From Candidatus Omnitrophota bacterium (lineage in GTDB: Bacteria > Omnitrophota > Gorgyraeia > Gygaellales > Profunditerraquicolaceae): 64,000 nucleotides of DNA. Made by a program: the position numbers and the translations under genes. Below are positions 1 through 64,000 of this stretch, piece by piece (position 1 is the stretch's first letter; the number at the start of each line of letters is the position of its first letter). The stretch covers positions 241,102 through 305,101 of the forward strand of contig JALOQK010000002.1 of the NCBI GenBank assembly GCA_025453395.1. Reading direction: 5' to 3'. Below the pieces are notes generated by a model, which worked only from the letters and a program-made list of their open reading frames with translations, was not told the DNA's origin and did not search any database.

Positions 1-606
1 CAGTATTTCTCCCGCATTATTATAATCAAGCCCGTGGCCGGCGAAAACCCGTAAGTCATTGCTTTTAGCGAACACGGCCGCGTCTTTTAATTGTTTTAAG
101 TATTTTTGTTGTTGGCTTTTATTCTGCGCTTGCGCAAAAGCTCCCGTGTGTAATTCTATTAACCGTACGCCCATCTTTTTAGCCGCGTTTATTTGTTTTT
201 TATCGGGGTCTATGAATAGGCTTACTTTTATGCCTGCTTGTTGAAGTTTTTCTATCGCAGGGCTTATCTTTTTGTATTGCGAAACTAAATCTAATCCGCC
301 TTCGGTGGTAAGTTCCTGCCTTTTTTCCGGGACAAGTGTTGCCTGGTGAGGTTTTACTTTGCAGGCAATATCCACTATCTGTTTGCAGGCAGACATTTCC
401 AGGTTAAATTTAATTCTTAAAATCTTTTTAAGGATAAAAATATCCCGGTCCTGTATATGCCTTCTGTCTTCTCTTAGATGCGCAACAATGGAATCCGCTC
501 CGGCATTCTGTGCGGTTACCGCGGCCAATATCGGGTCAGGGGTATCGCCCAGACGGGCTTGCCTTAAGGTGGCAACGTGGTCAATATTAACCCCAAGTTC
601 CATCAT
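1..606 (-). CDS. pdxJ: Pyridoxine 5'-phosphate synthase PdxJ. This is the 5' part only; the gene continues beyond the window start.
   Basis: Manual minus-strand translation from ATGATG at 601-606 gives MMELGVNIDHVATLRQARLGDTPDPILAAVTAQNAGADSIVAHLREDRRHIQDRD..., the PdxJ N-terminal signature. It is absent from the ORF track because it has no stop inside the window. Confidence 0.75.
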   Translation of the reverse strand, partial: MMELGVNIDHVATLRQARLGDTPDPILAAVTAQNAGADSIVAHLREDRRHIQDRDIFILKKILRIKFNLEMSACKQIVDIACKVKPHQATLVPEKRQELTTEGGLDLVSQYKKISPAIEKLQQAGIKVSLFIDPDKKQINAAKKMGVRLIELHTGAFAQAQNKSQQQKYLKQLKDAAVFAKSNDLRVFAGHGLDYNNAGEIL

Positions 607-607
607 A

Positions 608-745
608 TTAATAGTTGAAACGGTTTATTTCGTCACGCACATAAAACCAGAGCGCTATGGCAATGCCAAGAGCTAATAGTTTCAGCCAGGGGTGAGAAAA
701 AATCCATTTCTTCAGGGAATCGTAGATTTTATTAATCCTGTGCAT
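608..745 (-). CDS. 45-aa single-pass membrane peptide (MHRINKIYDSLKKWIFSHPWLKLLALGIAIALWFYVRDEINRFNY). It sits where a CdaR/YbbR gene would be expected.
   Basis: Manual translation shows one hydrophobic helix. The ATG overlaps the 3' end of cdaA by 14 nt, and the stop lies 2 nt upstream of the pdxJ start. It is below the 60-aa cutoff of the ORF track. Confidence 0.3.
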   Translation of the reverse strand: MHRINKIYDSLKKWIFSHPWLKLLALGIAIALWFYVRDEINRFNY

Positions 746-1490
746 ATTTTTGTTTTAGTATTTCTTTTACAAGAGTAAAAATGCTTTCCCTGCTTAGGTC
801 TTTATGCATTTTACCGTTATAGACAAGCGATATATCATTTCTTTCTTCTGATACAACTATGATGATCGCGTCTGTTTCTTCGCTTAAGCCGATTGCCGCC
901 CGGTGGCGCGTTCCGAATATGCGATTCAGGTTAGAGGATTCGCTTAAAGGAAAAATGCAGCCCGCAGCGCTTATTTTTCCGTGTTGTATGATAATCCCGC
1001 CATCATGAAGGATGCTTTTAGGGGTAAAAATTGACTCTATCAGTTCCGCGGATATTTTACCGTCTATCGTGATACCCTTTTCCACATAATTGGCCAGAGG
1101 GTCTTTTATTTCAAGGGCAATGAGCGCTCCATATTTGTTTCGCGCGAGGTTTTCGCAGGCAGTCATGACCTGGTCCAGCATTGAATCCACATCTTCATCG
1201 CGCAAGGTCGCCCCAAACAGGTGCTGCTGGCCCAGCCGCGCAAGCCCGTGCCTTATCTCCGGATGGAATATGATAAGTATAGCGATAACCGAGATGGCAA
1301 ATAATTTGGTGAATATCCAATCTACTACCTGAAGATTAAGTTTTTGGAATACAAAAAAGGCAAACATTATCAGCACAATCCCCCTTAATACCTGGATGGC
1401 CCTTGTCCCGTAAAAGAACAATATTATGCTGTAGATGATAAACCACAAGATAAGTATTTCCAGTATCATTTGCCAGTTTAAGAATTCCAT
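732..1490 (-). CDS. cdaA: Diadenylate cyclase CdaA (c-di-AMP synthase) with N-terminal TM helices
   Basis: DisA_N/DAC domain with the DGA...RHRAA motifs and three N-terminal hydrophobic helices. The ftsH-folP-cdaA order is a conserved synteny. Confidence 0.85.
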   Translation of the reverse strand: MEFLNWQMILEILILWFIIYSIILFFYGTRAIQVLRGIVLIMFAFFVFQKLNLQVVDWIFTKLFAISVIAILIIFHPEIRHGLARLGQQHLFGATLRDEDVDSMLDQVMTACENLARNKYGALIALEIKDPLANYVEKGITIDGKISAELIESIFTPKSILHDGGIIIQHGKISAAGCIFPLSESSNLNRIFGTRHRAAIGLSEETDAIIIVVSEERNDISLVYNGKMHKDLSRESIFTLVKEILKQKYAQD

Positions 1491-2698
1491 ATTTTAGAGG
1501 CCGCCTCCCAAATCTTTAGAGCTTCATTTATCTGTTTTATATCATGTATTCTTAAGATATTCACGCCATTTTTTACTGCTAAAAGGCAGGCGGCGATGGT
1601 ACCGTTTATTCTTTTTTGGGGGTCTTCTATGCCAAGGATATTACCGATGAATGATTTGCGCGATGGCCCGATAAGAACAGGCATCCCAAGGGTTTTAAAT
1701 TCCCGAAGCCTGTTTAATATTTCCAGGTTATGCTCCAGCGTCTTTCCAAAGCCAATTCCGGGATCAATAATGATCTTATTGTTAGGTATAGACGCATCGT
1801 GGGCTTTGTTTATAGATTCAGAAAGAAAGCTTTTTATATCCGCAATAAGGTTGGCATAACTGATATTCTTCTGCATATTACTAGGCCTGTTGCGCATATG
1901 CATAATAACTACCGCGGCTTTATATCTTGCTATTACTTTGGGCATTTTTTTATCGCGCAATCCGCTTATATCATTTACTATTGCCGCCCCGTTATCAAGG
2001 GCAGCTTTTGCTACTTCGGGTTTATAGGTATCAATAGAAATCGGTATCCGGATTTTCTTGGCTAAAAGCTTGATTACCGGGATAACCCGGCGTAATTGCT
2101 CTTTTTCTGATACCGGCTTTGCCTGCGGGCGGCTTGATTCTCCTCCTACATCTATTATTTGCGCTTTTTCTTTAACCATGCTTAACGCCGCATCAAGTAT
2201 TTTTCCGGTGTCAATACTATTGTTTTGGTATAACCCGTCGTTGCTAAAAGAATCAGGGGTAATGTTTAATATCCCCATCAAGCAAGCTTGGCCTTCTTTC
2301 AGGTGAAGCCGGGTAGACCCTAGATCTACCGTAAAAGAGTTTCTTTGATAGTTAGCAAAAAGTGTTTTAAGCTGTTTGGCGAAATCAGCCATACCAAAAG
2401 GCTGTAATTTCATTTTTTCTTGCAGCTTATGGAATTGGGATAAGTTTCCGATTAGGATACAGGGCGTTTTTTTTATTTGTCCGGTTAAGCTGCTGCGGCT
2501 TACGGCCGCGTCCGCTCCCAAGGAAAGCATTTGCTGCTTCAGGATATTAGCGGAAGGATTGCTTATGGAGGGGATTTCAACCATTAAGCTTGATGCTTTA
2601 GGAGACATTATTTTAATCCCGTAGGCATCTACGTTTATTCCCCGCATTATTTTATTAATTGTTTCAGAGTTATTTGTTTCAATAATGCGCATATCCAT
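1478..2698 (-). CDS. folP: Dihydropteroate synthase FolP with an extra N-terminal domain of about 130 aa
   Basis: Pterin-binding DHPS core (GILNITPDSFSNDG and DVGGES motifs) from about residue 135. At 406 aa it is well above the usual ~280 aa for DHPS. Confidence 0.85.
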   Translation of the reverse strand: MDMRIIETNNSETINKIMRGINVDAYGIKIMSPKASSLMVEIPSISNPSANILKQQMLSLGADAAVSRSSLTGQIKKTPCILIGNLSQFHKLQEKMKLQPFGMADFAKQLKTLFANYQRNSFTVDLGSTRLHLKEGQACLMGILNITPDSFSNDGLYQNNSIDTGKILDAALSMVKEKAQIIDVGGESSRPQAKPVSEKEQLRRVIPVIKLLAKKIRIPISIDTYKPEVAKAALDNGAAIVNDISGLRDKKMPKVIARYKAAVVIMHMRNRPSNMQKNISYANLIADIKSFLSESINKAHDASIPNNKIIIDPGIGFGKTLEHNLEILNRLREFKTLGMPVLIGPSRKSFIGNILGIEDPQKRINGTIAACLLAVKNGVNILRIHDIKQINEALKIWEAASKIWNS

Positions 2699-2710
2699 GG
2701 GGTTTTAGGT

Positions 2711-4570
2711 TTATAATCCTAAAAGCGCCTTTGCTTCTTCGCCGCTTAAAACTTCTTTTTCCAAAAGGGTTTTAGAAAGAAGAAGCAATTTGTCTTTATT
2801 TTCTATGATAAGTTTCTTAGCCTTTGCGTAGCAGTCGTCAATTATCTTTTTTATTTCTTCATCAATGATCCTGGCGGTTTGTTCGCTGTAGTTTCTTTCT
2901 TCCATAAGGTCGCGCCCTAAGAAAATCAATCCTTCGCGTTTGCCTAAAGTCAAATGCCCCAATCTCTCGGACATTCCTAACTGGCATACCATATAACGCG
3001 CCATATGAGTGGCTTTTTCCAGGTCATCCTGCGCCCCAGTTGTTATATCCGAAAGATTTATTTCTTCAGAAGCCCTGCCGCCTAAGGTCAACGAAATCTT
3101 TGCCATGATTTCACTGCGGGTTAGATAATGTTTATCTTCAAGCGGAGCGACAAAGGTATAGCCTCCGGCTAATCCGCGGGGGATAATCGAAACCTTTTTC
3201 AAGGGGTCAATTTCAGGCATTAATAGCGACAACAGCGCGTGCCCTGATTCATGCACCGAGGTTATTTCTTTTTCCTTCTTAGACATGATATGGCTTTTCT
3301 TCTCCGGGCCCATCAGGACGCGCTCAACGGATTTTTCAAATTCAATCATGCCCACAGATTCTCTATTGTACCTTGCCGCCAATAATGCGGCTTCATTACA
3401 CAGGTTTGCCAGGTCTGCTCCAGAGAATCCGGGAGTTTGCGAAGCAATAGATCTCATGTCCGCTTCCGGGGCTACTTTAATTTTACGCGTATGCACTTTT
3501 AATATTTCTTCTCTGCCCTTTATGTCAGGCAAATTAACTATGATATTGCGGTCAAATCTTCCCGGGCGAAGAAGCGCCGGGTCTAAAGTGTCAGGCCGGT
3601 TAGTAGCGGCAATAAGGATTATTCCATGTTCAGTATCAAATCCGTCCATCTCTACTAAAAGCTGGTTTAAGGTCTGTTCCCTTTCATCGTGGCCACCTCC
3701 AATGCCGGAAAAACGCAGCCTTCCCACTGCGTCAATTTCATCGATAAAAATAATCGCTCCCTTACCGGATACCTTTGAGGCGCGCCTGCCTTGATCAAAA
3801 AGATCCCTTACCCGGCTGGCGCCTACTCCGACAAACATCTCTACAAAGTCAGAGCCGGATATTCCAAAGAATGGCACTGCTGCTTCGCCTGCTACTGCTT
3901 TAGCGATCAATGTTTTTCCGCATCCCGGAGGCCCGACTAAAAGCACTCCCTTGGGGATTTTTCCTCCTAAGCGCTGGAATTTCTTGGGGTCTTTTAAGAA
4001 TTCTATAACTTCTTTTAGCTCTTCCTTAGCTTCATCCACGCCTGCCACATCGTCAAAAGTAACTTTTTCTTTTTTTGCCTCATCATGTATTTTCGGGCGA
4101 ATCTTTCCAAATCCCATTACCCTGTTGCCCATCTGTTCGCCGCGCGCTGACATTATCCAAAAAAAGAATATTAAAAGAAGTATCGGCCCCAAATTAAACA
4201 AAAGATTAGTCAGGAATGTGCGGGCCGGCTTTACTTCAAAATTAGGGATATTTTTGTTAGCAACATTTTCCTGGACTTTGCTTAGCAGCTCTTGGTCGTT
4301 TTCCGGTATCGTTAGCTTAAAATGGCTGTTATCGTCTAACTCGCCCATAAGGTCGGTTTCTATTTTTACAAGAGATTTTATTCTTTGCGGGGTGTTGTAT
4401 AATATGCGGTAAAACTCTCCGTAGGTCATTTCTTTCGTGCTTACATTCACCCCTGTATTCAGCAAATTGGCGAATAAATACAAAGCCATTAGGCCGATAA
4501 AAATCCATATCCATGGCATATTGGGTACTGGGGCATTCTTTTTTGGTGATTTATTATTTTTTACCGGCAT
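2711..4570 (-). CDS. ftsH: ATP-dependent zinc metalloprotease FtsH
   Basis: N-terminal TM helices, AAA+ Walker A GPPGCGKT, the second region of homology, and the HESGHAL zinc motif. Confidence 0.95.
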
Positions 4571-4646
4571 TATTTCTCCTTAAGTCTGCAGATCAGTTTA
4601 TAGAGTAGATTTATAATTATATTACAATTAAGCATAAAATCAAGTG

Positions 4647-5609
4647 TTATCGGGCTAATTGAAGTTTTAAATATCCGGATTTCTTGACAGCAGCAATGCC
4701 TGCCGGCAGGTCAACGATTGAGTTATTGGGGCGGTTATAAACGGTGTCCACAATTTCGTGGATGTGGCAGGCAGCGATCCGGCGGGTATCTCCTTTTAAG
4801 TTTTCAATAAGCAGGCGGATAACAAGATTTTGCATCGCCGGGTGTAACCTTACAAAGTTTGCGATCTCTACTGTTTTTCTATTGCTGACGATCTTTTTTG
4901 CTTTTTCGTAAAGATAGTCGTGGTCAGTTTCCGCGTTTACAGCGAGTGTCCTTAGCGCCGATTTTATATTCCGGTTATACTTTTGCTCTAACAATGGGAT
5001 AAGCTGTTTACGCAGGCGGTTACGCAAATATTTATCCTCAGCGTTTGTTTTATCTATCCTGAAGGGGATGCGGTTGTTTTTCAAGAAAATCCTGATATCC
5101 TTGCGCGAAGTTTCAACAAGCGGGCGGATAATGGTAAACCCATGCAATTGCCTTTTTGGCAAAATGCCCCGCAGCCCATAAAGCCCGGTCCCCCGGATAA
5201 TACGCATTAGAACAGTTTCTGCCTGATCGTCAAGGTTGTGCCCCAGGGCTATTTTGTTTATATGGTTTTTTCTGGCAGTTTCAAAAAGAAACTTAAGCCG
5301 CGCGTTACGCGCGGTTTCTTCAATATTATTCCTGGGGATATTTTTTGCCGCTATCCTCGCGGTAGTAATTTTTAAGCCATATTTTTTGGCAAGCTTCTCT
5401 GCCAGTTTTCTGTCTTTATATGAGTCTGGCCTTAAGGCATGATCTAAATGCGCCAGGTGAAGTTTCAAGCCCCAGAAAGGGGCTATCTCCACAAGCGCGC
5501 GCAAAAGCGCGCTTGAATCCGGGCCAGCCGATACGCCAACTAGGATTTTGTCATTTTTGTTAATCAGCCTGTATCTTTGGGAAGTTTTCTTTAGTTGTTC
5601 TATAACCAT
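4647..5609 (-). CDS. tilS: tRNA(Ile)-lysidine synthetase TilS
   Basis: PP-loop SAGPDSSAL (SGGxDS-type) N-terminal ATP-pyrophosphatase domain. The tilS-ftsH neighbourhood is conserved. Confidence 0.85.
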   Translation of the reverse strand: MVIEQLKKTSQRYRLINKNDKILVGVSAGPDSSALLRALVEIAPFWGLKLHLAHLDHALRPDSYKDRKLAEKLAKKYGLKITTARIAAKNIPRNNIEETARNARLKFLFETARKNHINKIALGHNLDDQAETVLMRIIRGTGLYGLRGILPKRQLHGFTIIRPLVETSRKDIRIFLKNNRIPFRIDKTNAEDKYLRNRLRKQLIPLLEQKYNRNIKSALRTLAVNAETDHDYLYEKAKKIVSNRKTVEIANFVRLHPAMQNLVIRLLIENLKGDTRRIAACHIHEIVDTVYNRPNNSIVDLPAGIAAVKKSGYLKLQLAR

Positions 5610-5627
5610 CGCGGCAATTTCTAATTC

Positions 5628-6116
5628 CTATGATTTAGGCAGGTTGCGTCTTATTACCGATATAAGCTCATCGGTTGTGAAAGGTTTGGATATATAATCA
5701 TCTACTCCATAGGTATCCGCTGCTATTCGCGGGATTTTATCATGCGGCATATCTTTGCTCTGCGCAATGGCAATAGGGTTATTGGGAAGCCACTTCCATT
5801 TCTTTTGTTTTGCGCAATAGTTCATCTCTCCGAATCCGCTCATGATGATAATGGGTATGTTTTGGGTGCTTGGGTTTCTCTTTAATGATTCCGCTATAAA
5901 GGAACCCTTTCTTTGCGGCATAACTACATCAAGAATGATCAGGTCCGGTTCAATAGCTTGGCATAGCTTCTCTGCGTCCAGGGGATTTGTTGTGGTAACA
6001 ACCTTAAACCTGCCCGTAGATTCAAGGTTTACCTTTATCAAGCTGCAAAGGTCTTCTTCATCGTCAACAACCAGCAGTTTATAGATGTTTTTATCTTCTT
6101 TGCTTGTTGTAAACAC
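5628..6116 (-). CDS. Stand-alone response-regulator receiver protein (CheY-like) with an internal insertion
   Basis: LLVVDDEED, phospho-acceptor D in DLIILDVVMP, IIIMSG and KPF motifs. About 25 extra residues sit between the S/T and KP motifs. There is no output domain. Confidence 0.75.
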   Translation of the reverse strand: MFTTSKEDKNIYKLLVVDDEEDLCSLIKVNLESTGRFKVVTTTNPLDAEKLCQAIEPDLIILDVVMPQRKGSFIAESLKRNPSTQNIPIIIMSGFGEMNYCAKQKKWKWLPNNPIAIAQSKDMPHDKIPRIAADTYGVDDYISKPFTTDELISVIRRNLPKS

Positions 6117-6858
6117 AGCGCTCTCCTTTTAGCCTCGGTATGTGAATGGCAAATTTTGTCCATTTACCTTTGAGGCTTTTTGCCTGAATTGTGGCATTAT
6201 GGCGTTTTAAGATATGGTAAACCATCGCCAGGCCAAGGCCGGTGCCCTCCTTCTTAGTGCTGAAAAACGGGTCAAATATGTTATTAAGATAATCTTTTTC
6301 AATGCCGCTGCCGTCATCTTCAATATGTATAACCGCGTATTTGCGGTCGCTTGAACTGCTGATTGTTATCTTGATGTTGCGGCAATGGGCTTCCAGAGAG
6401 TTATTCATTAAATTCAAGAACACCTCTTCCATGAGCACCATGTCGGCATTTATCAATAAATCTTCCTGCGGATAATGGATACATATTTTTGCCGCGCATA
6501 TCTTGGCTTTATTCTGGATAAGATATAGCGCCCTGGTTATGATATCTTTGAGAAAAACATGCTTTAATTCTGATTGCGCGGGGCGTGAAAAATTTAATAG
6601 CTCGGAAATGACTTTATTCGCCCGCAAAGACGCCTGCTTGATCATCTCGGAATATTTAGCTATTTTTTCCTTTTCTTTGAATTTACTTTTCAGCAGGGTA
6701 TTTTTTATCGCTTCATTCGCCTGAAAGATAATAGCCAAAGGGTTTTTAATTTCATGGGCCACCCCCACGGATAATTGCCCGGCAAGGGCCATTTTTTCCG
6801 ACTGGATGAGCATGTCCTGGGTTTTACGGGAAGTAAGAAGCGTAGGCCGCATGCTCAT
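6091..6858 (-). CDS. Soluble histidine kinase (HisKA plus HATPase_c), with no sensor or TM domain
   Basis: H-box VGVAHEIKNPL about 30 aa from the N-terminus, and N, G1 and G2 boxes (GTGLGLAMV). It overlaps the receiver gene by 26 nt. Confidence 0.8.
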   Translation of the reverse strand: MSMRPTLLTSRKTQDMLIQSEKMALAGQLSVGVAHEIKNPLAIIFQANEAIKNTLLKSKFKEKEKIAKYSEMIKQASLRANKVISELLNFSRPAQSELKHVFLKDIITRALYLIQNKAKICAAKICIHYPQEDLLINADMVLMEEVFLNLMNNSLEAHCRNIKITISSSSDRKYAVIHIEDDGSGIEKDYLNNIFDPFFSTKKEGTGLGLAMVYHILKRHNATIQAKSLKGKWTKFAIHIPRLKGERCVYNKQRR

Positions 6859-6859
6859 A

Positions 6860-7138
6860 TTATGATTTCAGGGTTATAAAGAATACTACCGAAGAGATAA
6901 TGCAAAGAATCCCTATGGCCACTCGCTTGTTTAATAGCCACTCATGAAAGGTCATTATGTTTTTTTCTACAACCAGTATTTTCTTTATTTTTACCGGCAT
7001 GATATTTTGCGCCAGTTTTTCTTCAAGGATGCGGTAATTAGAGTAGACAGCGATAATTACTCCTATAACAAAAAGTAACGGGCTGGACCAAAAGAAAATA
7101 ACCCTTAAAGCTGTGATAACAGTTAAAACGTCTTCCAT
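6860..7138 (-). CDS. Small hypothetical membrane protein (two predicted TM helices)
   Basis: ORF with two hydrophobic segments, tightly packed between the kinase gene and the next ORF. No recognisable domain. Confidence 0.4.
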   Translation of the reverse strand: MEDVLTVITALRVIFFWSSPLLFVIGVIIAVYSNYRILEEKLAQNIMPVKIKKILVVEKNIMTFHEWLLNKRVAIGILCIISSVVFFITLKS

Positions 7139-7150
7139 ATCGCCTCCTTT

Positions 7151-7486
7151 TTAATTTTTTATTTGCAGCCTTGATTTAAAATGATGCCCCACCTTAAGAT
7201 CGCTGAAAGGGAAGATTTCGATAAAATCTGTGCGCCCATCAAGCTCTATATTATTGTCATTTGTTTTTTGCAGCGACCATGATAACCAGAACTTCTTGCC
7301 GTTAATATTTTCTACCTGTTTTTGGGGGCCTTGCTTTATTTGTTTTAAGAGGATTTCTGTGTCTGTAGCGTAGAACTCTTCTGTTTTCTTATCGGAAAGA
7401 ATGGTTGCCAGGCTTGACTTGTCATAGTATTGGTAGCCTATCCAGCCAATCCATATGAATATGATGATTAAGATAAATCTGAGCAT
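7151..7486 (-). CDS. Hypothetical membrane-anchored protein
   Basis: The ORF-track ORF 7151..7549 overlaps the tRNA gene. I trimmed it to the internal ATG at 7486 (MLRFILIIIFIWIGW..., an N-terminal TM helix). Confidence 0.4.
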   Translation of the reverse strand: MLRFILIIIFIWIGWIGYQYYDKSSLATILSDKKTEEFYATDTEILLKQIKQGPQKQVENINGKKFWLSWSLQKTNDNNIELDGRTDFIEIFPFSDLKVGHHFKSRLQIKN

Positions 7487-7522
7487 TTCTGGCTCCTTTT
7501 TAAGCTTGCTAATGAATAGGTT

Positions 7523-7599
7523 TGGTGACGGCGAGTGGATTCGGACCACTGACCGAGCGGGTATGAGCCGCTTGCTCTACCAGGCTGAGCTACGCCGTC
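7523..7599 (-). tRNA. tRNA-Met (anticodon CAT), with CCA encoded
   Basis: Minus-strand sequence GACGGCGTAGCTCAGCCTGGTAGAGCAAGCGGCTCATACCCGCTCGGTCAGTGGTCCGAATCCACTCGCCGTCACCA folds as a cloverleaf with a 7-bp acceptor stem and a GTCC/GAATCC T-arm. G1-C72 argues against an initiator tRNA. Confidence 0.85.
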
Positions 7600-7720
7600 A
7601 AATTTAAATTATCAAGGCCTGTGTTTGCTTGAAGATTATCCGCCTGTATCCTATAGCTGCTTGAGCTGTTATACTGTTGTATTTTAGCATAAAAAATACA
7701 AAAGACAAGGATCGCAGTGC

Positions 7721-8107
7721 TTAAGGCTTTTTGGATGCAACTTGATCATAAAAGCTCCACCCCCAGCTTAAAAGCGTATTAGTTTGGTTATTTATGGCAA
7801 TAGGCGTATAATCTTTTTCCTGTAACTTTGAGAATAATTTAGGCTGTTTTGTGGCATAAAATAGAAATTCAATTACCAGGCCATTCCAGAAATATGTTTC
7901 TATGCGTTTCGGCGTTCCCATCAGCTGAATAACAGCTTTTCTTTGCATCCCTGGCCTTAGTTTGCTTATATTCTCTGTATTTATTTTGGCTTTTGTTTTT
8001 GGCAGGAATGAAAGTATCTGGGGGTTGCTTAAAATATACAGGTAGATAGCGAAAGCGGAAAAAGCCGCTATGAGGATAAACTTTAATCCTTTGGCAAGCT
8101 TTTTCAC
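7721..8107 (-). CDS. SmpA/OmlA (BamE-like) domain protein with an N-terminal membrane anchor
   Basis: The motif LRPGMQRKAVIQLMGTP resembles the BamE LxxGMTxxQVxxLLGxP signature. N-terminal hydrophobic helix. Confidence 0.5.
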   Translation of the reverse strand: MKKLAKGLKFILIAAFSAFAIYLYILSNPQILSFLPKTKAKINTENISKLRPGMQRKAVIQLMGTPKRIETYFWNGLVIEFLFYATKQPKLFSKLQEKDYTPIAINNQTNTLLSWGWSFYDQVASKKP

Positions 8108-9018
8108 TGGATGTTTTCTCCTACGCGGTATTGCATATCAACATTGCCGAAGCGCATGACTACGCAGTCTGGCTTGATCTGGGTTATAGTGCCTGCGCAG
8201 GTTTGATCATTGATATGGTAGATTATCCGGTCAATGAAAACAAATGGGCTTACCTGCGAGTAGAATATCGCGTCTATTCTGCAAGGCGCGCGCGGTTTGT
8301 CCTGCTGAGCAAGAAGAGTTTGGCTTAAAACGTCAATCCCCGAAGCCTCTTTAGCTTCAATGATATTTAAGGCGGATTCCGCCGCAAACTGGCGGGATTG
8401 TTTTATGATCTGCTGGTATTTGTATTCACAGTTTTTATCATTGGTGCCCAAAAGTTCTAATCTTTGCTCTAATGCCAACAGCTTCTGGTTATAGGATTGG
8501 ATAAGGTTGTATTTGGCATTTTTTAGCGCCTCTGATATCTGCGCAGGCAGATCTGCTGATATGGAAATAAACTTAATATCCTGGGTTATTTTCTCGCATT
8601 GTCCTATTGCTTGCTTGAGCATAAGATAAGCCTCTTTTGTCTCAAGGCGTTTTTGTCCCCATAAAGATATTGCTTCGTTTTGCCGGCTTAAGGCTTCTAG
8701 CGCCGGCTTTTCTACCGATGCCAAAGAATTTTCAAAGGCGATAATTTCATTTTGTATTTGCATTTTCGGCATAAAAGCGGGCCTTTCTTCTGGCTTTTGT
8801 TCCATACGTTTTTCTATTTGCTTGACTGTCCTTTCTATTGCTTCATCAATGCGCGCCTGTCTTTCGCGCAAGGTATTGATTGCCTGCTGTTTTGCGGAAA
8901 TATTTTCTACCATCTGCGGAATTGTGCTATTGAAATAATGCCAGAGAAATAGCCCTAATCCGGCAATTACGGCAAGCGTTAATAATGCGAAAATGATTTT
9001 TATCGGTTTTATCTGCAT
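8104..9018 (-). CDS. Membrane-anchored coiled-coil protein of unknown function
   Basis: N-terminal TM helix, long heptad-rich Q/E/K region, and a C-terminal domain of about 70 aa containing RAPCR...NDQTCAG (a weak PilZ-like RxxxR...DxSxxG echo). Confidence 0.5.
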   Translation of the reverse strand: MQIKPIKIIFALLTLAVIAGLGLFLWHYFNSTIPQMVENISAKQQAINTLRERQARIDEAIERTVKQIEKRMEQKPEERPAFMPKMQIQNEIIAFENSLASVEKPALEALSRQNEAISLWGQKRLETKEAYLMLKQAIGQCEKITQDIKFISISADLPAQISEALKNAKYNLIQSYNQKLLALEQRLELLGTNDKNCEYKYQQIIKQSRQFAAESALNIIEAKEASGIDVLSQTLLAQQDKPRAPCRIDAIFYSQVSPFVFIDRIIYHINDQTCAGTITQIKPDCVVMRFGNVDMQYRVGENIQ

Positions 9019-9395
9019 ATTTTAGGCAAAAAAAGTATCACTCCTACCGCTATGGCGTTTAACGAAGTAATCAAGACTACCGCGGCAGCGATGTCTTTGA
9101 TTAATTTTATCATAGGATTGTATTTTCTGGTAGCCATATCAAGCATCATTTCAATGGCGGTATTGAATATCTCTGCGACAAAAACAAGGGTTACCGCAAT
9201 AAAAATGGATACAAGTTCCATTCCCTTCAGCTTAAGCATGATCCCTAAAAGAAAAACGGCGATACCTGAAAGAAAAATAATGCGCATATTGCGGTGATAG
9301 ACAAACAGGTACGCTATGCCAGTTACTGCCAGGCGCATGCTTTCCCAGAAGCCGTGAAAACGAAAAATATGCCTTAATATTTTTACCCGCTTCAT
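9009..9395 (-). CDS. dgkA: Diacylglycerol kinase / undecaprenol kinase family (DgkA)
   Basis: Three TM helices and the conserved AEIFNTAIEMMLD motif of prokaryotic DgkA. Confidence 0.7.
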   Translation of the reverse strand: MKRVKILRHIFRFHGFWESMRLAVTGIAYLFVYHRNMRIIFLSGIAVFLLGIMLKLKGMELVSIFIAVTLVFVAEIFNTAIEMMLDMATRKYNPMIKLIKDIAAAVVLITSLNAIAVGVILFLPKICR

Positions 9396-10180
9396 TTTCT
9401 TAAATACGCCTCAAGGTATGAATCGCAATAGATATGCTTGTTCAGGATTAATTCAGTGGTAATGCTTGTGTCCATGAGCTGTTTGTCTTTTGGGTCTAAT
9501 ATTGCCGCGTCTAATCCGTAATTGATGGCCATGGTAAGGAAGGTGCGGTTTATCAGGCTTCTAAAATGTGCCCCCTGGGATACGTTGCTTAATCCGATTA
9601 TAGTTTTAGGCGAAGGCTCTGTAAGCATCTTAAACTCTTTTATAGATTCAAGTATTTCCTTCATCTGCTGTTGGGCGACATTTACCGGAAGCAGAATTGG
9701 GTCAATAAAAAGATCTTCAATGGGGAATCCCTGTTCTTGGCATGTGGATACGATAATAGCCGCTAATTCAAGGCGCTGGTCTTTATTTTGCGGTATGCCT
9801 TTTTGGCTTATGGTCAACCCGATTAATTTGGCGTTATGCTTTTTAGCCAAAGGGATAAACTTGTTAAGTTTTTCTGGATCAGAGGTAGTGGAATTAATAA
9901 TAGCCGGATTTTTCATCCGGGATAACCCGGCTTCAATTACTTCAAATCTGCTTGAATCAACAGCCAGCGGCTTATCAGTGACCTGTTGTATGGCGTCTAT
10001 AAGCCACTGGATATCTTCTTTGGGGTTTTTGGCGGTTGGGCCGCAATTTACGTCAAGCGCATCAGCGCCAGCTTGTATCTGCTCCAGGGCAATCCGTTGT
10101 ATCAGATCAATTTTTCTCTCGCGGATAGCAGCGGCTACATTTGAGTACATCCCGTTTATTAATTCTCCCACTATGAACAT
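9392..10180 (-). CDS. acsE: Methyltetrahydrofolate:corrinoid/iron-sulfur protein methyltransferase (AcsE-type pterin-binding MeTr)
   Basis: About 260-aa pterin-binding TIM barrel. The operon context (acsC and acsD) supports the call. Confidence 0.75.
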   Translation of the reverse strand: MFIVGELINGMYSNVAAAIRERKIDLIQRIALEQIQAGADALDVNCGPTAKNPKEDIQWLIDAIQQVTDKPLAVDSSRFEVIEAGLSRMKNPAIINSTTSDPEKLNKFIPLAKKHNAKLIGLTISQKGIPQNKDQRLELAAIIVSTCQEQGFPIEDLFIDPILLPVNVAQQQMKEILESIKEFKMLTEPSPKTIIGLSNVSQGAHFRSLINRTFLTMAINYGLDAAILDPKDKQLMDTSITTELILNKHIYCDSYLEAYLRK

Positions 10181-11085
10181 TAGTTTCCTCCATACATTGC
10201 GTCAATGTAGCTTTTGACTTTTGCGATAGATTCCGGATGGCGCATTACAAGGATATTCGCCCCTGCCTGAAGCAATGAGGTGGCGGTAATTACTTCCCAG
10301 GCAACGCCTTGATCTTTTATTTTGGCCTCTTTAGTTTTCCATGTCTCTTGCCCTACAAAACAAATAAACGGGCTTGCCACTGTTTTGTCTCCGGATAGGC
10401 CTGCAAGCCTGGCGCGCTCCATAATTGAATAGGCATACTCTAAGCCGTATCCTAAAGATCCGGTAGTAGGATTGATAACTATTCTGTCCAAACTTAACCC
10501 CATATCCGAAATAAGAATATTGAGCTGTTTGGCTATATTTATGTCAATGGGAGATTCCGCGATAATATTGTGGCCATCGGCTAATGCCGCAGCGGTTAAA
10601 GTTTTGTAGTTATCTTGAGTAACGCAACCCAAAAGGCAGCGCTTGGATTTTGTTTTTTCCGAACACAGGGGCAGCATTTGGTTATCCACAGCGTCGTCTC
10701 CGCAGCCCAGGATAATAAGCGGCAGATTAGTTTCTTTTATTATATCACAAGCAAGCTTCGCCTCTTGCTCTATTTTTATATTTCCCTGGTCCGGATGCGC
10801 GGCATAAAGCCTAAGGCAAAGAAGCTGTGCCTTATATTCTTTGGCGCATTTTTTCGCCCAGGCAATTGGATCTTTCAGGCAGTTTCCGTATATGCTTAAT
10901 AGCTCTTCAGGCCACTCTCTGGGAAACACATCCCAGATTTCATATGCCACAACCGGTTTATGCGGCAGAGAAGCCTCCTTAAATAAGAATGGCAGGGTTT
11001 TTTCTCCTCCCACGCTAATGGTATCCCCTATTCTTACTATCGCAACTTCGCCGGGCCATTTTTCAATCATTGCCTCTTGGGTCAT
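10180..11085 (-). CDS. acsD: Corrinoid iron-sulfur protein small subunit (AcsD / CdhD, CODH/ACS delta)
   Basis: About 300-aa CdhD-family TIM-barrel protein. It lies between acsE and cooC. Confidence 0.75.
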   Translation of the reverse strand: MTQEAMIEKWPGEVAIVRIGDTISVGGEKTLPFLFKEASLPHKPVVAYEIWDVFPREWPEELLSIYGNCLKDPIAWAKKCAKEYKAQLLCLRLYAAHPDQGNIKIEQEAKLACDIIKETNLPLIILGCGDDAVDNQMLPLCSEKTKSKRCLLGCVTQDNYKTLTAAALADGHNIIAESPIDINIAKQLNILISDMGLSLDRIVINPTTGSLGYGLEYAYSIMERARLAGLSGDKTVASPFICFVGQETWKTKEAKIKDQGVAWEVITATSLLQAGANILVMRHPESIAKVKSYIDAMYGGN

Positions 11086-11102
11086 AAAGATCTCCTGTTT
11101 AG

Positions 11103-11840
11103 TTAAATTATTTTGTCAGTTATTTGTTTTAAGGCTGTCAATGCTTGCGAATTGTTTTCAAGCGAGAAAACGCAACTAGCGTTAATGCCTATTTTTATTA
11201 ATTCGGCATCTTGCGGGATGTACCCTGCGATTTGCATGCCGGTAGTATTTTTAAGTATTATATTTTCATCAGCGCAGTTTAGAAGCAGCAATATCTTTTT
11301 TGTTTTTACTTTTAATTCTTTTACCAGTTCATTTACTCTCGCGGCAGCTTTCATGCTGACCGCATTTGGGTTTGCCAGAATAATCAAACTATCAGCATGG
11401 CGCGTGGTGCGCCGGGAAAAATGTTCCAGGCCTGCTTCGTTATCCATAATGACATAGTCATATTCAGCAACTAATTTGCCCATCATATTGCGCAAGAGAT
11501 TGTTCACGTAGCAGTAGCATCCCGGGCCTTCGGGCCTGCCCATAGTTAAAAGATCAAAACCCTCTTCTTCAGAAATAGCCGTGTGGATTTGGTATTCAAT
11601 GAAATTCTCTTTGCTGGTTCCGGCGGGGATCTTTTCCGGATGAGAAGATATCTCTTCTAATAGCGAGCCAATAGTTTTCCCCTCTTCAATCCCAAGCGCC
11701 TGTCCCAAATTGCTATTAGGATCAGCATCTATCGCTAAGATAGACCCGGATTTTCTTTCTTTTAATATCCTGACCAAAAGCGCAGCGATGGTGGTTTTTC
11801 CTGTGCCGCCTTTTCCTGATAACGCGATTATGTAACCCAT
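11103..11840 (-). CDS. cooC: CooC/AcsF-type Ni-insertion ATPase (MinD/ParA family)
   Basis: Deviant Walker A GKGGTGKTT and the CooC-characteristic CxC metal motif (EGPGCYCYVN). Confidence 0.8.
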   Translation of the reverse strand: MGYIIALSGKGGTGKTTIAALLVRILKERKSGSILAIDADPNSNLGQALGIEEGKTIGSLLEEISSHPEKIPAGTSKENFIEYQIHTAISEEEGFDLLTMGRPEGPGCYCYVNNLLRNMMGKLVAEYDYVIMDNEAGLEHFSRRTTRHADSLIILANPNAVSMKAAARVNELVKELKVKTKKILLLLNCADENIILKNTTGMQIAGYIPQDAELIKIGINASCVFSLENNSQALTALKQITDKII

Positions 11841-12131
11841 AAAATTAAAAATTTAAAATGAAAAATGTAAAATCAAAAGATAAAACCAAGAATATAATAT
11901 AGTGTTAAGAAATAAAAGCTTAGAATTCAAACAAGTGTGCGTTAAATAAATATTAAAAATCTATGATAAATCGTCCTGATTCTTTATTTTCTTGTTACTT
12001 CGCTATTTTTTATGATCTTTTTAATTTTTTGTATCTAGATTTTTAAATTTTAAATCTTTTCTTATCACTATCTTTAGCCGTTTCTTATACTTCTTTGTAT
12101 CTGTAGCTTTTTAATTTTGAATTGTTATTTT
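11841..12131. repeat. AT-rich intergenic repeat element, copy A. It has imperfect terminal inverted repeats and an internal direct repeat.
   Basis: The left arm aaaaatttaaaatgaaaaatgtaaaatcaaaag is approximately the reverse complement of the right arm gaattgttatttttcattttgaatttctcattttgaattttt. The internal direct repeat ttgtatctagatttttaaatttt (12027..12051) recurs as ttgtatctgtagctttttaatttt (12093..12118). Confidence 0.5.
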
Positions 12132-13979
12132 TCATTTTGAATTTCTCATTTTGAATTTTTCTAAGTCCGTATGCGGAAAGAATAATGCCGCCATATATTC
12201 TTCCATATATCCGGGTTGGTTAGACAGATCTATATATGTTGTTTTATTGGCTATTTCTAGAGATTTTGCTTTTGCCGGGATTGAAAAAATGATCTCCCTG
12301 GCTCCTCTAATGGAGCTGTTTCCGACAAACAGAAATTTGCCTTTTTCTAAATCTGGAAGCAGTCCTATTGCTATTGAGTCTTGAATGTCCAAATAAGTGC
12401 CAAAGCCTCCGGCAATAAAGAATTTGTGCACATCTTTAAAGGAAAATCCCATGTGTTTTATTAATGTTTCTGCCGCGGAATAAATCGCAGCTTTAGCGCG
12501 CTTAATATTCTCAATATCTGATTCGGTAATAATTATTTCTTCAGCTGCGTTGGATTGGCCCTGATGGCAGACAATAAAAGCTCTTCCCAGATCAGTATCT
12601 TTTATTTTTGAGGGGTTTTTAATCTGGATATTGCCTGCTTTGTCAATAATCCCTTTTTCCAGCATTTGGGCGATAAGCGAGATGTATCCAGACCCGCAAA
12701 TGCCTAAAGCCGGCACATCCCCGCCTATTATCTGAAAGCTTGTATCAAGGCTTCTGTTATCTATGGATACTTTTTGGATCGCCCCCCGAGAAGCGCGCAT
12801 GCCGCAGGATACTCCTGAGCCTTCAAAAGCCGGTCCGGCGCTGGCGGCACAAGATATCAGGAATTCTTTATTGCCAAGGACTATTTCTCCGTTTGTGCCT
12901 ATATCAATCAAGAGCGAAAGGTGTTCCTGTTGGTCTAATGAGCAAGCCAGTATTCCGCTTGTGATATCCCCTCCCACATAACTTGCTACTGCTGGTATGG
13001 GCATAAGTACGCCGCGCGGATTTATAATGATACCGGCTTCAACCGCATGTATAGACGGGAAAGAATTAGCTACGGGGGTATACGGGTCACGGCGGATAAA
13101 AGAAGGGTCGGTTTTTAAGAGGATATGCGTCATAGTGGTATTGCCGGCGCAGATTATAAAGTATACATTGTTTAAGTCTACCTGGTGCTGTTGGATCAAT
13201 TCCCGGATAATATCATTTATTTGCCCGGTAACAATACTGTGCAGTTTCTCTAACCCTTCAGAGTTCTTGGCAAAGATAATGCGGGTAATCACGTCACTGC
13301 CGAAACTGGCTTGCTTATTGTAACAGGCAGAAGCCCCCAATGACTTTCGGTTGTTTAGATCTACAAGCTCGCCGGTTATGGTAGTGGTTCCGATATCAAA
13401 ACAGAAACCGTAATTTTTGCTTGTTGTGTCACCCGGCTCTATGTGAATAACTTCAAATATTGTTTCCCTGTAAGCAAGGGTAATTGTAATTTGCCAGTTT
13501 GAATCTCTCAGAATTTCTGCGATTTGCCTTAAAGTAGTTATGCCTATAGTTATGCTTCCAAGGTTATATTTGTCTATTTCCCGCGTTATCCTTTCCCAAT
13601 CGCTTAAAGGGTCATTTGGCTTGGGCGCAGGCAATTTCAAAAATATTTTCTTAACCAGCGGTAATTGTTCAAAGCCGGTATTGCCCAAGGATATTTTAGA
13701 CAGTTCTATTTCCTGGGCATCGGTTTTTTCAAAGATCAATCTTGATTGTTCCGGTATTTCTACCTGCATATCTTCTTTTACTATGGTTAAGCAGGCAAGT
13801 TTAGATACGGAAATTCCTTTATCCTTGATGATCACTTTGCATTGCCCGCAGGTGCCTTCGCCTGCGCAGGCGGATTTAATATAGTTTGCGCAGGATATTG
13901 CCGCGGAAAGCACAGTTGTCCCCTTGGGGACTTCTACTGTTTTTCCTTCAGGGTAAAAAGTTACTTTACATTTATCCAT
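12132..13979 (-). CDS. Reductive activator of corrinoid iron-sulfur protein (RACo): [2Fe-2S] ferredoxin plus ASKHA ATPase
   Basis: N-terminal plant-type ferredoxin Cys pattern (CAGEGTCGQC...C) followed by an actin/HSP70-fold ATPase region. 615 aa, typical of RACo. Confidence 0.8.
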   Translation of the reverse strand: MDKCKVTFYPEGKTVEVPKGTTVLSAAISCANYIKSACAGEGTCGQCKVIIKDKGISVSKLACLTIVKEDMQVEIPEQSRLIFEKTDAQEIELSKISLGNTGFEQLPLVKKIFLKLPAPKPNDPLSDWERITREIDKYNLGSITIGITTLRQIAEILRDSNWQITITLAYRETIFEVIHIEPGDTTSKNYGFCFDIGTTTITGELVDLNNRKSLGASACYNKQASFGSDVITRIIFAKNSEGLEKLHSIVTGQINDIIRELIQQHQVDLNNVYFIICAGNTTMTHILLKTDPSFIRRDPYTPVANSFPSIHAVEAGIIINPRGVLMPIPAVASYVGGDITSGILACSLDQQEHLSLLIDIGTNGEIVLGNKEFLISCAASAGPAFEGSGVSCGMRASRGAIQKVSIDNRSLDTSFQIIGGDVPALGICGSGYISLIAQMLEKGIIDKAGNIQIKNPSKIKDTDLGRAFIVCHQGQSNAAEEIIITESDIENIKRAKAAIYSAAETLIKHMGFSFKDVHKFFIAGGFGTYLDIQDSIAIGLLPDLEKGKFLFVGNSSIRGAREIIFSIPAKAKSLEIANKTTYIDLSNQPGYMEEYMAALFFPHTDLEKFKMRNSK

Positions 13980-13982
13980 GTA

Positions 13983-15326
13983 TTATCCAGCAGAGTAGTT
14001 CTTTAAGAAAGCTGGCAGACCCGATGCTTCTTTTGGGCCCACGGTTATTTTCCAACCGGATTTTTCTTCCAGCTCTCCGCTTAAAACTGCGACATAACCG
14101 GGTATGATCAGGTTTTTATGCGATACAGCTTTATCGGCATTAAGCTTAATAAGGGCGTTAGCTATTTTCTCCGGGGTAAATTTCTCCGCCGCCCAGGCAG
14201 TTAAGACCGACATGCCTTCCGTATCCATGCTTATTATGTGCGAGGGGATTTTGCTGGCTTCTACCTCTCCCAGGACCGTGTAATAACTAAGCGAGAAATT
14301 TGTGGTGATCATGATCGGAGATTTGACAGTGGCATTTCCTATGGTGTAGATTTTTGGTTCAATCTGAAGAGGCTTTTGCGGATCGGTATAAATATTTTGC
14401 CTTAAGGTTAAAAGCGACAGGGCCTCCCACGCAAGCGCATGTTTCAATAAAACAATACCGGAATATTTACAGATGTAGGTTGCCGCTTCCATGATTTCAT
14501 CAAGGGGATCGGCCTTGTTGATAGTTACTATTGCGGGATATCCTAATAAGCGGTTTGATTTTTTAAGCGCCTGGCGGCGGATTTGGGTTAAGTCCCAGAG
14601 TTTTTCCCGGGTATTCTTATCTCCAGAATCAATAATCAGATCGTTAAGCCCTGCCTTGGCCAGGCTTTCAGTTTTAGCTGCCGCCTCTTCTATTGTTCCG
14701 GCCTTAACTACCATAGCAAGCTTGTTTTCTTTGGCTAAGGCAGCTGCTTCTTGGCTAATATTTTCATCCGGATAAATAAGCGGCTTTTGATCTTTGCTTA
14801 TTTTTATAGCCTGTTCCAAAGAAGCTATGTCGCTTACCATTAAAACTATGGCCAATTTTGTATTTTTTAAAGCCGTCTGCACTAATTTGATGAAATTTTG
14901 CAGGCAGCCGGTTTGCTTTAGGGCGATTAAATTAACTTCTAATTTTTGCCCTACGCGCTCAAATACAAAACTATTTATTTTATTGATCTGATGCAATATC
15001 TCTGTTTCTTTTAAAGTGTCTTCTAATATTATGCCGATTCCGCAAGGATTGTGGAACTTTTCTTCATGCCGGAACAAGACGCTTTCATTGCCAATATCAA
15101 GTTTATTTTCGCCTGTCCCGATGGATACTAATTTTATTGGAGGCTGGGAAGATTCTTCAAGTATTTTCTTTGATTCATTGGATAAAAACGGGCACTTATC
15201 GATGCTTATCCCCTTTTTTGCTAATTGCATGGCAAAGGCAAGGCAGGTTGCGATGCCGCATTGCCGGCAATTTGTTTTAGGCAATAACTTATAGATGTCT
15301 AATCCCGAAAGCGCCATAATTAACAA
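13983..15326 (-). CDS. acsC: Corrinoid iron-sulfur protein large subunit (AcsC / CdhE, CODH/ACS gamma)
   Basis: N-terminal [4Fe-4S] motif CRQCGIATC...C, a TIM barrel, and a C-terminal B12-binding Rossmann domain. 447 aa. Confidence 0.8.
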   Translation of the reverse strand: MLIMALSGLDIYKLLPKTNCRQCGIATCLAFAMQLAKKGISIDKCPFLSNESKKILEESSQPPIKLVSIGTGENKLDIGNESVLFRHEEKFHNPCGIGIILEDTLKETEILHQINKINSFVFERVGQKLEVNLIALKQTGCLQNFIKLVQTALKNTKLAIVLMVSDIASLEQAIKISKDQKPLIYPDENISQEAAALAKENKLAMVVKAGTIEEAAAKTESLAKAGLNDLIIDSGDKNTREKLWDLTQIRRQALKKSNRLLGYPAIVTINKADPLDEIMEAATYICKYSGIVLLKHALAWEALSLLTLRQNIYTDPQKPLQIEPKIYTIGNATVKSPIMITTNFSLSYYTVLGEVEASKIPSHIISMDTEGMSVLTAWAAEKFTPEKIANALIKLNADKAVSHKNLIIPGYVAVLSGELEEKSGWKITVGPKEASGLPAFLKNYSAG

Positions 15327-15516
15327 CTCCTTTTAAAAATGAACTTTGTTAAAGATTAAACGTGAAAAATGCAAAATTAAAATTCAAAACTAAAAATTAA
15401 ATCCAAAAAATAAGTAAGATATTATTCACTGCGTGTATTTTATTATATTTGTGGTCTTTTTTGCTTTTAATTTTAAATTATAATTTTACGCTTTTAGTTT
15501 TTAATTTTTAGTTTCC
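15327..15516. repeat. AT-rich intergenic repeat element, copy B
   Basis: Shares the gaaaaatgcaaaattaaaa and gcttttaattttaaatt motifs with copies A and C. Internal inverted symmetry (aaaactaaaaattaaa versus tttaatttttagttt). Confidence 0.45.
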
Positions 15517-16188
15517 TTATTTGTTTATCAAGTTAGCGAAATATCCCGCGCCAAAACCGTTATCAATATTTACTACCGTTATCCCAGCGGAACAGGCGTT
15601 TAACATGGTAAGCAGCGCCGATAGCCCTTGGAAACTGGCTCCGTATCCGCAGCTTGTGGGAACAGCAATAACCGGAGATTTTACTAAGCCGCTGACCAAG
15701 CTTGCTAACGCCCCCTCCATGCCCGCCACAACAATAATAACATTTGCCTGCTTGATTATATCAATATTAGAAAAAAGACGGTGTACTCCAGCTACCCCAA
15801 CATCGTAAAGCCTTTTTACTTTACTGCCGCCTATTTCCGCGACGATGGCGGCTTCTTCAGCTATCGGGATATCTGAAGTGCCGGCGCATACAACGGCAAT
15901 AATTTTGTGTTTTTTGACAGGTTTATTAAAAGTTATGAAAGCAAGCCTTGCTTCGCCGCTGTATTTTAAAGAAGGGTAGAATTTTTTAAGGTAAGAAAAT
16001 TTATCCCTGTCAAGGCGGGTTAAGATGACATCTTCCTTATTCTTTAAAAGGGCCGCGGTAATTTCTTTAAGCTGTTTTTTATTCTTGCCCGGTGAATATA
16101 CCGCCTCAGGATAACCCCTTCTTTGCCTTCTATTTGTATCCAGTTTTGCAAAGCCTAAATCGCAAAAGCCGGAATTTTCACAATTCAT
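15517..16188 (-). CDS. LarB-like PurE-family protein (nickel-pincer nucleotide cofactor biosynthesis carboxylase/hydrolase homologue)
   Basis: LarB N-terminal motif DTNRRQRRGYPEAVYSPGK and a PurE-like core (VVAGMEGALASLVSGL...PTSCGYG...NIDNGFGAGYFA). Confidence 0.65.
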   Translation of the reverse strand: MNCENSGFCDLGFAKLDTNRRQRRGYPEAVYSPGKNKKQLKEITAALLKNKEDVILTRLDRDKFSYLKKFYPSLKYSGEARLAFITFNKPVKKHKIIAVVCAGTSDIPIAEEAAIVAEIGGSKVKRLYDVGVAGVHRLFSNIDIIKQANVIIVVAGMEGALASLVSGLVKSPVIAVPTSCGYGASFQGLSALLTMLNACSAGITVVNIDNGFGAGYFANLINK

Positions 16189-16192
16189 TTAG

Positions 16193-16525
16193 TTAATATC
16201 CTCGCAAAATCACTAAGATAATCAATACGATCAGGATAGTGCTTAATATGTAAAAATCGTTGAAATACAAAAAGTCGCTTATTCTTTCTTTTAAGCAGTA
16301 TCCGCTGTAAGAAGGTTGTTTATTAAGCAGGTTTTTGTTTTTTTGGCGGTATTCTTCTACCTGATGGCGCTTAAACCTAAGGTATACCCCTGCTATTTTA
16401 TAGGCAGGGATTTCGCCTTTTTCCGCCAGCTCAATAACTTCTTTTTCTGTTACTCCCAGCGCAATAGAAACATCTCTTATGGTAATAAGTTTTTCGTCAG
16501 CCATTTTTATATAGATATTGTACAT
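16193..16525 (-). CDS. Excisionase-family HTH DNA-binding protein with a C-terminal TM helix
   Basis: The HTH ITIRDVSIALGVTEKEVIELAEKGEIPAYKIAGVYLRF matches the excisionase/MerR-type helix-turn-helix. The C-terminus ILSTILIVLIILVIL is hydrophobic. Confidence 0.55.
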   Translation of the reverse strand: MYNIYIKMADEKLITIRDVSIALGVTEKEVIELAEKGEIPAYKIAGVYLRFKRHQVEEYRQKNKNLLNKQPSYSGYCLKERISDFLYFNDFYILSTILIVLIILVILRGY

Positions 16526-16615
16526 TAGCCGATTGAAAAACCCGGCTAATCATCAACTTTAACAAGCCCAGACCAAGATTCGGGGTAGTCGCGGTTGATT
16601 TTGTTAAAAGAAAGG

Positions 16616-17119
16616 TTACTTTCCGATTTTTCCTGATGCTATCCAGGAGTCAATAGCTTTCCTGTCGAATCTCCAGCCTTCTCCTTCTTTGATTGCGGGT
16701 ACTTTTCCGGAATTGGCCCATTCTAATATGGAATTTAAATCAACTTCAAGGTACCGCGAAAGCTCATCTGTATTCAGAAAATCGTGCAGCATCATGCATT
16801 TGCCTTCTAGTATCGCGCCTTCGGCCACATTTAATTTTGCCGGGTAGATATCGCCTTCTACAAGCGCTGATGGCAGAAGGGTTAATCTTTCCCTGGCGGT
16901 AATATGCCCCTTGACTTTCCCCCCAACAATAACGTTATCCCCGATTATATCCGCGCAGACAACCGCAGTTTGGCCTATGGTTAAATTTCCTTTTATTTCC
17001 AGGTTGCCTTCAAACCTGCCATTGATGCGTAAATTTACCGGTTCCTTAAAGCTTAATGACCCTTGCATTGCTGCGTCCACATCAAGGATTTTTTCTTCTT
17101 GTTTCTTTTTAAAGGCCAT
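16616..17119 (-). CDS. Bactofilin-domain protein fused to a C-terminal excisionase-type HTH
   Basis: Residues ~25-115 show a bactofilin beta-helix repeat pattern (NLEIKGNLTIGQTAVVCADIIGDNVIVGGKVKGHITA...VEGDIYPAKLNVAEGAILEG). The C-terminal ELSRYLEVDLNSILEWANSGKVPAIKEGEGWRFDRKAIDSWI is paralogous to the HTH of the upstream gene. Confidence 0.65.
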   Translation of the reverse strand: MAFKKKQEEKILDVDAAMQGSLSFKEPVNLRINGRFEGNLEIKGNLTIGQTAVVCADIIGDNVIVGGKVKGHITARERLTLLPSALVEGDIYPAKLNVAEGAILEGKCMMLHDFLNTDELSRYLEVDLNSILEWANSGKVPAIKEGEGWRFDRKAIDSWIASGKIGK

Positions 17120-17130
17120 AACCTTACCTC

Positions 17131-17589
17131 CTATTTTTTATGTTCATGCGGCTGTTGCAGTTTTTCAAAAACAAGCGGTTCCGCGCGCCTTAAAACAAGA
17201 AGGACTATTAATGCCAAACAGGTTGCGAAAATAGCCCCGGTGTAAAAACCGCATCCTATTGATAATCCGATGCCAGAGACCACCCAAAGGCTGGCTGCGG
17301 TAGTTAAGCCTTTTATTTCAGTGCGGTCGCGCATAATCGTTCCTGCGCCTAAAAAGCCTATGCCAGTAATAACCCCGGCAGCTAAACGCACTGGATCAAG
17401 GGGTACTATGTCCTTATATATATCAAAAATATATATAGATGTCAACATCATAAGGCAGGAGCCTAAGCAAACCATGATATGGGTGCGAAGGCCAGCGTTC
17501 CTGCGATGGAATTGCCGTTCAAACCCGATCAGTCCACTTAAGACTACTGAAGCAGAAAGTCTGAAAAAAACCTGGAAATCTGTGACCAT
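17131..17589 (-). CDS. mgtC: MgtC/SapB family membrane protein
   Basis: The motif VLSGLIGFERQ...GLRTHIMVCLGS is characteristic of MgtC. Confidence 0.7.
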   Translation of the reverse strand: MVTDFQVFFRLSASVVLSGLIGFERQFHRRNAGLRTHIMVCLGSCLMMLTSIYIFDIYKDIVPLDPVRLAAGVITGIGFLGAGTIMRDRTEIKGLTTAASLWVVSGIGLSIGCGFYTGAIFATCLALIVLLVLRRAEPLVFEKLQQPHEHKK

Positions 17590-17591
17590 GA

Positions 17592-18539
17592 TTATTTGCC
17601 CTCCTTTTTTATCCTGTATGCTAATCCCGCGATCATAGCGGCATTATCCATGCACAAAGCCTTAGAAGGAAAAAAAACTTTTACTTTTTCTTTCTCTGCC
17701 AAGCGCCTAAAGGTATCGCGTAAATAAGAATTTGCGGCTACGCCTCCTCCCACAGCAAGTGTTTTAATCTTCTTTTGGCGGCAGGCAAGCAAAGATTTCT
17801 CTATTAACGCGTCTACAACTGTTTTCTGGAAAGAATACGCCAGTTCGCCTTTGGAATATTTCTTAAGTTTGTTTTGCGTAATATAAAGGACAGCGGTTTT
17901 AATCCCGCTAAAACTAAAATCTAACGGCCTGCTGGTATTGGAGCATTTTAATTTCAAGAGGCTGTGATTTATTTCTCGCGCTTTTTTCTCAATTTCCGGT
18001 CCGCCGGGGTAGCCCAATTGTAACAATTTCGCCACTTTATCAAAGGCCTCTCCGCAGGCATCATCGCAAGTCTGCCCTAAAAGGGAAATATTTCTGAAAC
18101 TTTTAACCAAAAATAAGCTAGTATGCCCTCCTGATACCACTAATGATATAAAAGGCGGCTTCAGTTTTTGGTCAGTCAATACGCAGGCGTATATATGAGC
18201 GTAAAGATGGTTTACTTCCATCAAGGGGATTCTTTTGGCCAAGCTTAAGCCTCTGGCAAAAGATAATCCCACAAGCAATGACCCCAAAAGCCCGGGTGAG
18301 CAGGTAACCGCAATCAATCCTATTTTGTCCAGAGTAAGCTTTGCGCTTTCAAGCGCGCTTCTGGCTACTGAATCAATTACTTCAAGATGTTTACGCGAGG
18401 CGATTTCCGGGATCACGCCCGCGTATTTCTTATGCCACAAAAGGCTTGAAGAAGTATGACAGGAAAGAATATCAATTCCGTCTTTAACTACCGCGGCAGA
18501 AGTTTCATCACATGATGTTTCTATGCCCAGGACAAACAT
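17592..18539 (-). CDS. tsaD: tRNA N6-adenosine threonylcarbamoyltransferase TsaD
   Basis: MFVLGIETSCDETSAAVV N-terminus and the Kae1/YgjD metal-binding HxxH...GGVAAN. Confidence 0.9.
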   Translation of the reverse strand: MFVLGIETSCDETSAAVVKDGIDILSCHTSSSLLWHKKYAGVIPEIASRKHLEVIDSVARSALESAKLTLDKIGLIAVTCSPGLLGSLLVGLSFARGLSLAKRIPLMEVNHLYAHIYACVLTDQKLKPPFISLVVSGGHTSLFLVKSFRNISLLGQTCDDACGEAFDKVAKLLQLGYPGGPEIEKKAREINHSLLKLKCSNTSRPLDFSFSGIKTAVLYITQNKLKKYSKGELAYSFQKTVVDALIEKSLLACRQKKIKTLAVGGGVAANSYLRDTFRRLAEKEKVKVFFPSKALCMDNAAMIAGLAYRIKKEGK

Positions 18540-19342
18540 TATTTAGCGATTTGTGAAACAAACACCAGTTTAAACCCTTCTCTTTCCATTTTGGGAAGTT
18601 CTTCTTCGAGCAAAACAATTGTATTAGCGCGGTCATGGCCTATGCCTATGGCGTAACCAGAAACCCTGGCCTTTGCTTTTAGTTTATAGATCTGGTTTCT
18701 TACGTAGACAGCATTATTTTGATTATCCAAGAAAACATTTCTTTTGGCAAAAGCAACCCCTGCTTCTTTCGCCTGTTTTTGGCATACAGACTTATCTGAT
18801 ACAAGGCTGTCTAAGAAATACAGCCCCTTTTCTTTTAGTACCCCTAAGACAACCGCCATTGTTTGCTTTGAAGCCGTAGCTTTAGAACCCATATGGTTAT
18901 TTACTCCCTTTACCTCCCCCACATTTTTTAGGCTGTTTTCTATGATGTTTCTTATCTGTTTTTTGCTCATAGAGGTAACAATAGTATTGTTTTCCAGTTT
19001 ATAATTGCCGTACGGTTCAAGCGGAAGATGCAGTATGGTTTCAAATTTCATAGCGCGCGCTTCCCGCGCGATAAAAGAAGAATATGGAAGATTCGGTAAA
19101 ATTGCTATAGTAAGCGGGTATTTACTCAGGCCTCTTAAAGCTTCAAGATTGCTTTGATTATACCCCCAATCATCCAGGACAATGGCAATTTCGCCTTTTA
19201 TCTTTTCCTGTTTGAAGGCAACAGGCGGCTTCTTAATATGAGGCCTTGCTTTTGGCTGAGGCCTTAAGAACACAAATATGATTATCGCCTGGATCAGGAC
19301 TATTGCTGACAATATTATGATGATAATATTTTCTTTTTTCAT
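18539..19342 (-). CDS. Divergent polysaccharide deacetylase (YibQ-like) family protein with an N-terminal TM helix
   Basis: IAIVLDDWGYN...ILPNLPY...ILHLPLEP motifs, as in the YibQ family. Confidence 0.65.
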   Translation of the reverse strand: MKKENIIIIILSAIVLIQAIIIFVFLRPQPKARPHIKKPPVAFKQEKIKGEIAIVLDDWGYNQSNLEALRGLSKYPLTIAILPNLPYSSFIAREARAMKFETILHLPLEPYGNYKLENNTIVTSMSKKQIRNIIENSLKNVGEVKGVNNHMGSKATASKQTMAVVLGVLKEKGLYFLDSLVSDKSVCQKQAKEAGVAFAKRNVFLDNQNNAVYVRNQIYKLKAKARVSGYAIGIGHDRANTIVLLEEELPKMEREGFKLVFVSQIAK

Positions 19343-19344
19343 TC

Positions 19345-20598
19345 TTATTTCTTGTATATGCTTATTGCTTTTAGAACATCAATCGCGTGGTTAACCTGTT
19401 TGTCCGGCTTAAACTCAACTTCTTGCGGTTGAGCGTTTTTCTCCAAATCTTCAAAGATCTCATTCTTTAAGTCTTCAGAGGTTTTTTCTTTATCATTATT
19501 AGAAGTTTCTTCTTCTACTACTATGTCAGGGATAATGCCCTTGTTGTGTATTTCTCTTCCAAGCGGCGTAAAATATTTGCTGGTAGTTAATCTTAAGGCG
19601 CAGCCATCCCTTAAAGGAATAACCGACTGCACAGAACCTTTGCCAAAGGACTTTACTCCAAGTATGATGGCGCGTTTATAGTCTTGCATGCACCCGGCGA
19701 CAATTTCGCTTCCGGAAGCAGATCCCGCGTTAACAAGTATTACCATCGGTAAATCCACTAAGCTTGATTCTAAACGCGAAACAAACTCAAGGTTTTGTTT
19801 GTCTTGGCGGCCCTTAGTGGAAACTATTATTTTTCCTTTGGGGATAAATTTCTCACAGACCTTTACTGCCGCGTCTAAAAGGCCTCCGGGATTATTGCGC
19901 AAGTCAAGTATCAGAGAAGCCATACCTTTTTCTTTCAGCTTATCCAGGGCAGCCTGCAAATCCGCGCAGGTATTTTCTCTGAATTCTATAAGCTTGATAT
20001 AGGCTATTCCATCTTCCAATATCCTGGCTTCTTTAATATCTTTGATCTTGATAATATCCCGGATAACGGTAATATCTAATACTTTCTTTTCTTTTTCGCG
20101 TAGTATAGTTAAAGTAACAGGTTCTCCGGGCTTGCCGCGCATTTTCTTTACTGCGTCAGAAAGGGTTATATCCCGGGTTAGCTCTGTGTTTATTTTAACG
20201 ATGCGGTCGTTGGGCTTAATTCCCGCCTTCCAGGCAGGAGTGTCTTCAATAGGAGTAATTACGGTTAAAAGGCCTTTATCAATAGTAATTTCAATGCCTA
20301 AGCCGCCGAATTTACCTTCAGTATCAACTTTTAATTCATTATAAGAATCCGGGTCCATAAATTGGCTGTAAGGGTCCAGGCTTGAGATCATTCCCTTTAG
20401 CGCCCCGTAGATAAGCTGTTTAGGGGAAGTTTCGTTGACATACTCAGCTTTAACAATAGCCAGAGTATTAGAAAAAAGTTCGACTTGTTTGTAAAGGTCG
20501 TCTTTTTTATCCTGTTTATCCGCAGCCCAGGAGAAACAAGCTGCCGCGATAATAATTGCCGTGATTACAAATAAAAACGCTGTTAGCTTTTTAAGCAT
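19345..20598 (-). CDS. ctpA: Carboxy-terminal processing protease (S41, PDZ-containing)
   Basis: Signal/anchor, PDZ domain, and the S41 catalytic region GSASGSEIVAG...K. Confidence 0.85.
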   Translation of the reverse strand: MLKKLTAFLFVITAIIIAAACFSWAADKQDKKDDLYKQVELFSNTLAIVKAEYVNETSPKQLIYGALKGMISSLDPYSQFMDPDSYNELKVDTEGKFGGLGIEITIDKGLLTVITPIEDTPAWKAGIKPNDRIVKINTELTRDITLSDAVKKMRGKPGEPVTLTILREKEKKVLDITVIRDIIKIKDIKEARILEDGIAYIKLIEFRENTCADLQAALDKLKEKGMASLILDLRNNPGGLLDAAVKVCEKFIPKGKIIVSTKGRQDKQNLEFVSRLESSLVDLPMVILVNAGSASGSEIVAGCMQDYKRAIILGVKSFGKGSVQSVIPLRDGCALRLTTSKYFTPLGREIHNKGIIPDIVVEEETSNNDKEKTSEDLKNEIFEDLEKNAQPQEVEFKPDKQVNHAIDVLKAISIYKK

Positions 20599-22030
20599 TA
20601 TCCAGCCTCCGTTTTAAAAGTTCCTGGGCTATCTTAGGATTGGCTTTACCTTTTGATTTTTTCATTACTTGGCCCACTAAAAACATAAGCGCGTTGGTTT
20701 TGCCGGCTTTATAATCATTTACCGAAGCGGTGTTTTCCTTGATAACCTGATCTATTTTACTTTCCAGTTCTGACGCATCTGATATCTGAAAAAGGCTTTC
20801 TTCCTGTATTATTTGCGACGCGGGTTTCTTGGCGGCTATTGATCTGCTAAAGACTGATTTAGCGGTTAAATTAGAAATTTTCTCTTCTTCTATAAATTGA
20901 ACAAGCTTGATCAGCTCTTCATTGCCGCCTGGAATCTCTAATAAATGCGGCGGGGTATTTAATTTTCCCGCCTCTTCTAATACCGGGCCAATATACCAAT
21001 TAATCATAGCTTTTTTATTTTTTATCGGATATCTGGCTATTGCTGATTCGGCGGCTGCAGCGAACTTATGGCTTGCGCAAAGAATCTTAGCTTCGTATTC
21101 GCTGGTTGCGTATTCTTTCATAAAACGTTTGATTTTCTCTTGCGGCAGTTCTGGGATAGTTTCTTTTATCTTTTGGATTTTATTAGAAGCAATAATAAAT
21201 GGCGGTAAATCTGGCTCAGGAAAATAGCGGTAATCCTTGGCCTCTTCCTTGCTTCTCATGGAAGATGTAGTCATGGTTTTAGCATCCCAAAGCAGGGTTT
21301 CCTGCAGGATCTTTTCCCCGGCTTCGGACATTTTTATTTGCCTTTTTATCTGGTATTCAAGGGCGTCTTTTACGCCTTTGAATGAGTTCATGTTTTTTAT
21401 TTCAGTTTTTACCCCCAGCTCTTTAGAGCCTTCAGGTCGGATAGAAACATTGGCATCGCAACGAAGTGAGCCCTTTTCCATATCGCAATCCGATACTTCT
21501 AAATATTCCAATATGCTTTTTAGGGTGGATAAGTATTCATACGCTTCTTGAGGGCTGTGCATATCCGGATCGCTTACGATTTCAAGCAAGGGCACTCCTG
21601 CGCGGTTAAAATCCACAAGGCTTGAGCTGGATTTATGGATAAGTTTGCCTGCGTCTTCTTCCAGATGCGCGCGGGTTATGCCAATGCGCCTTGTCTTTCC
21701 ATCAAGGGTTATTTTCAGGAAGCCTTTGCCAGCTACAGGAAGATCATACTGCGAGATCTGGTAATTCTTGGGCAGGTCGGGATAAAAATAATTCTTGCGG
21801 TCAAACTTGGTAAACTCATTGATTTTGCAGTTTAATGCCAGGCCGGTTTTTATCGCAAAATCAAGGGCAGTCTCATTTAAAACCGGCAGCGACCCCGGAA
21901 ACCCCAGGCATACCGGGCAGGTTTGTGAATTAGGGCTTTTGCCGAATTCCGTGGAGCATGCGCAAAAGGCCTTGCTTTTGGTTTTTAAATGAACGTGCAC
22001 CTCTAATCCAATAACTGGTTGATAGTTCAT
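20591..22030 (-). CDS. gatB: Asp/Glu-tRNA amidotransferase subunit B
   Basis: MNYQPVIGLEVHVHL N-terminus and a full-length GatB. Confidence 0.95.
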   Translation of the reverse strand: MNYQPVIGLEVHVHLKTKSKAFCACSTEFGKSPNSQTCPVCLGFPGSLPVLNETALDFAIKTGLALNCKINEFTKFDRKNYFYPDLPKNYQISQYDLPVAGKGFLKITLDGKTRRIGITRAHLEEDAGKLIHKSSSSLVDFNRAGVPLLEIVSDPDMHSPQEAYEYLSTLKSILEYLEVSDCDMEKGSLRCDANVSIRPEGSKELGVKTEIKNMNSFKGVKDALEYQIKRQIKMSEAGEKILQETLLWDAKTMTTSSMRSKEEAKDYRYFPEPDLPPFIIASNKIQKIKETIPELPQEKIKRFMKEYATSEYEAKILCASHKFAAAAESAIARYPIKNKKAMINWYIGPVLEEAGKLNTPPHLLEIPGGNEELIKLVQFIEEEKISNLTAKSVFSRSIAAKKPASQIIQEESLFQISDASELESKIDQVIKENTASVNDYKAGKTNALMFLVGQVMKKSKGKANPKIAQELLKRRLDNA

Positions 22031-22032
22031 AG

Positions 22033-23487
22033 TTATATTTTAGGTTTAACCTTATACAGCTGTGCATCCTGTTGATATATGTAAGCTACGCGCAAAAGCA
22101 TTTCTTCATCAAATGCCTTTGCCATAAGCTGCATTCCAATAGGAAGATTAGATTTGGTAAAACCGCAAGGTATGGATATAGCCGGGATCCCCGCCAAATT
22201 AGCTGAAATGGTATAGACGTCGGATAAATACATTTTTAAAGGGTCGCTTATCCTCTCGCCTATCTTAAACGCAGGCGTTGGCGAAGTAGGCGTGATGATG
22301 CAGTCGCATTCCTTAAAAACCGCGTCAAAATCATTTTTGATCAGCGTCCTGACTTTCATCGCGCGCAGATAATAGGCATCATAATAACCATGCGATAACA
22401 CGAATGTGCCTAAAATAATCCTTCTTTTGGCCTCTATCCCGAATCCATCTTGGCGGGTATTTTTATACATATCCATTAGATTTGATGACGCGCTGCGCAA
22501 TCCATACTGCACAGCGTCAAAACGCTCCAGATTTGAACTGGCTTCAGCGGTTGCCACAATATAATATACTGGCACGGCATATTGAGTATGCGGCAGGCTT
22601 ATATCTTTTATTATCGCGCCTAAACTTTTGAGTTTCTCTTTTGCTTCTTGTATCTTTGCTTTTACTTCTGTGTCTAAACCTTGCACAAAGTATTCTTTGG
22701 GCATGCCAATCTTAATCCCCTTGATGTCCGCCCCGAGTATCTTAGTGTAATCCGGAACAGGCATATCCGCTGATGTGGAATCCATGGGGTCATGCCCGCT
22801 TATGTATTTTAGCAATAAAGCGCAATCTTCAACATTCTTGGTGATCGGGCCTATCTGATCAAGGCTGGAGGCAAAAGCGATTAATCCATAGCGTGAAATC
22901 CTGCCATATGTAGGCTTTAGTCCTACTACCCCGCAGAAAGAAGCGGGCTGGCGTATGGAGCCGCCGGTATCTGAACCTAAAGCAAAAAAAGCCTCGCCTG
23001 ATGAGACTGCGGCCGCCGAACCTCCGGAAGAGCCCCCGGGAACACAACTTAAATCCCAGGGGTTATGAGTTACGCCGAAAAAGGAATTTTCTGTGGATGA
23101 GCCGAAGGCAAACTCGTCCATATTAGTTTTTAGTTCAAATATGCTGGCACCCGCTTGCTTTAATTTGCCTACTACCGTGGCGTCGTAAGGCGGCTTAAAT
23201 TTATCAAGGATTCTTGAACAGCATTGCGTAAGGCTGCCTTTTGTGCAGATGTTATCTTTAACAGATATGGCAAGGCCTTTAAGGGGAAGCGTTGATTCGC
23301 CGTGCTCTTCTTGCTGGGTTTGTTGCGAGAGATCATTTCTGCGCACATAGGCGTTGGTTTTATCTCCTATAGACTTGATCCTCTGCCTCAATTCTTGATT
23401 ATAATTTAAGCCAGAAGCCTTTTTCTGATGAATCAAATCTAGGATTTCAGTAACGCTTAAATGTATATTTTCCATTAGCTTATTCAA
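22033..23487 (-). CDS. gatA: Asp/Glu-tRNA amidotransferase subunit A (amidase)
   Basis: Amidase signature [11 protein letters not shown] and the Ser-cisSer-Lys triad region. Confidence 0.95.
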
Positions 23488-23794
23488 TTATTTTTGCTAC
23501 TTTAAAGAACTTCTCTTCTGTTTCCGGGGCGTTAAGAAGCGCCTCATCAATGGGTAATGATTCTTTTACGGTATCGCTTCTTAACACGTTATTTAAAGGC
23601 AGGATATGGCTTGTGGGGGGTATTTGGTTAATATCTGCTTTCTTTAAGGTATCAATGAAATTGACTATTCCCTCAAGCTGTATAGCTAAGCCAGAAGCTT
23701 CTTCTTGTGAAAGTTCAATGCGCGCCAGTTTCGCGGATAGTTTTACAGTATCTTTATTAATGCCCATTTTTGTCCCTGTTTTAAGAATTTTCAT
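23480..23794 (-). CDS. gatC: Asp/Glu-tRNA amidotransferase subunit C
   Basis: About 100-aa GatC, in gatC-gatA-gatB order with overlapping stop and start codons. Confidence 0.8.
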
Positions 23795-23872
23795 ATTTTA
23801 ACATTATTATTACCTTAAGTCAAAATAATAAAATATATAGACAAAATCCAGGAACACGCTAAAATAGTCTGC

Positions 23873-26800
23873 ATGAAAAAGCCAAGCTTTCAACTTTCTA
23901 AAACCGGCGAATTTGTCATCACAAACTATAATCACGCCAAGCCTTTTGCCAATTTCTTTCCCGCGATAGCGGGTTGTTTTGGCATTCCCATTTGGGTTTT
24001 CTACGTTAATCGCGGGCAGTGCATCGCCAGCCTAGGCACTAAAGATAAGGACCACGCCATAATGGAGTTCTCGCCTGCCAATAAAGCCTGGCAGCATACC
24101 TCTTTGCAGGGGTTTCGCACTTTTTTGAAGATAAGCCGCGGTAAAAGCAATCTTTTTTATGAGCCGTTCCACAATGGATTCTCTAATTTGCCATATACAA
24201 TAGAGAACAAAATGAAGGTATCCTCCTATGGTTTAAAAATAGAAGAAACAAACTATACTTTAGGCGTTCAAACCGAAGTAGAATATTTTACCCTGCCCAA
24301 CGACAGCTTTGGCGCTTTAGTGCGCGCTGTTACCATACGCAATATCTCAAAAAGAAATCAGCATATTCAGATGTTAGACGGTGCTTCCCAGATAATACCG
24401 TTTGGAATGAATAACTGGCTGATGAAAGAAATGAGCCGCACTATTGAAGCCTGGATGGTGGTTGATAATTTAAAGCAAAAGGCCGCATTCTTGCGGCTTC
24501 TTGTTGACCCCTCTGACCGCCCGGAAGTAACCCACATAAAAGAAGGTAATTTTTATTTTGGCGCAACTGATGAAAATTCCCAGATGCTTCTTTTAGACCC
24601 GATAGTTGACCCGGATGTTATTTTCGCAGAGGTAACCGACTTCTCTTGCCCGGCATCTTTTTTGCGCGGCAAAGATTTCCTCCCGGATCTTTCAAGACAG
24701 GCTGTAAAAAATAAGATCCCCTGCGGTTTTATCCACAGCGCATTTAATCTTAAAACCAATGAAGATAAGATATTTTATTCCATGCTGGGGTATGCTTTTA
24801 ACGTGGATGCCTTAAACAAGGCATTGAAGCGTATGCTCAGTCCGGGATATTTAAGCCGTAAGCGCGATGAAAATCAAGCTATTATTAGCGGCATTACTCA
24901 GATGATTGAAACAAAAAGTTCTTCCTTGGCTTTTGACTTTTATGCCAAGCAGACTTTTCTGGATAATATTATGCGCGGTGGGCTGCCTCTTACCTTAGAA
25001 ACCGGGGATAAAAAGCATATTTTTTACCTGTATTCGAGAAAACACGGAGATCTGGAGCGCGATTATAATCGTTTCCAAATTCAGCCGACCTATTTCTCCC
25101 AGGGCAATGGTAACTACCGCGATATCAACCAAAACCGACGTCTTGACTGCTGGTTTAACCCGCTGGTAAAGGAAAACAATATCGTTTCTTTCTTGAATCT
25201 GATTCAAACTGACGGGTTTAACCCTTTAGTGGTTAAGGGCGTAAGTTTTCTTATCCAAGATCAGGATCTGCTTCGATCACGATTAAAATCTTTTGTGCGG
25301 GGAGAAGATGAAAAAACCCTGATTGATTTCTTTGCCAAGCCGTTTACCCCTGGAGACCTGGCTCAGCTTATACTGGAGAAGGATATCAAGCTTTTTTCTT
25401 CTTTAGAAAATTTTATCGGCCAGATACTATCTTTGTCGGTTGAGTATCAAGAGGCTGAACATGGCGAAGGTTTCTGGATTGACCACTGGGCGTATAATCT
25501 GGACCTTCTGGAAAATTATTTCTCCATGTATCCCGAAGACAAATTAAATTTATGTTTTGAAAAGAAAATCTTTACTTTTTTTGATAATAGCGAGGTGGTT
25601 AAGCCGCGCGCTGAGAAATACCTGCTTTATCACGGACAGCCAAGGCAATTACACTGCGTGGGAGTTGATTCCCATAAAAAAGAATTGATCAAAAAGCGCC
25701 ATAGCCTTTCCCACGCAATGCACTCTGGATATGGAACAGCAGATATTTATACCACCAGCCTCTTTGCTAAGCTTTTGTGCTTGTTCGTGAATAAAATGTC
25801 CTCTCTTGACCCGTTTGGGGCAGGCATTGAAATGGAAGCAAATAAACCCGGCTGGTATGATGCCTTAAACGGGCTTCCGGCTTTATTTGGCTCATCATCC
25901 TGCGAGACCTTTGAATTAAAGCGCCTGATCCTCTTTTTAAAGGATATCGTGGATCTGGGGCCTAACATGAGAATACAGATTTCGGAAGAAGTAATTGATT
26001 TTATCTTTAGCCTTGACCCTATTATAAAAGAAAGCCTGCAGAGCGATTCCAATGAAAAAGACTATGTCTATTGGGATAAGGCAACCAGCCTTAAAGAGGC
26101 TTACCGTAAAAAGACCATTCTTGGATTTAGCGGAAATGATATTCAGATCTTAGCAAAAGATGTATTGCCTGTTTTGGATAATGCCTTAAAGAAAATTGAC
26201 TCGGCTATTAACAAGGCCTATGATCCTAAAGCAAAGATGTACTACGCGTATTTTATGCACGAGGTAGTTGAATTTTCCCAGTTGGAGCATGGGTTTATCA
26301 AGCCGCTTAAGTTCAGGCAAATAAGATTGCCCTTTTTCTTGGAATCTCAAGTGCACGCTTTGCGATTAGCTTCTGATGAAAAGCAGGCTCGCCAATTGCA
26401 TCAGGCAGTTATGAAAAGCGCTCTTTACGATAATAAACTTAAAATGTATAAGGTAAACGCCCCGTTATCTGCTATGCCTGAAGAAATCGGCAGATGCCGC
26501 GTGTTTACTCCCGGCTGGCTTGAAAATGAATCTATATGGCTGCATATGGAGTATAAGTATTTGCTTGAACTCTTAAAGCAGGGGCTTTATGATGAATTTT
26601 ACGCTGATTTTAAGAATGTGCTGATCCCCTTTCTTGACCCTTTTGTCTATGGAAGAAGTATATTAGAAAATTCTTCTTTTATCGTGGGAAGCGCCTATTT
26701 TGACAAAAAATTACATGGAGCTGGTTTTGTGGCGCGGCTATCCGGCTCAACGGCAGAATTTTTGCAGATCTGGCTTTTAATCAATACCGGCAAACAGCCA

Positions 26801-27097
26801 TTCTTTATGGATAACAAAGGCCAGCTTGCTTTACGTTTTCAGCCCGCGCTTGAGGCTTGGATGTTTGATAAAAAAACCGGCAGTTATTCTTTTAAATTTT
26901 TGAATAAAACTATGGTTACTTATCACAACCCAAAAAGAAAGAATACCTTTGGGGCAAATATGGCGCAGGTTAAGAAAATCACCTTCCTTGATAAAAATGC
27001 CAAACTTATAGAAATAGAATCATCTTTTATCTGTCCGCCTTACGCCGAACAAATCAGGTCCTGCCAAATTGGGAAAATAGACATCTATTTAGGATAA
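23873..27097 (+). CDS. Large cytoplasmic GH94-like glycoside phosphorylase superfamily protein (1074 aa)
   Basis: This is the only plus-strand gene. The N-terminus GEFVITNYNHAKPFANFF parallels cellobiose-phosphorylase EYVITxPxTPxPWxNYL. GNGNYRDINQN parallels GMGFRDSNQD, and GWYDALNG parallels the catalytic-region WNDCLN. No signal peptide. Confidence 0.5.
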   Translation: MKKPSFQLSKTGEFVITNYNHAKPFANFFPAIAGCFGIPIWVFYVNRGQCIASLGTKDKDHAIMEFSPANKAWQHTSLQGFRTFLKISRGKSNLFYEPFHNGFSNLPYTIENKMKVSSYGLKIEETNYTLGVQTEVEYFTLPNDSFGALVRAVTIRNISKRNQHIQMLDGASQIIPFGMNNWLMKEMSRTIEAWMVVDNLKQKAAFLRLLVDPSDRPEVTHIKEGNFYFGATDENSQMLLLDPIVDPDVIFAEVTDFSCPASFLRGKDFLPDLSRQAVKNKIPCGFIHSAFNLKTNEDKIFYSMLGYAFNVDALNKALKRMLSPGYLSRKRDENQAIISGITQMIETKSSSLAFDFYAKQTFLDNIMRGGLPLTLETGDKKHIFYLYSRKHGDLERDYNRFQIQPTYFSQGNGNYRDINQNRRLDCWFNPLVKENNIVSFLNLIQTDGFNPLVVKGVSFLIQDQDLLRSRLKSFVRGEDEKTLIDFFAKPFTPGDLAQLILEKDIKLFSSLENFIGQILSLSVEYQEAEHGEGFWIDHWAYNLDLLENYFSMYPEDKLNLCFEKKIFTFFDNSEVVKPRAEKYLLYHGQPRQLHCVGVDSHKKELIKKRHSLSHAMHSGYGTADIYTTSLFAKLLCLFVNKMSSLDPFGAGIEMEANKPGWYDALNGLPALFGSSSCETFELKRLILFLKDIVDLGPNMRIQISEEVIDFIFSLDPIIKESLQSDSNEKDYVYWDKATSLKEAYRKKTILGFSGNDIQILAKDVLPVLDNALKKIDSAINKAYDPKAKMYYAYFMHEVVEFSQLEHGFIKPLKFRQIRLPFFLESQVHALRLASDEKQARQLHQAVMKSALYDNKLKMYKVNAPLSAMPEEIGRCRVFTPGWLENESIWLHMEYKYLLELLKQGLYDEFYADFKNVLIPFLDPFVYGRSILENSSFIVGSAYFDKKLHGAGFVARLSGSTAEFLQIWLLINTGKQPFFMDNKGQLALRFQPALEAWMFDKKTGSYSFKFLNKTMVTYHNPKRKNTFGANMAQVKKITFLDKNAKLIEIESSFICPPYAEQIRSCQIGKIDIYLG

Positions 27098-27142
27098 TAA
27101 CCAATTTACCAAATCCCAAGTTGCAAACAATATCCAATAATC

Positions 27143-27238
27143 AATAACCAAATGCCAAACGGTTTGATTATTGGAAAATTGGTAATTGGTTATTATTTGG
27201 TGATTGGAATTTGATTATTGGTTATTTTAATGATTGCT
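27143..27238. terminator. Hairpin and tandem-repeat region between convergent genes (candidate bidirectional terminator)
   Basis: Stem ccaataatcaataacc/ggtttgattattgg (27143..27194), followed by repeats of ttgattattgg, ttggtaattgg and ttggtgattgg. It lies between the stops of the GH94-like gene and the outer-membrane protein gene. Confidence 0.4.
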
Positions 27239-27239
27239 A

Positions 27240-30053
27240 TTAAAATTTTCTGCGGTAATAGAGGCGTACTATATGGCGGGTATCTAAGACAGAATACCCT
27301 CCTGAGAATGGATCGTAAGATTTTATAGCTGACGGGGTTATTCCTCCATCGCCATATTGCATAATAAGCTCATCGTCAATTGAAGCAGCATATCTTGCTT
27401 CGGCAAAGAAATTATGGTGGCCTAAGTAAACCTTATTTTCTCCATCAAGCATTCTGTTCACGTCGTTCCAGCGTGAATAGGTGTAACGCAAAAAGAAGTT
27501 AAGCTTCTTAGTCGGCAGGTACGCTAATTCCATGCCTATGTGGTTGATGTTGTTATCAATCCCGCCGGCGCTTTTAAATTCATTGCGCGTGTAATCAAGG
27601 TAGATTTGCATTTGATCGCTTGGTTTAAGCTTTAAGCCTGTTTTCCAAATATCATAAAAAGGATAAGGCGGTAACGGAAATAACCCCTGGCTGTAAAGCG
27701 AGTTTAATTCCTCGCGGTATTTATTTCCGTATTCATAATAAGTGGTGCCTAAATTAGCATTACTAAGCAGGCTTCTTGGAAAATTATCATAAGCTAAAGT
27801 ATAGTCGTTTGTATGTTCCCAGATACCGGATAAAGAAACCCCATCAAAAAACTCGTATTCTAAACCCAGGGATCCGGTTTTTAATGAAGGGTCCTTGCCA
27901 TCAGTTATAGAAGAGTTGCTAATGTATTCTCCGGTGTTAGGATCAGTTATAAATGGGTCTATGCCGTTTTTAGTCTTAGGAAGATACTGATAAATCCCCA
28001 GCAGTTTTGTAGTCAGGCGCTGGTTTATCTTATAGGTAAATTCATCACGGGCAACAGTCTCCACTTGCTTGCCGTTAGTTTTATGCACATTTCTGACATC
28101 TAACAAATTATTCGCGCTATTATCAAAAAATGTATTTTCTACGCGCGCGCCTACCGCGTCCCTTCCGATATCAACACCATCGCCTATTTTATAAGGTTCG
28201 ATGTCTTCCCAGGTATTTGTGGGCTTGTATAGACCGGTATAATAATAATCGAATGGTTTCTGAAAATGCAGATGGCGCGACCAAAAGGCGTCATTGCGCG
28301 TTTGATGATAATTAGAAAGTTTAGTGTCAAACCCTTCATCCATATGCGTAAAGAATAATCTGTATCTGCAAAACGCCTCATCGCCTTCCTGCGGCTTCAT
28401 GCCGTAATAGCCGTATTCCTGGTTCATGATGCTTCTTCCGGAGAAATTACCGATCAATGATAAATGGTAGGCATTGCCCCGGTAGCTTGATTTATAAGTT
28501 TCATTGCTTAGATCCTGGCGCGTTTTAGAGGCAGCCGCCTGCATATATGTTTTAACTCCGTCTGTAATCTCATATTCGGTATCAACCGAATATACATAAT
28601 TTACCATATCTTCCCGTTGGCCGGAATCAAAGCCCATGCGGTAAGTCAAGGTGGAGCCGATATTGAAATTATCCGCCATATGATATTTCAGGCGCGTGGC
28701 ATTGATAATATTGTTGATATAGCTGTAATCTTCCCAAAGTGTTTTAGGAGCAGCAATCGTGGAATCAATAGACAGGTTATCGATTGTGCTTAATGAAAGG
28801 CTGGCGCCGCGCAAATTAGTAAGCCTTGTCCCGTCTGAATCACGCACCAAATAGGCCAGAGAATCGTCCATGCCGCCTTTAGTAAAATCAGAAACCCCAT
28901 CGTTATATTCACCTTGCCTCCAGGCGTCAATCCATGGGCTTTCTTGCCACCAGATATGGTTGTTGGAAAGCTTCAGCGGATCATCTGATGTATAAGCCTG
29001 GTCCTGATAAGCTATGGGGAACACGCGTAATTTTATCCCTTCTTGCTTGTAATCCGCCCAGAATTCGCGCAGCGGCTGAAAGTAAGCGTTAATCTTCTTT
29101 GAAGGAATGATAAAGGTGTCGTGTAATCCGGTGCCAACATCAGCAAAAGCGCCAAGTACCGTGGCTTGGCTTGTGCTGCCGCTATGGACTTTTAATTCCG
29201 GCAGGCTTAATGAATTTCCATTTTGTAAGGTGTAGATAGTTTGCGCCAGAGTGTAATTGGTGTTTCCTAGATATAATAATTGCATCTGGGCGGGATCACC
29301 CCAGCCGCTTGTCACGGTGAACTTATCGCTTTTACCGATATAACTCCACGGGTCAGCGGTAATATTGCCATGGAAGTTCAAGCCTTCTTTATTTTGAGTA
29401 TCTAAATTAACCCTTAAGCGGTCATATACGCGCGTGTCAAAGGTATTAGCCTTGCGGTTATACCCGGCAGTAGAAAGTATTCTCCAGTTTTTTTCATCCA
29501 AATCAGCGTTGGCCCTGTTGACTATAAAATCATCAGTATCCGCCCCCAGAGAAATCTGGGCTTCTCCCTCAACAGCAATATTGCCTACCTTAAGTTCTTC
29601 TTTCTGGGTTTCGGTATCTAATGCGGTTTTATCTTTCGCGGCGTAATAAGGGCTTGCGTAAGCAAGCTGTGTTTTTGCCTGATCCGGCTGTTCTTTGGGG
29701 ATCGTTTTGTCTAAAGAATCTAGCAAGCGGGCCATTTCCTTTTCTCTTTTTACGGAATCTTCAAATTCTAACGCTTTATCCGAATGTAGCTTATTGGTTT
29801 TGGCTTGCGCGGCAGAACCTTGCGCGGGGGCATTGATCTTAGCGATATAATAATTGGCGGTTTGATTATCTGGTTCTAGTATAAGGACTTTTGAGAATTC
29901 TCTAAGTGATGCAGTAAAATCTCCCTGATTATAGTATTTTACCCCATTCTGGCAGAGATACTCTGCGGCCATACTTTGAGAATAGCCTAAATTTGCTATT
30001 CCCTGCAAGATAAAAGCTATTATGAATATTTTAGCAAAGTTTTTCTTCATCAA
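27240..30053 (-). CDS. Large secreted outer-membrane beta-barrel-like protein (937 aa) with an N-terminal TPR motif
   Basis: Signal peptide MMKKNFAKIFIIAFILQGIANLGYS. A TPR-like segment (GDFTASLREFSKVLILEPDNQTANYYIAK). The rest is rich in Y/N/T/G with amphipathic beta-strand patterns and ends in YRRKF (C-terminal Phe, the OM-insertion signal). Confidence 0.6.
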   Translation of the reverse strand: MMKKNFAKIFIIAFILQGIANLGYSQSMAAEYLCQNGVKYYNQGDFTASLREFSKVLILEPDNQTANYYIAKINAPAQGSAAQAKTNKLHSDKALEFEDSVKREKEMARLLDSLDKTIPKEQPDQAKTQLAYASPYYAAKDKTALDTETQKEELKVGNIAVEGEAQISLGADTDDFIVNRANADLDEKNWRILSTAGYNRKANTFDTRVYDRLRVNLDTQNKEGLNFHGNITADPWSYIGKSDKFTVTSGWGDPAQMQLLYLGNTNYTLAQTIYTLQNGNSLSLPELKVHSGSTSQATVLGAFADVGTGLHDTFIIPSKKINAYFQPLREFWADYKQEGIKLRVFPIAYQDQAYTSDDPLKLSNNHIWWQESPWIDAWRQGEYNDGVSDFTKGGMDDSLAYLVRDSDGTRLTNLRGASLSLSTIDNLSIDSTIAAPKTLWEDYSYINNIINATRLKYHMADNFNIGSTLTYRMGFDSGQREDMVNYVYSVDTEYEITDGVKTYMQAAASKTRQDLSNETYKSSYRGNAYHLSLIGNFSGRSIMNQEYGYYGMKPQEGDEAFCRYRLFFTHMDEGFDTKLSNYHQTRNDAFWSRHLHFQKPFDYYYTGLYKPTNTWEDIEPYKIGDGVDIGRDAVGARVENTFFDNSANNLLDVRNVHKTNGKQVETVARDEFTYKINQRLTTKLLGIYQYLPKTKNGIDPFITDPNTGEYISNSSITDGKDPSLKTGSLGLEYEFFDGVSLSGIWEHTNDYTLAYDNFPRSLLSNANLGTTYYEYGNKYREELNSLYSQGLFPLPPYPFYDIWKTGLKLKPSDQMQIYLDYTRNEFKSAGGIDNNINHIGMELAYLPTKKLNFFLRYTYSRWNDVNRMLDGENKVYLGHHNFFAEARYAASIDDELIMQYGDGGITPSAIKSYDPFSGGYSVLDTRHIVRLYYRRKF

Positions 30054-30061
30054 TTGACCAA

Positions 30062-30097
30062 TAAAAAAACCGCATTGGCTTTTTGGCCAATCCGGTT
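30062..30097 (-). terminator. Rho-independent terminator downstream of hypothetical gene 30188..30532
   Basis: A 10-bp stem ccgcattggc/gccaatccgg with one mismatch and a 6-nt loop. On the minus strand it is followed by TTTTTTT (plus-strand aaaaaaa at 30063..30069). Confidence 0.65.
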
Positions 30098-30187
30098 AAG
30101 TTTATATTGCGCATGTATCTGTTTCATTAAGTCCTAATTATATAAAATCCCTCCTTTTTGTCAAGAAAAAATAATTAAATTCTTCAA

Positions 30188-30532
30188 TTATTCATCTTTA
30201 TATTGCATCAGGTTGCTGGGTATAGAGCTAAAAGTAATCCTAAGCGAATGCATGAAACAGATCAAATAAGTTTTGCCATTATTTATGGCGTAGATGCTGC
30301 CTTTAAGGCGGCAGAAAAACCTTTCTTGCTGTTTTTGATCGTTATGCTCTTTTAACACATATAGGTATGGCTGGGGCTTTTCTATTTTCTCCGGGCGCAC
30401 TTCGCGCACCGTGCAAATAAAATGCCTGCGGATAACGCTTCTAATGCCTTCTTTGTCCACGATTTCCGAAGCGCAGATTATGCGTCTGTTTTTTTCTTCG
30501 CAAGTCAGGTTTTTAAATACTAGATCCCTCAT
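30188..30532 (-). CDS. Hypothetical 114-aa protein, an orphan gene with its own terminator
   Basis: ORF with no recognisable domain; it contains 5 Cys. It is flanked by long non-coding gaps, unlike the tightly packed neighbours. Confidence 0.4.
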   Translation of the reverse strand: MRDLVFKNLTCEEKNRRIICASEIVDKEGIRSVIRRHFICTVREVRPEKIEKPQPYLYVLKEHNDQKQQERFFCRLKGSIYAINNGKTYLICFMHSLRITFSSIPSNLMQYKDE

Positions 30533-30698
30533 TTCGGCCCCTTTTTTAGAAACAGCCGGACTACTGGATAATTTATTCCCCCTGTTTTATCAGTAATCCG
30601 GCAACTTTCCCCTTTAATGCCATGGCTGGTGGGGAGATATTACACAAAAAGTATAACATCATAAGTTTAGTACTTTCAAGGGTATATGATGCTTTTTG

Positions 30699-30712
30699 AG
30701 AAAGCGCTTTCC
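30699..30712. promoter_or_regulatory. Palindrome-containing 14-mer agaaagcgctttcc (core GAAAGCGCTTTC), copy 1
   Basis: It is the exact reverse complement of ggaaagcgctttct at 48309..48322. Both copies lie in intergenic regions upstream of minus-strand genes and are followed by ccaggg. Confidence 0.3.
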
Positions 30713-30738
30713 AGGGGTTTTACTACAGCGGGTTATTT

Positions 30739-31362
30739 CTAAAGCTTAAGGCGGGGTTCTTTACCTTGAATGATCCGAAGGATGTTGGCGCGATGGCGCC
30801 AGGCCACTAAAAAACTTAAAATAAACGCGAAAATAAACAAGCTTAAGGGTTGTTTTAGGATAAAAATGCAGGCAGGAAAGGCCAAAGCCGCTATCACAGA
30901 GGCCAGGGATACCATTCTGAAAATCATAAAAACCGCCAGCCATATCACCAGCATTATGCCTAGGCTGATTGCTACCGCGTGTAGCTTTAAGGATATACCG
31001 ATTAATACCCCTAAAGAAGTAGCTACGCCTTTACCGCCTTTAAATTTTAAGAATATAGTCCAGATGTGGCCAATAACGCAACTTGCGGCTATACAGATAT
31101 ACACAAACTCTTGGCTTAAGGCCTTATTCTGCGATAAGACATAATTACCTAATAAGATTACCGGGACGATCCCTTTTAAGACGTCAACCAAAAGAACGAT
31201 AAACCCGGTTTTCTTGCCCAAAACGCGAAGCGCATTGGTTGCTCCAATATTACCGGAACCAAATTCGCGGATATCTATGCCTTTCAAAATCCTGCCGGCA
31301 AGATACGCGGTGGGTATAGAGCCGACTAGATAGCTAATGATGATTGCGGTTATCAATAACAT
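30739..31362 (-). CDS. plsY: Glycerol-3-phosphate acyltransferase PlsY
   Basis: SGNIGATNALRVLGKK...DVLKG motifs. I prefer the start at the internal ATG 31362 (MLLITAII...); the ORF-track start 31425 would overlap pgsA by 92 nt. Confidence 0.85.
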   Translation of the reverse strand: MLLITAIIISYLVGSIPTAYLAGRILKGIDIREFGSGNIGATNALRVLGKKTGFIVLLVDVLKGIVPVILLGNYVLSQNKALSQEFVYICIAASCVIGHIWTIFLKFKGGKGVATSLGVLIGISLKLHAVAISLGIMLVIWLAVFMIFRMVSLASVIAALAFPACIFILKQPLSLFIFAFILSFLVAWRHRANILRIIQGKEPRLKL

Positions 31363-31900
31363 AAAGCCAATTAAATCCTCTCTTGATATAATCCATACCG
31401 GAAATAAGCGTGAAAAATACCGCAATACCCCAAAAAATAAAAGCGATCTGTAATTGCAGAAGAACCGCGATTACAGATGCCATCTGGAAAGTAGTGGTCA
31501 ATTTTCCCCATCGCGTAGGCTTAATGTCAATATTTTGTTTTACGATGTAGATTACAACCGCGCCAAGCAAAATAATCACGTCCCGGCTTATAACTACAAG
31601 GCTCACCCAGATAGGAAGCTTAATGTTGCCCGGGAATTGATCAATAATGGAAAGCATGATAAAAGAGCTCATTAAAAGCAGTTTATCCCCTAATGGATCA
31701 AGTACCATGCCGGCCTTGGATACCTGTTTTGCTTTTCTGGCAATATATCCGTCCACGGCATCGGAAACCGCGCCTAAGACAAAGATCCCTAAGGCTATAA
31801 AACGCAGGTAATCTTTTTGGGGTTGATAATAAATAAGGGTAGCGATAAAAAACGGAACAGTAAGGATGCGGAAAATGGATATTTTATTGGCGAAATTCAT
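31334..31900 (-). CDS. pgsA: CDP-diacylglycerol--glycerol-3-phosphate 3-phosphatidyltransferase
   Basis: CDP-alcohol phosphatidyltransferase motif DAVDGYIARK...GMVLDPLGDK. Confidence 0.85.
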   Translation of the reverse strand: MNFANKISIFRILTVPFFIATLIYYQPQKDYLRFIALGIFVLGAVSDAVDGYIARKAKQVSKAGMVLDPLGDKLLLMSSFIMLSIIDQFPGNIKLPIWVSLVVISRDVIILLGAVVIYIVKQNIDIKPTRWGKLTTTFQMASVIAVLLQLQIAFIFWGIAVFFTLISGMDYIKRGFNWLYVIDNRNHH

Positions 31901-31904
31901 CTGT

Positions 31905-32474
31905 TTACTTAATAGCCCTGATCCTGTTCAATGGCCAATATATAAGAATGGCCTTACCGAGAATGTTGCCCTGCGGGACAAAACCCCAGAACCTGCTGTC
32001 TTGGGAATTAGCGGAGTTGTCCCCTAAAACAAAATATGAGCCCTTAGGCACAGTTATTTTTTCTCCTTCGCGCGCGTAGTTGCCGTGATTATAATAAAAA
32101 TTACGGCTAAAAACATTCTCTGTAAGCGGTTTATCGTTTACGTATATGGTGCCGTTTTCTATTAAAACCGTATCTGCTTCTTTGGCAACCAAGCGTTTTA
32201 TGAAATTCTTTTTCGGGTCTTCAGGATAAATAAATACTACTACATCTGCGGTTTGGGGCTTTCTAAATCCGGGCAGCCTCCAGCCCACAAAGGGCAGCCT
32301 GGGCCCGTAGATAAATTTATTCACCAGAATTATGTCTCCTACCATTAGCGTTTTTTGCATGGACCCGGTAGGTATTTTATACGGCTCAAAAAACAATATC
32401 CTTACTACTATGGCAAGCGCTAAAGCAACCAGAATAGACTCTGTCCATTCCCTTATCCTTGATTTAGGCCTCAT
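31905..32474 (-). CDS. lepB: Signal peptidase I
   Basis: TGSMQKTL (the SGSMxPTL box), KR, and GDNSANSQDSRFWG boxes. I prefer the start at ATG 32474, which overlaps the lepA stop as ATGA; the ORF-track start is 32564. Confidence 0.85.
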   Translation of the reverse strand: MRPKSRIREWTESILVALALAIVVRILFFEPYKIPTGSMQKTLMVGDIILVNKFIYGPRLPFVGWRLPGFRKPQTADVVVFIYPEDPKKNFIKRLVAKEADTVLIENGTIYVNDKPLTENVFSRNFYYNHGNYAREGEKITVPKGSYFVLGDNSANSQDSRFWGFVPQGNILGKAILIYWPLNRIRAIK

Positions 32475-34267
32475 ATTTTTAAAACCTCCAGGAATGCCTC
32501 TTGGGGAATTTCTATTTTTCCGAATTGCTTCAACCTTTTTTTGCCCTGTTTCTGATTTTCCCAAAGTTTACGCTTACGAGTAATATCCCCTCCTGAGCAT
32601 TTACTGGTCATGTGTTTTCCCGCGGGCCTTACCTTTTCTGAAGCAAGGATTTGATTCCCTACCGCCGCTTGGATGGCTACTTCAAATAACTGTCGGGGGA
32701 TAAGTTCTTTTAATTTTGATACCAAGGCATGGGCCCGGGAATACGCGCGGTCTTTGAACATAATTGAAGAAAAGGCATCGCAAATAGTCCCGTTTATTAA
32801 AATGTCAAGCCTGACTAATTTGGTGGGAGTATATTGCTTGAATTCGTAATCCAATGAGCCATATCCTCTGGTCAAAGATTTTATGCGGTCATAAAAATCC
32901 ACGATAATTTCAGAAAGCGGGATATCAAATATGATTTTTACCCTGTCTTCTCCGAGGTATTCATTAGAGCGGAAAATCCCCCTTCTTGACTTGGTAAAAT
33001 TGCACACGTCCTCTATTTTATCTACCGGAACGATCATAAGCAGGCTGACATAGGGTTCTTGTGTGTCTTGGATGTCCTGCGGGGCAGGTAATTTTGCCGG
33101 AGTGTCTACCTCAATAATTTCTGCGCTATTTGTTGTTACGCGGTAGACTACATTAGGCACAGTAAGAATAAGATTAAGATTATGCTCGCGCTCTAATCTC
33201 TCCTGGACTATTTCCATATGCAATAAGCCTAAAAACCCGCAACGAAAACCTGAGCCAAACGACTGTGAATTTTCCGGCTCAAAAACAAATGATGCGTCGG
33301 ATAATTTAAGTTTATCCATAGCATCACGCAAATAAGGAAAATCACTGGGATTTACCGGGTATATACCGCAGAAAACAAGCGGTTTCAACTGTTTGTATCC
33401 GGGCAGCGCTTGCTTGCACGGGTTTTTACTATCGGTGATTGTATCGCCTATGATTATTTCACGCGGATCACGGATATTAGCGGTAAAATAACCTACCTCT
33501 CCGCAAGATAAGGCGTCGGTTTGCGTGTATTTTAAGTTAAATGTGCCCAGTTCCTCTATTTTATAACTTGTGCCCGAATGCATCATGGTAAGAGGGGTTC
33601 TGTCATCTAATTTCCCGTCCATAATCCTGATAAAAACTACCACTCCTTTATAGATATCGAATCTACAATCAAAAACAAGCGCTTTGAGCGGATTATCGGG
33701 ATTGCCGCTTGGAGGAGGGATTACTTCTACGATGCGTTCCAATATCTCTTGGACCCCTGTGCCTTCTTTGGCAGAAGCTAATAAAACATCTTCCTGGCGG
33801 AATCCCAGTACAGAAACAATCTGCTTTTTTACCCTAGGCACATCCGCGCAAGAAAGGTCAATTTTATTTATTACCGGGATCATCTGCAGGTCGTTTTCCA
33901 AAGCCAGATAGTAATTCGCTACTGTCTGCGCTTCAATACCCTGCCCCGCGTCAACCACAAGAAGAGCCCCTTCGCAGGCGGCAAGCGATTTAGAGACTTC
34001 ATAGGTAAAATCCACGTGCCCGGGTGTATCAATCAGGTTTAAAACATATTCTTTTTTGTTTTTCTTGGAGTAGAAATTAAGCCTGACCATGGAAGCTTTG
34101 ATGGTGATGCCTCTTTCTTTTTCAAGGTCCATATCATCTAAAAGCTGGTCTCCCTTGTGAGAGCGGTCCACTACTCCGGTTATCTCTAGTATCCGGTCAG
34201 CAAGGGTAGACTTGCCATGGTCTATATGGGCTATGATAGAAAAATTCCTGATGAGCTCTTTATTCAT
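32471..34267 (-). CDS. lepA: Elongation factor 4 (LepA)
   Basis: N-terminal IRNFSIIAHIDHGKSTLADR G-domain and a full-length LepA. The classic lepA-lepB pair. Confidence 0.95.
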   Translation of the reverse strand: MNKELIRNFSIIAHIDHGKSTLADRILEITGVVDRSHKGDQLLDDMDLEKERGITIKASMVRLNFYSKKNKKEYVLNLIDTPGHVDFTYEVSKSLAACEGALLVVDAGQGIEAQTVANYYLALENDLQMIPVINKIDLSCADVPRVKKQIVSVLGFRQEDVLLASAKEGTGVQEILERIVEVIPPPSGNPDNPLKALVFDCRFDIYKGVVVFIRIMDGKLDDRTPLTMMHSGTSYKIEELGTFNLKYTQTDALSCGEVGYFTANIRDPREIIIGDTITDSKNPCKQALPGYKQLKPLVFCGIYPVNPSDFPYLRDAMDKLKLSDASFVFEPENSQSFGSGFRCGFLGLLHMEIVQERLEREHNLNLILTVPNVVYRVTTNSAEIIEVDTPAKLPAPQDIQDTQEPYVSLLMIVPVDKIEDVCNFTKSRRGIFRSNEYLGEDRVKIIFDIPLSEIIVDFYDRIKSLTRGYGSLDYEFKQYTPTKLVRLDILINGTICDAFSSIMFKDRAYSRAHALVSKLKELIPRQLFEVAIQAAVGNQILASEKVRPAGKHMTSKCSGGDITRKRKLWENQKQGKKRLKQFGKIEIPQEAFLEVLKI

Positions 34268-34928
34268 TGGGCGAATTAAGTATGTTTAAGATCTTATCTA
34301 CAACTTGGTCAATGGAAAGGCTGGTAGTATCCACAAGTATCGCGTCATCGGCTTTTTTAAGCGGGGCAGTTTCACGCGTAGAATCTATTTTATCGCGGTT
34401 AGACAAGTCATTTTCTATTTCCTGCAAAGAAACCGGATATCCTGAATCTTTTAGCTCTTTATAACGGCGCAAGGTCCGTTCTTGGAAATTTGCGTCTAAG
34501 AATATTTTTTTCTGGGCGTCAGGAAAAACAACGGTTCCGATATCCCTGCCATCAAGGATACTATTGGTACTTAAGCCCAGTTTTCTCTGCAGCCCAAGCA
34601 TTATTTCGCGGACTTCTTTGATTTTGGCAACATCAGATACAAACTTGGTCACCCGGGTTTCCCTTATGGATTTTGAAACATCGTTTCCATCAAGAAGGAC
34701 TTTTAGTTCCGCTGTACAGCTGTCATGGAGCAATTCTATCTTTGTCTGCTTTGCCAAATGGATAATGCCGTTTAGATCATCAACAGGCAGGCCTTTTTCA
34801 ATGACCTTTAAGGTCAGCGCTCTGTACATGGCGCCGGTGTCAATATATAAAAACCCAAGCTTCTGGGCTAATATCTTAGCAATGGTGCTTTTTCCTGCTC
34901 CCGCCGGTCCGTCAATGGCAATAATCAT
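34260..34928 (-). CDS. cmk: Cytidylate kinase
   Basis: IIAIDGPAGAGKSTIAK P-loop, YIDTGAMYR and an NMP-binding region. Confidence 0.9.
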   Translation of the reverse strand: MIIAIDGPAGAGKSTIAKILAQKLGFLYIDTGAMYRALTLKVIEKGLPVDDLNGIIHLAKQTKIELLHDSCTAELKVLLDGNDVSKSIRETRVTKFVSDVAKIKEVREIMLGLQRKLGLSTNSILDGRDIGTVVFPDAQKKIFLDANFQERTLRRYKELKDSGYPVSLQEIENDLSNRDKIDSTRETAPLKKADDAILVDTTSLSIDQVVDKILNILNSPNE

Positions 34929-34933
34929 ATTTT

Positions 34934-35767
34934 TTAAATAATAGACTCACGTTTTAAACGGGCTTCTTTTAATAACCTTAGAAGTTTCTGCCGGCCATTT
35001 TTCTGGATAGCCTGTTCCAAATTGGCAACATTCTTTTTAAATTCTTTGATACCTGCCAGCAGATATTTGGGATTGCTTAAAAATATATCCGCCCAGATGT
35101 TCTCTGCTGACGCCGCCACGCGCGTAGTATCTTTTAGCCCGCCTGAAGCATAAGGCAAATATTCTCTCGGCACGCAGCTTATAAGCGAAAAGGCTATTGC
35201 ATGCGGCAAGTGGCTGGTAATCCCGAGTATCTTATCGTGCTTGCGCGCATCCCAGAAGACGACTTTCGCCCCTAATTTCTTCCATAAATCGGCAATCTGC
35301 TGTTTGACTTTGCTGCTTGTGGCTTTAGTCGGAGTAAACACGCATAAACAGCTTTGGAATAAATCCGGCCTCGCGTAAGAAACGCCTTTTTTCTCTAACC
35401 CCGCGATGGGGTGAGTGCCGATATACCTGCCGGGAAAGATTTTATCTAAAGCGCAAACAACCTCTTTTTTTGTGCTTCCGACGTCAATAACTATGCAGTC
35501 AGGCTTTATGATTCTGCCTATTTTAGCAGCTTGAGAGATTATTGTTTTAACGGGGGCAGCCAAGATGATTAAATCCGCGTTAGAAGCGATATTTAAATTT
35601 GTTGAGCCCTGATCAATAACTTTTAGTTTTTTAGCTTTAATAATGGAGCTTTGGTGCAAGCTTATCCCGGTAATGTAAGAGCATAGTTTATTTCTTTTTA
35701 GCCCCAAGGCAATAGAGCCTCCGATTAATCCTGTTCCGAATATGCAAACATTCTTAAAGTTATTCAT
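34934..35767 (-). CDS. tyrA: Prephenate/arogenate dehydrogenase
   Basis: NAD-binding VCIFGTGLIGGS and a PDH domain. The start is set at ATG 35767 (MNNFKNV...), 4 nt after the upstream stop; the ORF-track start is 35896. Confidence 0.8.
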   Translation of the reverse strand: MNNFKNVCIFGTGLIGGSIALGLKRNKLCSYITGISLHQSSIIKAKKLKVIDQGSTNLNIASNADLIILAAPVKTIISQAAKIGRIIKPDCIVIDVGSTKKEVVCALDKIFPGRYIGTHPIAGLEKKGVSYARPDLFQSCLCVFTPTKATSSKVKQQIADLWKKLGAKVVFWDARKHDKILGITSHLPHAIAFSLISCVPREYLPYASGGLKDTTRVAASAENIWADIFLSNPKYLLAGIKEFKKNVANLEQAIQKNGRQKLLRLLKEARLKRESII

Positions 35768-35771
35768 CAGT

Positions 35772-36788
35772 TTAAATTTCTCTTTCAATAGCTTTTGCGA
35801 TATTTTTAAGTTCCTTGATAAGATTAGCAAAGTTGGCCGGAGTAAGCGATTGCGCTCCGTCTGACATTGCCTCTTCAGGATGAGAATGCACTTCAATTAG
35901 AAGCCCGTCTGCTCCAGAGGCGATACTGGCCTTGGCTAAAGCCGGTACCAGGCCCCATTTTCCCGCAGCGTGGCTGGGGTCAACAATAATTGGGAGATGC
36001 GAATATTGCTTCACAAGCGGAACAGCGCTTATATCAAGGGTATTGCGGGTGGCATCTTCAAAGGTGCGTATGCCCCTTTCGCATAAGATCACATTGAAAT
36101 TACCCCCGGAAACAATGTATTCCGCGGACATAAGCAGTTCTTTTATTGTTGAAGACAAGCCCCTTTTAAGAAGGACCGGTTTCTTGGTAAGCCCCACTTC
36201 TTTAAGCAGGTTAAAATTTTGCATATTGCGCGCGCCTATCTGCAAGACATCCACATATTTGGCAACTAATTCCACGTCGCGGGTATCCATGACCTCGCTT
36301 AATGTGACCATCTCCAGGTCTTTGCCAACCTTGTTTAAATATTTCAGCCCCTCTTCTCCTAATCCCTGAAAACTGTATGGAGAACTGCGAGGCTTAAAAG
36401 CTCCGCCTCTTAATACTTTTACCCCCATTTGTTTGATTTCTTTGGCTATTTCATAAAGGGTATCATAATTTTCTATGGCGCAGGGGCCTGCCATAGCAAT
36501 AATCTTGTTGCCTCCTATAAAAACGCCTTTGCCTAAATCAATAACTGAAGATTCTTTCTTGAATTCTTGGGATACAAGTTTATAGGGGGCCAAAACCGGA
36601 ATAACTTTTTCTACTCCGGGGAAAGCCTCAAGTGGGGTAACCCTTAATATATCTTCCGGGCCAATAACCCCAATAATAGTGCGCTCTGTGCCTTTGGATA
36701 TATGCGGGGTAAGCCCGATCTTTTTTACCTTTTCGACTATATGATTTATATCGGCGTCTGCAGCGCCGGGTTTTAATACAATGATCAT
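35772..36788 (-). CDS. DAHP synthase, type I-beta (AroA(G)-like) with an N-terminal regulatory domain
   Basis: DAHPS/KDO8PS TIM-barrel motifs (GPCAIEN, KPRSSPYSFQG, LLIEVHSHPE). An N-terminal ~70-aa ferredoxin-like extension marks regulated DAHPS. Confidence 0.8.
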   Translation of the reverse strand: MIIVLKPGAADADINHIVEKVKKIGLTPHISKGTERTIIGVIGPEDILRVTPLEAFPGVEKVIPVLAPYKLVSQEFKKESSVIDLGKGVFIGGNKIIAMAGPCAIENYDTLYEIAKEIKQMGVKVLRGGAFKPRSSPYSFQGLGEEGLKYLNKVGKDLEMVTLSEVMDTRDVELVAKYVDVLQIGARNMQNFNLLKEVGLTKKPVLLKRGLSSTIKELLMSAEYIVSGGNFNVILCERGIRTFEDATRNTLDISAVPLVKQYSHLPIIVDPSHAAGKWGLVPALAKASIASGADGLLIEVHSHPEEAMSDGAQSLTPANFANLIKELKNIAKAIEREI

Positions 36789-37885
36789 TTTGCCCTCCGC
36801 TTATCAAACTTAATTTCTTTTAGCACGGAAATGAATCTCTTGTTTTCTTTTTCAGTCCCGATAGTAACGCGTATAAAATTATTTAAGTTATATTGTTTCA
36901 TATCCCTGACAATTACTCCTTTTTCAAGCATTTTCTTAAATAGGCCTACGCCATCCTCTTGCACGTCCATAAGTATGAAATTCGTGACAGAATCTACATA
37001 AAATATGCCTAATTGCTTTAAGGCTGAAGAAAAGTATTTTTTACCTTCCGCATTTATTCTGCGGGCTTTCTTCAGGAAGGCCTTATCGCCTAAGGCGGCA
37101 AGGGCTGCTTCTTGCGCAATAAGATTAGTATTAAACGGCTGCCTGACCCTTTCCATAAAAGAAGTGAATTCTTTTCTTGCTATAGCGTAACCAATGCGCA
37201 AGCCCGCCAAACCGTAACCTTTGGAGAATGTCTTCAAGGTTATAACATTGGCATCCTTAAAATAATCAAGGCCGCTGGGGTAATCATCAACATCAATAAA
37301 TGTATCATAGGCTTCATCTAAAACCACAATAACATGTTCGGGCAGGCCCTTTAAGAAATCCTGGATTTGGCCTTTTGTAAGATATGTTCCTGTGGGGTTA
37401 TTGGGGTTGGCGATAAATACAAGCTTGGTTTTATCTGAAATCGCGTTTTTTAACCCCGCCAGGTCGTATTTAAAAGATTTAAGAGGAACAGTTATTACCT
37501 TTTTATTGTTGACTTTAGAAATGATTTCATACTCCAGAAAAGTTACTTCAGAGGTAACGATATTTTCATCATCCTCGACAAAAGTCTTAATGATAATATC
37601 AATTAACTCATCCGAGCCGTTGCCCAAAACTAAATTTTCCGGTTCTACTTTCAGAAATTCAGCCAATCCCTTTTTGAGGTAAAAACCCTGTCCGTCAGGA
37701 TAGCGGTTGACCGATTTTAAGGCCTTTTGCATTGCCCTTACCGCTTTTGGAGAGCCGCCTAACGGGTTTTCATTGGAAGCCAGCTTAATAACTTCTTTAA
37801 GGCGGAATTGGCGTTTTATTTCTTCAATGGGCCTTCCGCCAACATAGGGTGTAATATTTTGCACATTTTTTCTTGCCAGCTGCAT
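36785..37885 (-). CDS. hisC: Histidinol-phosphate/aromatic aminotransferase (class II)
   Basis: IKLASNENPLG N-terminal motif and a PLP-Lys region. The start is set at ATG 37885 (MQLARKN...); the ORF-track start is 37960. Confidence 0.8.
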   Translation of the reverse strand: MQLARKNVQNITPYVGGRPIEEIKRQFRLKEVIKLASNENPLGGSPKAVRAMQKALKSVNRYPDGQGFYLKKGLAEFLKVEPENLVLGNGSDELIDIIIKTFVEDDENIVTSEVTFLEYEIISKVNNKKVITVPLKSFKYDLAGLKNAISDKTKLVFIANPNNPTGTYLTKGQIQDFLKGLPEHVIVVLDEAYDTFIDVDDYPSGLDYFKDANVITLKTFSKGYGLAGLRIGYAIARKEFTSFMERVRQPFNTNLIAQEAALAALGDKAFLKKARRINAEGKKYFSSALKQLGIFYVDSVTNFILMDVQEDGVGLFKKMLEKGVIVRDMKQYNLNNFIRVTIGTEKENKRFISVLKEIKFDKRRAK

Positions 37886-37917
37886 TTTATCTCCTGCGAT
37901 TATAGAAATTGTTTCAA

Positions 37918-39012
37918 TTAAGATTCCGGATACGAGCCTAAAATCTTCAAGAACTTGCATTTACTGTCCAAATCTGCGATAGCTTTTGAAACATTCTTGT
38001 CCTGCAAGTGCCCCTCCAGGTCCACATAGAAATAATATTCCCATGCCTTGACTTTAGACGGCCGGGATTCTATTTTTGTTAAGTTTATTTTATATTTCTT
38101 AAAGGTGTTCAGCATATCATGTAAGGCCCCTACCCTGTCTTTTATGGAAAAAAGAAGTGACGTCCGGCTGTGTTTTATCTGCGGCACCTGGGTATTGCCG
38201 ATAACCATAAAACGAGTTATATTGTGCGGCGAATCTTCAATGCCTTTAGAGAGGACTTTTAATTTATAAACCTTAGCCGCTAAAAGCGATGCGATACAAG
38301 CGCTGTTTCTTTCTTTGCTTACAATTTGTGCCGCCTTGGTGGTGCTGGAAACTTCAATTCTTTCCGCGTGGGGAAGATTATCCTGCAGCCATCTGCGGCA
38401 TTGCCCGAAAACTTGTAAAATAGAGTATACTTTCTTAATCTGTTTGAGCTGGCATTTAGCAAGTAAATTATGCGCAATCGGCTGCAATATCTGGCTGCAT
38501 ATTTTCAAATCGGACTGCATAAACATATCTAAGGTATGGGTTACCGCTCCCTCGATAGAGTTTTCTATCGGGACAACGCCGTAATCCGCCTGATTGTTTT
38601 CAACGCTGTTAAAAACATCAAAGATGCTTTCGCAGGGAATATATTCTACCTGTAATCCAAAACGTTTGATCGCGGCCAAATTCGTGAAGCTTGCCTGCGG
38701 GCCTAAGTATGCCACTTTTAACTTCCGTCCGATCGCAAGGCTGTAAGACATGATCTCGCGGTAAACAGCTTCTAAAGCCGAAGACGGGAAAGGGCCATTG
38801 TTGAAAGATTTTATTTTATTTAAGACTTCGTATTCTCTTTCCGGGGCATACGCGCTTTTGCCCTGGTCTTTCTTGCTGCTGGCGATCTCCAAGACCAGAT
38901 TAGCGCGTTTGTTTAAGACGCCCACTATCTGTTTATCTAACTTATCTATTTTCTGACGAAGCTTCTGTATTTTCATTTTCCGTGACCTCGGTTTTTGTGT
39001 TTTGCGTTTCAA
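37918..39012 (-). CDS. pheA: Bifunctional chorismate mutase / prephenate dehydratase (P-protein) with a C-terminal ACT domain
   Basis: N-terminal chorismate mutase helix (IDKLDKQIVGVLNKRANLVLEIA), a PDT domain (VAYLGPQASFT...) and a C-terminal ACT domain. The ORF-track start decodes as TTG; an in-frame ATG (MKIQKL...) lies 36 nt downstream. Confidence 0.85.
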   Translation of the reverse strand: MKRKTQKPRSRKMKIQKLRQKIDKLDKQIVGVLNKRANLVLEIASSKKDQGKSAYAPEREYEVLNKIKSFNNGPFPSSALEAVYREIMSYSLAIGRKLKVAYLGPQASFTNLAAIKRFGLQVEYIPCESIFDVFNSVENNQADYGVVPIENSIEGAVTHTLDMFMQSDLKICSQILQPIAHNLLAKCQLKQIKKVYSILQVFGQCRRWLQDNLPHAERIEVSSTTKAAQIVSKERNSACIASLLAAKVYKLKVLSKGIEDSPHNITRFMVIGNTQVPQIKHSRTSLLFSIKDRVGALHDMLNTFKKYKINLTKIESRPSKVKAWEYYFYVDLEGHLQDKNVSKAIADLDSKCKFLKILGSYPES

Positions 39013-39556
39013 TTTCCTCTATTTCTATATTTTCCGGTATTTTTAATTCTTCGATTTTCGGCAAATCTTCAAGATTGTTTAACCCGAAATATTCTAAGAA
39101 TTTTTTGGTTGTGCCGAATACATAAGGGCATCCAGGCGTATTTCTTCTTCCGGCTACGCGGACCAGATCTTTTTCCAACAAGCTATCTATAACCCCGTCC
39201 ACATTGACATTACGCAATGTCTCTATTTCTATCTTGGTAAGCGGCTGTTTATAGGCGATTATTGCCAGGGTTTCCAGGGCCGGGCGCGACAGTTTTTCCA
39301 CTTTGCGCCCTTTATGCAGTTTCTTTAGTAATGGGGCGAAATCAACGGGAGTGCTTAATTGGAAACCTCCTGCGACTTCATTGATCCTTAAGCCGCGGTT
39401 GGAAACCTGGTAATCTGTTTTTAATTCTTGAATAACCGCGTTTATATCTGCCGAAGGCAGATTATCCAGGGCTTTTCTTATCTGCTCAATGGTAAGCGGT
39501 TTATCAGTTGAAAAAAGCATTGCTTCTACAACAGCCTTCAAGTTATTCTCTGCCAT
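38942..39556 (-). CDS. scpB: Segregation and condensation protein B
   Basis: Tandem winged-helix ScpB (LKAVVEAMLFSTDKPLTIEQI...) and an acidic C-terminal tail. Confidence 0.85.
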   Translation of the reverse strand: MAENNLKAVVEAMLFSTDKPLTIEQIRKALDNLPSADINAVIQELKTDYQVSNRGLRINEVAGGFQLSTPVDFAPLLKKLHKGRKVEKLSRPALETLAIIAYKQPLTKIEIETLRNVNVDGVIDSLLEKDLVRVAGRRNTPGCPYVFGTTKKFLEYFGLNNLEDLPKIEELKIPENIEIEEIETQNTKTEVTENENTEASSENR

Positions 39557-39557
39557 T

Positions 39558-40208
39558 TTAGATTGCCTTTTTTTGTTTGTAAACTTCGTTTAACAGCTCT
39601 TCAGTAGTCTTTATATCTTTCGCCCTCTCAAAAGCCCTCTTGACCATATTTTCCGCTTCGGATTTATTATATTCCAGCTGCATTAAAACAGAAACCGCTT
39701 CTTTAATTAAATCCGATTGCGCGGGCTGCAACCGTCCTTGTGAGGCGTCTTGCATAAGGCCGAACTTTCCGATTTTATTCTGCAGCTTTGCTATTATATC
39801 TCGTGCTTTTTGCTGGCCTATCCCCGGAAGAGACCGCAAGAAATCCATGTCTGCTTCGTATATGGCTTTGGCAATAAGGGAAATCGGCTTATCAATAGCT
39901 TTAACCGCCGCTCTTGGCCCGATGCCAGAGACACTAATAAAACTTAAGAAGAAATCTTTCTCTATTTGATTCAAAAAACCTATTAATACCGGCGTATTTT
40001 TTGACGGCTCGGCCTGCAGGTAATGGTAAGTAATCAAGGTTATTTTATTATCTTCGGTAATATTCTTCTCTATACGCTGGATTATTGCTTGAGGGATTAA
40101 TACCTCATAGCAAATACCACCGGCATCTATAATGGCGCTTGTTTGGTCATGCGAAATCAATTTTCCGCTTATACGCGCAATCATAATACCCTCTTGGATA
40201 TGTAACAA
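39558..40208 (-). CDS. ruvA: Holliday junction branch-migration protein RuvA
   Basis: MIARISGKL... OB-fold N-terminus, HhH motifs (LPGIGQQKARDII) and domain III. The likely start is the internal ATG at 40184, which overlaps the ruvC stop. Confidence 0.9.
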   Translation of the reverse strand: MLHIQEGIMIARISGKLISHDQTSAIIDAGGICYEVLIPQAIIQRIEKNITEDNKITLITYHYLQAEPSKNTPVLIGFLNQIEKDFFLSFISVSGIGPRAAVKAIDKPISLIAKAIYEADMDFLRSLPGIGQQKARDIIAKLQNKIGKFGLMQDASQGRLQPAQSDLIKEAVSVLMQLEYNKSEAENMVKRAFERAKDIKTTEELLNEVYKQKKAI

Positions 40209-40663
40209 TGCGCAACCGCTAAGCCTAAGGCATCGGTAACATCAGTATATTTGGGCAGGTCCTTGATGCCCAGTATATTGGCAATCATATGCTGCACTTG
40301 ATGTTTTGACGCCAGGCCGTTTCCGACAATAGCTTTTTTTACTCTTGTTGCCGCGTATTCAACCATCGTAATACGGCAGGTAGAGCAGGCTAAACAAATT
40401 ACTCCTCTTGCTTGGCCAAGCATATATGAAATAGTCGGATACTGATAATGTGAATAGATCTTTTCAAGCACCATTATCTTAGGATTTGTTTCTTTAATCA
40501 AGGCTGATACTTCAGAATAGATCTTACCCAGCCTTGAAGCGATATCATTTTTCCCGGAAGTGGTAATTACCCCCGCCTCCAAAAGGCGTAAACTGTTTTT
40601 TCCAAAATCAATTACGCCGTAACCGGTGGTATTTATCGCCGGGTCAATCCCTAAGATCACCAT
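40181..40663 (-). CDS. ruvC: Holliday junction resolvase RuvC
   Basis: ILGIDPAINTTGYGVI N-terminus and an RNase H-like fold with catalytic acidic residues. Confidence 0.9.
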   Translation of the reverse strand: MVILGIDPAINTTGYGVIDFGKNSLRLLEAGVITTSGKNDIASRLGKIYSEVSALIKETNPKIMVLEKIYSHYQYPTISYMLGQARGVICLACSTCRITMVEYAATRVKKAIVGNGLASKHQVQHMIANILGIKDLPKYTDVTDALGLAVAHCYISKRVL

Positions 40664-40669
40664 TAATTC

Positions 40670-41425
40670 CTACTGTTCGTTTGAGATCTTTTCCATGATT
40701 TCATCCGGGATATCAAAATTAGCATAAACCTGCTGTACGTCATCGTGTTCTTCCAGGGCATCTATCAAGGCTAACAGCTGTTTTGCTTCACTTTCACCGA
40801 GCTTTATGGTGGATGAAGGGATCATGGTTACTTCAGCGTCCTGGCATTTTATGCCTTTTTGGTCAATGGCAGCTTTAACCTTTTCAAAATTCTGCAGGTC
40901 GGTGGTGATTTCAAAATTTTTATCATCGCTTTTCATATCTTCCGCGCCGGCTTCAAGCACTAAATTCATAAGCTCTTCTTCTTTGGCAGAGCTTTTCTCA
41001 ATAAGAAAGTATCCTTTTTTAGCAAACATCCAGCTTACCGCTCCCGCCCCGGCGAAATTTCCGCCTCGTTTAGACATAATACTTCTTATTTCAGCGCTGG
41101 TGCGATTTTTATTGTCCGTAAGGGTTTCAACTAATATGGCTACTCCTGCCGGCCCATAGGCTTCATAAATAGCGTTCTCATAAATAACGCCGGGAAGCTC
41201 GCCGGTGCCTCTTTTAATTGCCATCTTGACATTATCCGAAGGCATATTGCCTTCTTTGGCTTTAAGCATTACCGCGCGCAGCCTAGGATTGGTGTCGGGA
41301 TTGCCTCCGCCTTCACGGGCCACGGTAGTAAGTTCCCTGATAATCTTAGTGTAGAGCGCGCCTTTTTTGGCGTCCGCTAAGCTTTTCTTGCCTTTATTCG
41401 TCTTCCATTTTGAATGGCCGGACAT
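40670..41425 (-). CDS. yebC: YebC/PmpR family transcriptional regulator
   Basis: MSGHSKWKTNKGKK...RLR signature N-terminus. It lies upstream of ruvC as in many bacteria. Confidence 0.9.
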   Translation of the reverse strand: MSGHSKWKTNKGKKSLADAKKGALYTKIIRELTTVAREGGGNPDTNPRLRAVMLKAKEGNMPSDNVKMAIKRGTGELPGVIYENAIYEAYGPAGVAILVETLTDNKNRTSAEIRSIMSKRGGNFAGAGAVSWMFAKKGYFLIEKSSAKEEELMNLVLEAGAEDMKSDDKNFEITTDLQNFEKVKAAIDQKGIKCQDAEVTMIPSSTIKLGESEAKQLLALIDALEEHDDVQQVYANFDIPDEIMEKISNEQ

Positions 41426-41440
41426 AATTTTAATCCTCCT

Positions 41441-41608
41441 TTAATACTAGGTTAATTAAAAATTTAAAGTGTAAAATTAAAAATTACAGCGTAAAATCTA
41501 AAACTTTGAAAACAAAAAGCTTAAAGCGCAAAATGATAAGCAAAATTAGAAATTTTGAATTTTACTCTATACTTTTAGGCTTTTCGCTTTACGTTTTTAG
41601 TTTTTAAA
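41441..41608. repeat. AT-rich intergenic repeat element, copy C
   Basis: Shares gtaaaat-containing motifs (aaagtgtaaaattaaaaattacagcgtaaaatctaaaac) and a right-arm motif cgctttacgtttttagtttttaaaat, similar to cgcttttagtttttaatttttag in copy B. Confidence 0.4.
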
Positions 41609-42039
41609 ATAGCAGGTAAAATAAGCCGGGTTCTGTATAATTGTGGCCATTTCTCTAGTCCTTAAAGCCTTACAGCAAAGGATCAAGCAGCCTACCCGCC
41701 CGGCTTCCTCAAAATCAGAGGCATCGACTGGGACTTCTCCGTCCTATCTTTCGATAGGAACGCCGGGCCTATTTGGCCTTGCTCCACGTAGAGATTGCTC
41801 GTTTCACCCCCCGCCGCTTTGCTTCGCTTTGCGAAGCAAAGCGGCGCCAATACTGGAAAAACCAGCTTAAGCGGCGGGATCCTAAAATTAAGGATATCCT
41901 ACTCAAAATTAATTGAGTGATGGGCGTTGCCCACTACGTTTACCCTGCGGAGCCCGGACTTTCCTCCCCCCCGCTGTTTTGCTTTTGCAAAAGCAAAAGC
42001 AAAACAAGACGCGGGGGCAGCCACATTTTACCTGCTATC
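41609..42039 (-). ncRNA. rnpB: RNase P RNA, bacterial type A
   Basis: Minus-strand sequence carries the universally conserved GGAGGAAAGUCCGGGCUCC (P4 5' half) and ACAGAACCCGGCUUA (P4 3' half). P1 is formed by 5' AGCAGGUAAAAU and 3' AUUUUACCUGCU. There are extended GC-rich hairpins (the UUUUGCUUUUGCAAAAGCAAAA and GCCGCUUUGCUUCGCAAAGCGAAGCAAAGCGGCGG inserts). The ends are approximate, within about 5 nt. Confidence 0.85.
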
Positions 42040-42454
42040 AAAGAGCGGTTTCTCTTAATTTTTCTTTTACGGCAATCGTAGCCAGTTTGTCTGCGCCTTT
42101 ATTTTCTTCCCGCGGGATATGCTCTATTTTAAAATGCGGGAAAGATTCCAAAAGCCGAGTTACCCGGCCGTACAAAACAGCGATATTTTTATCTTTTACT
42201 TTATACTCTTTGATAACTTGCCGATGCAAAAGCTGGCTGTCAGTTTTTACTTCTACTTGGCCCGCTTTTAGTTTTAAAGCCTCTTCTAAGGCGTAAATAA
42301 GAGCAGTATACTCCGCGATATTATTTGTGGCCTCTCCTATGTATCTGGCGATATTACAAATCACCTGCTCGCCCTCAAGGATGATAACGCCTATCCCCGC
42401 GTGCCCGGGATTTCCTTTAGATGCCCCATCTATATAAATTTCAAGTTTTCGCAT
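42038..42454 (-). CDS. rnhA: Ribonuclease HI
   Basis: DGASKGNPG...E...D...H...D catalytic residues; a 138-aa RNase H1. Its stop codon overlaps the rnpB 5' end. Confidence 0.9.
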   Translation of the reverse strand: MRKLEIYIDGASKGNPGHAGIGVIILEGEQVICNIARYIGEATNNIAEYTALIYALEEALKLKAGQVEVKTDSQLLHRQVIKEYKVKDKNIAVLYGRVTRLLESFPHFKIEHIPREENKGADKLATIAVKEKLRETAL

Positions 42455-43171
42455 CTATTCTTCTATGTAAAGCATGCGGTTACAATTCTCGCAGGTAATA
42501 ATATGGTCGTACATCTTGATAAGATTAATCACCTGGGCAGGCATAAAAAGATTGCATCCCTGGCAGGAATTATTTTTTACCGCAACTATGCCAAGGCCGT
42601 TTCTATTGCTTAGTATTCTTTCGTACTCTGCGAAGATCTTTTTATCTACTTCAGGGATGACTTGGCTTCTTTGCGCCTCTAATTGGCTGATTTTCTCGTC
42701 TATTAACTTGATGCTGTCAGTTATTTTCTTTTTTTCTTCATTAACAGCCTTTTCTTCTTGAGCAAGCATCTGTTTTTCTTTATCCATATCCTGCTTGGCT
42801 TTATCTATCTGATCCATAGAAGAAAGGATTTTGTCTTCTATCAAAGACATATCCGCTTTTGCGTCTTGTATCTGTCCAAGCATAGTATTGTACTCTTTAT
42901 TGGTTTTTAAGCTGTAAAGCTGGCCCTGCAACTTTTTAACAGCCTCTTCTCTTGAACCTAGTTCAAGCTCAAAATCCTTTTTCGCTTTCTGTAGGTCAAG
43001 GTAAGCTTTTTCTAATTGCGCAAGAACTTGTTTCTTAAGGTCAAAGGCTTCATCAATTGCTTTAAGCTTGAGCGGTTGATTTTGTTTTTCGTTATTCAAA
43101 AGGTATATCTGCCGGTCTATATCCTGTAATCTTAAGAGAACCGCTATTTGCGCTTTTAAATCAGCTGGCAT
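42455..43171 (-). CDS. COG1579-type coiled-coil protein with a C-terminal C4 zinc ribbon
   Basis: Long coiled coil, then CQGCNLFMP...CENCNRMLY. I trimmed the ORF to ATG 43171 (MPADLK...) because the first 75 residues of ORF-track ORF 42455..43396 lie across two tRNA genes. Confidence 0.75.
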   Translation of the reverse strand: MPADLKAQIAVLLRLQDIDRQIYLLNNEKQNQPLKLKAIDEAFDLKKQVLAQLEKAYLDLQKAKKDFELELGSREEAVKKLQGQLYSLKTNKEYNTMLGQIQDAKADMSLIEDKILSSMDQIDKAKQDMDKEKQMLAQEEKAVNEEKKKITDSIKLIDEKISQLEAQRSQVIPEVDKKIFAEYERILSNRNGLGIVAVKNNSCQGCNLFMPAQVINLIKMYDHIITCENCNRMLYIEE

Positions 43172-43196
43172 AACCGCATCCTTTTCTTTATATATA

Positions 43197-43270
43197 TGGG
43201 CGCAATAGGACTTGAACCTATGACCTCTACAATGTGAATGTAGCGCTCTAACCAACTGAGCTATGCGCCC
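43197..43270 (-). tRNA. tRNA-Val (anticodon CAC)
   Basis: GGGCGCATAGCTCAGTTGGTTAGAGCGCTACATTCACATTGTAGAGGTCATAGGTTCAAGTCCTATTGCGCCCA folds as a cloverleaf with anticodon loop TTCACAT. CCA is not encoded. Confidence 0.9.
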
Positions 43271-43272
43271 GA

Positions 43273-43345
43273 TGGGCCCACAGGGATTTGAACCCCGGGC
43301 CAAGTGATTATGAGTCACCTGCTCTAACCACTGAGCTATGGGCCC
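43273..43345 (-). tRNA. tRNA with CAT anticodon, tRNA-Ile2 (lysidine)-like rather than elongator Met
   Basis: GGGCCCATAGCTCAGTGGTTAGAGCAGGTGACTCATAATCACTTGGCCCGGGGTTCAAATCCCTGTGGGCCCA is nearly identical in D-arm and anticodon arm (GGyGA-CUCAUAA-UCrCU) to the E. coli ileX tRNA. It lies 2 nt from tRNA-Val. Confidence 0.8.
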
Positions 43346-43418
43346 TAAAACAGGCAAAAAAGTATAATTACAGAGAATAATAATTATATCATACAAAGGA
43401 AAAGCTTCAAAGGGATTT

Positions 43419-43452
43419 TTACAAGAAAAAGGCGGCTGGTAAGCAGCCGCCT
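43419..43452 (-). terminator. Rho-independent terminator downstream of rpoD
   Basis: A 9-bp perfect stem aggcggctg/cagccgcct with loop gtaag. On the minus strand it is followed by TTTTTCTTGT. Confidence 0.65.
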
Positions 43453-43484
43453 GGAGTAACCTTTAAACCTTAAAACCGATCTTC

Positions 43485-45026
43485 CTACTCTCTTTGGTGC
43501 TCGATGGTCATGTCTAAGAATGCTCTAAGCCTGCGTGAACGCGTAGGGTGGCGCAGTTTCTTTAATGCCTTGGCCTCTATTTGCCGCACCCTTTCGCGGG
43601 TAACTTTAAATACGTTGCCTACTTCTTCAAGGGTCCTTGGGCAACCATCGGTTATGCCAAACCTTAAAACAAGAATTTTTCTTTCTCGGTCGGTTAGGGA
43701 GCTTAATATCGTGCCCATTTCTTCCTTAAGCATGGATCTTACTGTGGCGTTTGCCGGAGAAATTGCTTTTTTGTCCTGGATAAAATCCCCAAAATGCGTA
43801 TCCCCCTCATCTCCGATAGGCATCTGAAGCGATATTGGTTCCTGCGCGATCTTAAGGATAGATTTTATTTTATCCTGGGGCAGGCGTATTTTATGGGCTA
43901 TCTCTTCGGGCGTTGGCTCTCTTCCATGCTGCTGCACAAACAATCTTGAGAAACGCATGATCTTGTTTATGGTTTCGGTCATGTGCACCGGGATCCTGAT
44001 GGTGCGCGCCTGATCCGCGATAGAGCGGGTAATTGCCTGGCGTATCCACCAGGTGGCATAAGTGGAGAATTTATATCCTCTTCTGTATTCAAATTTCTCA
44101 ACCGCGCGCATTAAGCCGATATTGCCCTCTTGGATCAAATCAAGAAAAGACAAACCGCGATTGGTGTATTTTTTGGCAATACTTACCACCAGCCTTAAGT
44201 TAGCTTCAACTAATTTCTTTTTTGCGCGGTTAAATTTAAGCTGAGTTGAGCGAATAAGCTTAACCTGTTCTTTAACCTTACCATAAGGCTGGATCAGCCG
44301 CCTGAGGATCTCTTTTTTGCGCAAGGCGTCTTTTTTCTTGTTCTTTGGCTTTAACGCGTCATACTCTTTAATTAAGGCAAAAAGCTTTTTTACCAGGTTC
44401 TCTAATACCGCGGTAGTGAAATTAAGCTTCCAAAGAAAATCTGAGGCCTTTTTCTCGCAGCGCGCCTGGCTTATAGCCAAACAAAGCTTTTTGATCTTAT
44501 TGATTACCTGATTGCGGTTAGTCTTGATTTCCTCTTTGACTATTTCATCCAGATTAAGCGTCCCGTCAATTACCTCGTCGGCGATATGTACCATTCCCTT
44601 GCGGGCAAAACGGGTAGCCATAACAGCTAATTTAAAATTATTCTCCGCTTCCTCTATTTTCTTAGCCAACGCAATTTCATTCTCGCGGGAAAGAAGCGAT
44701 ATCGAGCCCATCTGTTTTAGGTACATTTTTACCGGGTCATCCAAAGGGATAAATCTGTCTTCGGTAATCGCCGGCTGCTCAGAAAGGATGGATTCATCTT
44801 TCATCGCCGGGATATGCTTTTCGCTGGGTTTCCCTTCGGAAGCATTATCCACAAGCTGGATATCTTCATTGCCCAATATCTCAAATACTTCATCGATCGC
44901 GTCAGAGGAAGACATATCTTCAGGCAAAAGGTTATTTACCTCATCGTAAGTTAAGAATCCTTTTTGGCGGCCCAAGGCTATTATCTTCTCAACATCTTTA
45001 TTCTTAGCGCTTATTTTCTTAGACAT
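43485..45026 (-). CDS. rpoD: RNA polymerase sigma-70 factor RpoD
   Basis: Regions 1.1-4.2, including the rpoD box [27 protein letters not shown] and the 4.2 HTH. Confidence 0.95.
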
Positions 45027-45028
45027 TT

Positions 45029-46798
45029 TTACCTACCTTTTTTAGTAAGCCTGCAATACTCTAATTTCAGGATATTTAACTTATTATCGTCGTTATTTTT
45101 CTCCGCCTGCTGCATTTCTTCCTGCAGGTGGCGCATCAATTGCATTTTCCGTTTGCTTTTTAGCATTTGAATACAGCCATCCACGATCTCGTTTCTATTA
45201 TCAGGCCCCGCTTCATCAGCCAGCGCGCAAGAACACACAAACTCCAGCATCTGTTTATCTTCTAAATTCTTAAAAAGCCTGTTGGGGTGAATTTCCTTGC
45301 CCTGTTTAAAAGCCTCAAAAAGTATTTCTACGATCCGGGAGACACGCTTGTCCATGAAATCATCCGGGCCGATATGATTGCATATATTCTCAATCAAAGC
45401 GGTTTCCTGCAGCATTAGCTTAAGAAGCATTTTCTCTGTTGGGTGCACTTCTGTCATAGTTTTTGCTGTATGGCTTACAGCGGCCTGCCTATCATCAAGG
45501 ACAGCTTTACTTTTCTTGAATTCTTCATATAAATGCTGTTCATTGATATTGAAATGTTCAGCAAGTTTCTTAAGGTATTCCGCGCAAAGTATGCTGTTCT
45601 TAAACTTCTTTAATGTCGGGAATATTTCATTTATAACCTTTGTTTTTGCTTCCGGGGTATCTTCGCCATATTGCAATTCTAAGGCATTCAATTTATAGTC
45701 AAATAAATTTTTAGCCGAATTTATAGCTTCCAGAAATTTACCTGGGCCGTATTTGCGCACAAAGGAATCCGGGTCTGATCCTTGCTCCAGAGAGGCTACC
45801 CGCACGTTCATGCCTTCTTCGATAAAGATATCCAAATTCCTCAAAGTAGCCATTTGCCCTGCTTTATCCGCGTCATAAACCATGACCACATTCTGGGTGT
45901 ATCTTTTAAGAAGGCTGGCCTGATTAGCGGTAAAAGCCGTTCCTAAAGAAGCTACAATATTGCGAATGCCTTCTTGGTATGGGATTATAAGGTCCAAGTA
46001 CCCCTCTACCACGATAGCGTAATTGGTTTCACAGATAGCGTCTTTTGTGAAATTAAGCCCGTAAAGGTGGTTTCCTTTGGTGTATACGGGTGTTTCCGGA
46101 GAATTGATATATTTAGCAGATTCTTTCTCGGTATTCTCAAACGCCCTGCCACCAAAAGCAATGATCCGCGAACGCGTGTCAAACACCGGAAAGATGATGC
46201 GGCTCCTGAAACGGTCATAGTACCCGCCGTTACTGCGCTTTATAATCAATCCCGCTTTTTCTATAGTGGATATGCTTATGTCTTTTTGACGCAAATAATT
46301 TAAAAGCCCGTCCCATTTGTCGGAAGAAAAACCCAATTTAAAAAGCTTAGCGGTTTCTCTTTTGACCATTCTTTTAGAAAGATAGTTCCTGGCCTCCTGG
46401 GCCAAGGCCTGGGAATCAAGATGATCGTGATAAAATTGCGCCGCTAATTCATTCGCCTTGTAGATCAATCCGGAAATACTATATGTTTTATCGTTGTCTT
46501 TGGGCTCAGGAAGCACTACCCCGGCTTTACGCGCTAAAGCCTCTACCGCCTCGATAAAATCAATTCTTTCATGCTGCATAAGAAATTTAAAGGCATTGCC
46601 GGATTCTCCGCAGCCAAAACAATGATATATCTGCTTATCAGGCGAAACTACAAAAGAAGGTGTTTTTTCGTGGTGGAACGGGCAATTCGCCTTAAAATTC
46701 CTCCCCGCCTTTTTTAAAGGGATGTAGCCGGAAATAAGCTCCACTATGTCTGTGCGGCTTAAAATATCGTCTAATATTTGATCAGCGATGCGCGGCAT
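45029..46798 (-). CDS. dnaG: DNA primase
   Basis: Zinc-binding [11 protein letters not shown]...HCFGCG, a TOPRIM domain, and the dnaG-rpoD operon order. Confidence 0.95.
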
Positions 46799-47669
46799 TT
46801 CTCTTCACCCTATAGAAGCCAGAACATTGAATAATCTCAAAGTGCTCTTTGGCCTTTCTTTCGATATTATCCAACAATAGATTAAGCCCCAAAACATCCG
46901 AAGCAATATGCCCAGCGATAATCACGTTCATGTTTAAATCTCTTACTTTCTTAAAATGATCCTCGCCCAAATGCATGCAGACTAAAGTGCGCACGCCTTT
47001 TTTATATAATTCGGGATAAATATCCTTCGGCCCTTCAGTGCCGCCAGTCATCTCTATCATTATCTTGCCGGCTGGACGATTACGGTCTCCCAAAAGAATG
47101 CTGGGCCCGAGTTTTCTACCCGAAGCAATCCTGTATTCCGGGATGCGCATTAAAATGTCCATAATATCAGAAAGCTTTTGCTTTTTTTTGGCATTTAAAA
47201 GCTTATCCAAAAAGCTGAAGACATGATTGTCCGCCACAGTGTGCAAACAGATAAAAGGAATATCCAAGATTCTTGCGGTATCAACACAGCGGGTATGATT
47301 TGCCGGTGAAAGCCTGCGCTCTACCTCGTTCTGCCTTTCCTGCAAGAATTTTAATGCCACGCTATCTTTTATGCCTTTTTGGCGCAAGAGATCAACCTGG
47401 ACAGACATTACTTCAGCCAAATTTGCCAAGGCATAACCTTCGGGGTGATGCGACAGCACCAGGTCCAGACCGCTTTTTTTCCTTATCGCGTCCGCTAAAA
47501 TAATCTCCGCGGATTCAATATCAATGCCCACAAGAATTTTCTTTACATTAACAGAGCCTTTTGCGTATAAAATAGCGCTGTCCGGAAAAGATTTTACCTT
47601 CTCTTTTGGCCGAGGGTCGTTTAAAATGCCAAAGTTAATGGCTTCTTTGAATAAAACTTCTAATTTCAT
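46782..47669 (-). CDS. Nif3-like dinuclear metal centre protein (YqfO family)
   Basis: LVLSHHPE and C-terminal IIAGHIASD motifs parallel the Nif3 ITHHP and GHYATE motifs. Nif3 family genes commonly neighbour the dnaG-rpoD operon. Confidence 0.7.
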   Translation of the reverse strand: MKLEVLFKEAINFGILNDPRPKEKVKSFPDSAILYAKGSVNVKKILVGIDIESAEIILADAIRKKSGLDLVLSHHPEGYALANLAEVMSVQVDLLRQKGIKDSVALKFLQERQNEVERRLSPANHTRCVDTARILDIPFICLHTVADNHVFSFLDKLLNAKKKQKLSDIMDILMRIPEYRIASGRKLGPSILLGDRNRPAGKIMIEMTGGTEGPKDIYPELYKKGVRTLVCMHLGEDHFKKVRDLNMNVIIAGHIASDVLGLNLLLDNIERKAKEHFEIIQCSGFYRVKRNAAHR

Positions 47670-48244
47670 CGGCTGATTGCTTCTTGCGTTTGTTTTACCT
47701 GCGGATTAAGACGGTCCGTTGATGAGAACTTGGAAACTACACTGCCCCATATAGCGTTATAAATGCCCGGGGAGACTTTAAACAGGCTATAGCCAAAATA
47801 AGAGTTTTTTATGCTTTTGGGGAAATAAGAAACACTGCAGATTGCAAGGATATAGCATAATAAACTGGCGGTCAACACGGCTCTTAATATCCCTAATGCC
47901 AAGCCTCCCCATTTGTTCAATAAAGAAACCGCTTCTATCTTAACCATATTAAGGATGGAGATCCTTAAAAGAATAAATAACGAATATGCCGAAGCGACCA
48001 ATAATATAAAAATCAGAAAATCCATAAATTCAATAGGCGCAACCGTGATAGAAAATCTGCCGGTGATGAATTCCGAAATACGGCTGTAATAATGCAGAGC
48101 GACAAGAATAGCGAAAATACTTCCCAAGAGTTTAAATATTTCTATAGGGAATCCCGTCTTTAGCGCCACAAAACATATGCGCACTAAAATTAAAATTATT
48201 ACGATATCCAACCAGTTAAATTGCTTTAAAGTATTTAATATCAT
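47666..48244 (-). CDS. cvpA: CvpA family membrane protein
   Basis: Four TM helices with the CvpA-like N-terminus LDIVIILILVR... Confidence 0.7.
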   Translation of the reverse strand: MILNTLKQFNWLDIVIILILVRICFVALKTGFPIEIFKLLGSIFAILVALHYYSRISEFITGRFSITVAPIEFMDFLIFILLVASAYSLFILLRISILNMVKIEAVSLLNKWGGLALGILRAVLTASLLCYILAICSVSYFPKSIKNSYFGYSLFKVSPGIYNAIWGSVVSKFSSTDRLNPQVKQTQEAISR

Positions 48245-48308
48245 AGGGTTAGGTAAATTTAATTAAGCAAGTATGTTAAAGTATAGCACATACTGCTTTA
48301 AGTGTCAA

Positions 48309-48322
48309 GGAAAGCGCTTTCT
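48309..48322. promoter_or_regulatory. Palindrome-containing 14-mer ggaaagcgctttct (core GAAAGCGCTTTC), copy 2
   Basis: Reverse complement of the 14-mer at 30699..30712. It lies about 60 bp upstream of the cvpA start. Confidence 0.3.
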
Positions 48323-48333
48323 TTTTCCCAGGG

Positions 48334-49011
48334 CTATTCTAATTCAAAGGAAATAATAACATTAAAGGATAATTGCGGATAATCCAATTCTTTGGGGAAA
48401 GATGGAAAAGGCCCTGCCTCCCGCACGCTTTTGATAGCAATCTGGCCAAGATAAGCGCTTGCTGATGATTTTTCGCTGATCACATGCACATCATTTATTT
48501 GCCCATTGTTCGCCACAATAAAAGAAGTATAAACTTCTCCTGTTTCTGTGCGCACATAATTGTGATAGGCCGCGCGGCGTATTTTCTCCCTGACTAACTG
48601 GTAATAGTTTATATAAGAGGGGTTTTTTATTTTGTCCTGATCAAGCGGCGGCAAAGAAACCTTCATTTTGATACTGGATATTTCTGGCTTTATAAAGTTT
48701 GGCTTTATCATAGTGTCGGCTGCTTGCGGGATATCGCCAGCCTTAGAGCCATTGTTAAATTGTTTAAAGGCAGGCGCGGATTTAACGTTCATGCGTATTT
48801 TAGCATTAACATCATAAGGATCAACGCGTTTATCCAGCTGTTCCCTGGGAAGAGTTTTAGGTATGCCGGGGCTTTTTAGATAACGCAGTTCTACTTTTTG
48901 TTCTGCAGCAGCCTTAGAGAATAAATTCAGATGATACGAATTTAATAAGATTATCCCGTGAACAGCTGCGGATATGATGAATGTGGCAAAAAATACCTTT
49001 GGAGAGTTCAT
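48334..49011 (-). CDS. TonB C-terminal domain-like membrane-anchored protein
   Basis: N-terminal TM anchor. The C-terminal YTSFIVANNGQINDVHVISEKSSASAYLGQIAIKSVREAGPFPSFP matches the TonB-C fold pattern. It lacks a long Pro-rich spacer. Confidence 0.55.
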   Translation of the reverse strand: MNSPKVFFATFIISAAVHGIILLNSYHLNLFSKAAAEQKVELRYLKSPGIPKTLPREQLDKRVDPYDVNAKIRMNVKSAPAFKQFNNGSKAGDIPQAADTMIKPNFIKPEISSIKMKVSLPPLDQDKIKNPSYINYYQLVREKIRRAAYHNYVRTETGEVYTSFIVANNGQINDVHVISEKSSASAYLGQIAIKSVREAGPFPSFPKELDYPQLSFNVIISFELE

Positions 49012-49019
49012 TTATCTTT

Positions 49020-49520
49020 TTAAAACTCAAATCCCTTACGGGCTAAGCGGCCTTTATTAAAATAGTGCTTAACGCATTTGATGTAACTGACTAAGTCCGC
49101 TTTATTTATTATAGCCTGCGGAGCGTTCCTTCCGGTTAAAACCCATTCTGTATTATGGCGGGATGTTTTTATAATCCGCATCAAGTCTTCCTGTTTAATA
49201 AGGTTAAAATGCAAGGCGAGATTTATTTCATCCAGGATAATCAGGTCGTAGCTATTGTTTTCTAGAACTTCCCTTAGTCTCTTGAGGCCTTTGCGCGCGG
49301 ATAACTTATCTAATCTTCCAGGGGCACGCACAAAATCAGATCTTCCGCATTGTTCAACGGTTATCCCTGATAAAAAGGAAATGGCCTTTAATTCGCTTGT
49401 GGGATTTTTCTTAAGGAATTGAAGGATATATACCTTTAAACCGGCGCCGCTTGCGCGCAACGCTAACCCCAGGCTTGCGGTAGTTTTTCCTTTACCGCAT
49501 CCCGTATATACTTGGATCAT
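49020..49520 (-). CDS. cobO: Cob(I)yrinic acid a,c-diamide / corrinoid adenosyltransferase (CobO/BtuR/CobA family)
   Basis: P-loop TGCGKGKTTASLG and the acidic LILDEINLA motif. Confidence 0.85.
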   Translation of the reverse strand: MIQVYTGCGKGKTTASLGLALRASGAGLKVYILQFLKKNPTSELKAISFLSGITVEQCGRSDFVRAPGRLDKLSARKGLKRLREVLENNSYDLIILDEINLALHFNLIKQEDLMRIIKTSRHNTEWVLTGRNAPQAIINKADLVSYIKCVKHYFNKGRLARKGFEF

Positions 49521-49540
49521 ATTAGAAAAATAAAACAGGC

Positions 49541-51610
49541 TTATTTATAGGAAATAGTTACCGTGAATCTTTCTTCCGTTTTATTAATTCCCGTCGGGAA
49601 TACCGGAAATGGAATGGCATCTTTGATAACCTTTAAAGCATAAGGCACAAGGCTGTCCTCGCTTGAGCTTATAATATTAGGCTCAGCTAAAAGCTGGCCG
49701 TTAGAAGAAAGAAGAAAATTCACCACCACATTTCCATTCACTCCGACAGGAGAATTGCGCTTGGCAAATCCCTGAATGCGGTTAATCAGATTTTGATAAT
49801 ACGTCGCCTTCTCTGCTTCCTGGGCTGCCTGATTATCTAAAATCTGCTTTTTCTGCTCTTTAAGCTTAGCCTGTTTATCGCGTTCTTGCTGGCCGCTCAG
49901 TTCTTGAGTTTTTTTATCGCGCGCCTCTTGCATCTGCTTTAGGCGGGCTTCTTTTTTAGCCTGCAGCTGTTTAATTTTCAACGCCCGCGGGTCCTCTTTT
50001 ATATCCGCAGGTATTTTCTCAATAACAATGTTCCCGTTTTTCATGCTCGCTACCGCGCCTTGCTTGGGAGCAATTTCTTTGAATTCAGTAAACGATGATT
50101 CTCCGCTCATTATATGAGGGGTAAGAAGTATGATCAGATCCGAAGTAGTTGAATCATCCGATATTCTTCGGAAGAAATGCCCGATAAGCGGTATGTCGCC
50201 AAATAAAGGTATCTTTTTAACCGTTTTATCGCGGGAATCCTTGCGCAATCCCCCAATGACGATAGTTACGCCATCGCGGATCATAACTGTTGTTTCGGAT
50301 TCCGAAGTGCTGACAATGGGAACTTGGGTGATTGTCCCTTCAGAGGTGATATCTGTCCTAATTGCAGAGCTTATCTCCGGGCGTATTTTCATGGTAATAA
50401 AACCATCCCTGCTTATTGTGGGAGTTACAAAAAGTTTGATCCCCACATCCACAAAATTTACTGTTTGCGATATTGAGCTTGGGCTTCCAGAGGACTGCAC
50501 AGTCGTAGAAGTAATATAAGCGTCTTTTGTGCCAACCAGTATCTTTGCCTCTTGATTATTTAAAGCCATGATCCTGGGGCTGGAAAGGATCTTAACATCT
50601 CCGATGGTGCGGATAATATCCATGGTGGCTTTGTAGTCGCCTGGCTTAGTTACTGTAGATGCCGTGCCTACCAGAAGCGCCCCTGTAGTATTTATTGGAA
50701 GCGCTGCTTTAATGTCCATGTATTTCTGAAACCAGTAATCCCAATCAAAACCTACTTCCAATTTATCTGAAGGCTTTACTTCTATTATTTGAGCATCAAT
50801 CAATACCTGCTGGGTCTTTTCATCGAACGCGGCTATTACCTTGGCTATCTCATCAAGCTTTTGCACGGTATCGGTAACGGCAATCTTATTGGTCCTTTCG
50901 TCAATCTTCACCACGCCAAGCCCTTTTGTAAGGGAATCCTGTAATTTAGAGCTTATTTTTTCAGCCTGGGCGTAATTAAGGTTAAAAATGCGGGTTTCTA
51001 TCGGCACATCGGCATTCTTGACGAACTCCGCCATTTCTATTAATTTAATCGGGGTATCTATAATAACCAAGGTATTAGAAACATCATCCGCTATTACCTT
51101 GCCGATATTAGTTTTCATCTGGGTAAGCGCCCGTGAGATGTCAGCGGCCTTGGCATATTTAAGTTGTATGATTTTGGCTCTTTTCTTATCTTGAAAACGC
51201 TCACCGTATAACAACTCATAATCTCTTTGACTCATGACATTGACCATGTCTCCCCTTCTATCATAAGCCAAGTCATTTGAAACAAGCACAAACTCAAACG
51301 CCTCCCAGGCATCAACGTCTTTAATAAAAAGCGTGACTTTGCCGGATACGTTCTTGCCCACGATAACATTCAACCCTACTTTTCCAGAAAGCATTTTTAT
51401 CACATCAACTATATCCATGCCCTTAATATCCAGGGTGATTTTTCTGGGGTCAGCTGATGAACTGACAATCGGCGCGGTGCTGGCTTCCGGAACAGTTGTT
51501 TGAGAGAAAGCGTCCTGTTTTAATAAAATCAAAACACCTGTTAAAGTAAATAGTAAAAATGCCAGCAATTTTTTCATTGCTTTTATGTGTCTCCTTTCTA
51601 AGAGAATCAT
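49541..51610 (-). CDS. gspD: Secretin (GspD/PilQ) with a C-terminal TonB-C-like domain
   Basis: Signal peptide, N0/N1-type domains, and the secretin core (VPIVSTSESETTVMIRDGVTIVIGGL...IPLFGDIPLIGHFF). After a K/E/Q-rich linker, the last ~90 aa (NGNVVVNFLLSSNGQLLAEPNIISSSEDSLVPYALKVIKDAIPFPVFP) resemble a TonB C-terminal domain. Confidence 0.85.
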   Translation of the reverse strand: MILLERRHIKAMKKLLAFLLFTLTGVLILLKQDAFSQTTVPEASTAPIVSSSADPRKITLDIKGMDIVDVIKMLSGKVGLNVIVGKNVSGKVTLFIKDVDAWEAFEFVLVSNDLAYDRRGDMVNVMSQRDYELLYGERFQDKKRAKIIQLKYAKAADISRALTQMKTNIGKVIADDVSNTLVIIDTPIKLIEMAEFVKNADVPIETRIFNLNYAQAEKISSKLQDSLTKGLGVVKIDERTNKIAVTDTVQKLDEIAKVIAAFDEKTQQVLIDAQIIEVKPSDKLEVGFDWDYWFQKYMDIKAALPINTTGALLVGTASTVTKPGDYKATMDIIRTIGDVKILSSPRIMALNNQEAKILVGTKDAYITSTTVQSSGSPSSISQTVNFVDVGIKLFVTPTISRDGFITMKIRPEISSAIRTDITSEGTITQVPIVSTSESETTVMIRDGVTIVIGGLRKDSRDKTVKKIPLFGDIPLIGHFFRRISDDSTTSDLIILLTPHIMSGESSFTEFKEIAPKQGAVASMKNGNIVIEKIPADIKEDPRALKIKQLQAKKEARLKQMQEARDKKTQELSGQQERDKQAKLKEQKKQILDNQAAQEAEKATYYQNLINRIQGFAKRNSPVGVNGNVVVNFLLSSNGQLLAEPNIISSSEDSLVPYALKVIKDAIPFPVFPTGINKTEERFTVTISYK

Positions 51611-52179
51611 ATGGATAACTCCATTTTCTGCCCCTTATAATCAATGATAATTTTACCGTCGTGGATTTCTTCTACAGTCATGTCGCCAAAAGATTGGCCC
51701 ACAGTCAAATAATAAGTGCGTTGATTTTTTTTGTCTTCAATAACCGCTTGCGGAGTAGGTTCAAGCATGATACCTACAAGGTTTATATTTTTGAAAAGTT
51801 CTCCCGCTATATCAGCGGCAACCGGGTCAATTGTCCCGGATCCTGCGCTCTGGGAAATAAAAAGCTTCTTACTTTTAAAAATCTGTTCAAAACCTTCATA
51901 GTTTGATAAAACATCTTTACTTTCCTCTAAAAGCTTGCTTGTGAAAGCGGCGTCTGATTCCGGCAGCTTAATTTTCTTAAGCCCATAATAGGGATAAAGC
52001 AAGGCAGAAATAAAATAAATAGCTTCCAGAATGAAAATAATGGAAATTATATTCTTTAACCGTTCAAAATTAATAAAATCATTGAGAATATAAGAGATGG
52101 GGAATTTTAATGGGTTTTTTTTCCCTGTAGGATTGACTGCGGGTGAAGAGCTATTTGCCGCTTTTGAAAGTTCTGCCAT
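51607..52179 (-). CDS. GspC/PilP-like secretin-associated inner-membrane protein
   Basis: N-terminal TM helix. A C-terminal beta-rich segment (TYYLTVGQSFGDMTVEEIHDGKIIIDYKGQKMEL) fits the PilP/GspC HR-domain pattern. Its position is immediately upstream of the secretin gene. Confidence 0.45.
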   Translation of the reverse strand: MAELSKAANSSSPAVNPTGKKNPLKFPISYILNDFINFERLKNIISIIFILEAIYFISALLYPYYGLKKIKLPESDAAFTSKLLEESKDVLSNYEGFEQIFKSKKLFISQSAGSGTIDPVAADIAGELFKNINLVGIMLEPTPQAVIEDKKNQRTYYLTVGQSFGDMTVEEIHDGKIIIDYKGQKMELSI

Positions 52180-52236
52180 ATTTATAATTATTTAATACCT
52201 CTTAACCCTGTTTGTCAAGTTTATTTTGTAATGCCT

Positions 52237-52764
52237 TTACTCTACAGAAATCTGGCTTAATGAAAAATTAGCTTCTAATTCACCGGAATTAACTTTTTGG
52301 ATAATCTGCAGTCTTCTAACCTCAAAATATAAAAGGGAGTTTTCTAACCCGTAAATAAACTTAGTTTGAGACACAATATCGCCTGAAGTCTTTAAATCCA
52401 CAATATTTTCCTTATAGATAGTTGAACGCTTGGTCTGGCGCGGACGAAGGTCAATGATCTTTACCCCTGATGCTTTAGCGTCTCTTTCTATGGTAGTAAG
52501 CGCCAGAAGCATGCTGTCTGTGGCCTGGCCGCGGGTATTTAACCCGGGCAACAATTTAGAATATTTCTTTTGGATCCCGGATTTTTTATCCACCAAGTGC
52601 ATATATTTAAGGATTCTGCTGCGAGAAACGCTTATTTCCTTGCTATAAGTATCATTTGTCTTAAGCAAAGGGGCAACTATGTAATTAAACGCCATAGCCA
52701 AAATAATCACAAGCGCCGCTATAATAAAAAACGATTTCTCTCTCTGGGATATGATTTTTATCAT
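52237..52764 (-). CDS. GspM/PilO-like bitopic assembly protein
   Basis: N-terminal TM helix plus a periplasmic domain. It sits between the GspL-like and GspC-like genes. Confidence 0.45.
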   Translation of the reverse strand: MIKIISQREKSFFIIAALVIILAMAFNYIVAPLLKTNDTYSKEISVSRSRILKYMHLVDKKSGIQKKYSKLLPGLNTRGQATDSMLLALTTIERDAKASGVKIIDLRPRQTKRSTIYKENIVDLKTSGDIVSQTKFIYGLENSLLYFEVRRLQIIQKVNSGELEANFSLSQISVE

Positions 52765-52767
52765 ATT

Positions 52768-54222
52768 CTAATTTAACTGGCAGATTATTTCAAATTCAAC
52801 TATCTCGGTACCTTTACTTTTCTTTTTTGTGACATAACGCAGCTTTGCCGGGATCTTTTTAAAGCCGCTAGCGTTTTGTAGTTTTGACATGAAAGAAAAA
52901 ACATTTTCCAGGGAATCAGTTTGCGCGCGCATAAGTATCTGTTTCTCTGCTTCATAATCAAAAGAAAGAAGCGATATATTGTCCGGGGCTACTTTATATA
53001 ACTCATACATCTTATCAAAAAGAGCCACTCTTTGCGAATGCCTTTTTTCAAAGAAATCAAACCTCTTCTCTATTTCTTCCAGCTGCTTGGCCTCTGATGA
53101 CATATATACAAGTTCGTCTTTTAATTTCCCCAAATAAAGCTTTTTATTATCAATGTGTTTTAATACTCCTACTACCAATAAAGCGCAGGCGCCTATAAAG
53201 ATAGCCAGTAACTTCATGCGCTCACGCCAAAGATAGGCTTTTCTTAAGCGTTCCTTATAATCTTCAGCCAAAAGGTTTAGCGAATCATTAAGTTTAACTA
53301 AACCAAATCCAATAAGGTTAGTATAAAGATCTTTATCCTGCTCTATCTTTTCCGCCACGTTCTTAATCACCGGCCAATTCATGTCTATGGGGCAGACTTC
53401 TACCGGCACTTCTACTTCTTCTGAAGTGGCTTCTATGGCTGAAGCGGGAATTTCCTCTTTGGATATAAAGATTATCTTCTTGGGTTTTTGCTGGGATATT
53501 TCCTTTAAATACGCGTCGCGGGTCTTGCGCACCTCTTCGGCTAAAACATTTTCCCATTGTGGAGAGTTTCGGTTAACCTTAAAATAGCGGCTATAGAGAA
53601 GTTTTTGGTTGTTTACTACCGCCACCTCCACTGCCTTGGGGTTAAAATTCACCAAAAGAAGAGTGTCTTTGTCTTGCGGCTTTACATAGGAATAAAAATT
53701 GCTTAAACCATAGGAGCCTAAAACAATATTAAACCTGCGCGGCCTTAACTCTTCCACTATTTTAAGATGTTTCTCTATGACGTTGCGCAAGACAATGATC
53801 AGGTTAACATGAGAATAGCCGTCTTTATCAACATTGACGATTTCATAACCGCTTATTAATTCTTCCGGAGGATACGGCAGGTATCTGGAAACCTGAAAAG
53901 ACAATATTCTTTCGATTTCCGGGACAAAACGCGTGGGGATCTTTAAATAGCGGCAGGTTACAAGATTTCTGGGCACAGAAACTATGATGTAATTATTTTT
54001 ATACCCAAGCTGCCGGAAGATATCGTGGATCTTAGTAGCAGATCCGGCCTGTTCAGCGGCAAGAGAATAGGTTTTTAAATCAACGAAATATTTGCTTCTT
54101 TTATCAACAGCGCAATGAGCAATACTTAAGATTTCATCTGTTATCTGGAAGATAAAAGCAGAATCTTTAGTTTTATATTTAATGCTCGCTGATTTCGGGA
54201 TAAGGTTATCTCTATTGTTCAT
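52768..54222 (-). CDS. GspL-like protein: a cytoplasmic actin-like (PilM-type) domain fused to TM and PilN-like periplasmic parts
   Basis: At 484 aa it is about the length of PilM plus PilN. There is a single internal TM helix (LKLLAIFIGACALLVVGVL) about 140 aa from the C-terminus. It sits between gspK and gspM-like. Confidence 0.55.
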   Translation of the reverse strand: MNNRDNLIPKSASIKYKTKDSAFIFQITDEILSIAHCAVDKRSKYFVDLKTYSLAAEQAGSATKIHDIFRQLGYKNNYIIVSVPRNLVTCRYLKIPTRFVPEIERILSFQVSRYLPYPPEELISGYEIVNVDKDGYSHVNLIIVLRNVIEKHLKIVEELRPRRFNIVLGSYGLSNFYSYVKPQDKDTLLLVNFNPKAVEVAVVNNQKLLYSRYFKVNRNSPQWENVLAEEVRKTRDAYLKEISQQKPKKIIFISKEEIPASAIEATSEEVEVPVEVCPIDMNWPVIKNVAEKIEQDKDLYTNLIGFGLVKLNDSLNLLAEDYKERLRKAYLWRERMKLLAIFIGACALLVVGVLKHIDNKKLYLGKLKDELVYMSSEAKQLEEIEKRFDFFEKRHSQRVALFDKMYELYKVAPDNISLLSFDYEAEKQILMRAQTDSLENVFSFMSKLQNASGFKKIPAKLRYVTKKKSKGTEIVEFEIICQLN

Positions 54223-55231
54223 ACCAGGATATAATTTTACTTTCTTCTATTTTATCATGATTTCTGTAATAAATACAATTAATTTTTCGTTTTAAGTTTT
54301 TATTTTCTAAAACTGCTTCAGAAGAAATCTTGAAATAGTCTGAACTGGCGCTCATTTTATTGCCTAGCGCAGCAAGCACTGTTTGATATTTGATATCTAG
54401 ACTAAGAAATGTCGGCGAAAGAACTTTTGTATTTTCAAAGTGCCCGATTTCGTTACGCTTGCTAAGTATGGCATTGGTTATTTCTCCTGTTGCCTCATCA
54501 GATAAGCTTGCGGCTTTAACACAACTTAGGACTAGTATTCTTAAAACATCTTCCCCAACAGTATTAATATTAATTTTATCTCCTGAACAAACAAAATAAT
54601 CCTGCAGAATAGCGTAAGCCTTAAAACCTTCTTCCAGATAGGTTTCCTGATTTATATTTTTAAAATAGTATTGCAGAGGATAAACTAACTCCTCTATTAC
54701 TGTTAAAGATGCTTTTTTAAACCCAGCGTATTTATCCGCTTTTAAATCTTCATCACTAGCCTGATTATCCTTCTTTCTTTGTATGCAGATATCCTCAACT
54801 AAGGCATCAGGATCAGTAATCCCGTCAATTTTCTCCGTAACGATTGATTTTATTATTTCCCTGTCAACGGTGTTTATATTGAAACGCCTTTCTTCATCTT
54901 CTATGTGCACGCTAAAAGAATACGGATCATCATCGCGTATTCTTATATTACTGAAAATATCCGAATTGGTCTTGGCATCTATCCCCGTAGACCAGGTTTC
55001 ATCAAGGCCGTCGTAGTTTTTCGCATCGTAATCTTTTAACCACTTTACCGCCTTATTTACTCCTGCCTGCGCCATTAAGTATGCCTTCAGCCTTTGATAA
55101 TAGGTCTGTGAAGCCTTTAGATTAAAATAAGCTCTTCTGCCTAAAGTCAAAGAAAAAACAACCAAGATAAAAAGTAGCCAAAGGCTGAAGATAAGTATAG
55201 AACCGGTATTTCTTTTATTTTTCATTAACAT
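54212..55231 (-). CDS. GspK-like minor pseudopilin
   Basis: N-terminal hydrophobic segment ILIFSLWLLFILVVF without Glu5, and about 330 aa as for GspK. Confidence 0.6.
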   Translation of the reverse strand: MLMKNKRNTGSILIFSLWLLFILVVFSLTLGRRAYFNLKASQTYYQRLKAYLMAQAGVNKAVKWLKDYDAKNYDGLDETWSTGIDAKTNSDIFSNIRIRDDDPYSFSVHIEDEERRFNINTVDREIIKSIVTEKIDGITDPDALVEDICIQRKKDNQASDEDLKADKYAGFKKASLTVIEELVYPLQYYFKNINQETYLEEGFKAYAILQDYFVCSGDKININTVGEDVLRILVLSCVKAASLSDEATGEITNAILSKRNEIGHFENTKVLSPTFLSLDIKYQTVLAALGNKMSASSDYFKISSEAVLENKNLKRKINCIYYRNHDKIEESKIISWYEQ

Positions 55232-55856
55232 CGCAAAATAAAGGGATGACTTTTGTGAATGCTACAGTATCTGTATTTTTAGCTTTATCCAAGGAGATAA
55301 AAATCTTGACCCTTAGTGCCAAAGGTAACCTGGCTTTTTGTTGCAGGGAAATATCCTGGGGTGCTTCCACCGGCCAAACCTCTTGCCACACATAAGCCGA
55401 GCTTGCTTTAGGGTCGTCACTCTTCCTGGCATACTCAAAAGAAAGATCCTTAACCTGGCTTGAGAAACTACTTTGCGCATTTTCTTTAGTTAAGATCTGC
55501 CGGGTTAAAGCGTTATTATTAAAAGCATACTCTATTTGAGCAGCTTCCCGGTATAAGGTTGAATTCTTATAGGCGTTTGTTATTGTGTAAAAATCAAGCT
55601 TATTGCTTGAGCCGATAAAACCAGAATCCCCTGTTTTATAAATAAAAGCATTTCTTAAGTCTCTCTGTATCTGGCTAAAAACTAACCTTTGGGTATTGTA
55701 TATTTCTGAAGAGTCTTCTATTTTCTGATAATTACGGATTGCTGAATAGAATAATGAATATAGGCCCACCGCTAAGATCGCAAAAATAGCACTTGCCAAT
55801 AAAACTTCTACTAAGGTAAAAGCCTTTTTATTATTTAACATAAGAAAAGAAATCAA
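55215..55856 (-). CDS. GspJ-like minor pseudopilin (prepilin-type N-terminus)
   Basis: N-terminal KKAFTLVEVLLASAIFAIL. The alternative start ATG at 55841 gives MLNNKKAFTLVEV. Confidence 0.6.
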   Translation of the reverse strand: MISFLMLNNKKAFTLVEVLLASAIFAILAVGLYSLFYSAIRNYQKIEDSSEIYNTQRLVFSQIQRDLRNAFIYKTGDSGFIGSSNKLDFYTITNAYKNSTLYREAAQIEYAFNNNALTRQILTKENAQSSFSSQVKDLSFEYARKSDDPKASSAYVWQEVWPVEAPQDISLQQKARLPLALRVKIFISLDKAKNTDTVAFTKVIPLFCDVNEK

Positions 55857-56199
55857 GGTTTAAACTATTAGTTGATTTTCTAGTTTGCCAGTTTACAGTT
55901 AAGAAAAGCTCATTTAAATCTAAGGCCTGCGGGTCTTTTTCTAAAACATACTGCCACTTAAAAACCCGGTTCTGCATATCTTCCTGGCCTTCTGCCGTAG
56001 TTACTGAAGGGTTGCGGGAAGCCTCCCAAAATTTTTCTTCAGCTAAGTAACAGGCAAGAAGTATATCCTGGGATTTACTGGTAGCCGCGATAATCACAGA
56101 AAATCCTTTGTAAATAAAAACTACCGCTACCGAGATTATCGCGATAGTAATCAATACTTCCAGAAGCGTAAAGGCTTTATTCTTCCTTGGAAATCTCAC
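55831..56199 (-). CDS. GspI-like minor pseudopilin
   Basis: N-terminal KNKAFTLLEVLITIAIISVAVVF. Confidence 0.6.
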   Translation of the reverse strand: MRFPRKNKAFTLLEVLITIAIISVAVVFIYKGFSVIIAATSKSQDILLACYLAEEKFWEASRNPSVTTAEGQEDMQNRVFKWQYVLEKDPQALDLNELFLTVNWQTRKSTNSLNLDFFSYVK

Positions 56200-56653
56200 T
56201 TTTTAATCCTTTTATTTCAAGGTTAAGAGTCTCTCCTGCGGGATTCTTAAAAGAAATCTTTATTTCCGCGGCGCTTCCGTCAGGATAAAAATATGCCGCG
56301 CTTTCTTCATCGGGCTGGAAAGATACTTCAACAAATCGAGGGACTTTTTGCAGTCCAGAGAGCCGTCCGGCAATAGGATTGGATTCCTGGGTTTGGGGAT
56401 CAATATAAAGCGGCACGAAATAGCGCTCTTGGGCGTTATATTCCAAACAATATACCTTTTGCTCCGAGCCGGATAAATCCCGCAAATACATGCTCAGATA
56501 ATAAATATCCCTGACAAAACTTTCTAATTCAATTTTCTGCTGTATGTGTTTTATTTTCGGAAATGACAGGGCGATAAAAACGCCCAATACAACCGTGATT
56601 ATGATTAATTCTATGAACGTGAAAGCCCTATCTTTAATTGTTGCAGATGTCAT
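56177..56653 (-). CDS. GspH-like minor pseudopilin
   Basis: DRAFTFIELIIITVVLGVF. The start is set at ATG 56653 (MTSATIKDRAF...); the ORF-track start 56710 would overlap gspG by 77 nt. Confidence 0.55.
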   Translation of the reverse strand: MTSATIKDRAFTFIELIIITVVLGVFIALSFPKIKHIQQKIELESFVRDIYYLSMYLRDLSGSEQKVYCLEYNAQERYFVPLYIDPQTQESNPIAGRLSGLQKVPRFVEVSFQPDEESAAYFYPDGSAAEIKISFKNPAGETLNLEIKGLKSEISKEE

Positions 56654-57026
56654 CTTCGGATTTATTTTCGTCGGGGCCTGGAGAGCAAAGCTTATAGTCT
56701 TTATTGTCATCGCTTAAAAGCTCATATTTGTAGGCCCTACCCCAGGGGTCTTTCAGGTCTCTGTCCTTTTTGATATAAGGGCCTTTCCATTGGGTGCTGG
56801 AGTCAGGATTTGTCAAAAGGTCATCCAACTTGCCGGGATAATGCCCCATATCTATTTCAAACATGTCCAAGGCAACCGGTATATTCGCCTGGACCGCGGA
56901 CCTGGCCACAGTAATGCGCGCTTCTTCAGAGCGGCCCACAAGCCTGGGCATAACCATCGCGGCCAAAACCCCTATAATGATAACTACCAACATAAGCTCA
57001 ATTAAAGTAAAGGCTGTTTTTTTCAC
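56634..57026 (-). CDS. gspG: Major pseudopilin GspG
   Basis: MKKTAFTLIELMLVVIIIGVLAAMV plus GspG-specific ALDMFEIDMGHYPGKLDDL...WKGPYIKK...DPWGRAYKYE motifs. Confidence 0.85.
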   Translation of the reverse strand: MKKTAFTLIELMLVVIIIGVLAAMVMPRLVGRSEEARITVARSAVQANIPVALDMFEIDMGHYPGKLDDLLTNPDSSTQWKGPYIKKDRDLKDPWGRAYKYELLSDDNKDYKLCSPGPDENKSEDDICNN

Positions 57027-57049
57027 TTTTTCCTCCTGGAATATGGCAA

Positions 57050-58258
57050 TTACCGCACAATTAAATTAATCTGGAATATCGGCAACAACATGGAAATTAC
57101 AATAAAACCTACGACCAGGCCCATAAAAAGAATTACCGCCGGCTCTACAAGTTTGCTTATTGTCTTTAAGAAAGAATCCACCTCTTTTTCATAGTCATCC
57201 GAAATACGCACCAACGCCTTTTCCAAGGTCCCGCTTTCTTCGCCCACGGTAATAACATTCATAATAAGAGGCGGAAATAATTTTGAATCCTTGATACTAT
57301 TGGAAAGGCTTTTGCCTTCGCTTATATCGTCCTTAACCTTTAAGATCTCCGCTTTAATGATTTTATTATCCAATAGTGAAGCTGAGATATCAAGCGCCGG
57401 CACGATAGTGACTCCGCTTGAAATCAAAAGCGATAACGTGCGCATCATCCTGCTTATCTCGCTTTTAAGGATGATGTCGCCAAAAATAAAAACTTTAAGT
57501 TTTAATTTATCGCAATGCATCCTTCCTTCATCGCTTTGATAGTATCGATATAGCACAAATCCAACCAGGGCAATAAAACCTAAAGCCATCCACCAATATT
57601 GCCTGAGCATCTGGGATGAATCTATGAGGATTCTGGTGGGAACCGGCAAGGCTTGCCCCATATCATCAAACATCACCACTAACCTGGGGATAACAAATCC
57701 CATTAAAACGCCTATGGTCAATACCCCCACGCAAAACACAAACGCCGGGTAAATCAGGGCCCCTTTTATGGAACTTTTAAATTCTTCTTCTTTCTCCAGG
57801 AATGTCGCTAATCGGCTTAAAGTTTTATCCAATGTTCCGCCAACTTCCCCGGAATGCACCATGGAAACATATATGGCCGGGAATAATTCTTTATGCTTAG
57901 ACAGGGCCTCGGAAAGCGGGATCCCGTCTTTTATTTTGCTTGCGATATCCCTTAAGACAATCTTAAAATGCTGGTTCGGGCTCTGATCGCCTATGATGCT
58001 TATCCCGTTAATAATGTTTACCCCGGAACCAACCAGGCTGGATAATTGCGTGGTAAATTGCACGATATCTTTTTTTGAAATACGGGACACCTTCAGGAAA
58101 TTATCTTTAATGAAGAACGTTTCTTCGGGGATGATGCTTATAGGGTAGAGGCCTTTTTGGGCAAGCTTGTCTATCGCGTCTTGCTGGGATTGGGCGTCGA
58201 CAATTCCGCTTGCGGCTTTCCCGGGGCCAGATTTGGCGCTATACTTATAACGTGGCAT
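57050..58258 (-). CDS. gspF: Type II secretion / type IV pilus platform protein GspF/PilC
   Basis: Two T2SSF repeats and three TM segments. Confidence 0.9.
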   Translation of the reverse strand: MPRYKYSAKSGPGKAASGIVDAQSQQDAIDKLAQKGLYPISIIPEETFFIKDNFLKVSRISKKDIVQFTTQLSSLVGSGVNIINGISIIGDQSPNQHFKIVLRDIASKIKDGIPLSEALSKHKELFPAIYVSMVHSGEVGGTLDKTLSRLATFLEKEEEFKSSIKGALIYPAFVFCVGVLTIGVLMGFVIPRLVVMFDDMGQALPVPTRILIDSSQMLRQYWWMALGFIALVGFVLYRYYQSDEGRMHCDKLKLKVFIFGDIILKSEISRMMRTLSLLISSGVTIVPALDISASLLDNKIIKAEILKVKDDISEGKSLSNSIKDSKLFPPLIMNVITVGEESGTLEKALVRISDDYEKEVDSFLKTISKLVEPAVILFMGLVVGFIVISMLLPIFQINLIVR

Positions 58259-58259
58259 G

Positions 58260-59972
58260 TTATTCGTTTAACCCTTCTTGCTGGGTCACGCGGATAATTT
58301 CACTGTAAGTAGTGATCCCCATTAAAACCTTCTTTAGGCCGTCATCACGCAAGGTGCGCATGCCTTTTTCAACAGCTTTTTGTTTGATCTGCTGGCTGGA
58401 AGCTCGGTTAATGATCATTTCGCGGATAACCTCATCCACAACTAATATTTCATGAATACCGGTCCTGCCGCGATAACCGGTAAAACGGCACTGGTCACAG
58501 CCCTTTCCTTCATATACGGTAATATTATCTGCGTCGGGCATACTGCTTTTTATTTGTTTTATGATCTGCTCGCTTGTCTTGGCCTGAAATTTGCAATTAG
58601 GGCAAATAAGCCTGACCAATCTTTGCGCGATCAGGCATTCTAATGAAGAAGAAACCAAAAACGGCTCAATGCCCATATCCAAGAGGCGGGTTACTGCCCC
58701 GGCCGCGTCGTTAGTATGAAGCGTTGAAAAAACCAAATGCCCGGTTAACGCCGCGCGGATAGCAGTTTCGGCGGTTTCATAATCTCGGACTTCTCCCACC
58801 ATCATAATGTCCGGGTCGTGCCTTAACATATGCCTTAGGCCCAAAGCAAAATCAAGGCCAATGCGGGAATTTACCTGGATCTGATTTATCCCTTTTAGCT
58901 GATATTCAATCGGATCTTCCATGGTAATGATTTTTACCGCTTGAGAATTGATCTTGGCCAATGAAGCATAAAGGGTAGTGGATTTGCCAGAACCGGTAGG
59001 CCCGTTCAAAAAGATAACCCCGTGCGGTTTTTTGATCATCTGCTCAATTATGCGCAAGTTATCCGGCAATAAGCCTATCTTCTCAAGTTCCAAGAAGAAT
59101 TGAGAACTTAATATCCTAATGTGCACCGCTTCCCCAAAAGCTGTAGGGATCGTAGAAACTCTTAGGTCTAATTCCTGATTATCAATTTTGATCTTAATCC
59201 TTCCATCCTGCGGGATACGATGCTCGGCGATATTCATATGCCCCATGATCTTAATACGCGAAACAATGGCAGGATGAAAATACTTAATCGTCTCAGGGAT
59301 GTTGATATTATACAAGATACCGTCTATTCTAAAGCGGGTGCGCAATTCATCCTGAAACGGCTCAAGATGGATATCGGTGGCGCGGTCTTTGATTGCTTCG
59401 GATAAGATCTGATTAACGAATTTTATAATAGAGGCGTCTTCGGCTAAGACTTCCAGGTCTTCGGTTTTATCCAAATGCCCGGGTATCTCATGGATGGGCT
59501 GATCCTTGGAGATCATTTTTTCTAATGTTTCCGCCCCTACCCCGTAATATTTACGGATAGCATCTTGAATTTCCGCTTCGCTTGCCAAAACACCTTTAAC
59601 ATCAAAGCCTAAGATAAGGTTTAAATCATCAACTGTGCGCACGTCTAAAGGATCGGTCATGGCTATGGTCATGACGTTATCCTTAAAATCCAGAGGGATT
59701 ATTTTATAGTGGCTGGCGAATTTAGCGGATACCTTGCGGATTACCGAAGGGTCAATTTTTTTGTCTTTTAATTTTAAATACGGAATGTTTAACTGATGGG
59801 ATAGAAGCTGGAAAACTTTTTCTTCTGTGGCAAAGCCCAGCTTAATTAAAGTGGCGCAAATAAATTCTCCGGTTTTTTCGCGCTCCTTAAGCCCCACCTG
59901 AAGCTGCTCGGAAGTGATTATTCCCTGCTCAATGAGAAGCTGCCCGATAAGAATACTATTTTTAGTAGACAA
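58260..59972 (-). CDS. gspE: Type II secretion ATPase GspE/PilB
   Basis: N-terminal T2SSE_N domain, Walker A GPTGSGKST, Asp/His boxes, and the tetracysteine CPNC...CDQC. The start decodes as TTG, preceded by a GGGAGG Shine-Dalgarno sequence. Confidence 0.95.
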   Translation of the reverse strand: MSTKNSILIGQLLIEQGIITSEQLQVGLKEREKTGEFICATLIKLGFATEEKVFQLLSHQLNIPYLKLKDKKIDPSVIRKVSAKFASHYKIIPLDFKDNVMTIAMTDPLDVRTVDDLNLILGFDVKGVLASEAEIQDAIRKYYGVGAETLEKMISKDQPIHEIPGHLDKTEDLEVLAEDASIIKFVNQILSEAIKDRATDIHLEPFQDELRTRFRIDGILYNINIPETIKYFHPAIVSRIKIMGHMNIAEHRIPQDGRIKIKIDNQELDLRVSTIPTAFGEAVHIRILSSQFFLELEKIGLLPDNLRIIEQMIKKPHGVIFLNGPTGSGKSTTLYASLAKINSQAVKIITMEDPIEYQLKGINQIQVNSRIGLDFALGLRHMLRHDPDIMMVGEVRDYETAETAIRAALTGHLVFSTLHTNDAAGAVTRLLDMGIEPFLVSSSLECLIAQRLVRLICPNCKFQAKTSEQIIKQIKSSMPDADNITVYEGKGCDQCRFTGYRGRTGIHEILVVDEVIREMIINRASSQQIKQKAVEKGMRTLRDDGLKKVLMGITTYSEIIRVTQQEGLNE

Positions 59973-59995
59973 ATCAACCTCCCTTAGTTACCAAT

Positions 59996-60024
59996 ATAAT
60001 ATATTTAAAGCCTCAAATTGTAAA
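59996..60024 (-). promoter_or_regulatory. Candidate sigma-70-type promoter for the gspE operon
   Basis: On the minus strand, TTTACA (rc of 60019..60024), a 17-nt spacer, then TATTAT (rc of 59996..60001), about 25 nt upstream of the gspE TTG. Confidence 0.3.
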
Positions 60025-60038
60025 GTTATATTCTTTTT

Positions 60039-60674
60039 TTAATTAAAACCAAATCTGCCCACCAAAGGCACAAACACGCAGGCGCAAGAAGGCCTACATT
60101 CGATTTTCAAGTTTTTTATAACCACATTGATTGTCTGTATTGCCTTATCTCCCAAAGGTATGACCATACGCCCGCCTTGTTTCAACTGGTCCAAGAGCGG
60201 CTGCGGTATTTCGGGGCTGGCTGCGGATACGATTATTTTATCAAAACATCCCTTTTCTTTATATCCCATTGTCCCGTCGCCAGTGATCACGGTTACATTT
60301 GAATACCCTAACTTGTTTAACAGGTCTTTGGCATTAGTTGCTATGCTTTCTATGCGCTCAATAGTAAAAACCTCTTTGGCCAATTGCGCCAGTATCGCGC
60401 TTTGGTATCCGGAACCGGTGCCTATCTCAAGCACGCAATCATCCTTGTTGATCTCTAAAAGCTCAACCATCAACGCTGTAATATAAGGTTGAGAAATAGT
60501 TTGTGCCTGCCCTATTTGCACGGGATGGTCAGCATACGCCTGCTCAATTCTGGATGCAGGGACAAAAAGATGCCGTTCAATCTTCATAAACGCTTCTAAG
60601 ACACGGGCACATTTTATGCCCCTGGATACCAATTGGGACTGCACCATATCCTTGCGCAAAGACAGAAAATCCAT
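60039..60674 (-). CDS. pcm: Protein-L-isoaspartate O-methyltransferase
   Basis: Motifs QTISQPYITALMVELL, VLEIGTGSGYQSAILA and a post-III region. Confidence 0.9.
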   Translation of the reverse strand: MDFLSLRKDMVQSQLVSRGIKCARVLEAFMKIERHLFVPASRIEQAYADHPVQIGQAQTISQPYITALMVELLEINKDDCVLEIGTGSGYQSAILAQLAKEVFTIERIESIATNAKDLLNKLGYSNVTVITGDGTMGYKEKGCFDKIIVSAASPEIPQPLLDQLKQGGRMVIPLGDKAIQTINVVIKNLKIECRPSCACVFVPLVGRFGFN

Positions 60675-60675
60675 G

Positions 60676-61350
60676 CTATTTCCTCTTGTGCGGGGCTAAT
60701 TCCTTAAAAATCATCGCTACGAATTTAATGGTATCTACAAACGGGTTTATCTTACTTTTTTCGCGTGAATAAATAGTCTGAATAGGCACAGATTGTATTT
60801 TAACGCCCAAGCGCGAGGCCTTAATAATTATTTCTGATTCGGTTTCATACCCGGAAGTTTTAAGATAAAGCTTTTTAAGAAGCGGCGTTGAGATCAGGCG
60901 AAAACCGCACTGGGTATCAGGAATATGCTGATGCGCAAGAAAAGAAATAAAAGCGGACATCACGCTATTTGTCATCACTCTTTCCCAGGGCATATTGCGG
61001 GTATCCCGCATTCTATTGCCGATAATAAACGCATTGCTTTTGCCTTGGGCAAGATCAAGCAATAAGGGTATTTCTTCAGGCAGATGCTGGCCATCGGCAT
61101 CCATGGTAACAACAGGGTCATATCCGTTATTCATCGCGTAATCAAATCCCAGAGAAAGCGAGGCGCCCTTGCCTTTATTTTTCAAAGAAGATATTACTAT
61201 AGCGCCCTGCTCTTTAGCTAAGCGCGCAGTTTGGTCAGATGAACCGTCATTAATAACAACGGCTTCAAGGCCTTGATTTCTCACGCGCGCGGTAATTCCG
61301 GAGATCGTCTTTTCTTCGTTATAAGCTGGGATTACCACGCAAGTTTTCAT
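60676..61350 (-). CDS. GT2 family glycosyltransferase (polyprenyl-phosphate sugar synthase-like)
   Basis: VVIPAYNEE...INDGSSD...DADGQH DxD-type GT-A fold. Confidence 0.8.
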   Translation of the reverse strand: MKTCVVIPAYNEEKTISGITARVRNQGLEAVVINDGSSDQTARLAKEQGAIVISSLKNKGKGASLSLGFDYAMNNGYDPVVTMDADGQHLPEEIPLLLDLAQGKSNAFIIGNRMRDTRNMPWERVMTNSVMSAFISFLAHQHIPDTQCGFRLISTPLLKKLYLKTSGYETESEIIIKASRLGVKIQSVPIQTIYSREKSKINPFVDTIKFVAMIFKELAPHKRK

Positions 61351-62204
61351 TGTTTATAGAATTTGCGAAACATATACCACTGTTCAGGGTACTGTTTTAT
61401 ATATCGCTCAAATATTTCCTTGTATTCAAAGATAGTCCGGATTAAATCATTTTTCTTATCGCCAGAATTCTTGCATTCAATCGGCCGGTTAAAATGCAAT
61501 GTGAAAGTATCGTCATTGTTGCGCACCATAAAAATAGGGACAATCAAGGCGCCGGTCTTAAGGCCAAAGGCTGCCGGGCCTTCAGGAAATAATGTTTTCT
61601 TGCCAAAAAAATCTATTAACTGTCCTCTTTCGCCAAAATCCCTGTCGCCGACTAAAGCAAGGATGCCTTTTTCTTCCAAAACACGCAGGCATTGCCTGAC
61701 CGCCTTCCCAAAAGGTATAACTGTCAAACCTTTACTTTGCCTTTGGCGGTTAAAAAAATCATTAACTTTTTTATCCTGATGCACTAAAGCCACCGCAGAA
61801 AGTGCATGCCCCAGAACGCCCATTACCGCTCCGCCTAATTCCCAATTGCCCAAATGCGCGGTAACAATAATTACCCCTTTGCCGCTTGCCCGCGCCTGGT
61901 CGAAATATTGTTTATTTTGGAAGAAAACATTCTTATCTATAAATTTTTTATCCAGCTTATCGTATCTAAAAAAATCTACCAGGTATTTGGCGAAATTCCT
62001 GAAAATCGCCTTTCTTATCCCGGCTATTTCCTTATTTGTTTTTTGCGGGAAAATTATTTTAAGATTGCAGGTTACCGCTTTACGGTCTTCTTTATTAAAT
62101 AAACAGTGGATATCTGAAACAAATGCGGCGAATTTATACGCAAAATTTAACGGCAGGTTTAAAGCAATAGTCTTTCCTATTTGATATAACCAATAAGTGG
62201 CCAT
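61347..62204 (-). CDS. Lysophospholipid / lipid A late acyltransferase (LpxL/HtrB family)
   Basis: HLGNWE motif (TAHLGNWELGG) of the HtrB/MsbB family, with a membrane-anchored N-terminus. Confidence 0.8.
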   Translation of the reverse strand: MATYWLYQIGKTIALNLPLNFAYKFAAFVSDIHCLFNKEDRKAVTCNLKIIFPQKTNKEIAGIRKAIFRNFAKYLVDFFRYDKLDKKFIDKNVFFQNKQYFDQARASGKGVIIVTAHLGNWELGGAVMGVLGHALSAVALVHQDKKVNDFFNRQRQSKGLTVIPFGKAVRQCLRVLEEKGILALVGDRDFGERGQLIDFFGKKTLFPEGPAAFGLKTGALIVPIFMVRNNDDTFTLHFNRPIECKNSGDKKNDLIRTIFEYKEIFERYIKQYPEQWYMFRKFYKQ

Positions 62205-63319
62205 CAGCTTAAGTCAAGAAGAAGCCTTGCGGTATCAAGGCTTGAATTAGGCCTGCTAATAGCATTTGCAGCCTGGCGCATGGCATCTATTTTTAAAGGT
62301 TTATTTATGAAATCTTTGATGTAGAAATTTATATTCTTGAAATCATCAAGCCTTATCGCTGCTTTAGAATGCACAAGATAGGCGGAATTGTTGGCTTCTT
62401 GCCCGGGTATAGGTTTAATAATAATCATCGGCAGGGACTTGGATAGCGCCTCTGATGTGGTGATCCCCCCGGGCTTGGTAATAATAATATCCGAAACCGT
62501 CATAAACTCGTGGATATTGTTTGCATACCCAAAAACAAGCATCTTGTGTTTTGATTTTGCGGACTTTTTCCTTAAACTTTTATAAAGTTTCGTATTGCTT
62601 CCGGCTATAACAATACTTTGCACAGGGAGATCAAGCTTTTCCAACGAAGAAATTATGGTTTTTATGGGCCCCAGTCCTTGCCCTCCACCCATGATCAATA
62701 TCGTAAAGACTTTGGGGTTTAATCCTAAGTCACGGCATATTTTATCTTTATCAAGCGAATAGCTGAATTTCGGGTCGCAAGGTATGCCAAAGGGTTTGAT
62801 CTTCTGAATAGGCACTCCTCTTTGCGAAAGCTTATCTCCCACTTCGCTTGATGGGACAACATAATAATTTACCTGATTATAGATCCAATAGAGATGCGGC
62901 ACATAATCCGTTAATACCGCCACTAGCGGCATGTTAGAGCGGTAGATTTGCTTAAAATCCGCCACCATCCCGCAGGGGAAAGCCTGGGAGCAAGCTACCA
63001 CATCAGGCTGGAATTGATCGAAAAGGCGCTTGAATTTTATAGAATTTTGCTTATGCAGCAGCTCTTTTATGCTGCCTAAACTTTTTACCACCTTCGGGTT
63101 ATCATAAAGATAATCCCATATCCGAGGGATCCTTTTGATGACCGTCATGTACAAACGGTTAACTACTTTCTCTGATATGGGATTTGTATAGTTAAAAGCA
63201 TTTAAATTCATCACCTGAGTTTCTGGTGAAAGGGTTTTTATGGCTTTTTCTATAGCGATGGTAGCGCTATGATGCCCGGATATTTCTGAAATGTACATTA
63301 AAATTATACGCTTGCCCAT
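62204..63319 (-). CDS. GT28-family glycosyltransferase (MGDG-synthase / MurG-like)
   Basis: The N-terminal GHHSATIAIEKAI resembles the MGDG_synth GNGH motif. The central ILIMGGGQGLGP is a MurG/GT28 C-terminal-domain glycine loop. Confidence 0.6.
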   Translation of the reverse strand: MGKRIILMYISEISGHHSATIAIEKAIKTLSPETQVMNLNAFNYTNPISEKVVNRLYMTVIKRIPRIWDYLYDNPKVVKSLGSIKELLHKQNSIKFKRLFDQFQPDVVACSQAFPCGMVADFKQIYRSNMPLVAVLTDYVPHLYWIYNQVNYYVVPSSEVGDKLSQRGVPIQKIKPFGIPCDPKFSYSLDKDKICRDLGLNPKVFTILIMGGGQGLGPIKTIISSLEKLDLPVQSIVIAGSNTKLYKSLRKKSAKSKHKMLVFGYANNIHEFMTVSDIIITKPGGITTSEALSKSLPMIIIKPIPGQEANNSAYLVHSKAAIRLDDFKNINFYIKDFINKPLKIDAMRQAANAISRPNSSLDTARLLLDLS

Positions 63320-63338
63320 TTTTATTCTAAGCTGCCTT

Positions 63339-64000
63339 TTAGATTCCTCCTTTATGGTAGATTGTCGTAAAGGCTTGAACTACTTTGGGGTCAAATTGGC
63401 TTCCAGAACAACGCTTGATTTCCTGAAAGGCTTCATCTTTGCTTAACGCCCGGCGGTAGGGACGATGGGTAATCATCGCGTCAAAGGCATCAGCCACAGA
63501 GATTATAGAAGCCATAAGCGGTATCTGATCTTCTTTTAATTTTCCCGGATATCCATTGCCGTCATAATGCTCATGGTGGCATTTGACCGCTTCAATGGCA
63601 TTTTCCAATTCAGTAATGGGGGCAAGAATTGATGAGCCCACCTTGGGATGCTCTTGGACCACCGTTCTTTCTTCCGGGGTAAGAAACCCGTTTTTATTAA
63701 GGATACTTTCCGGAACGCCTATTTTCCCGATATCATGCAGAAGGCTTGCCACCCTTAATTGCTCTAAAAATTTGCTCGAAGCAACCGCAGAGTTTTCTTG
63801 CGCCATTTCACAGGCAATTTGATTGCTTAAAGAAGTTACCCTTTCGGTGTGCCCGTGCGTATAATGGTCTTTAGCGTCTATTGCCGCGGCAAGCGCCATA
63901 ACGGTATTGATAAACAGCCGGTAGTTTTTATTAACTTGATTTTCCAGGTCTTGAAATAGCTTGGCGTTTCTTATGGCCATAGCCATGTCGGAAGCAAGCG
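63339..64000 (-). CDS. HD-GYP domain protein; this is the C-terminal part only, and the gene continues beyond the window end
   Basis: HTHGHTERV...LLHDIGKIGVPESIL...HHEHYDGNGYPG (HD plus GYP signature). The ORF is open to the window edge. Confidence 0.75.
   Translation of the reverse strand, partial: LASDMAMAIRNAKLFQDLENQVNKNYRLFINTVMALAAAIDAKDHYTHGHTERVTSLSNQIACEMAQENSAVASSKFLEQLRVASLLHDIGKIGVPESILNKNGFLTPEERTVVQEHPKVGSSILAPITELENAIEAVKCHHEHYDGNGYPGKLKEDQIPLMASIISVADAFDAMITHRPYRRALSKDEAFQEIKRCSGSQFDPKVVQAFTTIYHKGGI

Follow-up and report, generated by a model that had tools for sequence, protein, structure and literature searches.

A GH161 phosphorylase gene convergent with the gene of a large predicted outer-membrane barrel in an Omnitrophota chromosome: possible ends of one beta-glucan route

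Glycoside phosphorylases of family GH161 catalyze the reversible phosphorolysis of beta-1,3-gluco-oligosaccharides, releasing alpha-glucose-1-phosphate (PMC6484121; bioRxiv 10.1101/2025.04.05.647330). The known bacterial genes of this family, mostly from Gram-positive hosts, adjoin those encoding beta-glucosidases, GH94 enzymes and ABC transporters (PMC6484121). In Bacteroidota, beta-1,3-glucan loci encode SusC/SusD along with GH158, GH16 and GH3 enzymes (PMC7157763), GH158 being a family of beta-1,3-glucanases (PMC7157763, PMC13195107). The GH161 gene described here differs from the known ones: it is a lone, monocistronic and near-leaderless gene of a diderm candidate phylum, lying beside the gene of an outer-membrane barrel within a block of housekeeping genes. 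A search of the literature on Omnitrophota (cellobiose phosphorylase, laminarin, outer-membrane protein, glucan, beta-barrel) retrieved no description of these genes. PMC13168452 was discarded as a source on GH161, since its 'GH16_17' was a false match and it contains nothing on this family.

The analyzed window is a 64-kb stretch of the core chromosome of Candidatus Omnitrophota bacterium. The features of the gene pair (the enzyme and the outer-membrane protein, OMP) are as follows:

23838..23865, plus strand: promoter-like site of the enzyme gene, TAGACA-16-TAAAAT, whose -10 hexamer ends 7 nt ahead of the ATG
23873..27097, plus strand: GH161 glycoside phosphorylase, 1074 aa (phmmer against PDB sequences; invariant key residues)
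27098..27239, no strand assigned: spacer, one half rich in CCAA and the other in TTGG, which together make up a long imperfect palindrome and fold into a long hairpin whichever strand is read
27243..29603, minus strand: beta-barrel domain of the OMP, aa 151-937, with ~30 long predicted strands, ending in ...YYRRKF
29604..29828, minus strand: low-confidence, probably disordered linker, aa 76-150 (pLDDT 30-49; poorly conserved in the homolog alignment)
29829..29966, minus strand: single N-terminal TPR-like helical hairpin, aa 30-75 (Pfam, PDB consensus TPR, structure model)
29973..30053, minus strand: signal peptide and start region, aa 1-27, predicted from sequence and hydrophobicity (MKKNFAKIFIIAFILQGIANLGYSQS before the probable cleavage site, MAAE after it)
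30064..30091, minus strand: hairpin and T-run in the OMP 5' leader (ATTGGCCAAAAAGCCAAT GCGGTTTTTTT), a terminator- or attenuator-like sequence
30137..30164, minus strand: OMP promoter, perfect sigma-70 consensus TTGACA-16-TATAAT (12/12 match)

The enzyme ORF starts with ATG, and the OMP ORF (27240..30053, minus strand; 937 aa) with TTG, directly followed by ATG; the protein has 936 aa in the NCBI record, and the true OMP start is probably the ATG at 30050. The two genes are convergent and therefore share no transcript. An earlier reading of the sequence alone (the sequence-only reading) had recognized this convergence, giving 143 nt between the stops, where the spacer comprises 142 nt. It had also described the enzyme gene as the lone plus-strand gene, and the ORF survey of the window agrees: 91% of the window is occupied by minus-strand ORFs of 100 aa or more, the tRNA and RNase P RNA genes are on the minus strand too, and just two plus-strand ORFs of 60 aa or more lie outside those minus-strand ORFs, namely the enzyme gene and a 75-aa ORF located inside the RNase P RNA gene. 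No inner-membrane sugar transporter and no other CAZyme were found in the 64-kb window.

A phmmer search of PDB sequences matched the enzyme end to end (aa 10-1071 versus 4-1035) with 9qqk_A, annotated 'GH161 phosphorylase' (E 1.7e-237), and with 9h8v_A (E 1.1e-236); identity to the solved GH161 members is ~45%, as estimated from the printed alignment. By these sequence criteria the protein is a glycoside phosphorylase of clan GH-Q, family GH161, and a predicted beta-1,3-glucan/laminari-oligosaccharide phosphorylase, which would reversibly phosphorolyze beta-1,3-gluco-oligosaccharides. Residues R389, R416, W661, D663, E884, S935 and S957 are invariant among 33 Omnitrophota homologs. Their counterparts in THA_1941 of Thermosipho africanus, identified from motifs and an offset that stays close to +44 and not by direct alignment to that protein, are R345, R373, W623, D625, E840, S891 and S913, whose roles were shown there by mutation or modelling: the Asp of the W-x-D loop is catalytic, Arg and Ser bind phosphate, and Glu binds the sugar. 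In the alignment of the enzyme with 9qqk, these motif blocks are identical. The catalytic loop reads W-Y-D in the window enzyme, W-F-D in most Omnitrophota and W-N-D in THA_1941. The enzyme carries no signal peptide and is thus cytoplasmic; this location, full-length homology, similar length, the W-x-D loop and the binding residues are shared with THA_1941, PapP of Paenibacillus polymyxa, 9qqk and 9h8v.

With E values of up to 0.1 admitted, Pfam returned no family for the enzyme, the GH94 models PF17167 and PF06165 included, and the laminaribiose phosphorylase 6ggy_A gave only a marginal local match (E 0.0097). Membership of GH149 was rejected, as the NCBIfam model NF058639 aligned with just the N-terminal region and reached 146.3 bits, where the cut-off is 1150. 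The sequence-only reading, which had called the enzyme GH94-like and had expected a match with GH94, GH149 or GH161, was therefore right as to a clan GH-Q phosphorylase, and the PDB sequence search settled on GH161, not GH94. The protein is indeed ~250 aa longer than cellobiose phosphorylases, as had been remarked, but this size is normal for GH161.

The product of the convergent gene is predicted to be an outer-membrane beta-barrel of ~30 strands. Its only hydrophobic segment (residues 5-25) is the signal peptide; homologs have equivalent signal peptides, ending 4-6 residues ahead of a YLCE motif. All of 45 homologs keep F937, the last residue of the C-terminal ...RLYYRRKF. Residues 151-937 contain 7.5% Y, 7.4% N, 8.0% D, 7.4% T, 1.8% W and 0.1% C, compared with 2.7% Y and 0.4% W in 17 cytoplasmic proteins of the window. 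In the predicted structure, two-residue turns alternate with long loops. The general features of outer-membrane proteins are thus present: a cleavable signal peptide, a closed antiparallel barrel fold (predicted) and a C-terminal aromatic beta-signal. The barrel hallmarks noted earlier, including the C-terminal Phe, are consequently real, and the structure prediction that had been proposed as a check returned a barrel. An N-terminal TPR had been claimed as well. A single TPR is detectable and no TPR array: Pfam TPR_2 gives E 0.0014, which is below the family cut-off, the PDB consensus TPR gives E 1.3e-5, and the model contains helices H2-42, H46-59 and H64-74, the first continuous with the signal peptide. 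This module, presumably periplasmic, has the conserved motif YLCExGxxFYxxGxYxxALxEFxKVL. An unrelated 965-aa protein carries the same module.

The OMP belongs to no Pfam or NCBIfam family. More than 185 full-length homologs (41-56% identity) share the signal peptide plus TPR module, conserved loop motifs and the terminal YYRRKF. The family is present in 231 species genomes, almost only of Omnitrophota, and forms ~57 full-length clusters at 50% identity, none with a named relative; an abundant, uncharacterized family of very large outer-membrane barrels is thereby mapped. Sequence identity of the barrel to TonB-dependent receptors, PapC/FimD ushers, MtrB and LptD is 6-13%. It was rejected as a TonB-dependent receptor or SusC (no Pfam match with the plug, PF07715, or TonB_dep_Rec, PF00593, no SusD partner, and ~30 predicted strands) and as LptD or an usher (no OstA/LptD or usher domain); neither an OstA-like N-terminal jellyroll nor a match with the LptD barrel models was found.

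The two genes are separate transcription units, with their own conserved promoters and a hairpin between them. The position of the -10 hexamer of the enzyme gene implies a leaderless mRNA or a very short leader. A sequence of the form T(T/G/A)GACA-16-TA(A/G/C)AAT, matching 10-11 of 12 positions, precedes the start codon in 43 of 45 related loci, in most of them at a distance of 7-28 nt. The OMP promoter is perfect (12/12) in 30 of 68 related loci and matches 11/12 positions in 17 more, while among 300 random 250-nt windows a 12/12 match was found in two and an 11/12 match in none; such a promoter suggests that the OMP is probably abundant. Perfect-consensus promoters located 9-11 nt ahead of start codons are documented in Omnitrophota. 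The OMP leader matched no known RNA in Rfam; in another locus (L005) the 114-nt leader also holds a hairpin of related sequence and a T7 run. The arms of the inverted repeats in the spacer are as long as 35 nt. As RNA, the spacer has a folding energy of -39.1 kcal/mol for the plus strand (z -3.0) and of -44.0 kcal/mol for the minus strand (z -6.6), and it is plausibly a shared bidirectional terminator.

In neighborhoods compared with 10-kb flanks, the order lepA-lepB-pgsA-plsY-x-OMP><GH161-gatCAB-ctp recurs in 53 of the 76 informative species-level loci; in the loci with both flanks visible, the slot is occupied by OMP and GH161 in 39 of 43 and by GH161 in 43 of 43. The pair is thus ancient, its place between plsY-x and gatCAB being older than the divergence of the Omnitrophota species sampled.

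Other Omnitrophota loci link the barrel with genes of beta-glucan use. In locus L084 the order is GH-A, PilZ, GH116 read through into the barrel, and GH161, the last two being 5 nt apart. A true GH116-barrel fusion (P0287) was set aside: an internal ATG and a classic signal peptide at the junction make two genes, with the stop lost or miscalled, more likely. In L086 and L095 the order is a substrate-binding protein (SBP), two permeases, GH158-like, p209, p221, GH-A, barrel, PilZ, GH161, x and ROK, and in L088 and L097 it is PilZ, GH116, barrel, a cassette and GH161. In all five loci, barrel and GH161 are co-directional, unlike the convergent pair of the window. Orthologs with 41-44% identity are located at the end of an SBP/GH158-like cluster, 4-8 nt ahead of ROK and LacI genes, and have no strong promoter of their own. 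In L085, L089, L090 and L093 the barrel genes have SBP, CBM-like or GH2_C-like neighbors. Among solved structures, the GH2_C-like enzymes match GH158 best, and they carry signal peptides or anchors. The sequence-only reading had suggested that the pair may form an oligosaccharide uptake and phosphorolysis unit. These same-strand clusters lend the idea real, if indirect, support from elsewhere in the phylum; in the window itself, the missing shared transcript and the lack of a nearby transporter or CAZyme speak against it.

These clusters follow the same logic as the Bacteroidota beta-1,3-glucan loci (PMC7157763), sharing a secreted GH158-related endo-beta-1,3-glucanase, small exported proteins with a putative binding role, an outer-membrane barrel, regulators, and exo-acting enzymes that work inside the cell. 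They differ from them in that inner-membrane uptake is by an SBP-dependent ABC system and the end step is GH161 phosphorolysis; the window itself has the barrel and GH161 only.

We favor, with moderate confidence, the reading that enzyme and barrel are the inner and outer ends of one beta-glucan route, encoded as separate ancient units. A functional link of the barrel with GH161 is plausible, and the two may be coupled in this genome. Secreted GH158-like endo-beta-1,3-glucanases would generate oligosaccharides, which the barrel, as a putative channel, would pass across the outer membrane; they would then be brought into the cytoplasm by an ABC importer of the SBP-dependent type, presumably encoded outside the window in this genome, where GH161 would remove glucose from the non-reducing end with phosphate, yielding alpha-glucose-1-phosphate for glycolysis. 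In other genomes, GH116 or a beta-glucosidase and a ROK kinase may work with GH161 in the degradation. We put forward more tentatively that the barrel family defines an undescribed Omnitrophota-specific beta-1,3-glucan utilization system, in which a ~30-strand barrel would replace the SusC-type transporter, with the GH158-like glucanases, the small exported p209/p221 proteins, a recurrent surface cassette of 4-5 genes, PilZ, the ABC importer, GH116, GH161 and ROK/LacI as its putative further parts. On this view, and given how constant GH161 is in its slot, beta-1,3-glucan, whether taken up or stored, may be central to the carbon supply of the Omnitrophota.

The Omnitrophota are uncultivated, mostly ultra-small and supposedly host-dependent bacteria, whose nutrition is debated (predation or parasitism versus free-living fermentation or acetogenesis). 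The wide conservation of GH161 points to beta-1,3-glucans, for example laminarin, as a regular substrate of this phylum; its pairing with the barrel in many lineages, and the full beta-1,3-glucan gene set in some, suggest the same substrate. The enzyme and the barrel are concrete candidates for testing Omnitrophota nutrition.

It is rather unlikely, though a serious alternative, that the two genes are neighbors by inherited order only, the barrel being a general, highly expressed major OMP (porin, structural or envelope-biogenesis protein) and GH161 serving an unrelated purpose, e.g. turnover of internal or imported beta-glucan. The OMP/GH161 junction is retained in 53 of 75 cases and GH161/gatC in 31 of 43, compared with 100% for within-operon junctions; OMP/GH161 is retained no better than other between-operon junctions. 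The lepA...ctp block is collinear over all its 11 genes, so that in this clade inherited synteny could be enough to account for the adjacency. The perfect promoter, conserved in dozens of species, points to a protein made constitutively and in abundance. The phospholipid and lipid A genes beside the barrel (plsY and pgsA here, skp-lpxD-lpxC/fabZ-lpxA-lpxI in the L051 group, LpxL in L003 and L094) fit a general envelope role. Moreover, 19 loci have the barrel without an adjacent GH161 gene, including that of Ca. Velamenicoccus archaeovorus, where its neighbors encode a response regulator, HD-GYP, MshEN and TolC-like proteins and are uninformative; GH161 occupies the slot without the barrel in L099, L102, L112, L138 and L157, and about 45 of the 80 metagenomic GH161 loci contain none of the tested partners. 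However, the order of a single clade does not predict that the association recurs rearranged, co-directional and with other beta-glucan genes. Also against this alternative, orthologs of another clade are embedded, promoterless, in the SBP/GH158-like/ROK/LacI cluster. If adjacency reflected inherited order only, the outcome would be an ordinary annotation correction, from 'cellobiose phosphorylase' or 'hypothetical protein' to GH161.

We consider it improbable that the barrel is the export porin of a synthase-dependent exopolysaccharide system, with GH161 and the glucanases engaged in synthesis, priming or trimming of beta-glucan instead of uptake. The OMP shares with BcsC, PgaA, PelB and AlgK/AlgE an N-terminal periplasmic TPR region, a C-terminal outer-membrane barrel, a glycan-related neighborhood and, in some genomes, a nearby PilZ gene. 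Proteins with PilZ, a c-di-GMP receptor, recur beside barrel and GH161, a PilZ gene and a BBP2_2 porin gene follow the OMP gene in L028, and the GH161 reactions are reversible. The known TPR export porins, however, have ~10-20 TPRs and barrels of 16-18 strands, and assignment to the BcsC/PgaA/PelB type was rejected in view of the one sub-threshold TPR, the ~30 predicted strands and the absence of an adjacent glycosyltransferase or synthase gene in the window and in L084-L088; the PEP_TPR_lipo model scored 15 bits against a cut-off of 312. The adjacent PilZ proteins (590-650 aa) have no informative PDB relative and no recognizable glycosyltransferase domain, and the SBP-dependent ABC importers and cytoplasmic degradative GH116 and GH161 enzymes of the clusters indicate an inward direction.

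That the pair is a recently acquired or mobile carbohydrate module in a housekeeping region, as its orientation had been taken to hint, is effectively refuted for this window: a lone opposite-strand gene amid strong strand bias and the differing content of the slot would suit it, but the proposed comparison with the flanks showed native composition (G+C 0.412 and 0.423 for the two genes against a window mean of 0.416, with GC3 and codon-usage distance within the range of other window genes), position and convergent orientation are unchanged in the 53 species-level genomes, whose proteins have diverged to 41-60% identity, and no flanking integrase, transposase or repeat boundaries were found.

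Between x and gatC, the slot contains, depending on the species, the OMP gene, the cassette of 4-5 genes, or RHS or LRR genes. The insertions in L018 and L052 were initially read as unrelated cargo; this reading was withdrawn, as the c455...c949 cassette recurs near GH161 in other arrangements. In L043 and L021, the insertions between OMP and GH161 consist of RHS and LRR genes and are unrelated.

The genes of the 1074-aa enzyme and of the outer-membrane protein (OMP) are convergent and separated by a spacer of 142 nt. Both products exactly match proteins (MUF05_02635 and MUF05_02640) encoded on a 542,597-nt contig of a Candidatus Omnitrophica MAG.

Features of the window
9392-15326, minus: Wood-Ljungdahl-type genes
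23873..27097, plus: enzyme gene, predicted GH161 phosphorylase (1074 aa, ATG start)
27240..30053, minus: gene of the OMP, a predicted barrel (937 aa, TTG then directly ATG; 936 aa in the public record)
30064-30091, minus: leader hairpin and T-run, between the promoter and the barrel gene
30164..30137, minus: promoter sequence of the barrel gene
30188-30532, minus: gene of a 114-aa protein (x)
41606-42037, minus: RNase P RNA
42455-43396, minus: 313-aa ORF (Zn_ribbon_9/CT398-like), TTG-started form
43197-43270 and 43273-43345, minus: tRNAs, overlapped by the 313-aa ORF
49541-51610, minus: secretin gene

ORFs on the minus strand that are 100 aa or longer take up 91% of the 64-kb window. Outside them and outside the RNase P RNA gene, the plus strand has a single ORF of 60 aa or more, the enzyme gene; this bears out its description as a lone plus-strand gene in the sequence-only reading. 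The cumulative GC skew declines steadily along the window, consistent with a leading minus strand, in which case this would be the sole head-on gene. The pair is flanked on one side by gatC, gatA, gatB and the genes of a Ctp protease, a polysaccharide deacetylase and TsaD, and on the other by x, plsY, pgsA, lepB, lepA, cmk and aromatic amino-acid genes; farther away lie Wood-Ljungdahl genes, rpoD, dnaG, a type II secretion/type IV pilus cluster and LpxL. No CAZyme or sugar transporter was found elsewhere in the window.

The enzyme had been read as GH94-like and unusually large. A Pfam search returned no match, leaving GH94 without support, and the NCBIfam GH149 model scored 146 bits (cut-off 1150), which places the protein outside GH149 as well. 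Among PDB sequences it matched, end to end, 9qqk_A ('GH161 phosphorylase', 1046 aa, E 1.7e-237) and 9h8v_A (1039 aa, E 1.1e-236). The assignment as a glycoside phosphorylase was therefore retained, with GH161 as the family indicated by these matches. Given the sizes of the two solved proteins, the length of the enzyme is the family norm; its Omnitrophota homologues comprise 1057-1149 aa. It shares 56-60% identity with 33 such homologues, in all of which R389, R416, W661, D663, E884, S935 and S957 are invariant. On the basis of shared motifs and a constant offset, they are the predicted counterparts of the glucose-1-phosphate-binding residues of THA_1941, the GH161 of Thermosipho africanus, where mutation showed R345, R373, D625 and E840 to be essential (bioRxiv 10.1101/2025.04.05.647330). 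No signal peptide was found in the enzyme. GH161 enzymes phosphorolyse beta-1,3-gluco-oligosaccharides (PMC6484121), which would also be the substrate of this new member of the family, placed in an unusual setting.

Sequence searches with the OMP revealed just one TPR, below threshold (aa 30-75), and no match to plug, TonB-dependent receptor, LptD, usher or multi-TPR models. In an AlphaFold2 model built on 45 homologues (pLDDT 77.4, pTM 0.71), the helix of the signal peptide continues into a helical hairpin, aa 76-150 are disordered, and about 30 long beta-strands span aa 154-936, joined alternately by two-residue turns and longer loops. The last residue, Phe, does not vary among homologues, and the composition (Y 7.5%, W 1.8%, C 0.1%) is typical of the outer-membrane class. 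The earlier prediction of an outer-membrane beta-barrel thus stands as modelled, accompanied by a TPR part reduced to the single sub-threshold repeat. Judged by these searches, the protein belongs to no named family, being a member neither of the SusC/TonB-dependent and BcsC/PgaA families nor of LptD or the ushers. One search gave more than 185 homologues, and the family is present in 231 species genomes, nearly all labelled Omnitrophota; when 1.84 billion representative proteins were searched with a profile, about 57 full-length clusters came up, the most distant at 24% identity, and none of these relatives is named. By its sequence distribution, this is an uncharacterised family found almost only in Omnitrophota, and literature searches found no prior description of these Omnitrophota genes. 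Some variants have other N-termini: P0306 (L091 10001-18166; 2721 aa) carries right-handed beta-helix/NosD, CarboxypepD_reg and SdrD_B domains before its C-terminal barrel, an autotransporter-like architecture; another variant, P0294, has a Pom-porin domain fused N-terminally to the barrel.

Eighty species-level genome loci were retrieved with the barrel, 76 of them informative for adjacency. The recurrent order is lepA-lepB-pgsA-plsY-x-OMP, then GH161 on the opposite strand, then gatC-gatA-gatB-ctp. In 53 of the 76, the barrel and GH161 genes are convergent neighbours with a gap below 400 nt; protein identity across these loci is down to 41-60%. Where both flanks are visible, the stretch between x and gatC holds OMP and GH161 (39 loci), GH161 with a cassette of exported-protein genes (2) or GH161 alone (2). 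The 114-aa protein x, which contains Cys, is cytoplasmic and has no Pfam match, is kept in about 48 loci and is still in place where the barrel is absent (L112, L138, L157).

Contexts outside the window's clade are more telling with regard to a functional link. Orthologues of 41-44% identity (L015, L068, L070, L071, L073) end a same-strand cluster that encodes a sugar-binding protein (SBP), small exported proteins and GH2_C-like enzymes. In six loci (L003, L070-L073, L075) the barrel gene is followed after 4-8 nt by a ROK gene, which includes a winged helix in L070, and farther downstream by a LacI regulator; the barrel has no strong promoter of its own in the five of these that were scored. 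More divergent members of the family (about 30% identity) also sit in glycan-gene clusters.

Gene order around divergent barrels
L086, L095: SBP, two permeases, GH158-like, p209, p221, GH-A, barrel, PilZ, GH161, x, ROK
L084: GH-A, PilZ, GH116, barrel, GH161 (barrel-GH161 gap 5 nt)
L088, L097: PilZ, GH116, barrel, cassette, GH161
L085: SBP, permeases, GH158-like, p218, barrel
L089, L090: CBM-like, SBP, barrel
L093: barrel, GH2_C/GH72-like

The best solved relative of the GH2_C-like enzymes is a GH158 protein (E 6.7e-14, partial match), from a beta-1,3-glucanase family (PMC7157763, PMC13195107). These enzymes have signal peptides or anchors; GH116 and GH161 have none. The clusters outline a coherent inward beta-1,3-glucan route. 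In it, the barrel would serve as the outer-membrane step, much as the corresponding part of a polysaccharide utilisation locus does, and GH161 would act at the cytoplasmic end. We lean towards the view that the barrel and GH161 are coupled in one glucan pathway; the idea of a beta-glucan utilisation system that is specific to the phylum and central to its nutrition is more tentative. The uptake and phosphorolysis unit originally suggested thus finds indirect support in the barrel/importer/GH161 clusters outside the clade, but the window itself has no importer.

Within the window's clade, the adjacency could also be plain synteny and the barrel a general porin. Conservation is 100% for within-operon junctions, 53/75 loci for OMP|GH161 and 31/43 for GH161|gatC; the barrel has no nearby GH161 in 19 loci, and some barrels lie beside lipid A genes (skp-lpxD-lpxC/fabZ-lpxA-lpxI; LpxL), not sugar genes. 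When metagenomes were scanned reciprocally, starting from divergent GH161, 80 loci were recovered: 12 with the window's arrangement, about 10 with the same slot in which a cassette or nothing replaces the barrel, 2-4 with the barrel inside a glucan cluster, 7 with PilZ or GH158-like genes and no barrel, and about 45 with none of the tested partners. Against this, the barrel recurs outside the clade with SBP, permeases, GH158-like, GH116, GH161 and ROK genes, and we consider the synteny and general-porin explanation less likely. A porin serving export is highly improbable, because there is only one TPR, about 30 strands are predicted, a synthase is absent and importers are nearby. Recent acquisition, as in the acquired module first proposed, can be dismissed almost entirely: the GC content of the two genes (0.412 and 0.423; window mean 0.416), their GC3 and their codon usage are within the range of the other genes, and the conserved order across species-level loci marks the OMP/GH161 module as ancient and vertically inherited.

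The two genes are independent transcription units. The barrel gene is preceded by a perfect TTGACA-16-TATAAT. Of 68 related loci (L001-L081 set), 30 have the perfect sequence and 17 more match it at 11 of 12 positions (random windows: 2/300 at 12 positions, none at 11); expression of the barrel is probably very high. Among the 23 other examined loci with a perfect promoter, 17 have the ATG 9-11 nt after the -10 hexamer. This spacing implies an mRNA with little or no leader and suggests that a major outer-membrane protein is translated without one. The window and L005 differ in having an 83-114-nt leader (114 nt in L005, where the promoter is at about 399); in both, a hairpin, related in sequence between the two, is followed by seven consecutive T. 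This element, which has no Rfam match, looks like a terminator, attenuator or small RNA. A promoter-like site precedes GH161 in 43/45 loci (10-11 of 12 positions), mostly 7-28 nt before the ATG, and this short-leader promoter resembles that of the barrel gene. The convergent spacer is a long palindrome with stable folding on both strands (z -3.0 and -6.6).

Several other proteins recur in these loci.

Recurrent neighbours
PilZ proteins: L084 1333-3114; L086 10593-12539; L088 1370-3238; also L095, L133, L142, L151, L156
Motif proteins of about 210 aa: L086 5240-6634; L085 7192-7848; L070 5700-6854
Cassette: L018 12962-18804; L022 2773-8880; L052 5470-12012; L088 7978-14727; also L097, L099, L102, L107, L128, L129

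The PilZ proteins (590-650 aa, cytoplasmic, no other recognisable domain) lie directly beside GH161 or the barrel, which hints at c-di-GMP control of the glucan genes. The exported motif proteins (NHY..SG.MGDYGD; no Pfam match), found between GH158-like enzymes and the barrel, are candidate glycan-binding proteins. The cassette encodes four or five exported proteins (about 455, 200-290, 265 and 950 aa), adjoins GH161 in several arrangements and sometimes stands in the barrel's place; its 950-aa protein has T2SS-T3SS_pil_N, SdrD_B and CarboxypepD_reg domains and resembles the barrel protein only at the N-terminus, in the module of signal peptide and TPR (34% identity over 70 aa). In L084 (3095-7567), GH116 reads in frame into the barrel-family gene (P0287, 1490 aa); since the junction (about 5118-5200) contains an ATG and a typical signal peptide, this is probably a pair of genes whose intervening stop was lost or miscalled.

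Elsewhere in the window, the Wood-Ljungdahl-type genes (two CdhD-like, a pterin-binding methyltransferase-like protein, RACo and a CooC-like ATPase) point to acetogenic or CO-dehydrogenase metabolism of this organism. The secretin, encoded within the type II secretion/type IV pilus cluster (about 49.5-60 kb), combines Secretin and Secretin_N domains with a C-terminal TonB_C domain; several ORFs near it gave no match in the Pfam search. The TTG-started form of the 313-aa ORF overlaps two tRNA genes, so its true start must be farther downstream.

Follow-up and report, generated by a model that had tools for sequence, protein, structure and literature searches.

A TonB/TolA-type domain at the C-terminus of the secretin of a type II secretion-like system in Omnitrophota

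Within a 64-kb stretch of Omnitrophota DNA (the whole sequence analysed, hereafter the window), we identified a secretin that carries a TonB/TolA-type domain after its beta-barrel. The domain is conserved across the secretin family, is under purifying selection, and is paralogous to the C-terminal domain of the Omnitrophota TonB. In a type II secretion-like machine of the type IV filament class, the secretin forms the outer-membrane channel, and the added domain most likely serves as a passive periplasmic docking or anchoring module beside the barrel, and not as an energy transducer. A stand-alone TonB encoded two genes downstream is the ordinary TonB of the cell, belonging to a vitamin B12 uptake module, and its adjacency to the secretin is a rearrangement or accident of gene order.

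Results

A secretin with additional sequence beyond its core

The secretin gene (49541..51610, minus strand) lies in the GspD position of an operon with type II secretion system (T2SS) gene order, and encodes 689 aa from an ATG at 51610 that overlaps the stop codon of the upstream gene (ATGA). An alternative start at M12 (ATG 51577), which corresponds to the NCBI annotation of 678 aa, may be the true one; from either start, a signal-peptide-like N-terminus is followed by secretin N-domains. These periplasmic domains (50825..51430, minus strand; Pfam and AlphaFold2) consist of an N0/STN-like domain at about residues 61-125 and two Secretin_N domains at about residues 146-262. In Pfam searches Secretin_N was above cutoff (79 bits, in two stretches); type_II_gspD_N0 and STN matched at 23.4 and 15.8 bits, under their cutoffs.

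The beta-barrel core, at about residues 268-505 (50096..50809, minus strand), was delimited by the Pfam Secretin domain PF00263 (residues 336-501, 154 bits, E 4e-45), by strands in the AlphaFold2 model at residues 268-501, and by solved PilQ and GspD structures, which matched at E 1e-34 to 1e-24 with PilQ giving the best core matches. The protein has both the PF00263 barrel and the periplasmic N-domains that define the secretin superfamily. It fell below the cutoffs of the GspD equivalog TIGR02517 (230.3 bits against 351.35) and of PilQ TIGR02515 (238.6 bits against 284.35), although the latter was its top NCBIfam match. AlphaFold2 modelled the full-length protein, as a monomer, with modest confidence (pLDDT 70).

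All of the alignments to solved PilQ and GspD structures stop at residues 500-507, supporting the impression recorded in an earlier note on this DNA that the architecture has no counterpart among characterised secretins. Pfam searches detected no AMIN domain. We found no C-terminal S-domain either, since the solved GspD alignments end at residues 501-507 and leave no sequence match to S-domains; past this point come a hairpin, a linker and the TonB-type domain. We found no description of a fusion between a secretin and a TonB-type domain in the literature searched, and this conserved architecture is apparently undescribed so far.

The operon upstream of the secretin

The rest of the operon (51607..59972, minus strand throughout; Pfam and NCBIfam) encodes GspE with an MshEN domain (58260-59972), GspF (57050-58258), GspG (56634-57026), three pseudopilins with N-methyl motifs (55215-56710), a GspK-like protein (54212-55231), a PilM/PilN fusion in the GspL position (52768-54222), a GspM/PilO-like protein (52237-52764) and a GspC-like protein (51607-52179). 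T2SSE, T2SSF, T2SSG and the three N_methyl pseudopilins scored above cutoff, and the GspK, GspM, GspC and PilM/PilN matches were weak. The T2SS gene content of GspE, F, G, H-K, L, M and C is therefore represented, and the same gene set was identified upstream of diverged secretin homologues in the related loci L001-L004 and L059.

No retraction ATPase was identified among the annotated operon genes. In many relatives the region immediately upstream of the secretin gene codes for a GspC/GspB-like protein and for an AAA_22 ATPase resembling ExeA/MshM. These AAA_22 proteins are only ~272 aa long, with no wall-binding domain detected, and the AAA_22 gene is absent from the window. Published work on Omnitrophota assigns such clusters to type IVa pili (PMC10066038).

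Identity and fold of the C-terminal domain

The C-terminal domain occupies residues 596-689 (49544..49825, minus strand) and has a TonB/TolA-type fold, as the earlier note had read from its sequence pattern. Pfam TonB_C (PF03544) matched residues 623-689 above its gathering cutoff (30.5 bits against 24.6, E 5e-7), with PF13103 below cutoff (17.4 bits against 22). A profile built from 65 C-terminal domains of the family matched the C-terminal domain of Helicobacter pylori TonB (5LW8, 6SLY; E 1.6e-6). The AlphaFold2 model of the domain is confident (pLDDT 93.8), with an alpha-beta-beta-alpha-beta topology (elements H2-29, E37-46, E56-60, H63-75 and E90-99). All well-scoring Foldseek matches in the PDB were C-terminal domains of TonB, FusB, TolA or HasB (best match TM 0.65, rmsd 2.1 A; probability 1.00 for ranks 1-8), and these included complexes of TonB with BtuB (2GSK) and of TolA with a TolB peptide (6S3W) and g3p (2X9A, 1TOL). 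In such TonB and TolA complex structures, the partners are bound by beta-strand addition.

Between the core and this ~94-aa domain lies an 85-aa spacer (residues 511-595), in agreement with the division into linker and domain made in the earlier note (~90 aa each). The spacer begins with a conserved, subclade-specific segment of ~25 aa, KEIAPKQGAVASMKNGNIVIEKIPA (50006..50080, minus strand), predicted by AlphaFold2 as a beta-hairpin with strands at 519-524 and 527-532, at low pLDDT. Its consensus, SEIKPKDGAVAKMxKGNIVTEKI, is kept among the 120 nearest homologues, and a loose motif pattern, which missed a few evident variants, found the segment in roughly half of the species loci that carry the C-terminal domain. 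The remainder (residues 536-595; 49826..50005, minus strand) is a K/E/Q-rich linker, with K, E, Q, R, D and A making up 77% of residues 536-600. AlphaFold2 placed helices at 541-569 and 573-618, and the linker is predicted to form one long alpha-helix that runs into helix 1 of the C-terminal domain.

Linker lengths among the 120 nearest homologues range from 21 to 85 aa (median 30), the window's being the longest, and across the wider family from ~20 aa (L068, L070) to more than 100 aa. We identified helical K/E/Q linkers, Lys/Pro repeats and, in some subclades only, the hairpin motif. The long K/E/Q linker is peculiar to the lineage of the window and the median is only 30 aa, and a function that spans the periplasm is thus unlikely to be ancestral. 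The variability in length and composition additionally indicates that the geometry of the domain relative to the barrel is not fixed, unlike that of the S-domain.

Distribution, conservation and origin of the fusion

The domain is present at the extreme C-terminus of all 120 nearest homologues (51-70% identity), and we identified it intact in 66 of 80 genome loci compared at species level, nearly all of them Omnitrophota, with carriers spanning 36-67% identity to the window secretin. A single in-frame stop lies before or inside the domain in three further species loci. The domain is missing from about eight secretins, counted at species level, whose operons are of the same type; five of them form a basal clade and three are scattered, indicating that the domain is dispensable in some lineages. 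Values of dN/dS were 0.07-0.23 for the C-terminal domain and 0.04-0.12 for the core, so that purifying selection acts on the domain.

The three interrupted loci and the eight without the domain could be taken as signs of an assembly or frameshift artefact, or of a decaying relic fusion with no function. This reading is scarcely credible. The fusion recurs in independent assemblies, across all of the nearest homologues and most of the species loci, dN/dS lies well under 1, the domain fold is modelled with confidence, and no composition break was found at the fusion junction. An NCBI Omnitrophica MAG furthermore encodes a 100% identical protein (P0001) as a single ORF. The recurrence of the fusion and the purifying selection effectively refute this explanation, and the fusion is real, as the earlier note had supposed.

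The domain traces back to the TonB C-terminal domain of the phylum itself, of which it is a paralogue. The two families matched in hhalign at a probability of 99.5% (E 6e-23) and have in common a YYQ..KI helix and an ASPFPxFP motif, and the profile of the secretin domain scored ~70 bits on Omnitrophota TonBs, compared with ~31 bits on TonBs of solved structure from proteobacteria and Helicobacter. In a single comparison, the secretin domain was 29% identical to that of the stand-alone TonB in the window (E 2e-10). Evolution is faster in the secretin domain than in the TonB C-terminal domain, and conservation is far lower: only five positions are invariant, against a TonB family consensus that is mostly at least 80% conserved.

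The neighbouring cobO and tonB genes

Downstream of the secretin gene lie a CobO/BtuR corrinoid adenosyltransferase of 166 aa (49020..49520, minus strand; Pfam CobA_CobO_BtuR, 188 bits) and a stand-alone TonB of 225 aa (48334..49011, minus strand). The latter was recognised by TIGR01352 (31.4 bits, cutoff 27.1) and TonB_2 PF13103 (23.9 bits, cutoff 22), and has a membrane helix at its N-terminus, whose SxxxH motif reads SAAVH (within about 48940-48996, minus strand), and a TonB C-terminal domain at residues ~130-225 (48337-48624, minus strand), confirming the earlier description of a membrane-anchored protein with a TonB-C-like domain. It belongs to a conserved Omnitrophota family, with full-length homologues 45-53% identical, in which 119 of 120 members carry the SxxxH motif.

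Members of this family were found in cobalamin clusters of relatives (L086-L088), directly after a TonB-dependent receptor or after the receptor's ABC transporter genes. A Plug and barrel receptor lies directly upstream of the TonB in L086 and L088, and L087 has the TonB in the same cluster as a receptor. No receptor was found beside the family member in L085 or adjoining the TonB in the window. L088 contains CobO, DUF6580, a TonB-dependent receptor and TonB in one block, and in L003 CobO is followed by BtuF-like and FecCD genes. CobO is thus part of the cobalamin module and not of the secretion system, and because the 225-aa family closes cobalamin-uptake clusters in relatives, the cobO-tonB pair of the window is interpreted as a remnant of that module, in which the TonB would serve a BtuB-type cobalamin receptor. 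The window also encodes corrinoid-dependent Wood-Ljungdahl proteins.

A block of MGDG-synthase, acyltransferase, GT2 and PCMT genes occurs both in L088 and on the flank of the window operon (60039-63319). The TonB adjoins the secretin only because the operon sits inside a conserved gene block beside the cobO-tonB remnant. In 84 related secretin loci, two split C-terminal domains aside, no member of the 225-aa family was found up to ~6 kb away from the secretin, and the functional pairing implied by the earlier note is not supported. Neither ExbB nor ExbD was found in the 64-kb window or in 14-kb neighbourhoods, including four annotated ones around secretin loci. The secretin domain also has no membrane anchor of its own; the N-terminus of the protein is signal-peptide-like and leads into the N-domains, with no SxxxH inner-membrane anchor. 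The link to an energy transducer that had been suggested is likewise not borne out.

Discussion

Comparison with known systems

The secretin resembles the GspD/PulD secretins of T2SS (PulD-PulS, GspD-AspS) in its Secretin and Secretin_N core, its N0-like domain, the operon order GspE-F-G-H-I-J-K-L-M-C-D and the presence of an extra post-barrel module, which in both cases is probably for protein contact near the outer membrane. It differs in having only two Secretin_N domains and a score below the TIGR02517 cutoff, and the modules themselves are distinct: the S-domain, a short helical peptide, serves as the target of a pilotin, whereas the folded TonB-type domain would itself be the binder. A similar core, PilM/PilN/PilO-like components, a GspE with MshEN and, in related operons, an MshM/ExeA-like AAA_22 protein are shared with the PilQ/MshL secretins. 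PilQ, however, is anchored by N-terminal AMIN domains and ends at the barrel, while the window secretin has no AMIN domain, and its operon, unlike those of PilQ/MshL, encodes GspG-type and GspK-type pseudopilins.

The C-terminal domains of TonB, HasB and FusB and domain III of TolA have the same fold as the secretin domain and recognisable sequence homology to it. The helical K/E/Q/A-rich spacer in the window resembles TolA domain II in style, and the Lys/Pro repeat linkers of some relatives resemble the TonB spacer. These proteins have an SxxxH inner-membrane anchor and are coupled to ExbBD or TolQR, whereas the TonB-type domain of the secretin is placed on an outer-membrane channel without a link to a motor. 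The Myxococcus gliding proteins GltG and GltJ carry TonB_C domains in an envelope-spanning machine. They offer a precedent for the reuse of a TonB-type domain for docking in a trans-envelope complex other than a nutrient importer, although both are inner-membrane proteins that reach outward and neither is known to be fused to a secretin. ExeA/ExeB (GspA/GspB) are likewise accessory elements that attach a secretin to another envelope layer, but as separate proteins with a classical peptidoglycan-binding domain.

A proposed passive docking module and its alternatives

We propose that, early in the history of the phylum, the secretin gene gained a copy of the TonB C-terminal domain, which now sits after the barrel, where classical GspD has its pilotin-binding S-domain. 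The C-terminus is assumed to be periplasmic by analogy with solved GspD structures, and since secretins are multimeric, some 12-15 copies of the domain would lie outside the barrel just under the outer membrane; the short linkers of the family (median 30 aa) place the domain near the barrel. By beta-strand addition, a binding mode inferred from the homologous TonB and TolA complexes, each copy would grip a short stretch of extended peptide in a partner and so tether the secretin to some other part of the envelope near the outer membrane. The partner could be a neighbouring subunit, a protein or lipoprotein of the outer membrane that offers a TonB-box-like strand, or perhaps peptidoglycan, and the role would be similar to that of the S-domain and pilotin, or of the AMIN and LysM anchors of other secretins. 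Taken as a whole, this account of a TonB-derived passive docking domain, with an unrelated and accidentally adjacent TonB, is in our judgement somewhat likelier to be right than wrong.

Direct anchoring to the cell wall, similar to that by the AMIN domains of PilQ or the peptidoglycan-binding domain of ExeA, would also fix the secretin in the envelope, and we consider it unlikely. Accessory modules that bind the wall often occur on secretins or near them, the C-terminus of TonB reportedly has affinity for peptidoglycan, no wall-binding domain was detected in the short AAA_22 proteins of related operons, and a wall tether could tolerate a variable linker. However, TonB/TolA-type domains are best established as binders of peptides and proteins, linkers of 20-30 aa would hold the domain right below the outer membrane and possibly above the wall layer, and neither Pfam nor NCBIfam detected a known wall-binding fold. 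It is less probable still that the domain keeps the ancestral specificity for the TonB box of receptors, e.g. BtuB-like ones, and so co-localises uptake with secretion or competes with TonB. Its close paralogy to the phylum's TonB domain, the occurrence of TonB-dependent receptors in the phylum and the location of TonB boxes just below the outer membrane, where the domain is proposed to sit, are all consistent with such binding. The lower conservation and faster evolution of the secretin domain suggest a different partner, though, and the secretin operons show no gene linkage to receptors, nor would blocking uptake bring an obvious benefit.

Another reading, which we regard as very improbable, is energy coupling, in which the domain would pair with the anchored TonB or with an ExbB/ExbD-TonB motor, and the proton-motive force would open or regulate the gate. 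A real TonB does lie two genes downstream in the window, the two TonB-type domains are paralogues, TonB C-terminal domains can dimerise in crystals (1IHR), and the linker helix predicted for the window, of ~75 residues, could span much of the periplasm. Against this, the adjacency is kept in none of the 84 related loci, the TonB family is encoded alongside cobalamin genes and TonB-dependent receptors, most linkers of the family are too short to reach down toward the inner membrane, ExbB and ExbD are absent near the operons in the annotated neighbourhoods, and known T2SS gating is driven by the pseudopilus and the GspE ATPase, both of which are present here.

Beyond the passive docking module that we favour, a more speculative and highly doubtful extension is that the ring of domains is a docking hub, catching TonB-box-like strands of secretion substrates, of a host-attachment surface or outer-membrane partner, or of a TonB/ExbBD motor. 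If a motor were captured, the proton-motive force or substrate recruitment would be linked to the type II secretion-like channel of these bacteria, which are ultra-small and possibly host-dependent, and such coupling, if true, would be new for any secretin.

A secretin ending in a TonB-type domain

We identified the three open reading frames claimed in the earlier note, all on the minus strand and as described: a secretin of 689 aa (49541-51610), CobO (49020-49520, 166 aa) and a TonB-type protein of 225 aa (48334-49011). The secretin contained a Pfam Secretin domain at residues 336-501 (154 bits), two Secretin_N domains and weak N0 and STN matches, and its best whole-protein models in NCBIfam were PilQ and GspD, each under cutoff. 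The TonB-C-like domain that the note had proposed at its C-terminus was recognised by Pfam TonB_C at residues 623-689 (30.5 bits, E 5e-7, gathering cutoff 24.6), with the NCBIfam model tonB_Cterm reaching 21.4 bits, under its own cutoff. The two TonB-type domains of the window share 29% identity (E 2e-10), and a profile of 65 family domains matched the solved C-terminal domain of Helicobacter pylori TonB at E 1.6e-6, and HasB weakly. In an AlphaFold2 model of the C-terminal domain (pLDDT 93.8), a long helix leads into a beta-hairpin, after which come a second helix and the C-terminal strand; its well-scoring Foldseek matches in the PDB were exclusively C-terminal domains of TonB, FusB, HasB or TolA, including the TonB:BtuB, TolA:TolB-peptide and TolA:g3p complexes.

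In the full-length monomer model (pLDDT 70), the N-domains and barrel are followed by a hairpin at residues 519-532, corresponding to the conserved post-core motif of the window's subclade, and by helices at 541-569 and 573-618, in which the linker continues into the first helix of the confidently modelled domain. The linker of about 90 aa, rich in K/E/Q, that had been noted from the sequence proved to be 85 aa from core to domain, with residues 536-600 consisting to 77% of K/E/Q/R/D/A. Solved PilQ and GspD chains align no further than residue 500-507, indicating that the extension has no counterpart in characterised secretins, in agreement with the initial failure to recognise the architecture among them.

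Evolutionary distribution of the fusion

The frameshift or fusion artefact near 50000 that the note had raised as a possibility was not borne out. Neither GC content nor the skews change abruptly at the junction, an identical protein is encoded as a single open reading frame (678 aa, start M12) in an NCBI Candidatus Omnitrophica MAG, and the domain lies at the extreme C-terminus in all 120 nearest homologues identified by phmmer (51-70% identity, 603-696 aa). Scanning a single genome for each GTDB species, with a full-length secretin alignment as query, yielded 80 loci, with titles that were nearly all Omnitrophota. A few were from bins labelled Planctomycetales/Planctomycetia, Patescibacteria, Deltaproteobacteria or Cyanobacteriota. 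In the tree they fall within the Omnitrophota sequences, and we suspect that they are mislabelled.

The same fusion, with the domain on the secretin reading frame, was found in 66 of the 80 loci. A further three carry the domain behind a single in-frame stop, three secretins are cut by a contig end, two (L028 and L048) keep the post-core motif and no more, and six end right after the barrel. Five of these six group together as a single basal clade when placed in a rough neighbour-joining tree, and L059, a member of this clade, has the operon type found in the window. The remaining domain-less loci do not cluster, and their scatter points to the domain having been lost secondarily. The in-frame stops lie just before or inside the domain (TAA at ~7647 in L030, TAA at ~3262 in L047 and TAG at ~7352 in L075), with the frame continuing through it; sequencing error, a split gene or recent pseudogenisation of the domain could each explain them. 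An apparent 1229-aa secretin with an extra C-terminal region (L025, 3354-7041) was rejected, as its reading frame runs across a 100-N scaffold gap into the next GspE gene.

Between pairs of the most closely related species, dN/dS was 0.07-0.23 for the domain versus 0.04-0.12 for the core, with dS partly saturated. From these ratios and the recurrence of the architecture, we infer that the fusion is ancient, inherited and maintained by selection.

Only the C-terminal domain is constant across the secretin family, with linkers that vary by subclade. The median linker is 30 aa among the 120 nearest homologues, of which the 85-aa helical linker of the window is the longest; lengths were ~20 aa in L068 and L070, and over 100 aa in L074. 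The window linker, K/E/Q-rich and helical, is like domain II of TolA, and another subclade has a different linker with an EYTSLT.DKDI motif. L080 and L082 have a Lys/Pro linker with KLVPEKLVP repeats; the Lys/Pro-rich linkers of these two loci and of L074 recall the spacer of TonB, which is proline-rich. The 25-aa hairpin motif was present in 32 of the 66 domain-bearing loci (by a loose pattern that missed a few evident variants), and subclades without it have quite different linkers or almost none. We considered this hairpin as a universal ligand in cis, giving a daisy-chain ring, and found no support for it, because the motif is limited to some subclades. We also discarded the idea that the N-terminus of the mature secretin carries a conserved TonB-box-like motif, this region being variable in the family alignment.

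Origin of the domain

In profile-profile comparison, the secretin domain matched the family of the 225-aa protein with 99.5% probability (E 6e-23), and a YYQ..KI helix and an ASPFPxFP motif are common to both. An exhaustive search of 1.84 billion representatives with the domain profile identified 654 proteins at E<=1e-10, the best 150 of which we sorted into heuristic categories using HMMs made for this analysis. These best 150 included 45 secretins of the window's family (28-54% identical to the window protein, measured over the full length for complete sequences), at least 28 TonBs of the 225-aa family (~70 bits), 29 proteins with two to five tandem copies of the domain, and 34 short fragments. 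The simplest history suggested by these sequences is that the TonB C-terminal domain of the phylum was duplicated and then fused to a secretin.

Other arrangements of the domain were also observed. The homologues P0242, P0248, P0383 and P0249 are non-secretins with two to five tandem copies of the same domain subfamily, including five within 560 aa in P0242, and TPR repeats beside the domain in P0383. The exhaustive search gave 13 stretches in P0249 (2378 aa, on a 6.4-Mb contig), which a separate HMM check did not reproduce. P0241, an 851-aa secretin of the same family, has three domain stretches by the exhaustive search and two TonB_C stretches by Pfam.

The downstream TonB belongs to a cobalamin block

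The 225-aa protein passed the cutoffs of TonB_2 and TIGR01352 and has an SxxxH membrane helix; it is the second, membrane-anchored TonB-C-like protein that the note had described. It is a member of a conserved Omnitrophota family, with the helix found in 119 of 120 members. In three loci of this family (L086, L087 and L088), the TonB is the last gene of a cluster in which a TonB-dependent receptor and BtuF/C/D-like transporters accompany cobalamin genes (CobO, CobU/T/S/C, CbiC/D), and in L085 it follows groES-groEL. The order in L088 is MGDG-synthase, acyltransferase, GT2, PCMT, small membrane protein, CobO, DUF6580, receptor and TonB; that of the window is MGDG-synthase (62204-63319), acyltransferase, GT2, PCMT (60039-60674), secretion operon, CobO and TonB, indicating that the secretion operon is embedded in an otherwise conserved block. 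The TonB-dependent receptor that relatives have between cobO and tonB is missing from the window, which was compared with L088 and the locus L003.

Among 84 related secretin loci, there was no gene of the 225-aa family within ~6 kb. The pairing of the two proteins drawn in the note therefore did not hold, and the downstream TonB was rejected as a conserved partner of the secretin: given its family's placement in cobalamin and receptor clusters, we judge from gene order that the adjacency is accidental. The apparent two-gene "TonB theme" is a coincidence of gene order, and a caution for neighbourhood-based inference. A 247-aa unannotated downstream protein in the secretin locus L004, considered as a hidden TonB relative, was a repeat protein unrelated to TonB.

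The window encodes the corrinoid-dependent Wood-Ljungdahl proteins CdhD and RACo, making a cobalamin need plausible. Their corrinoid iron-sulfur protein cluster (9392-15326, minus strand), in which the RACo activator (12132-13979) and CdhD (13983-15326) lie with neighbouring genes, indicates corrinoid-dependent acetyl-CoA metabolism.

The secretion operon

Upstream of the secretin we identified a complete operon in type II secretion system (T2SS) order, comprising GspE with an MshEN domain (58260-59972, minus strand), GspF, GspG, three further pseudopilins, a GspK-like protein, a PilM/PilN fusion in the GspL position, and GspM/PilO-like and GspC-like proteins. The MshEN domain, a known c-di-GMP-binding module, suggests that the machine may be regulated by c-di-GMP. 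Diverged homologues are preceded by the same genes, in many cases together with an ExeA/MshM-like AAA_22 ATPase, and the genes downstream of the secretin are different in every diverged homologue examined. Omnitrophota have not been cultivated; most are ultra-small, and dependence on a host is suspected. Their clusters of this type have been classed as type IVa pili, and type IV filament machines have been proposed to act in attachment, with no mention of TonB or secretin domains (PMC10066038).

Possible roles of the domain

The domain's identity, origin, conservation, selection and position after the barrel are established here. From solved GspD structures, the C-terminus would lie in the periplasm, outside the barrel and just below the outer membrane, so that around 12-15 domain copies would surround the channel. 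TonB and TolA domains capture partners by strand addition to their sheet, and the short linkers of most relatives would place the partner near the outer membrane. Candidate partners are a neighbouring subunit, a segment of a lipoprotein or of an outer-membrane protein, and perhaps the cell wall. Together, these considerations lead us to lean towards a passive docking or anchoring module, for which the S-domain/pilotin pair and AMIN modules would be analogues.

An anchor specifically to peptidoglycan appears unlikely, and the binding of TonB boxes of receptors rather more so. The energy-transducing link raised in the note, through TonB/ExbBD, is improbable: the secretin-TonB adjacency is not conserved, the linkers are short, and no motor genes (ExbB/ExbD) were found near secretin operons in the neighbourhoods seen. 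An assembly or frameshift artefact is ruled out by recurrence in independent assemblies and by purifying selection, and we give almost no credence to an artefact or neutral relic.

Other features of the window

In a 167-aa protein (16616-17119, minus strand), a bactofilin domain is joined to a C-terminal HTH_17 DNA-binding domain, an unusual pairing. Two large reading frames, of 937 aa (27240-30053, minus strand) and 1074 aa (23873-27097, plus strand), have no Pfam match at E<=0.001; the former starts with what resembles a signal peptide and, like an outer-membrane beta-barrel protein, terminates in ...YYRRKF. The genes for tRNA-Val and tRNA-Met (43197-43345) lie inside the 5' part of a mechanical reading frame (42455-43396, minus strand), placing the start of the real gene, which encodes a CT398-like coiled-coil and zinc-ribbon protein, downstream of the tRNAs.

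Significance

We found no description of the secretin-TonB_C fusion in the literature searched, and this is apparently an undescribed, solid, phylum-wide secretin architecture. A 2026 preprint records "TonB C-terminal domain" matches beside T2SS/T4P genes in Omnitrophota, which may be secretins of this family. Databases already contain these secretins, some automatically named "TonB C-terminal domain-containing protein", "energy transducer TonB" or "TonB family protein"; the NCBI entries P0068, P0076, P0042, P0052 and P0100 are full-length secretins under TonB names that hide their identity. Such misnaming could inflate counts of TonB systems in Omnitrophota.

Type II and type III secretion, type IV pili and the export of filamentous phage all use secretins as their gates in the outer membrane. 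Targeting, anchoring and connection to the envelope vary by system, usually through an accessory module, for example AMIN domains, ExeAB, TsaP or an S-domain and its pilotin. A phylum-level clade with a built-in TonB-type peptide-binding domain in place of the usual modules would be a new solution, and one that predicts a partner protein.
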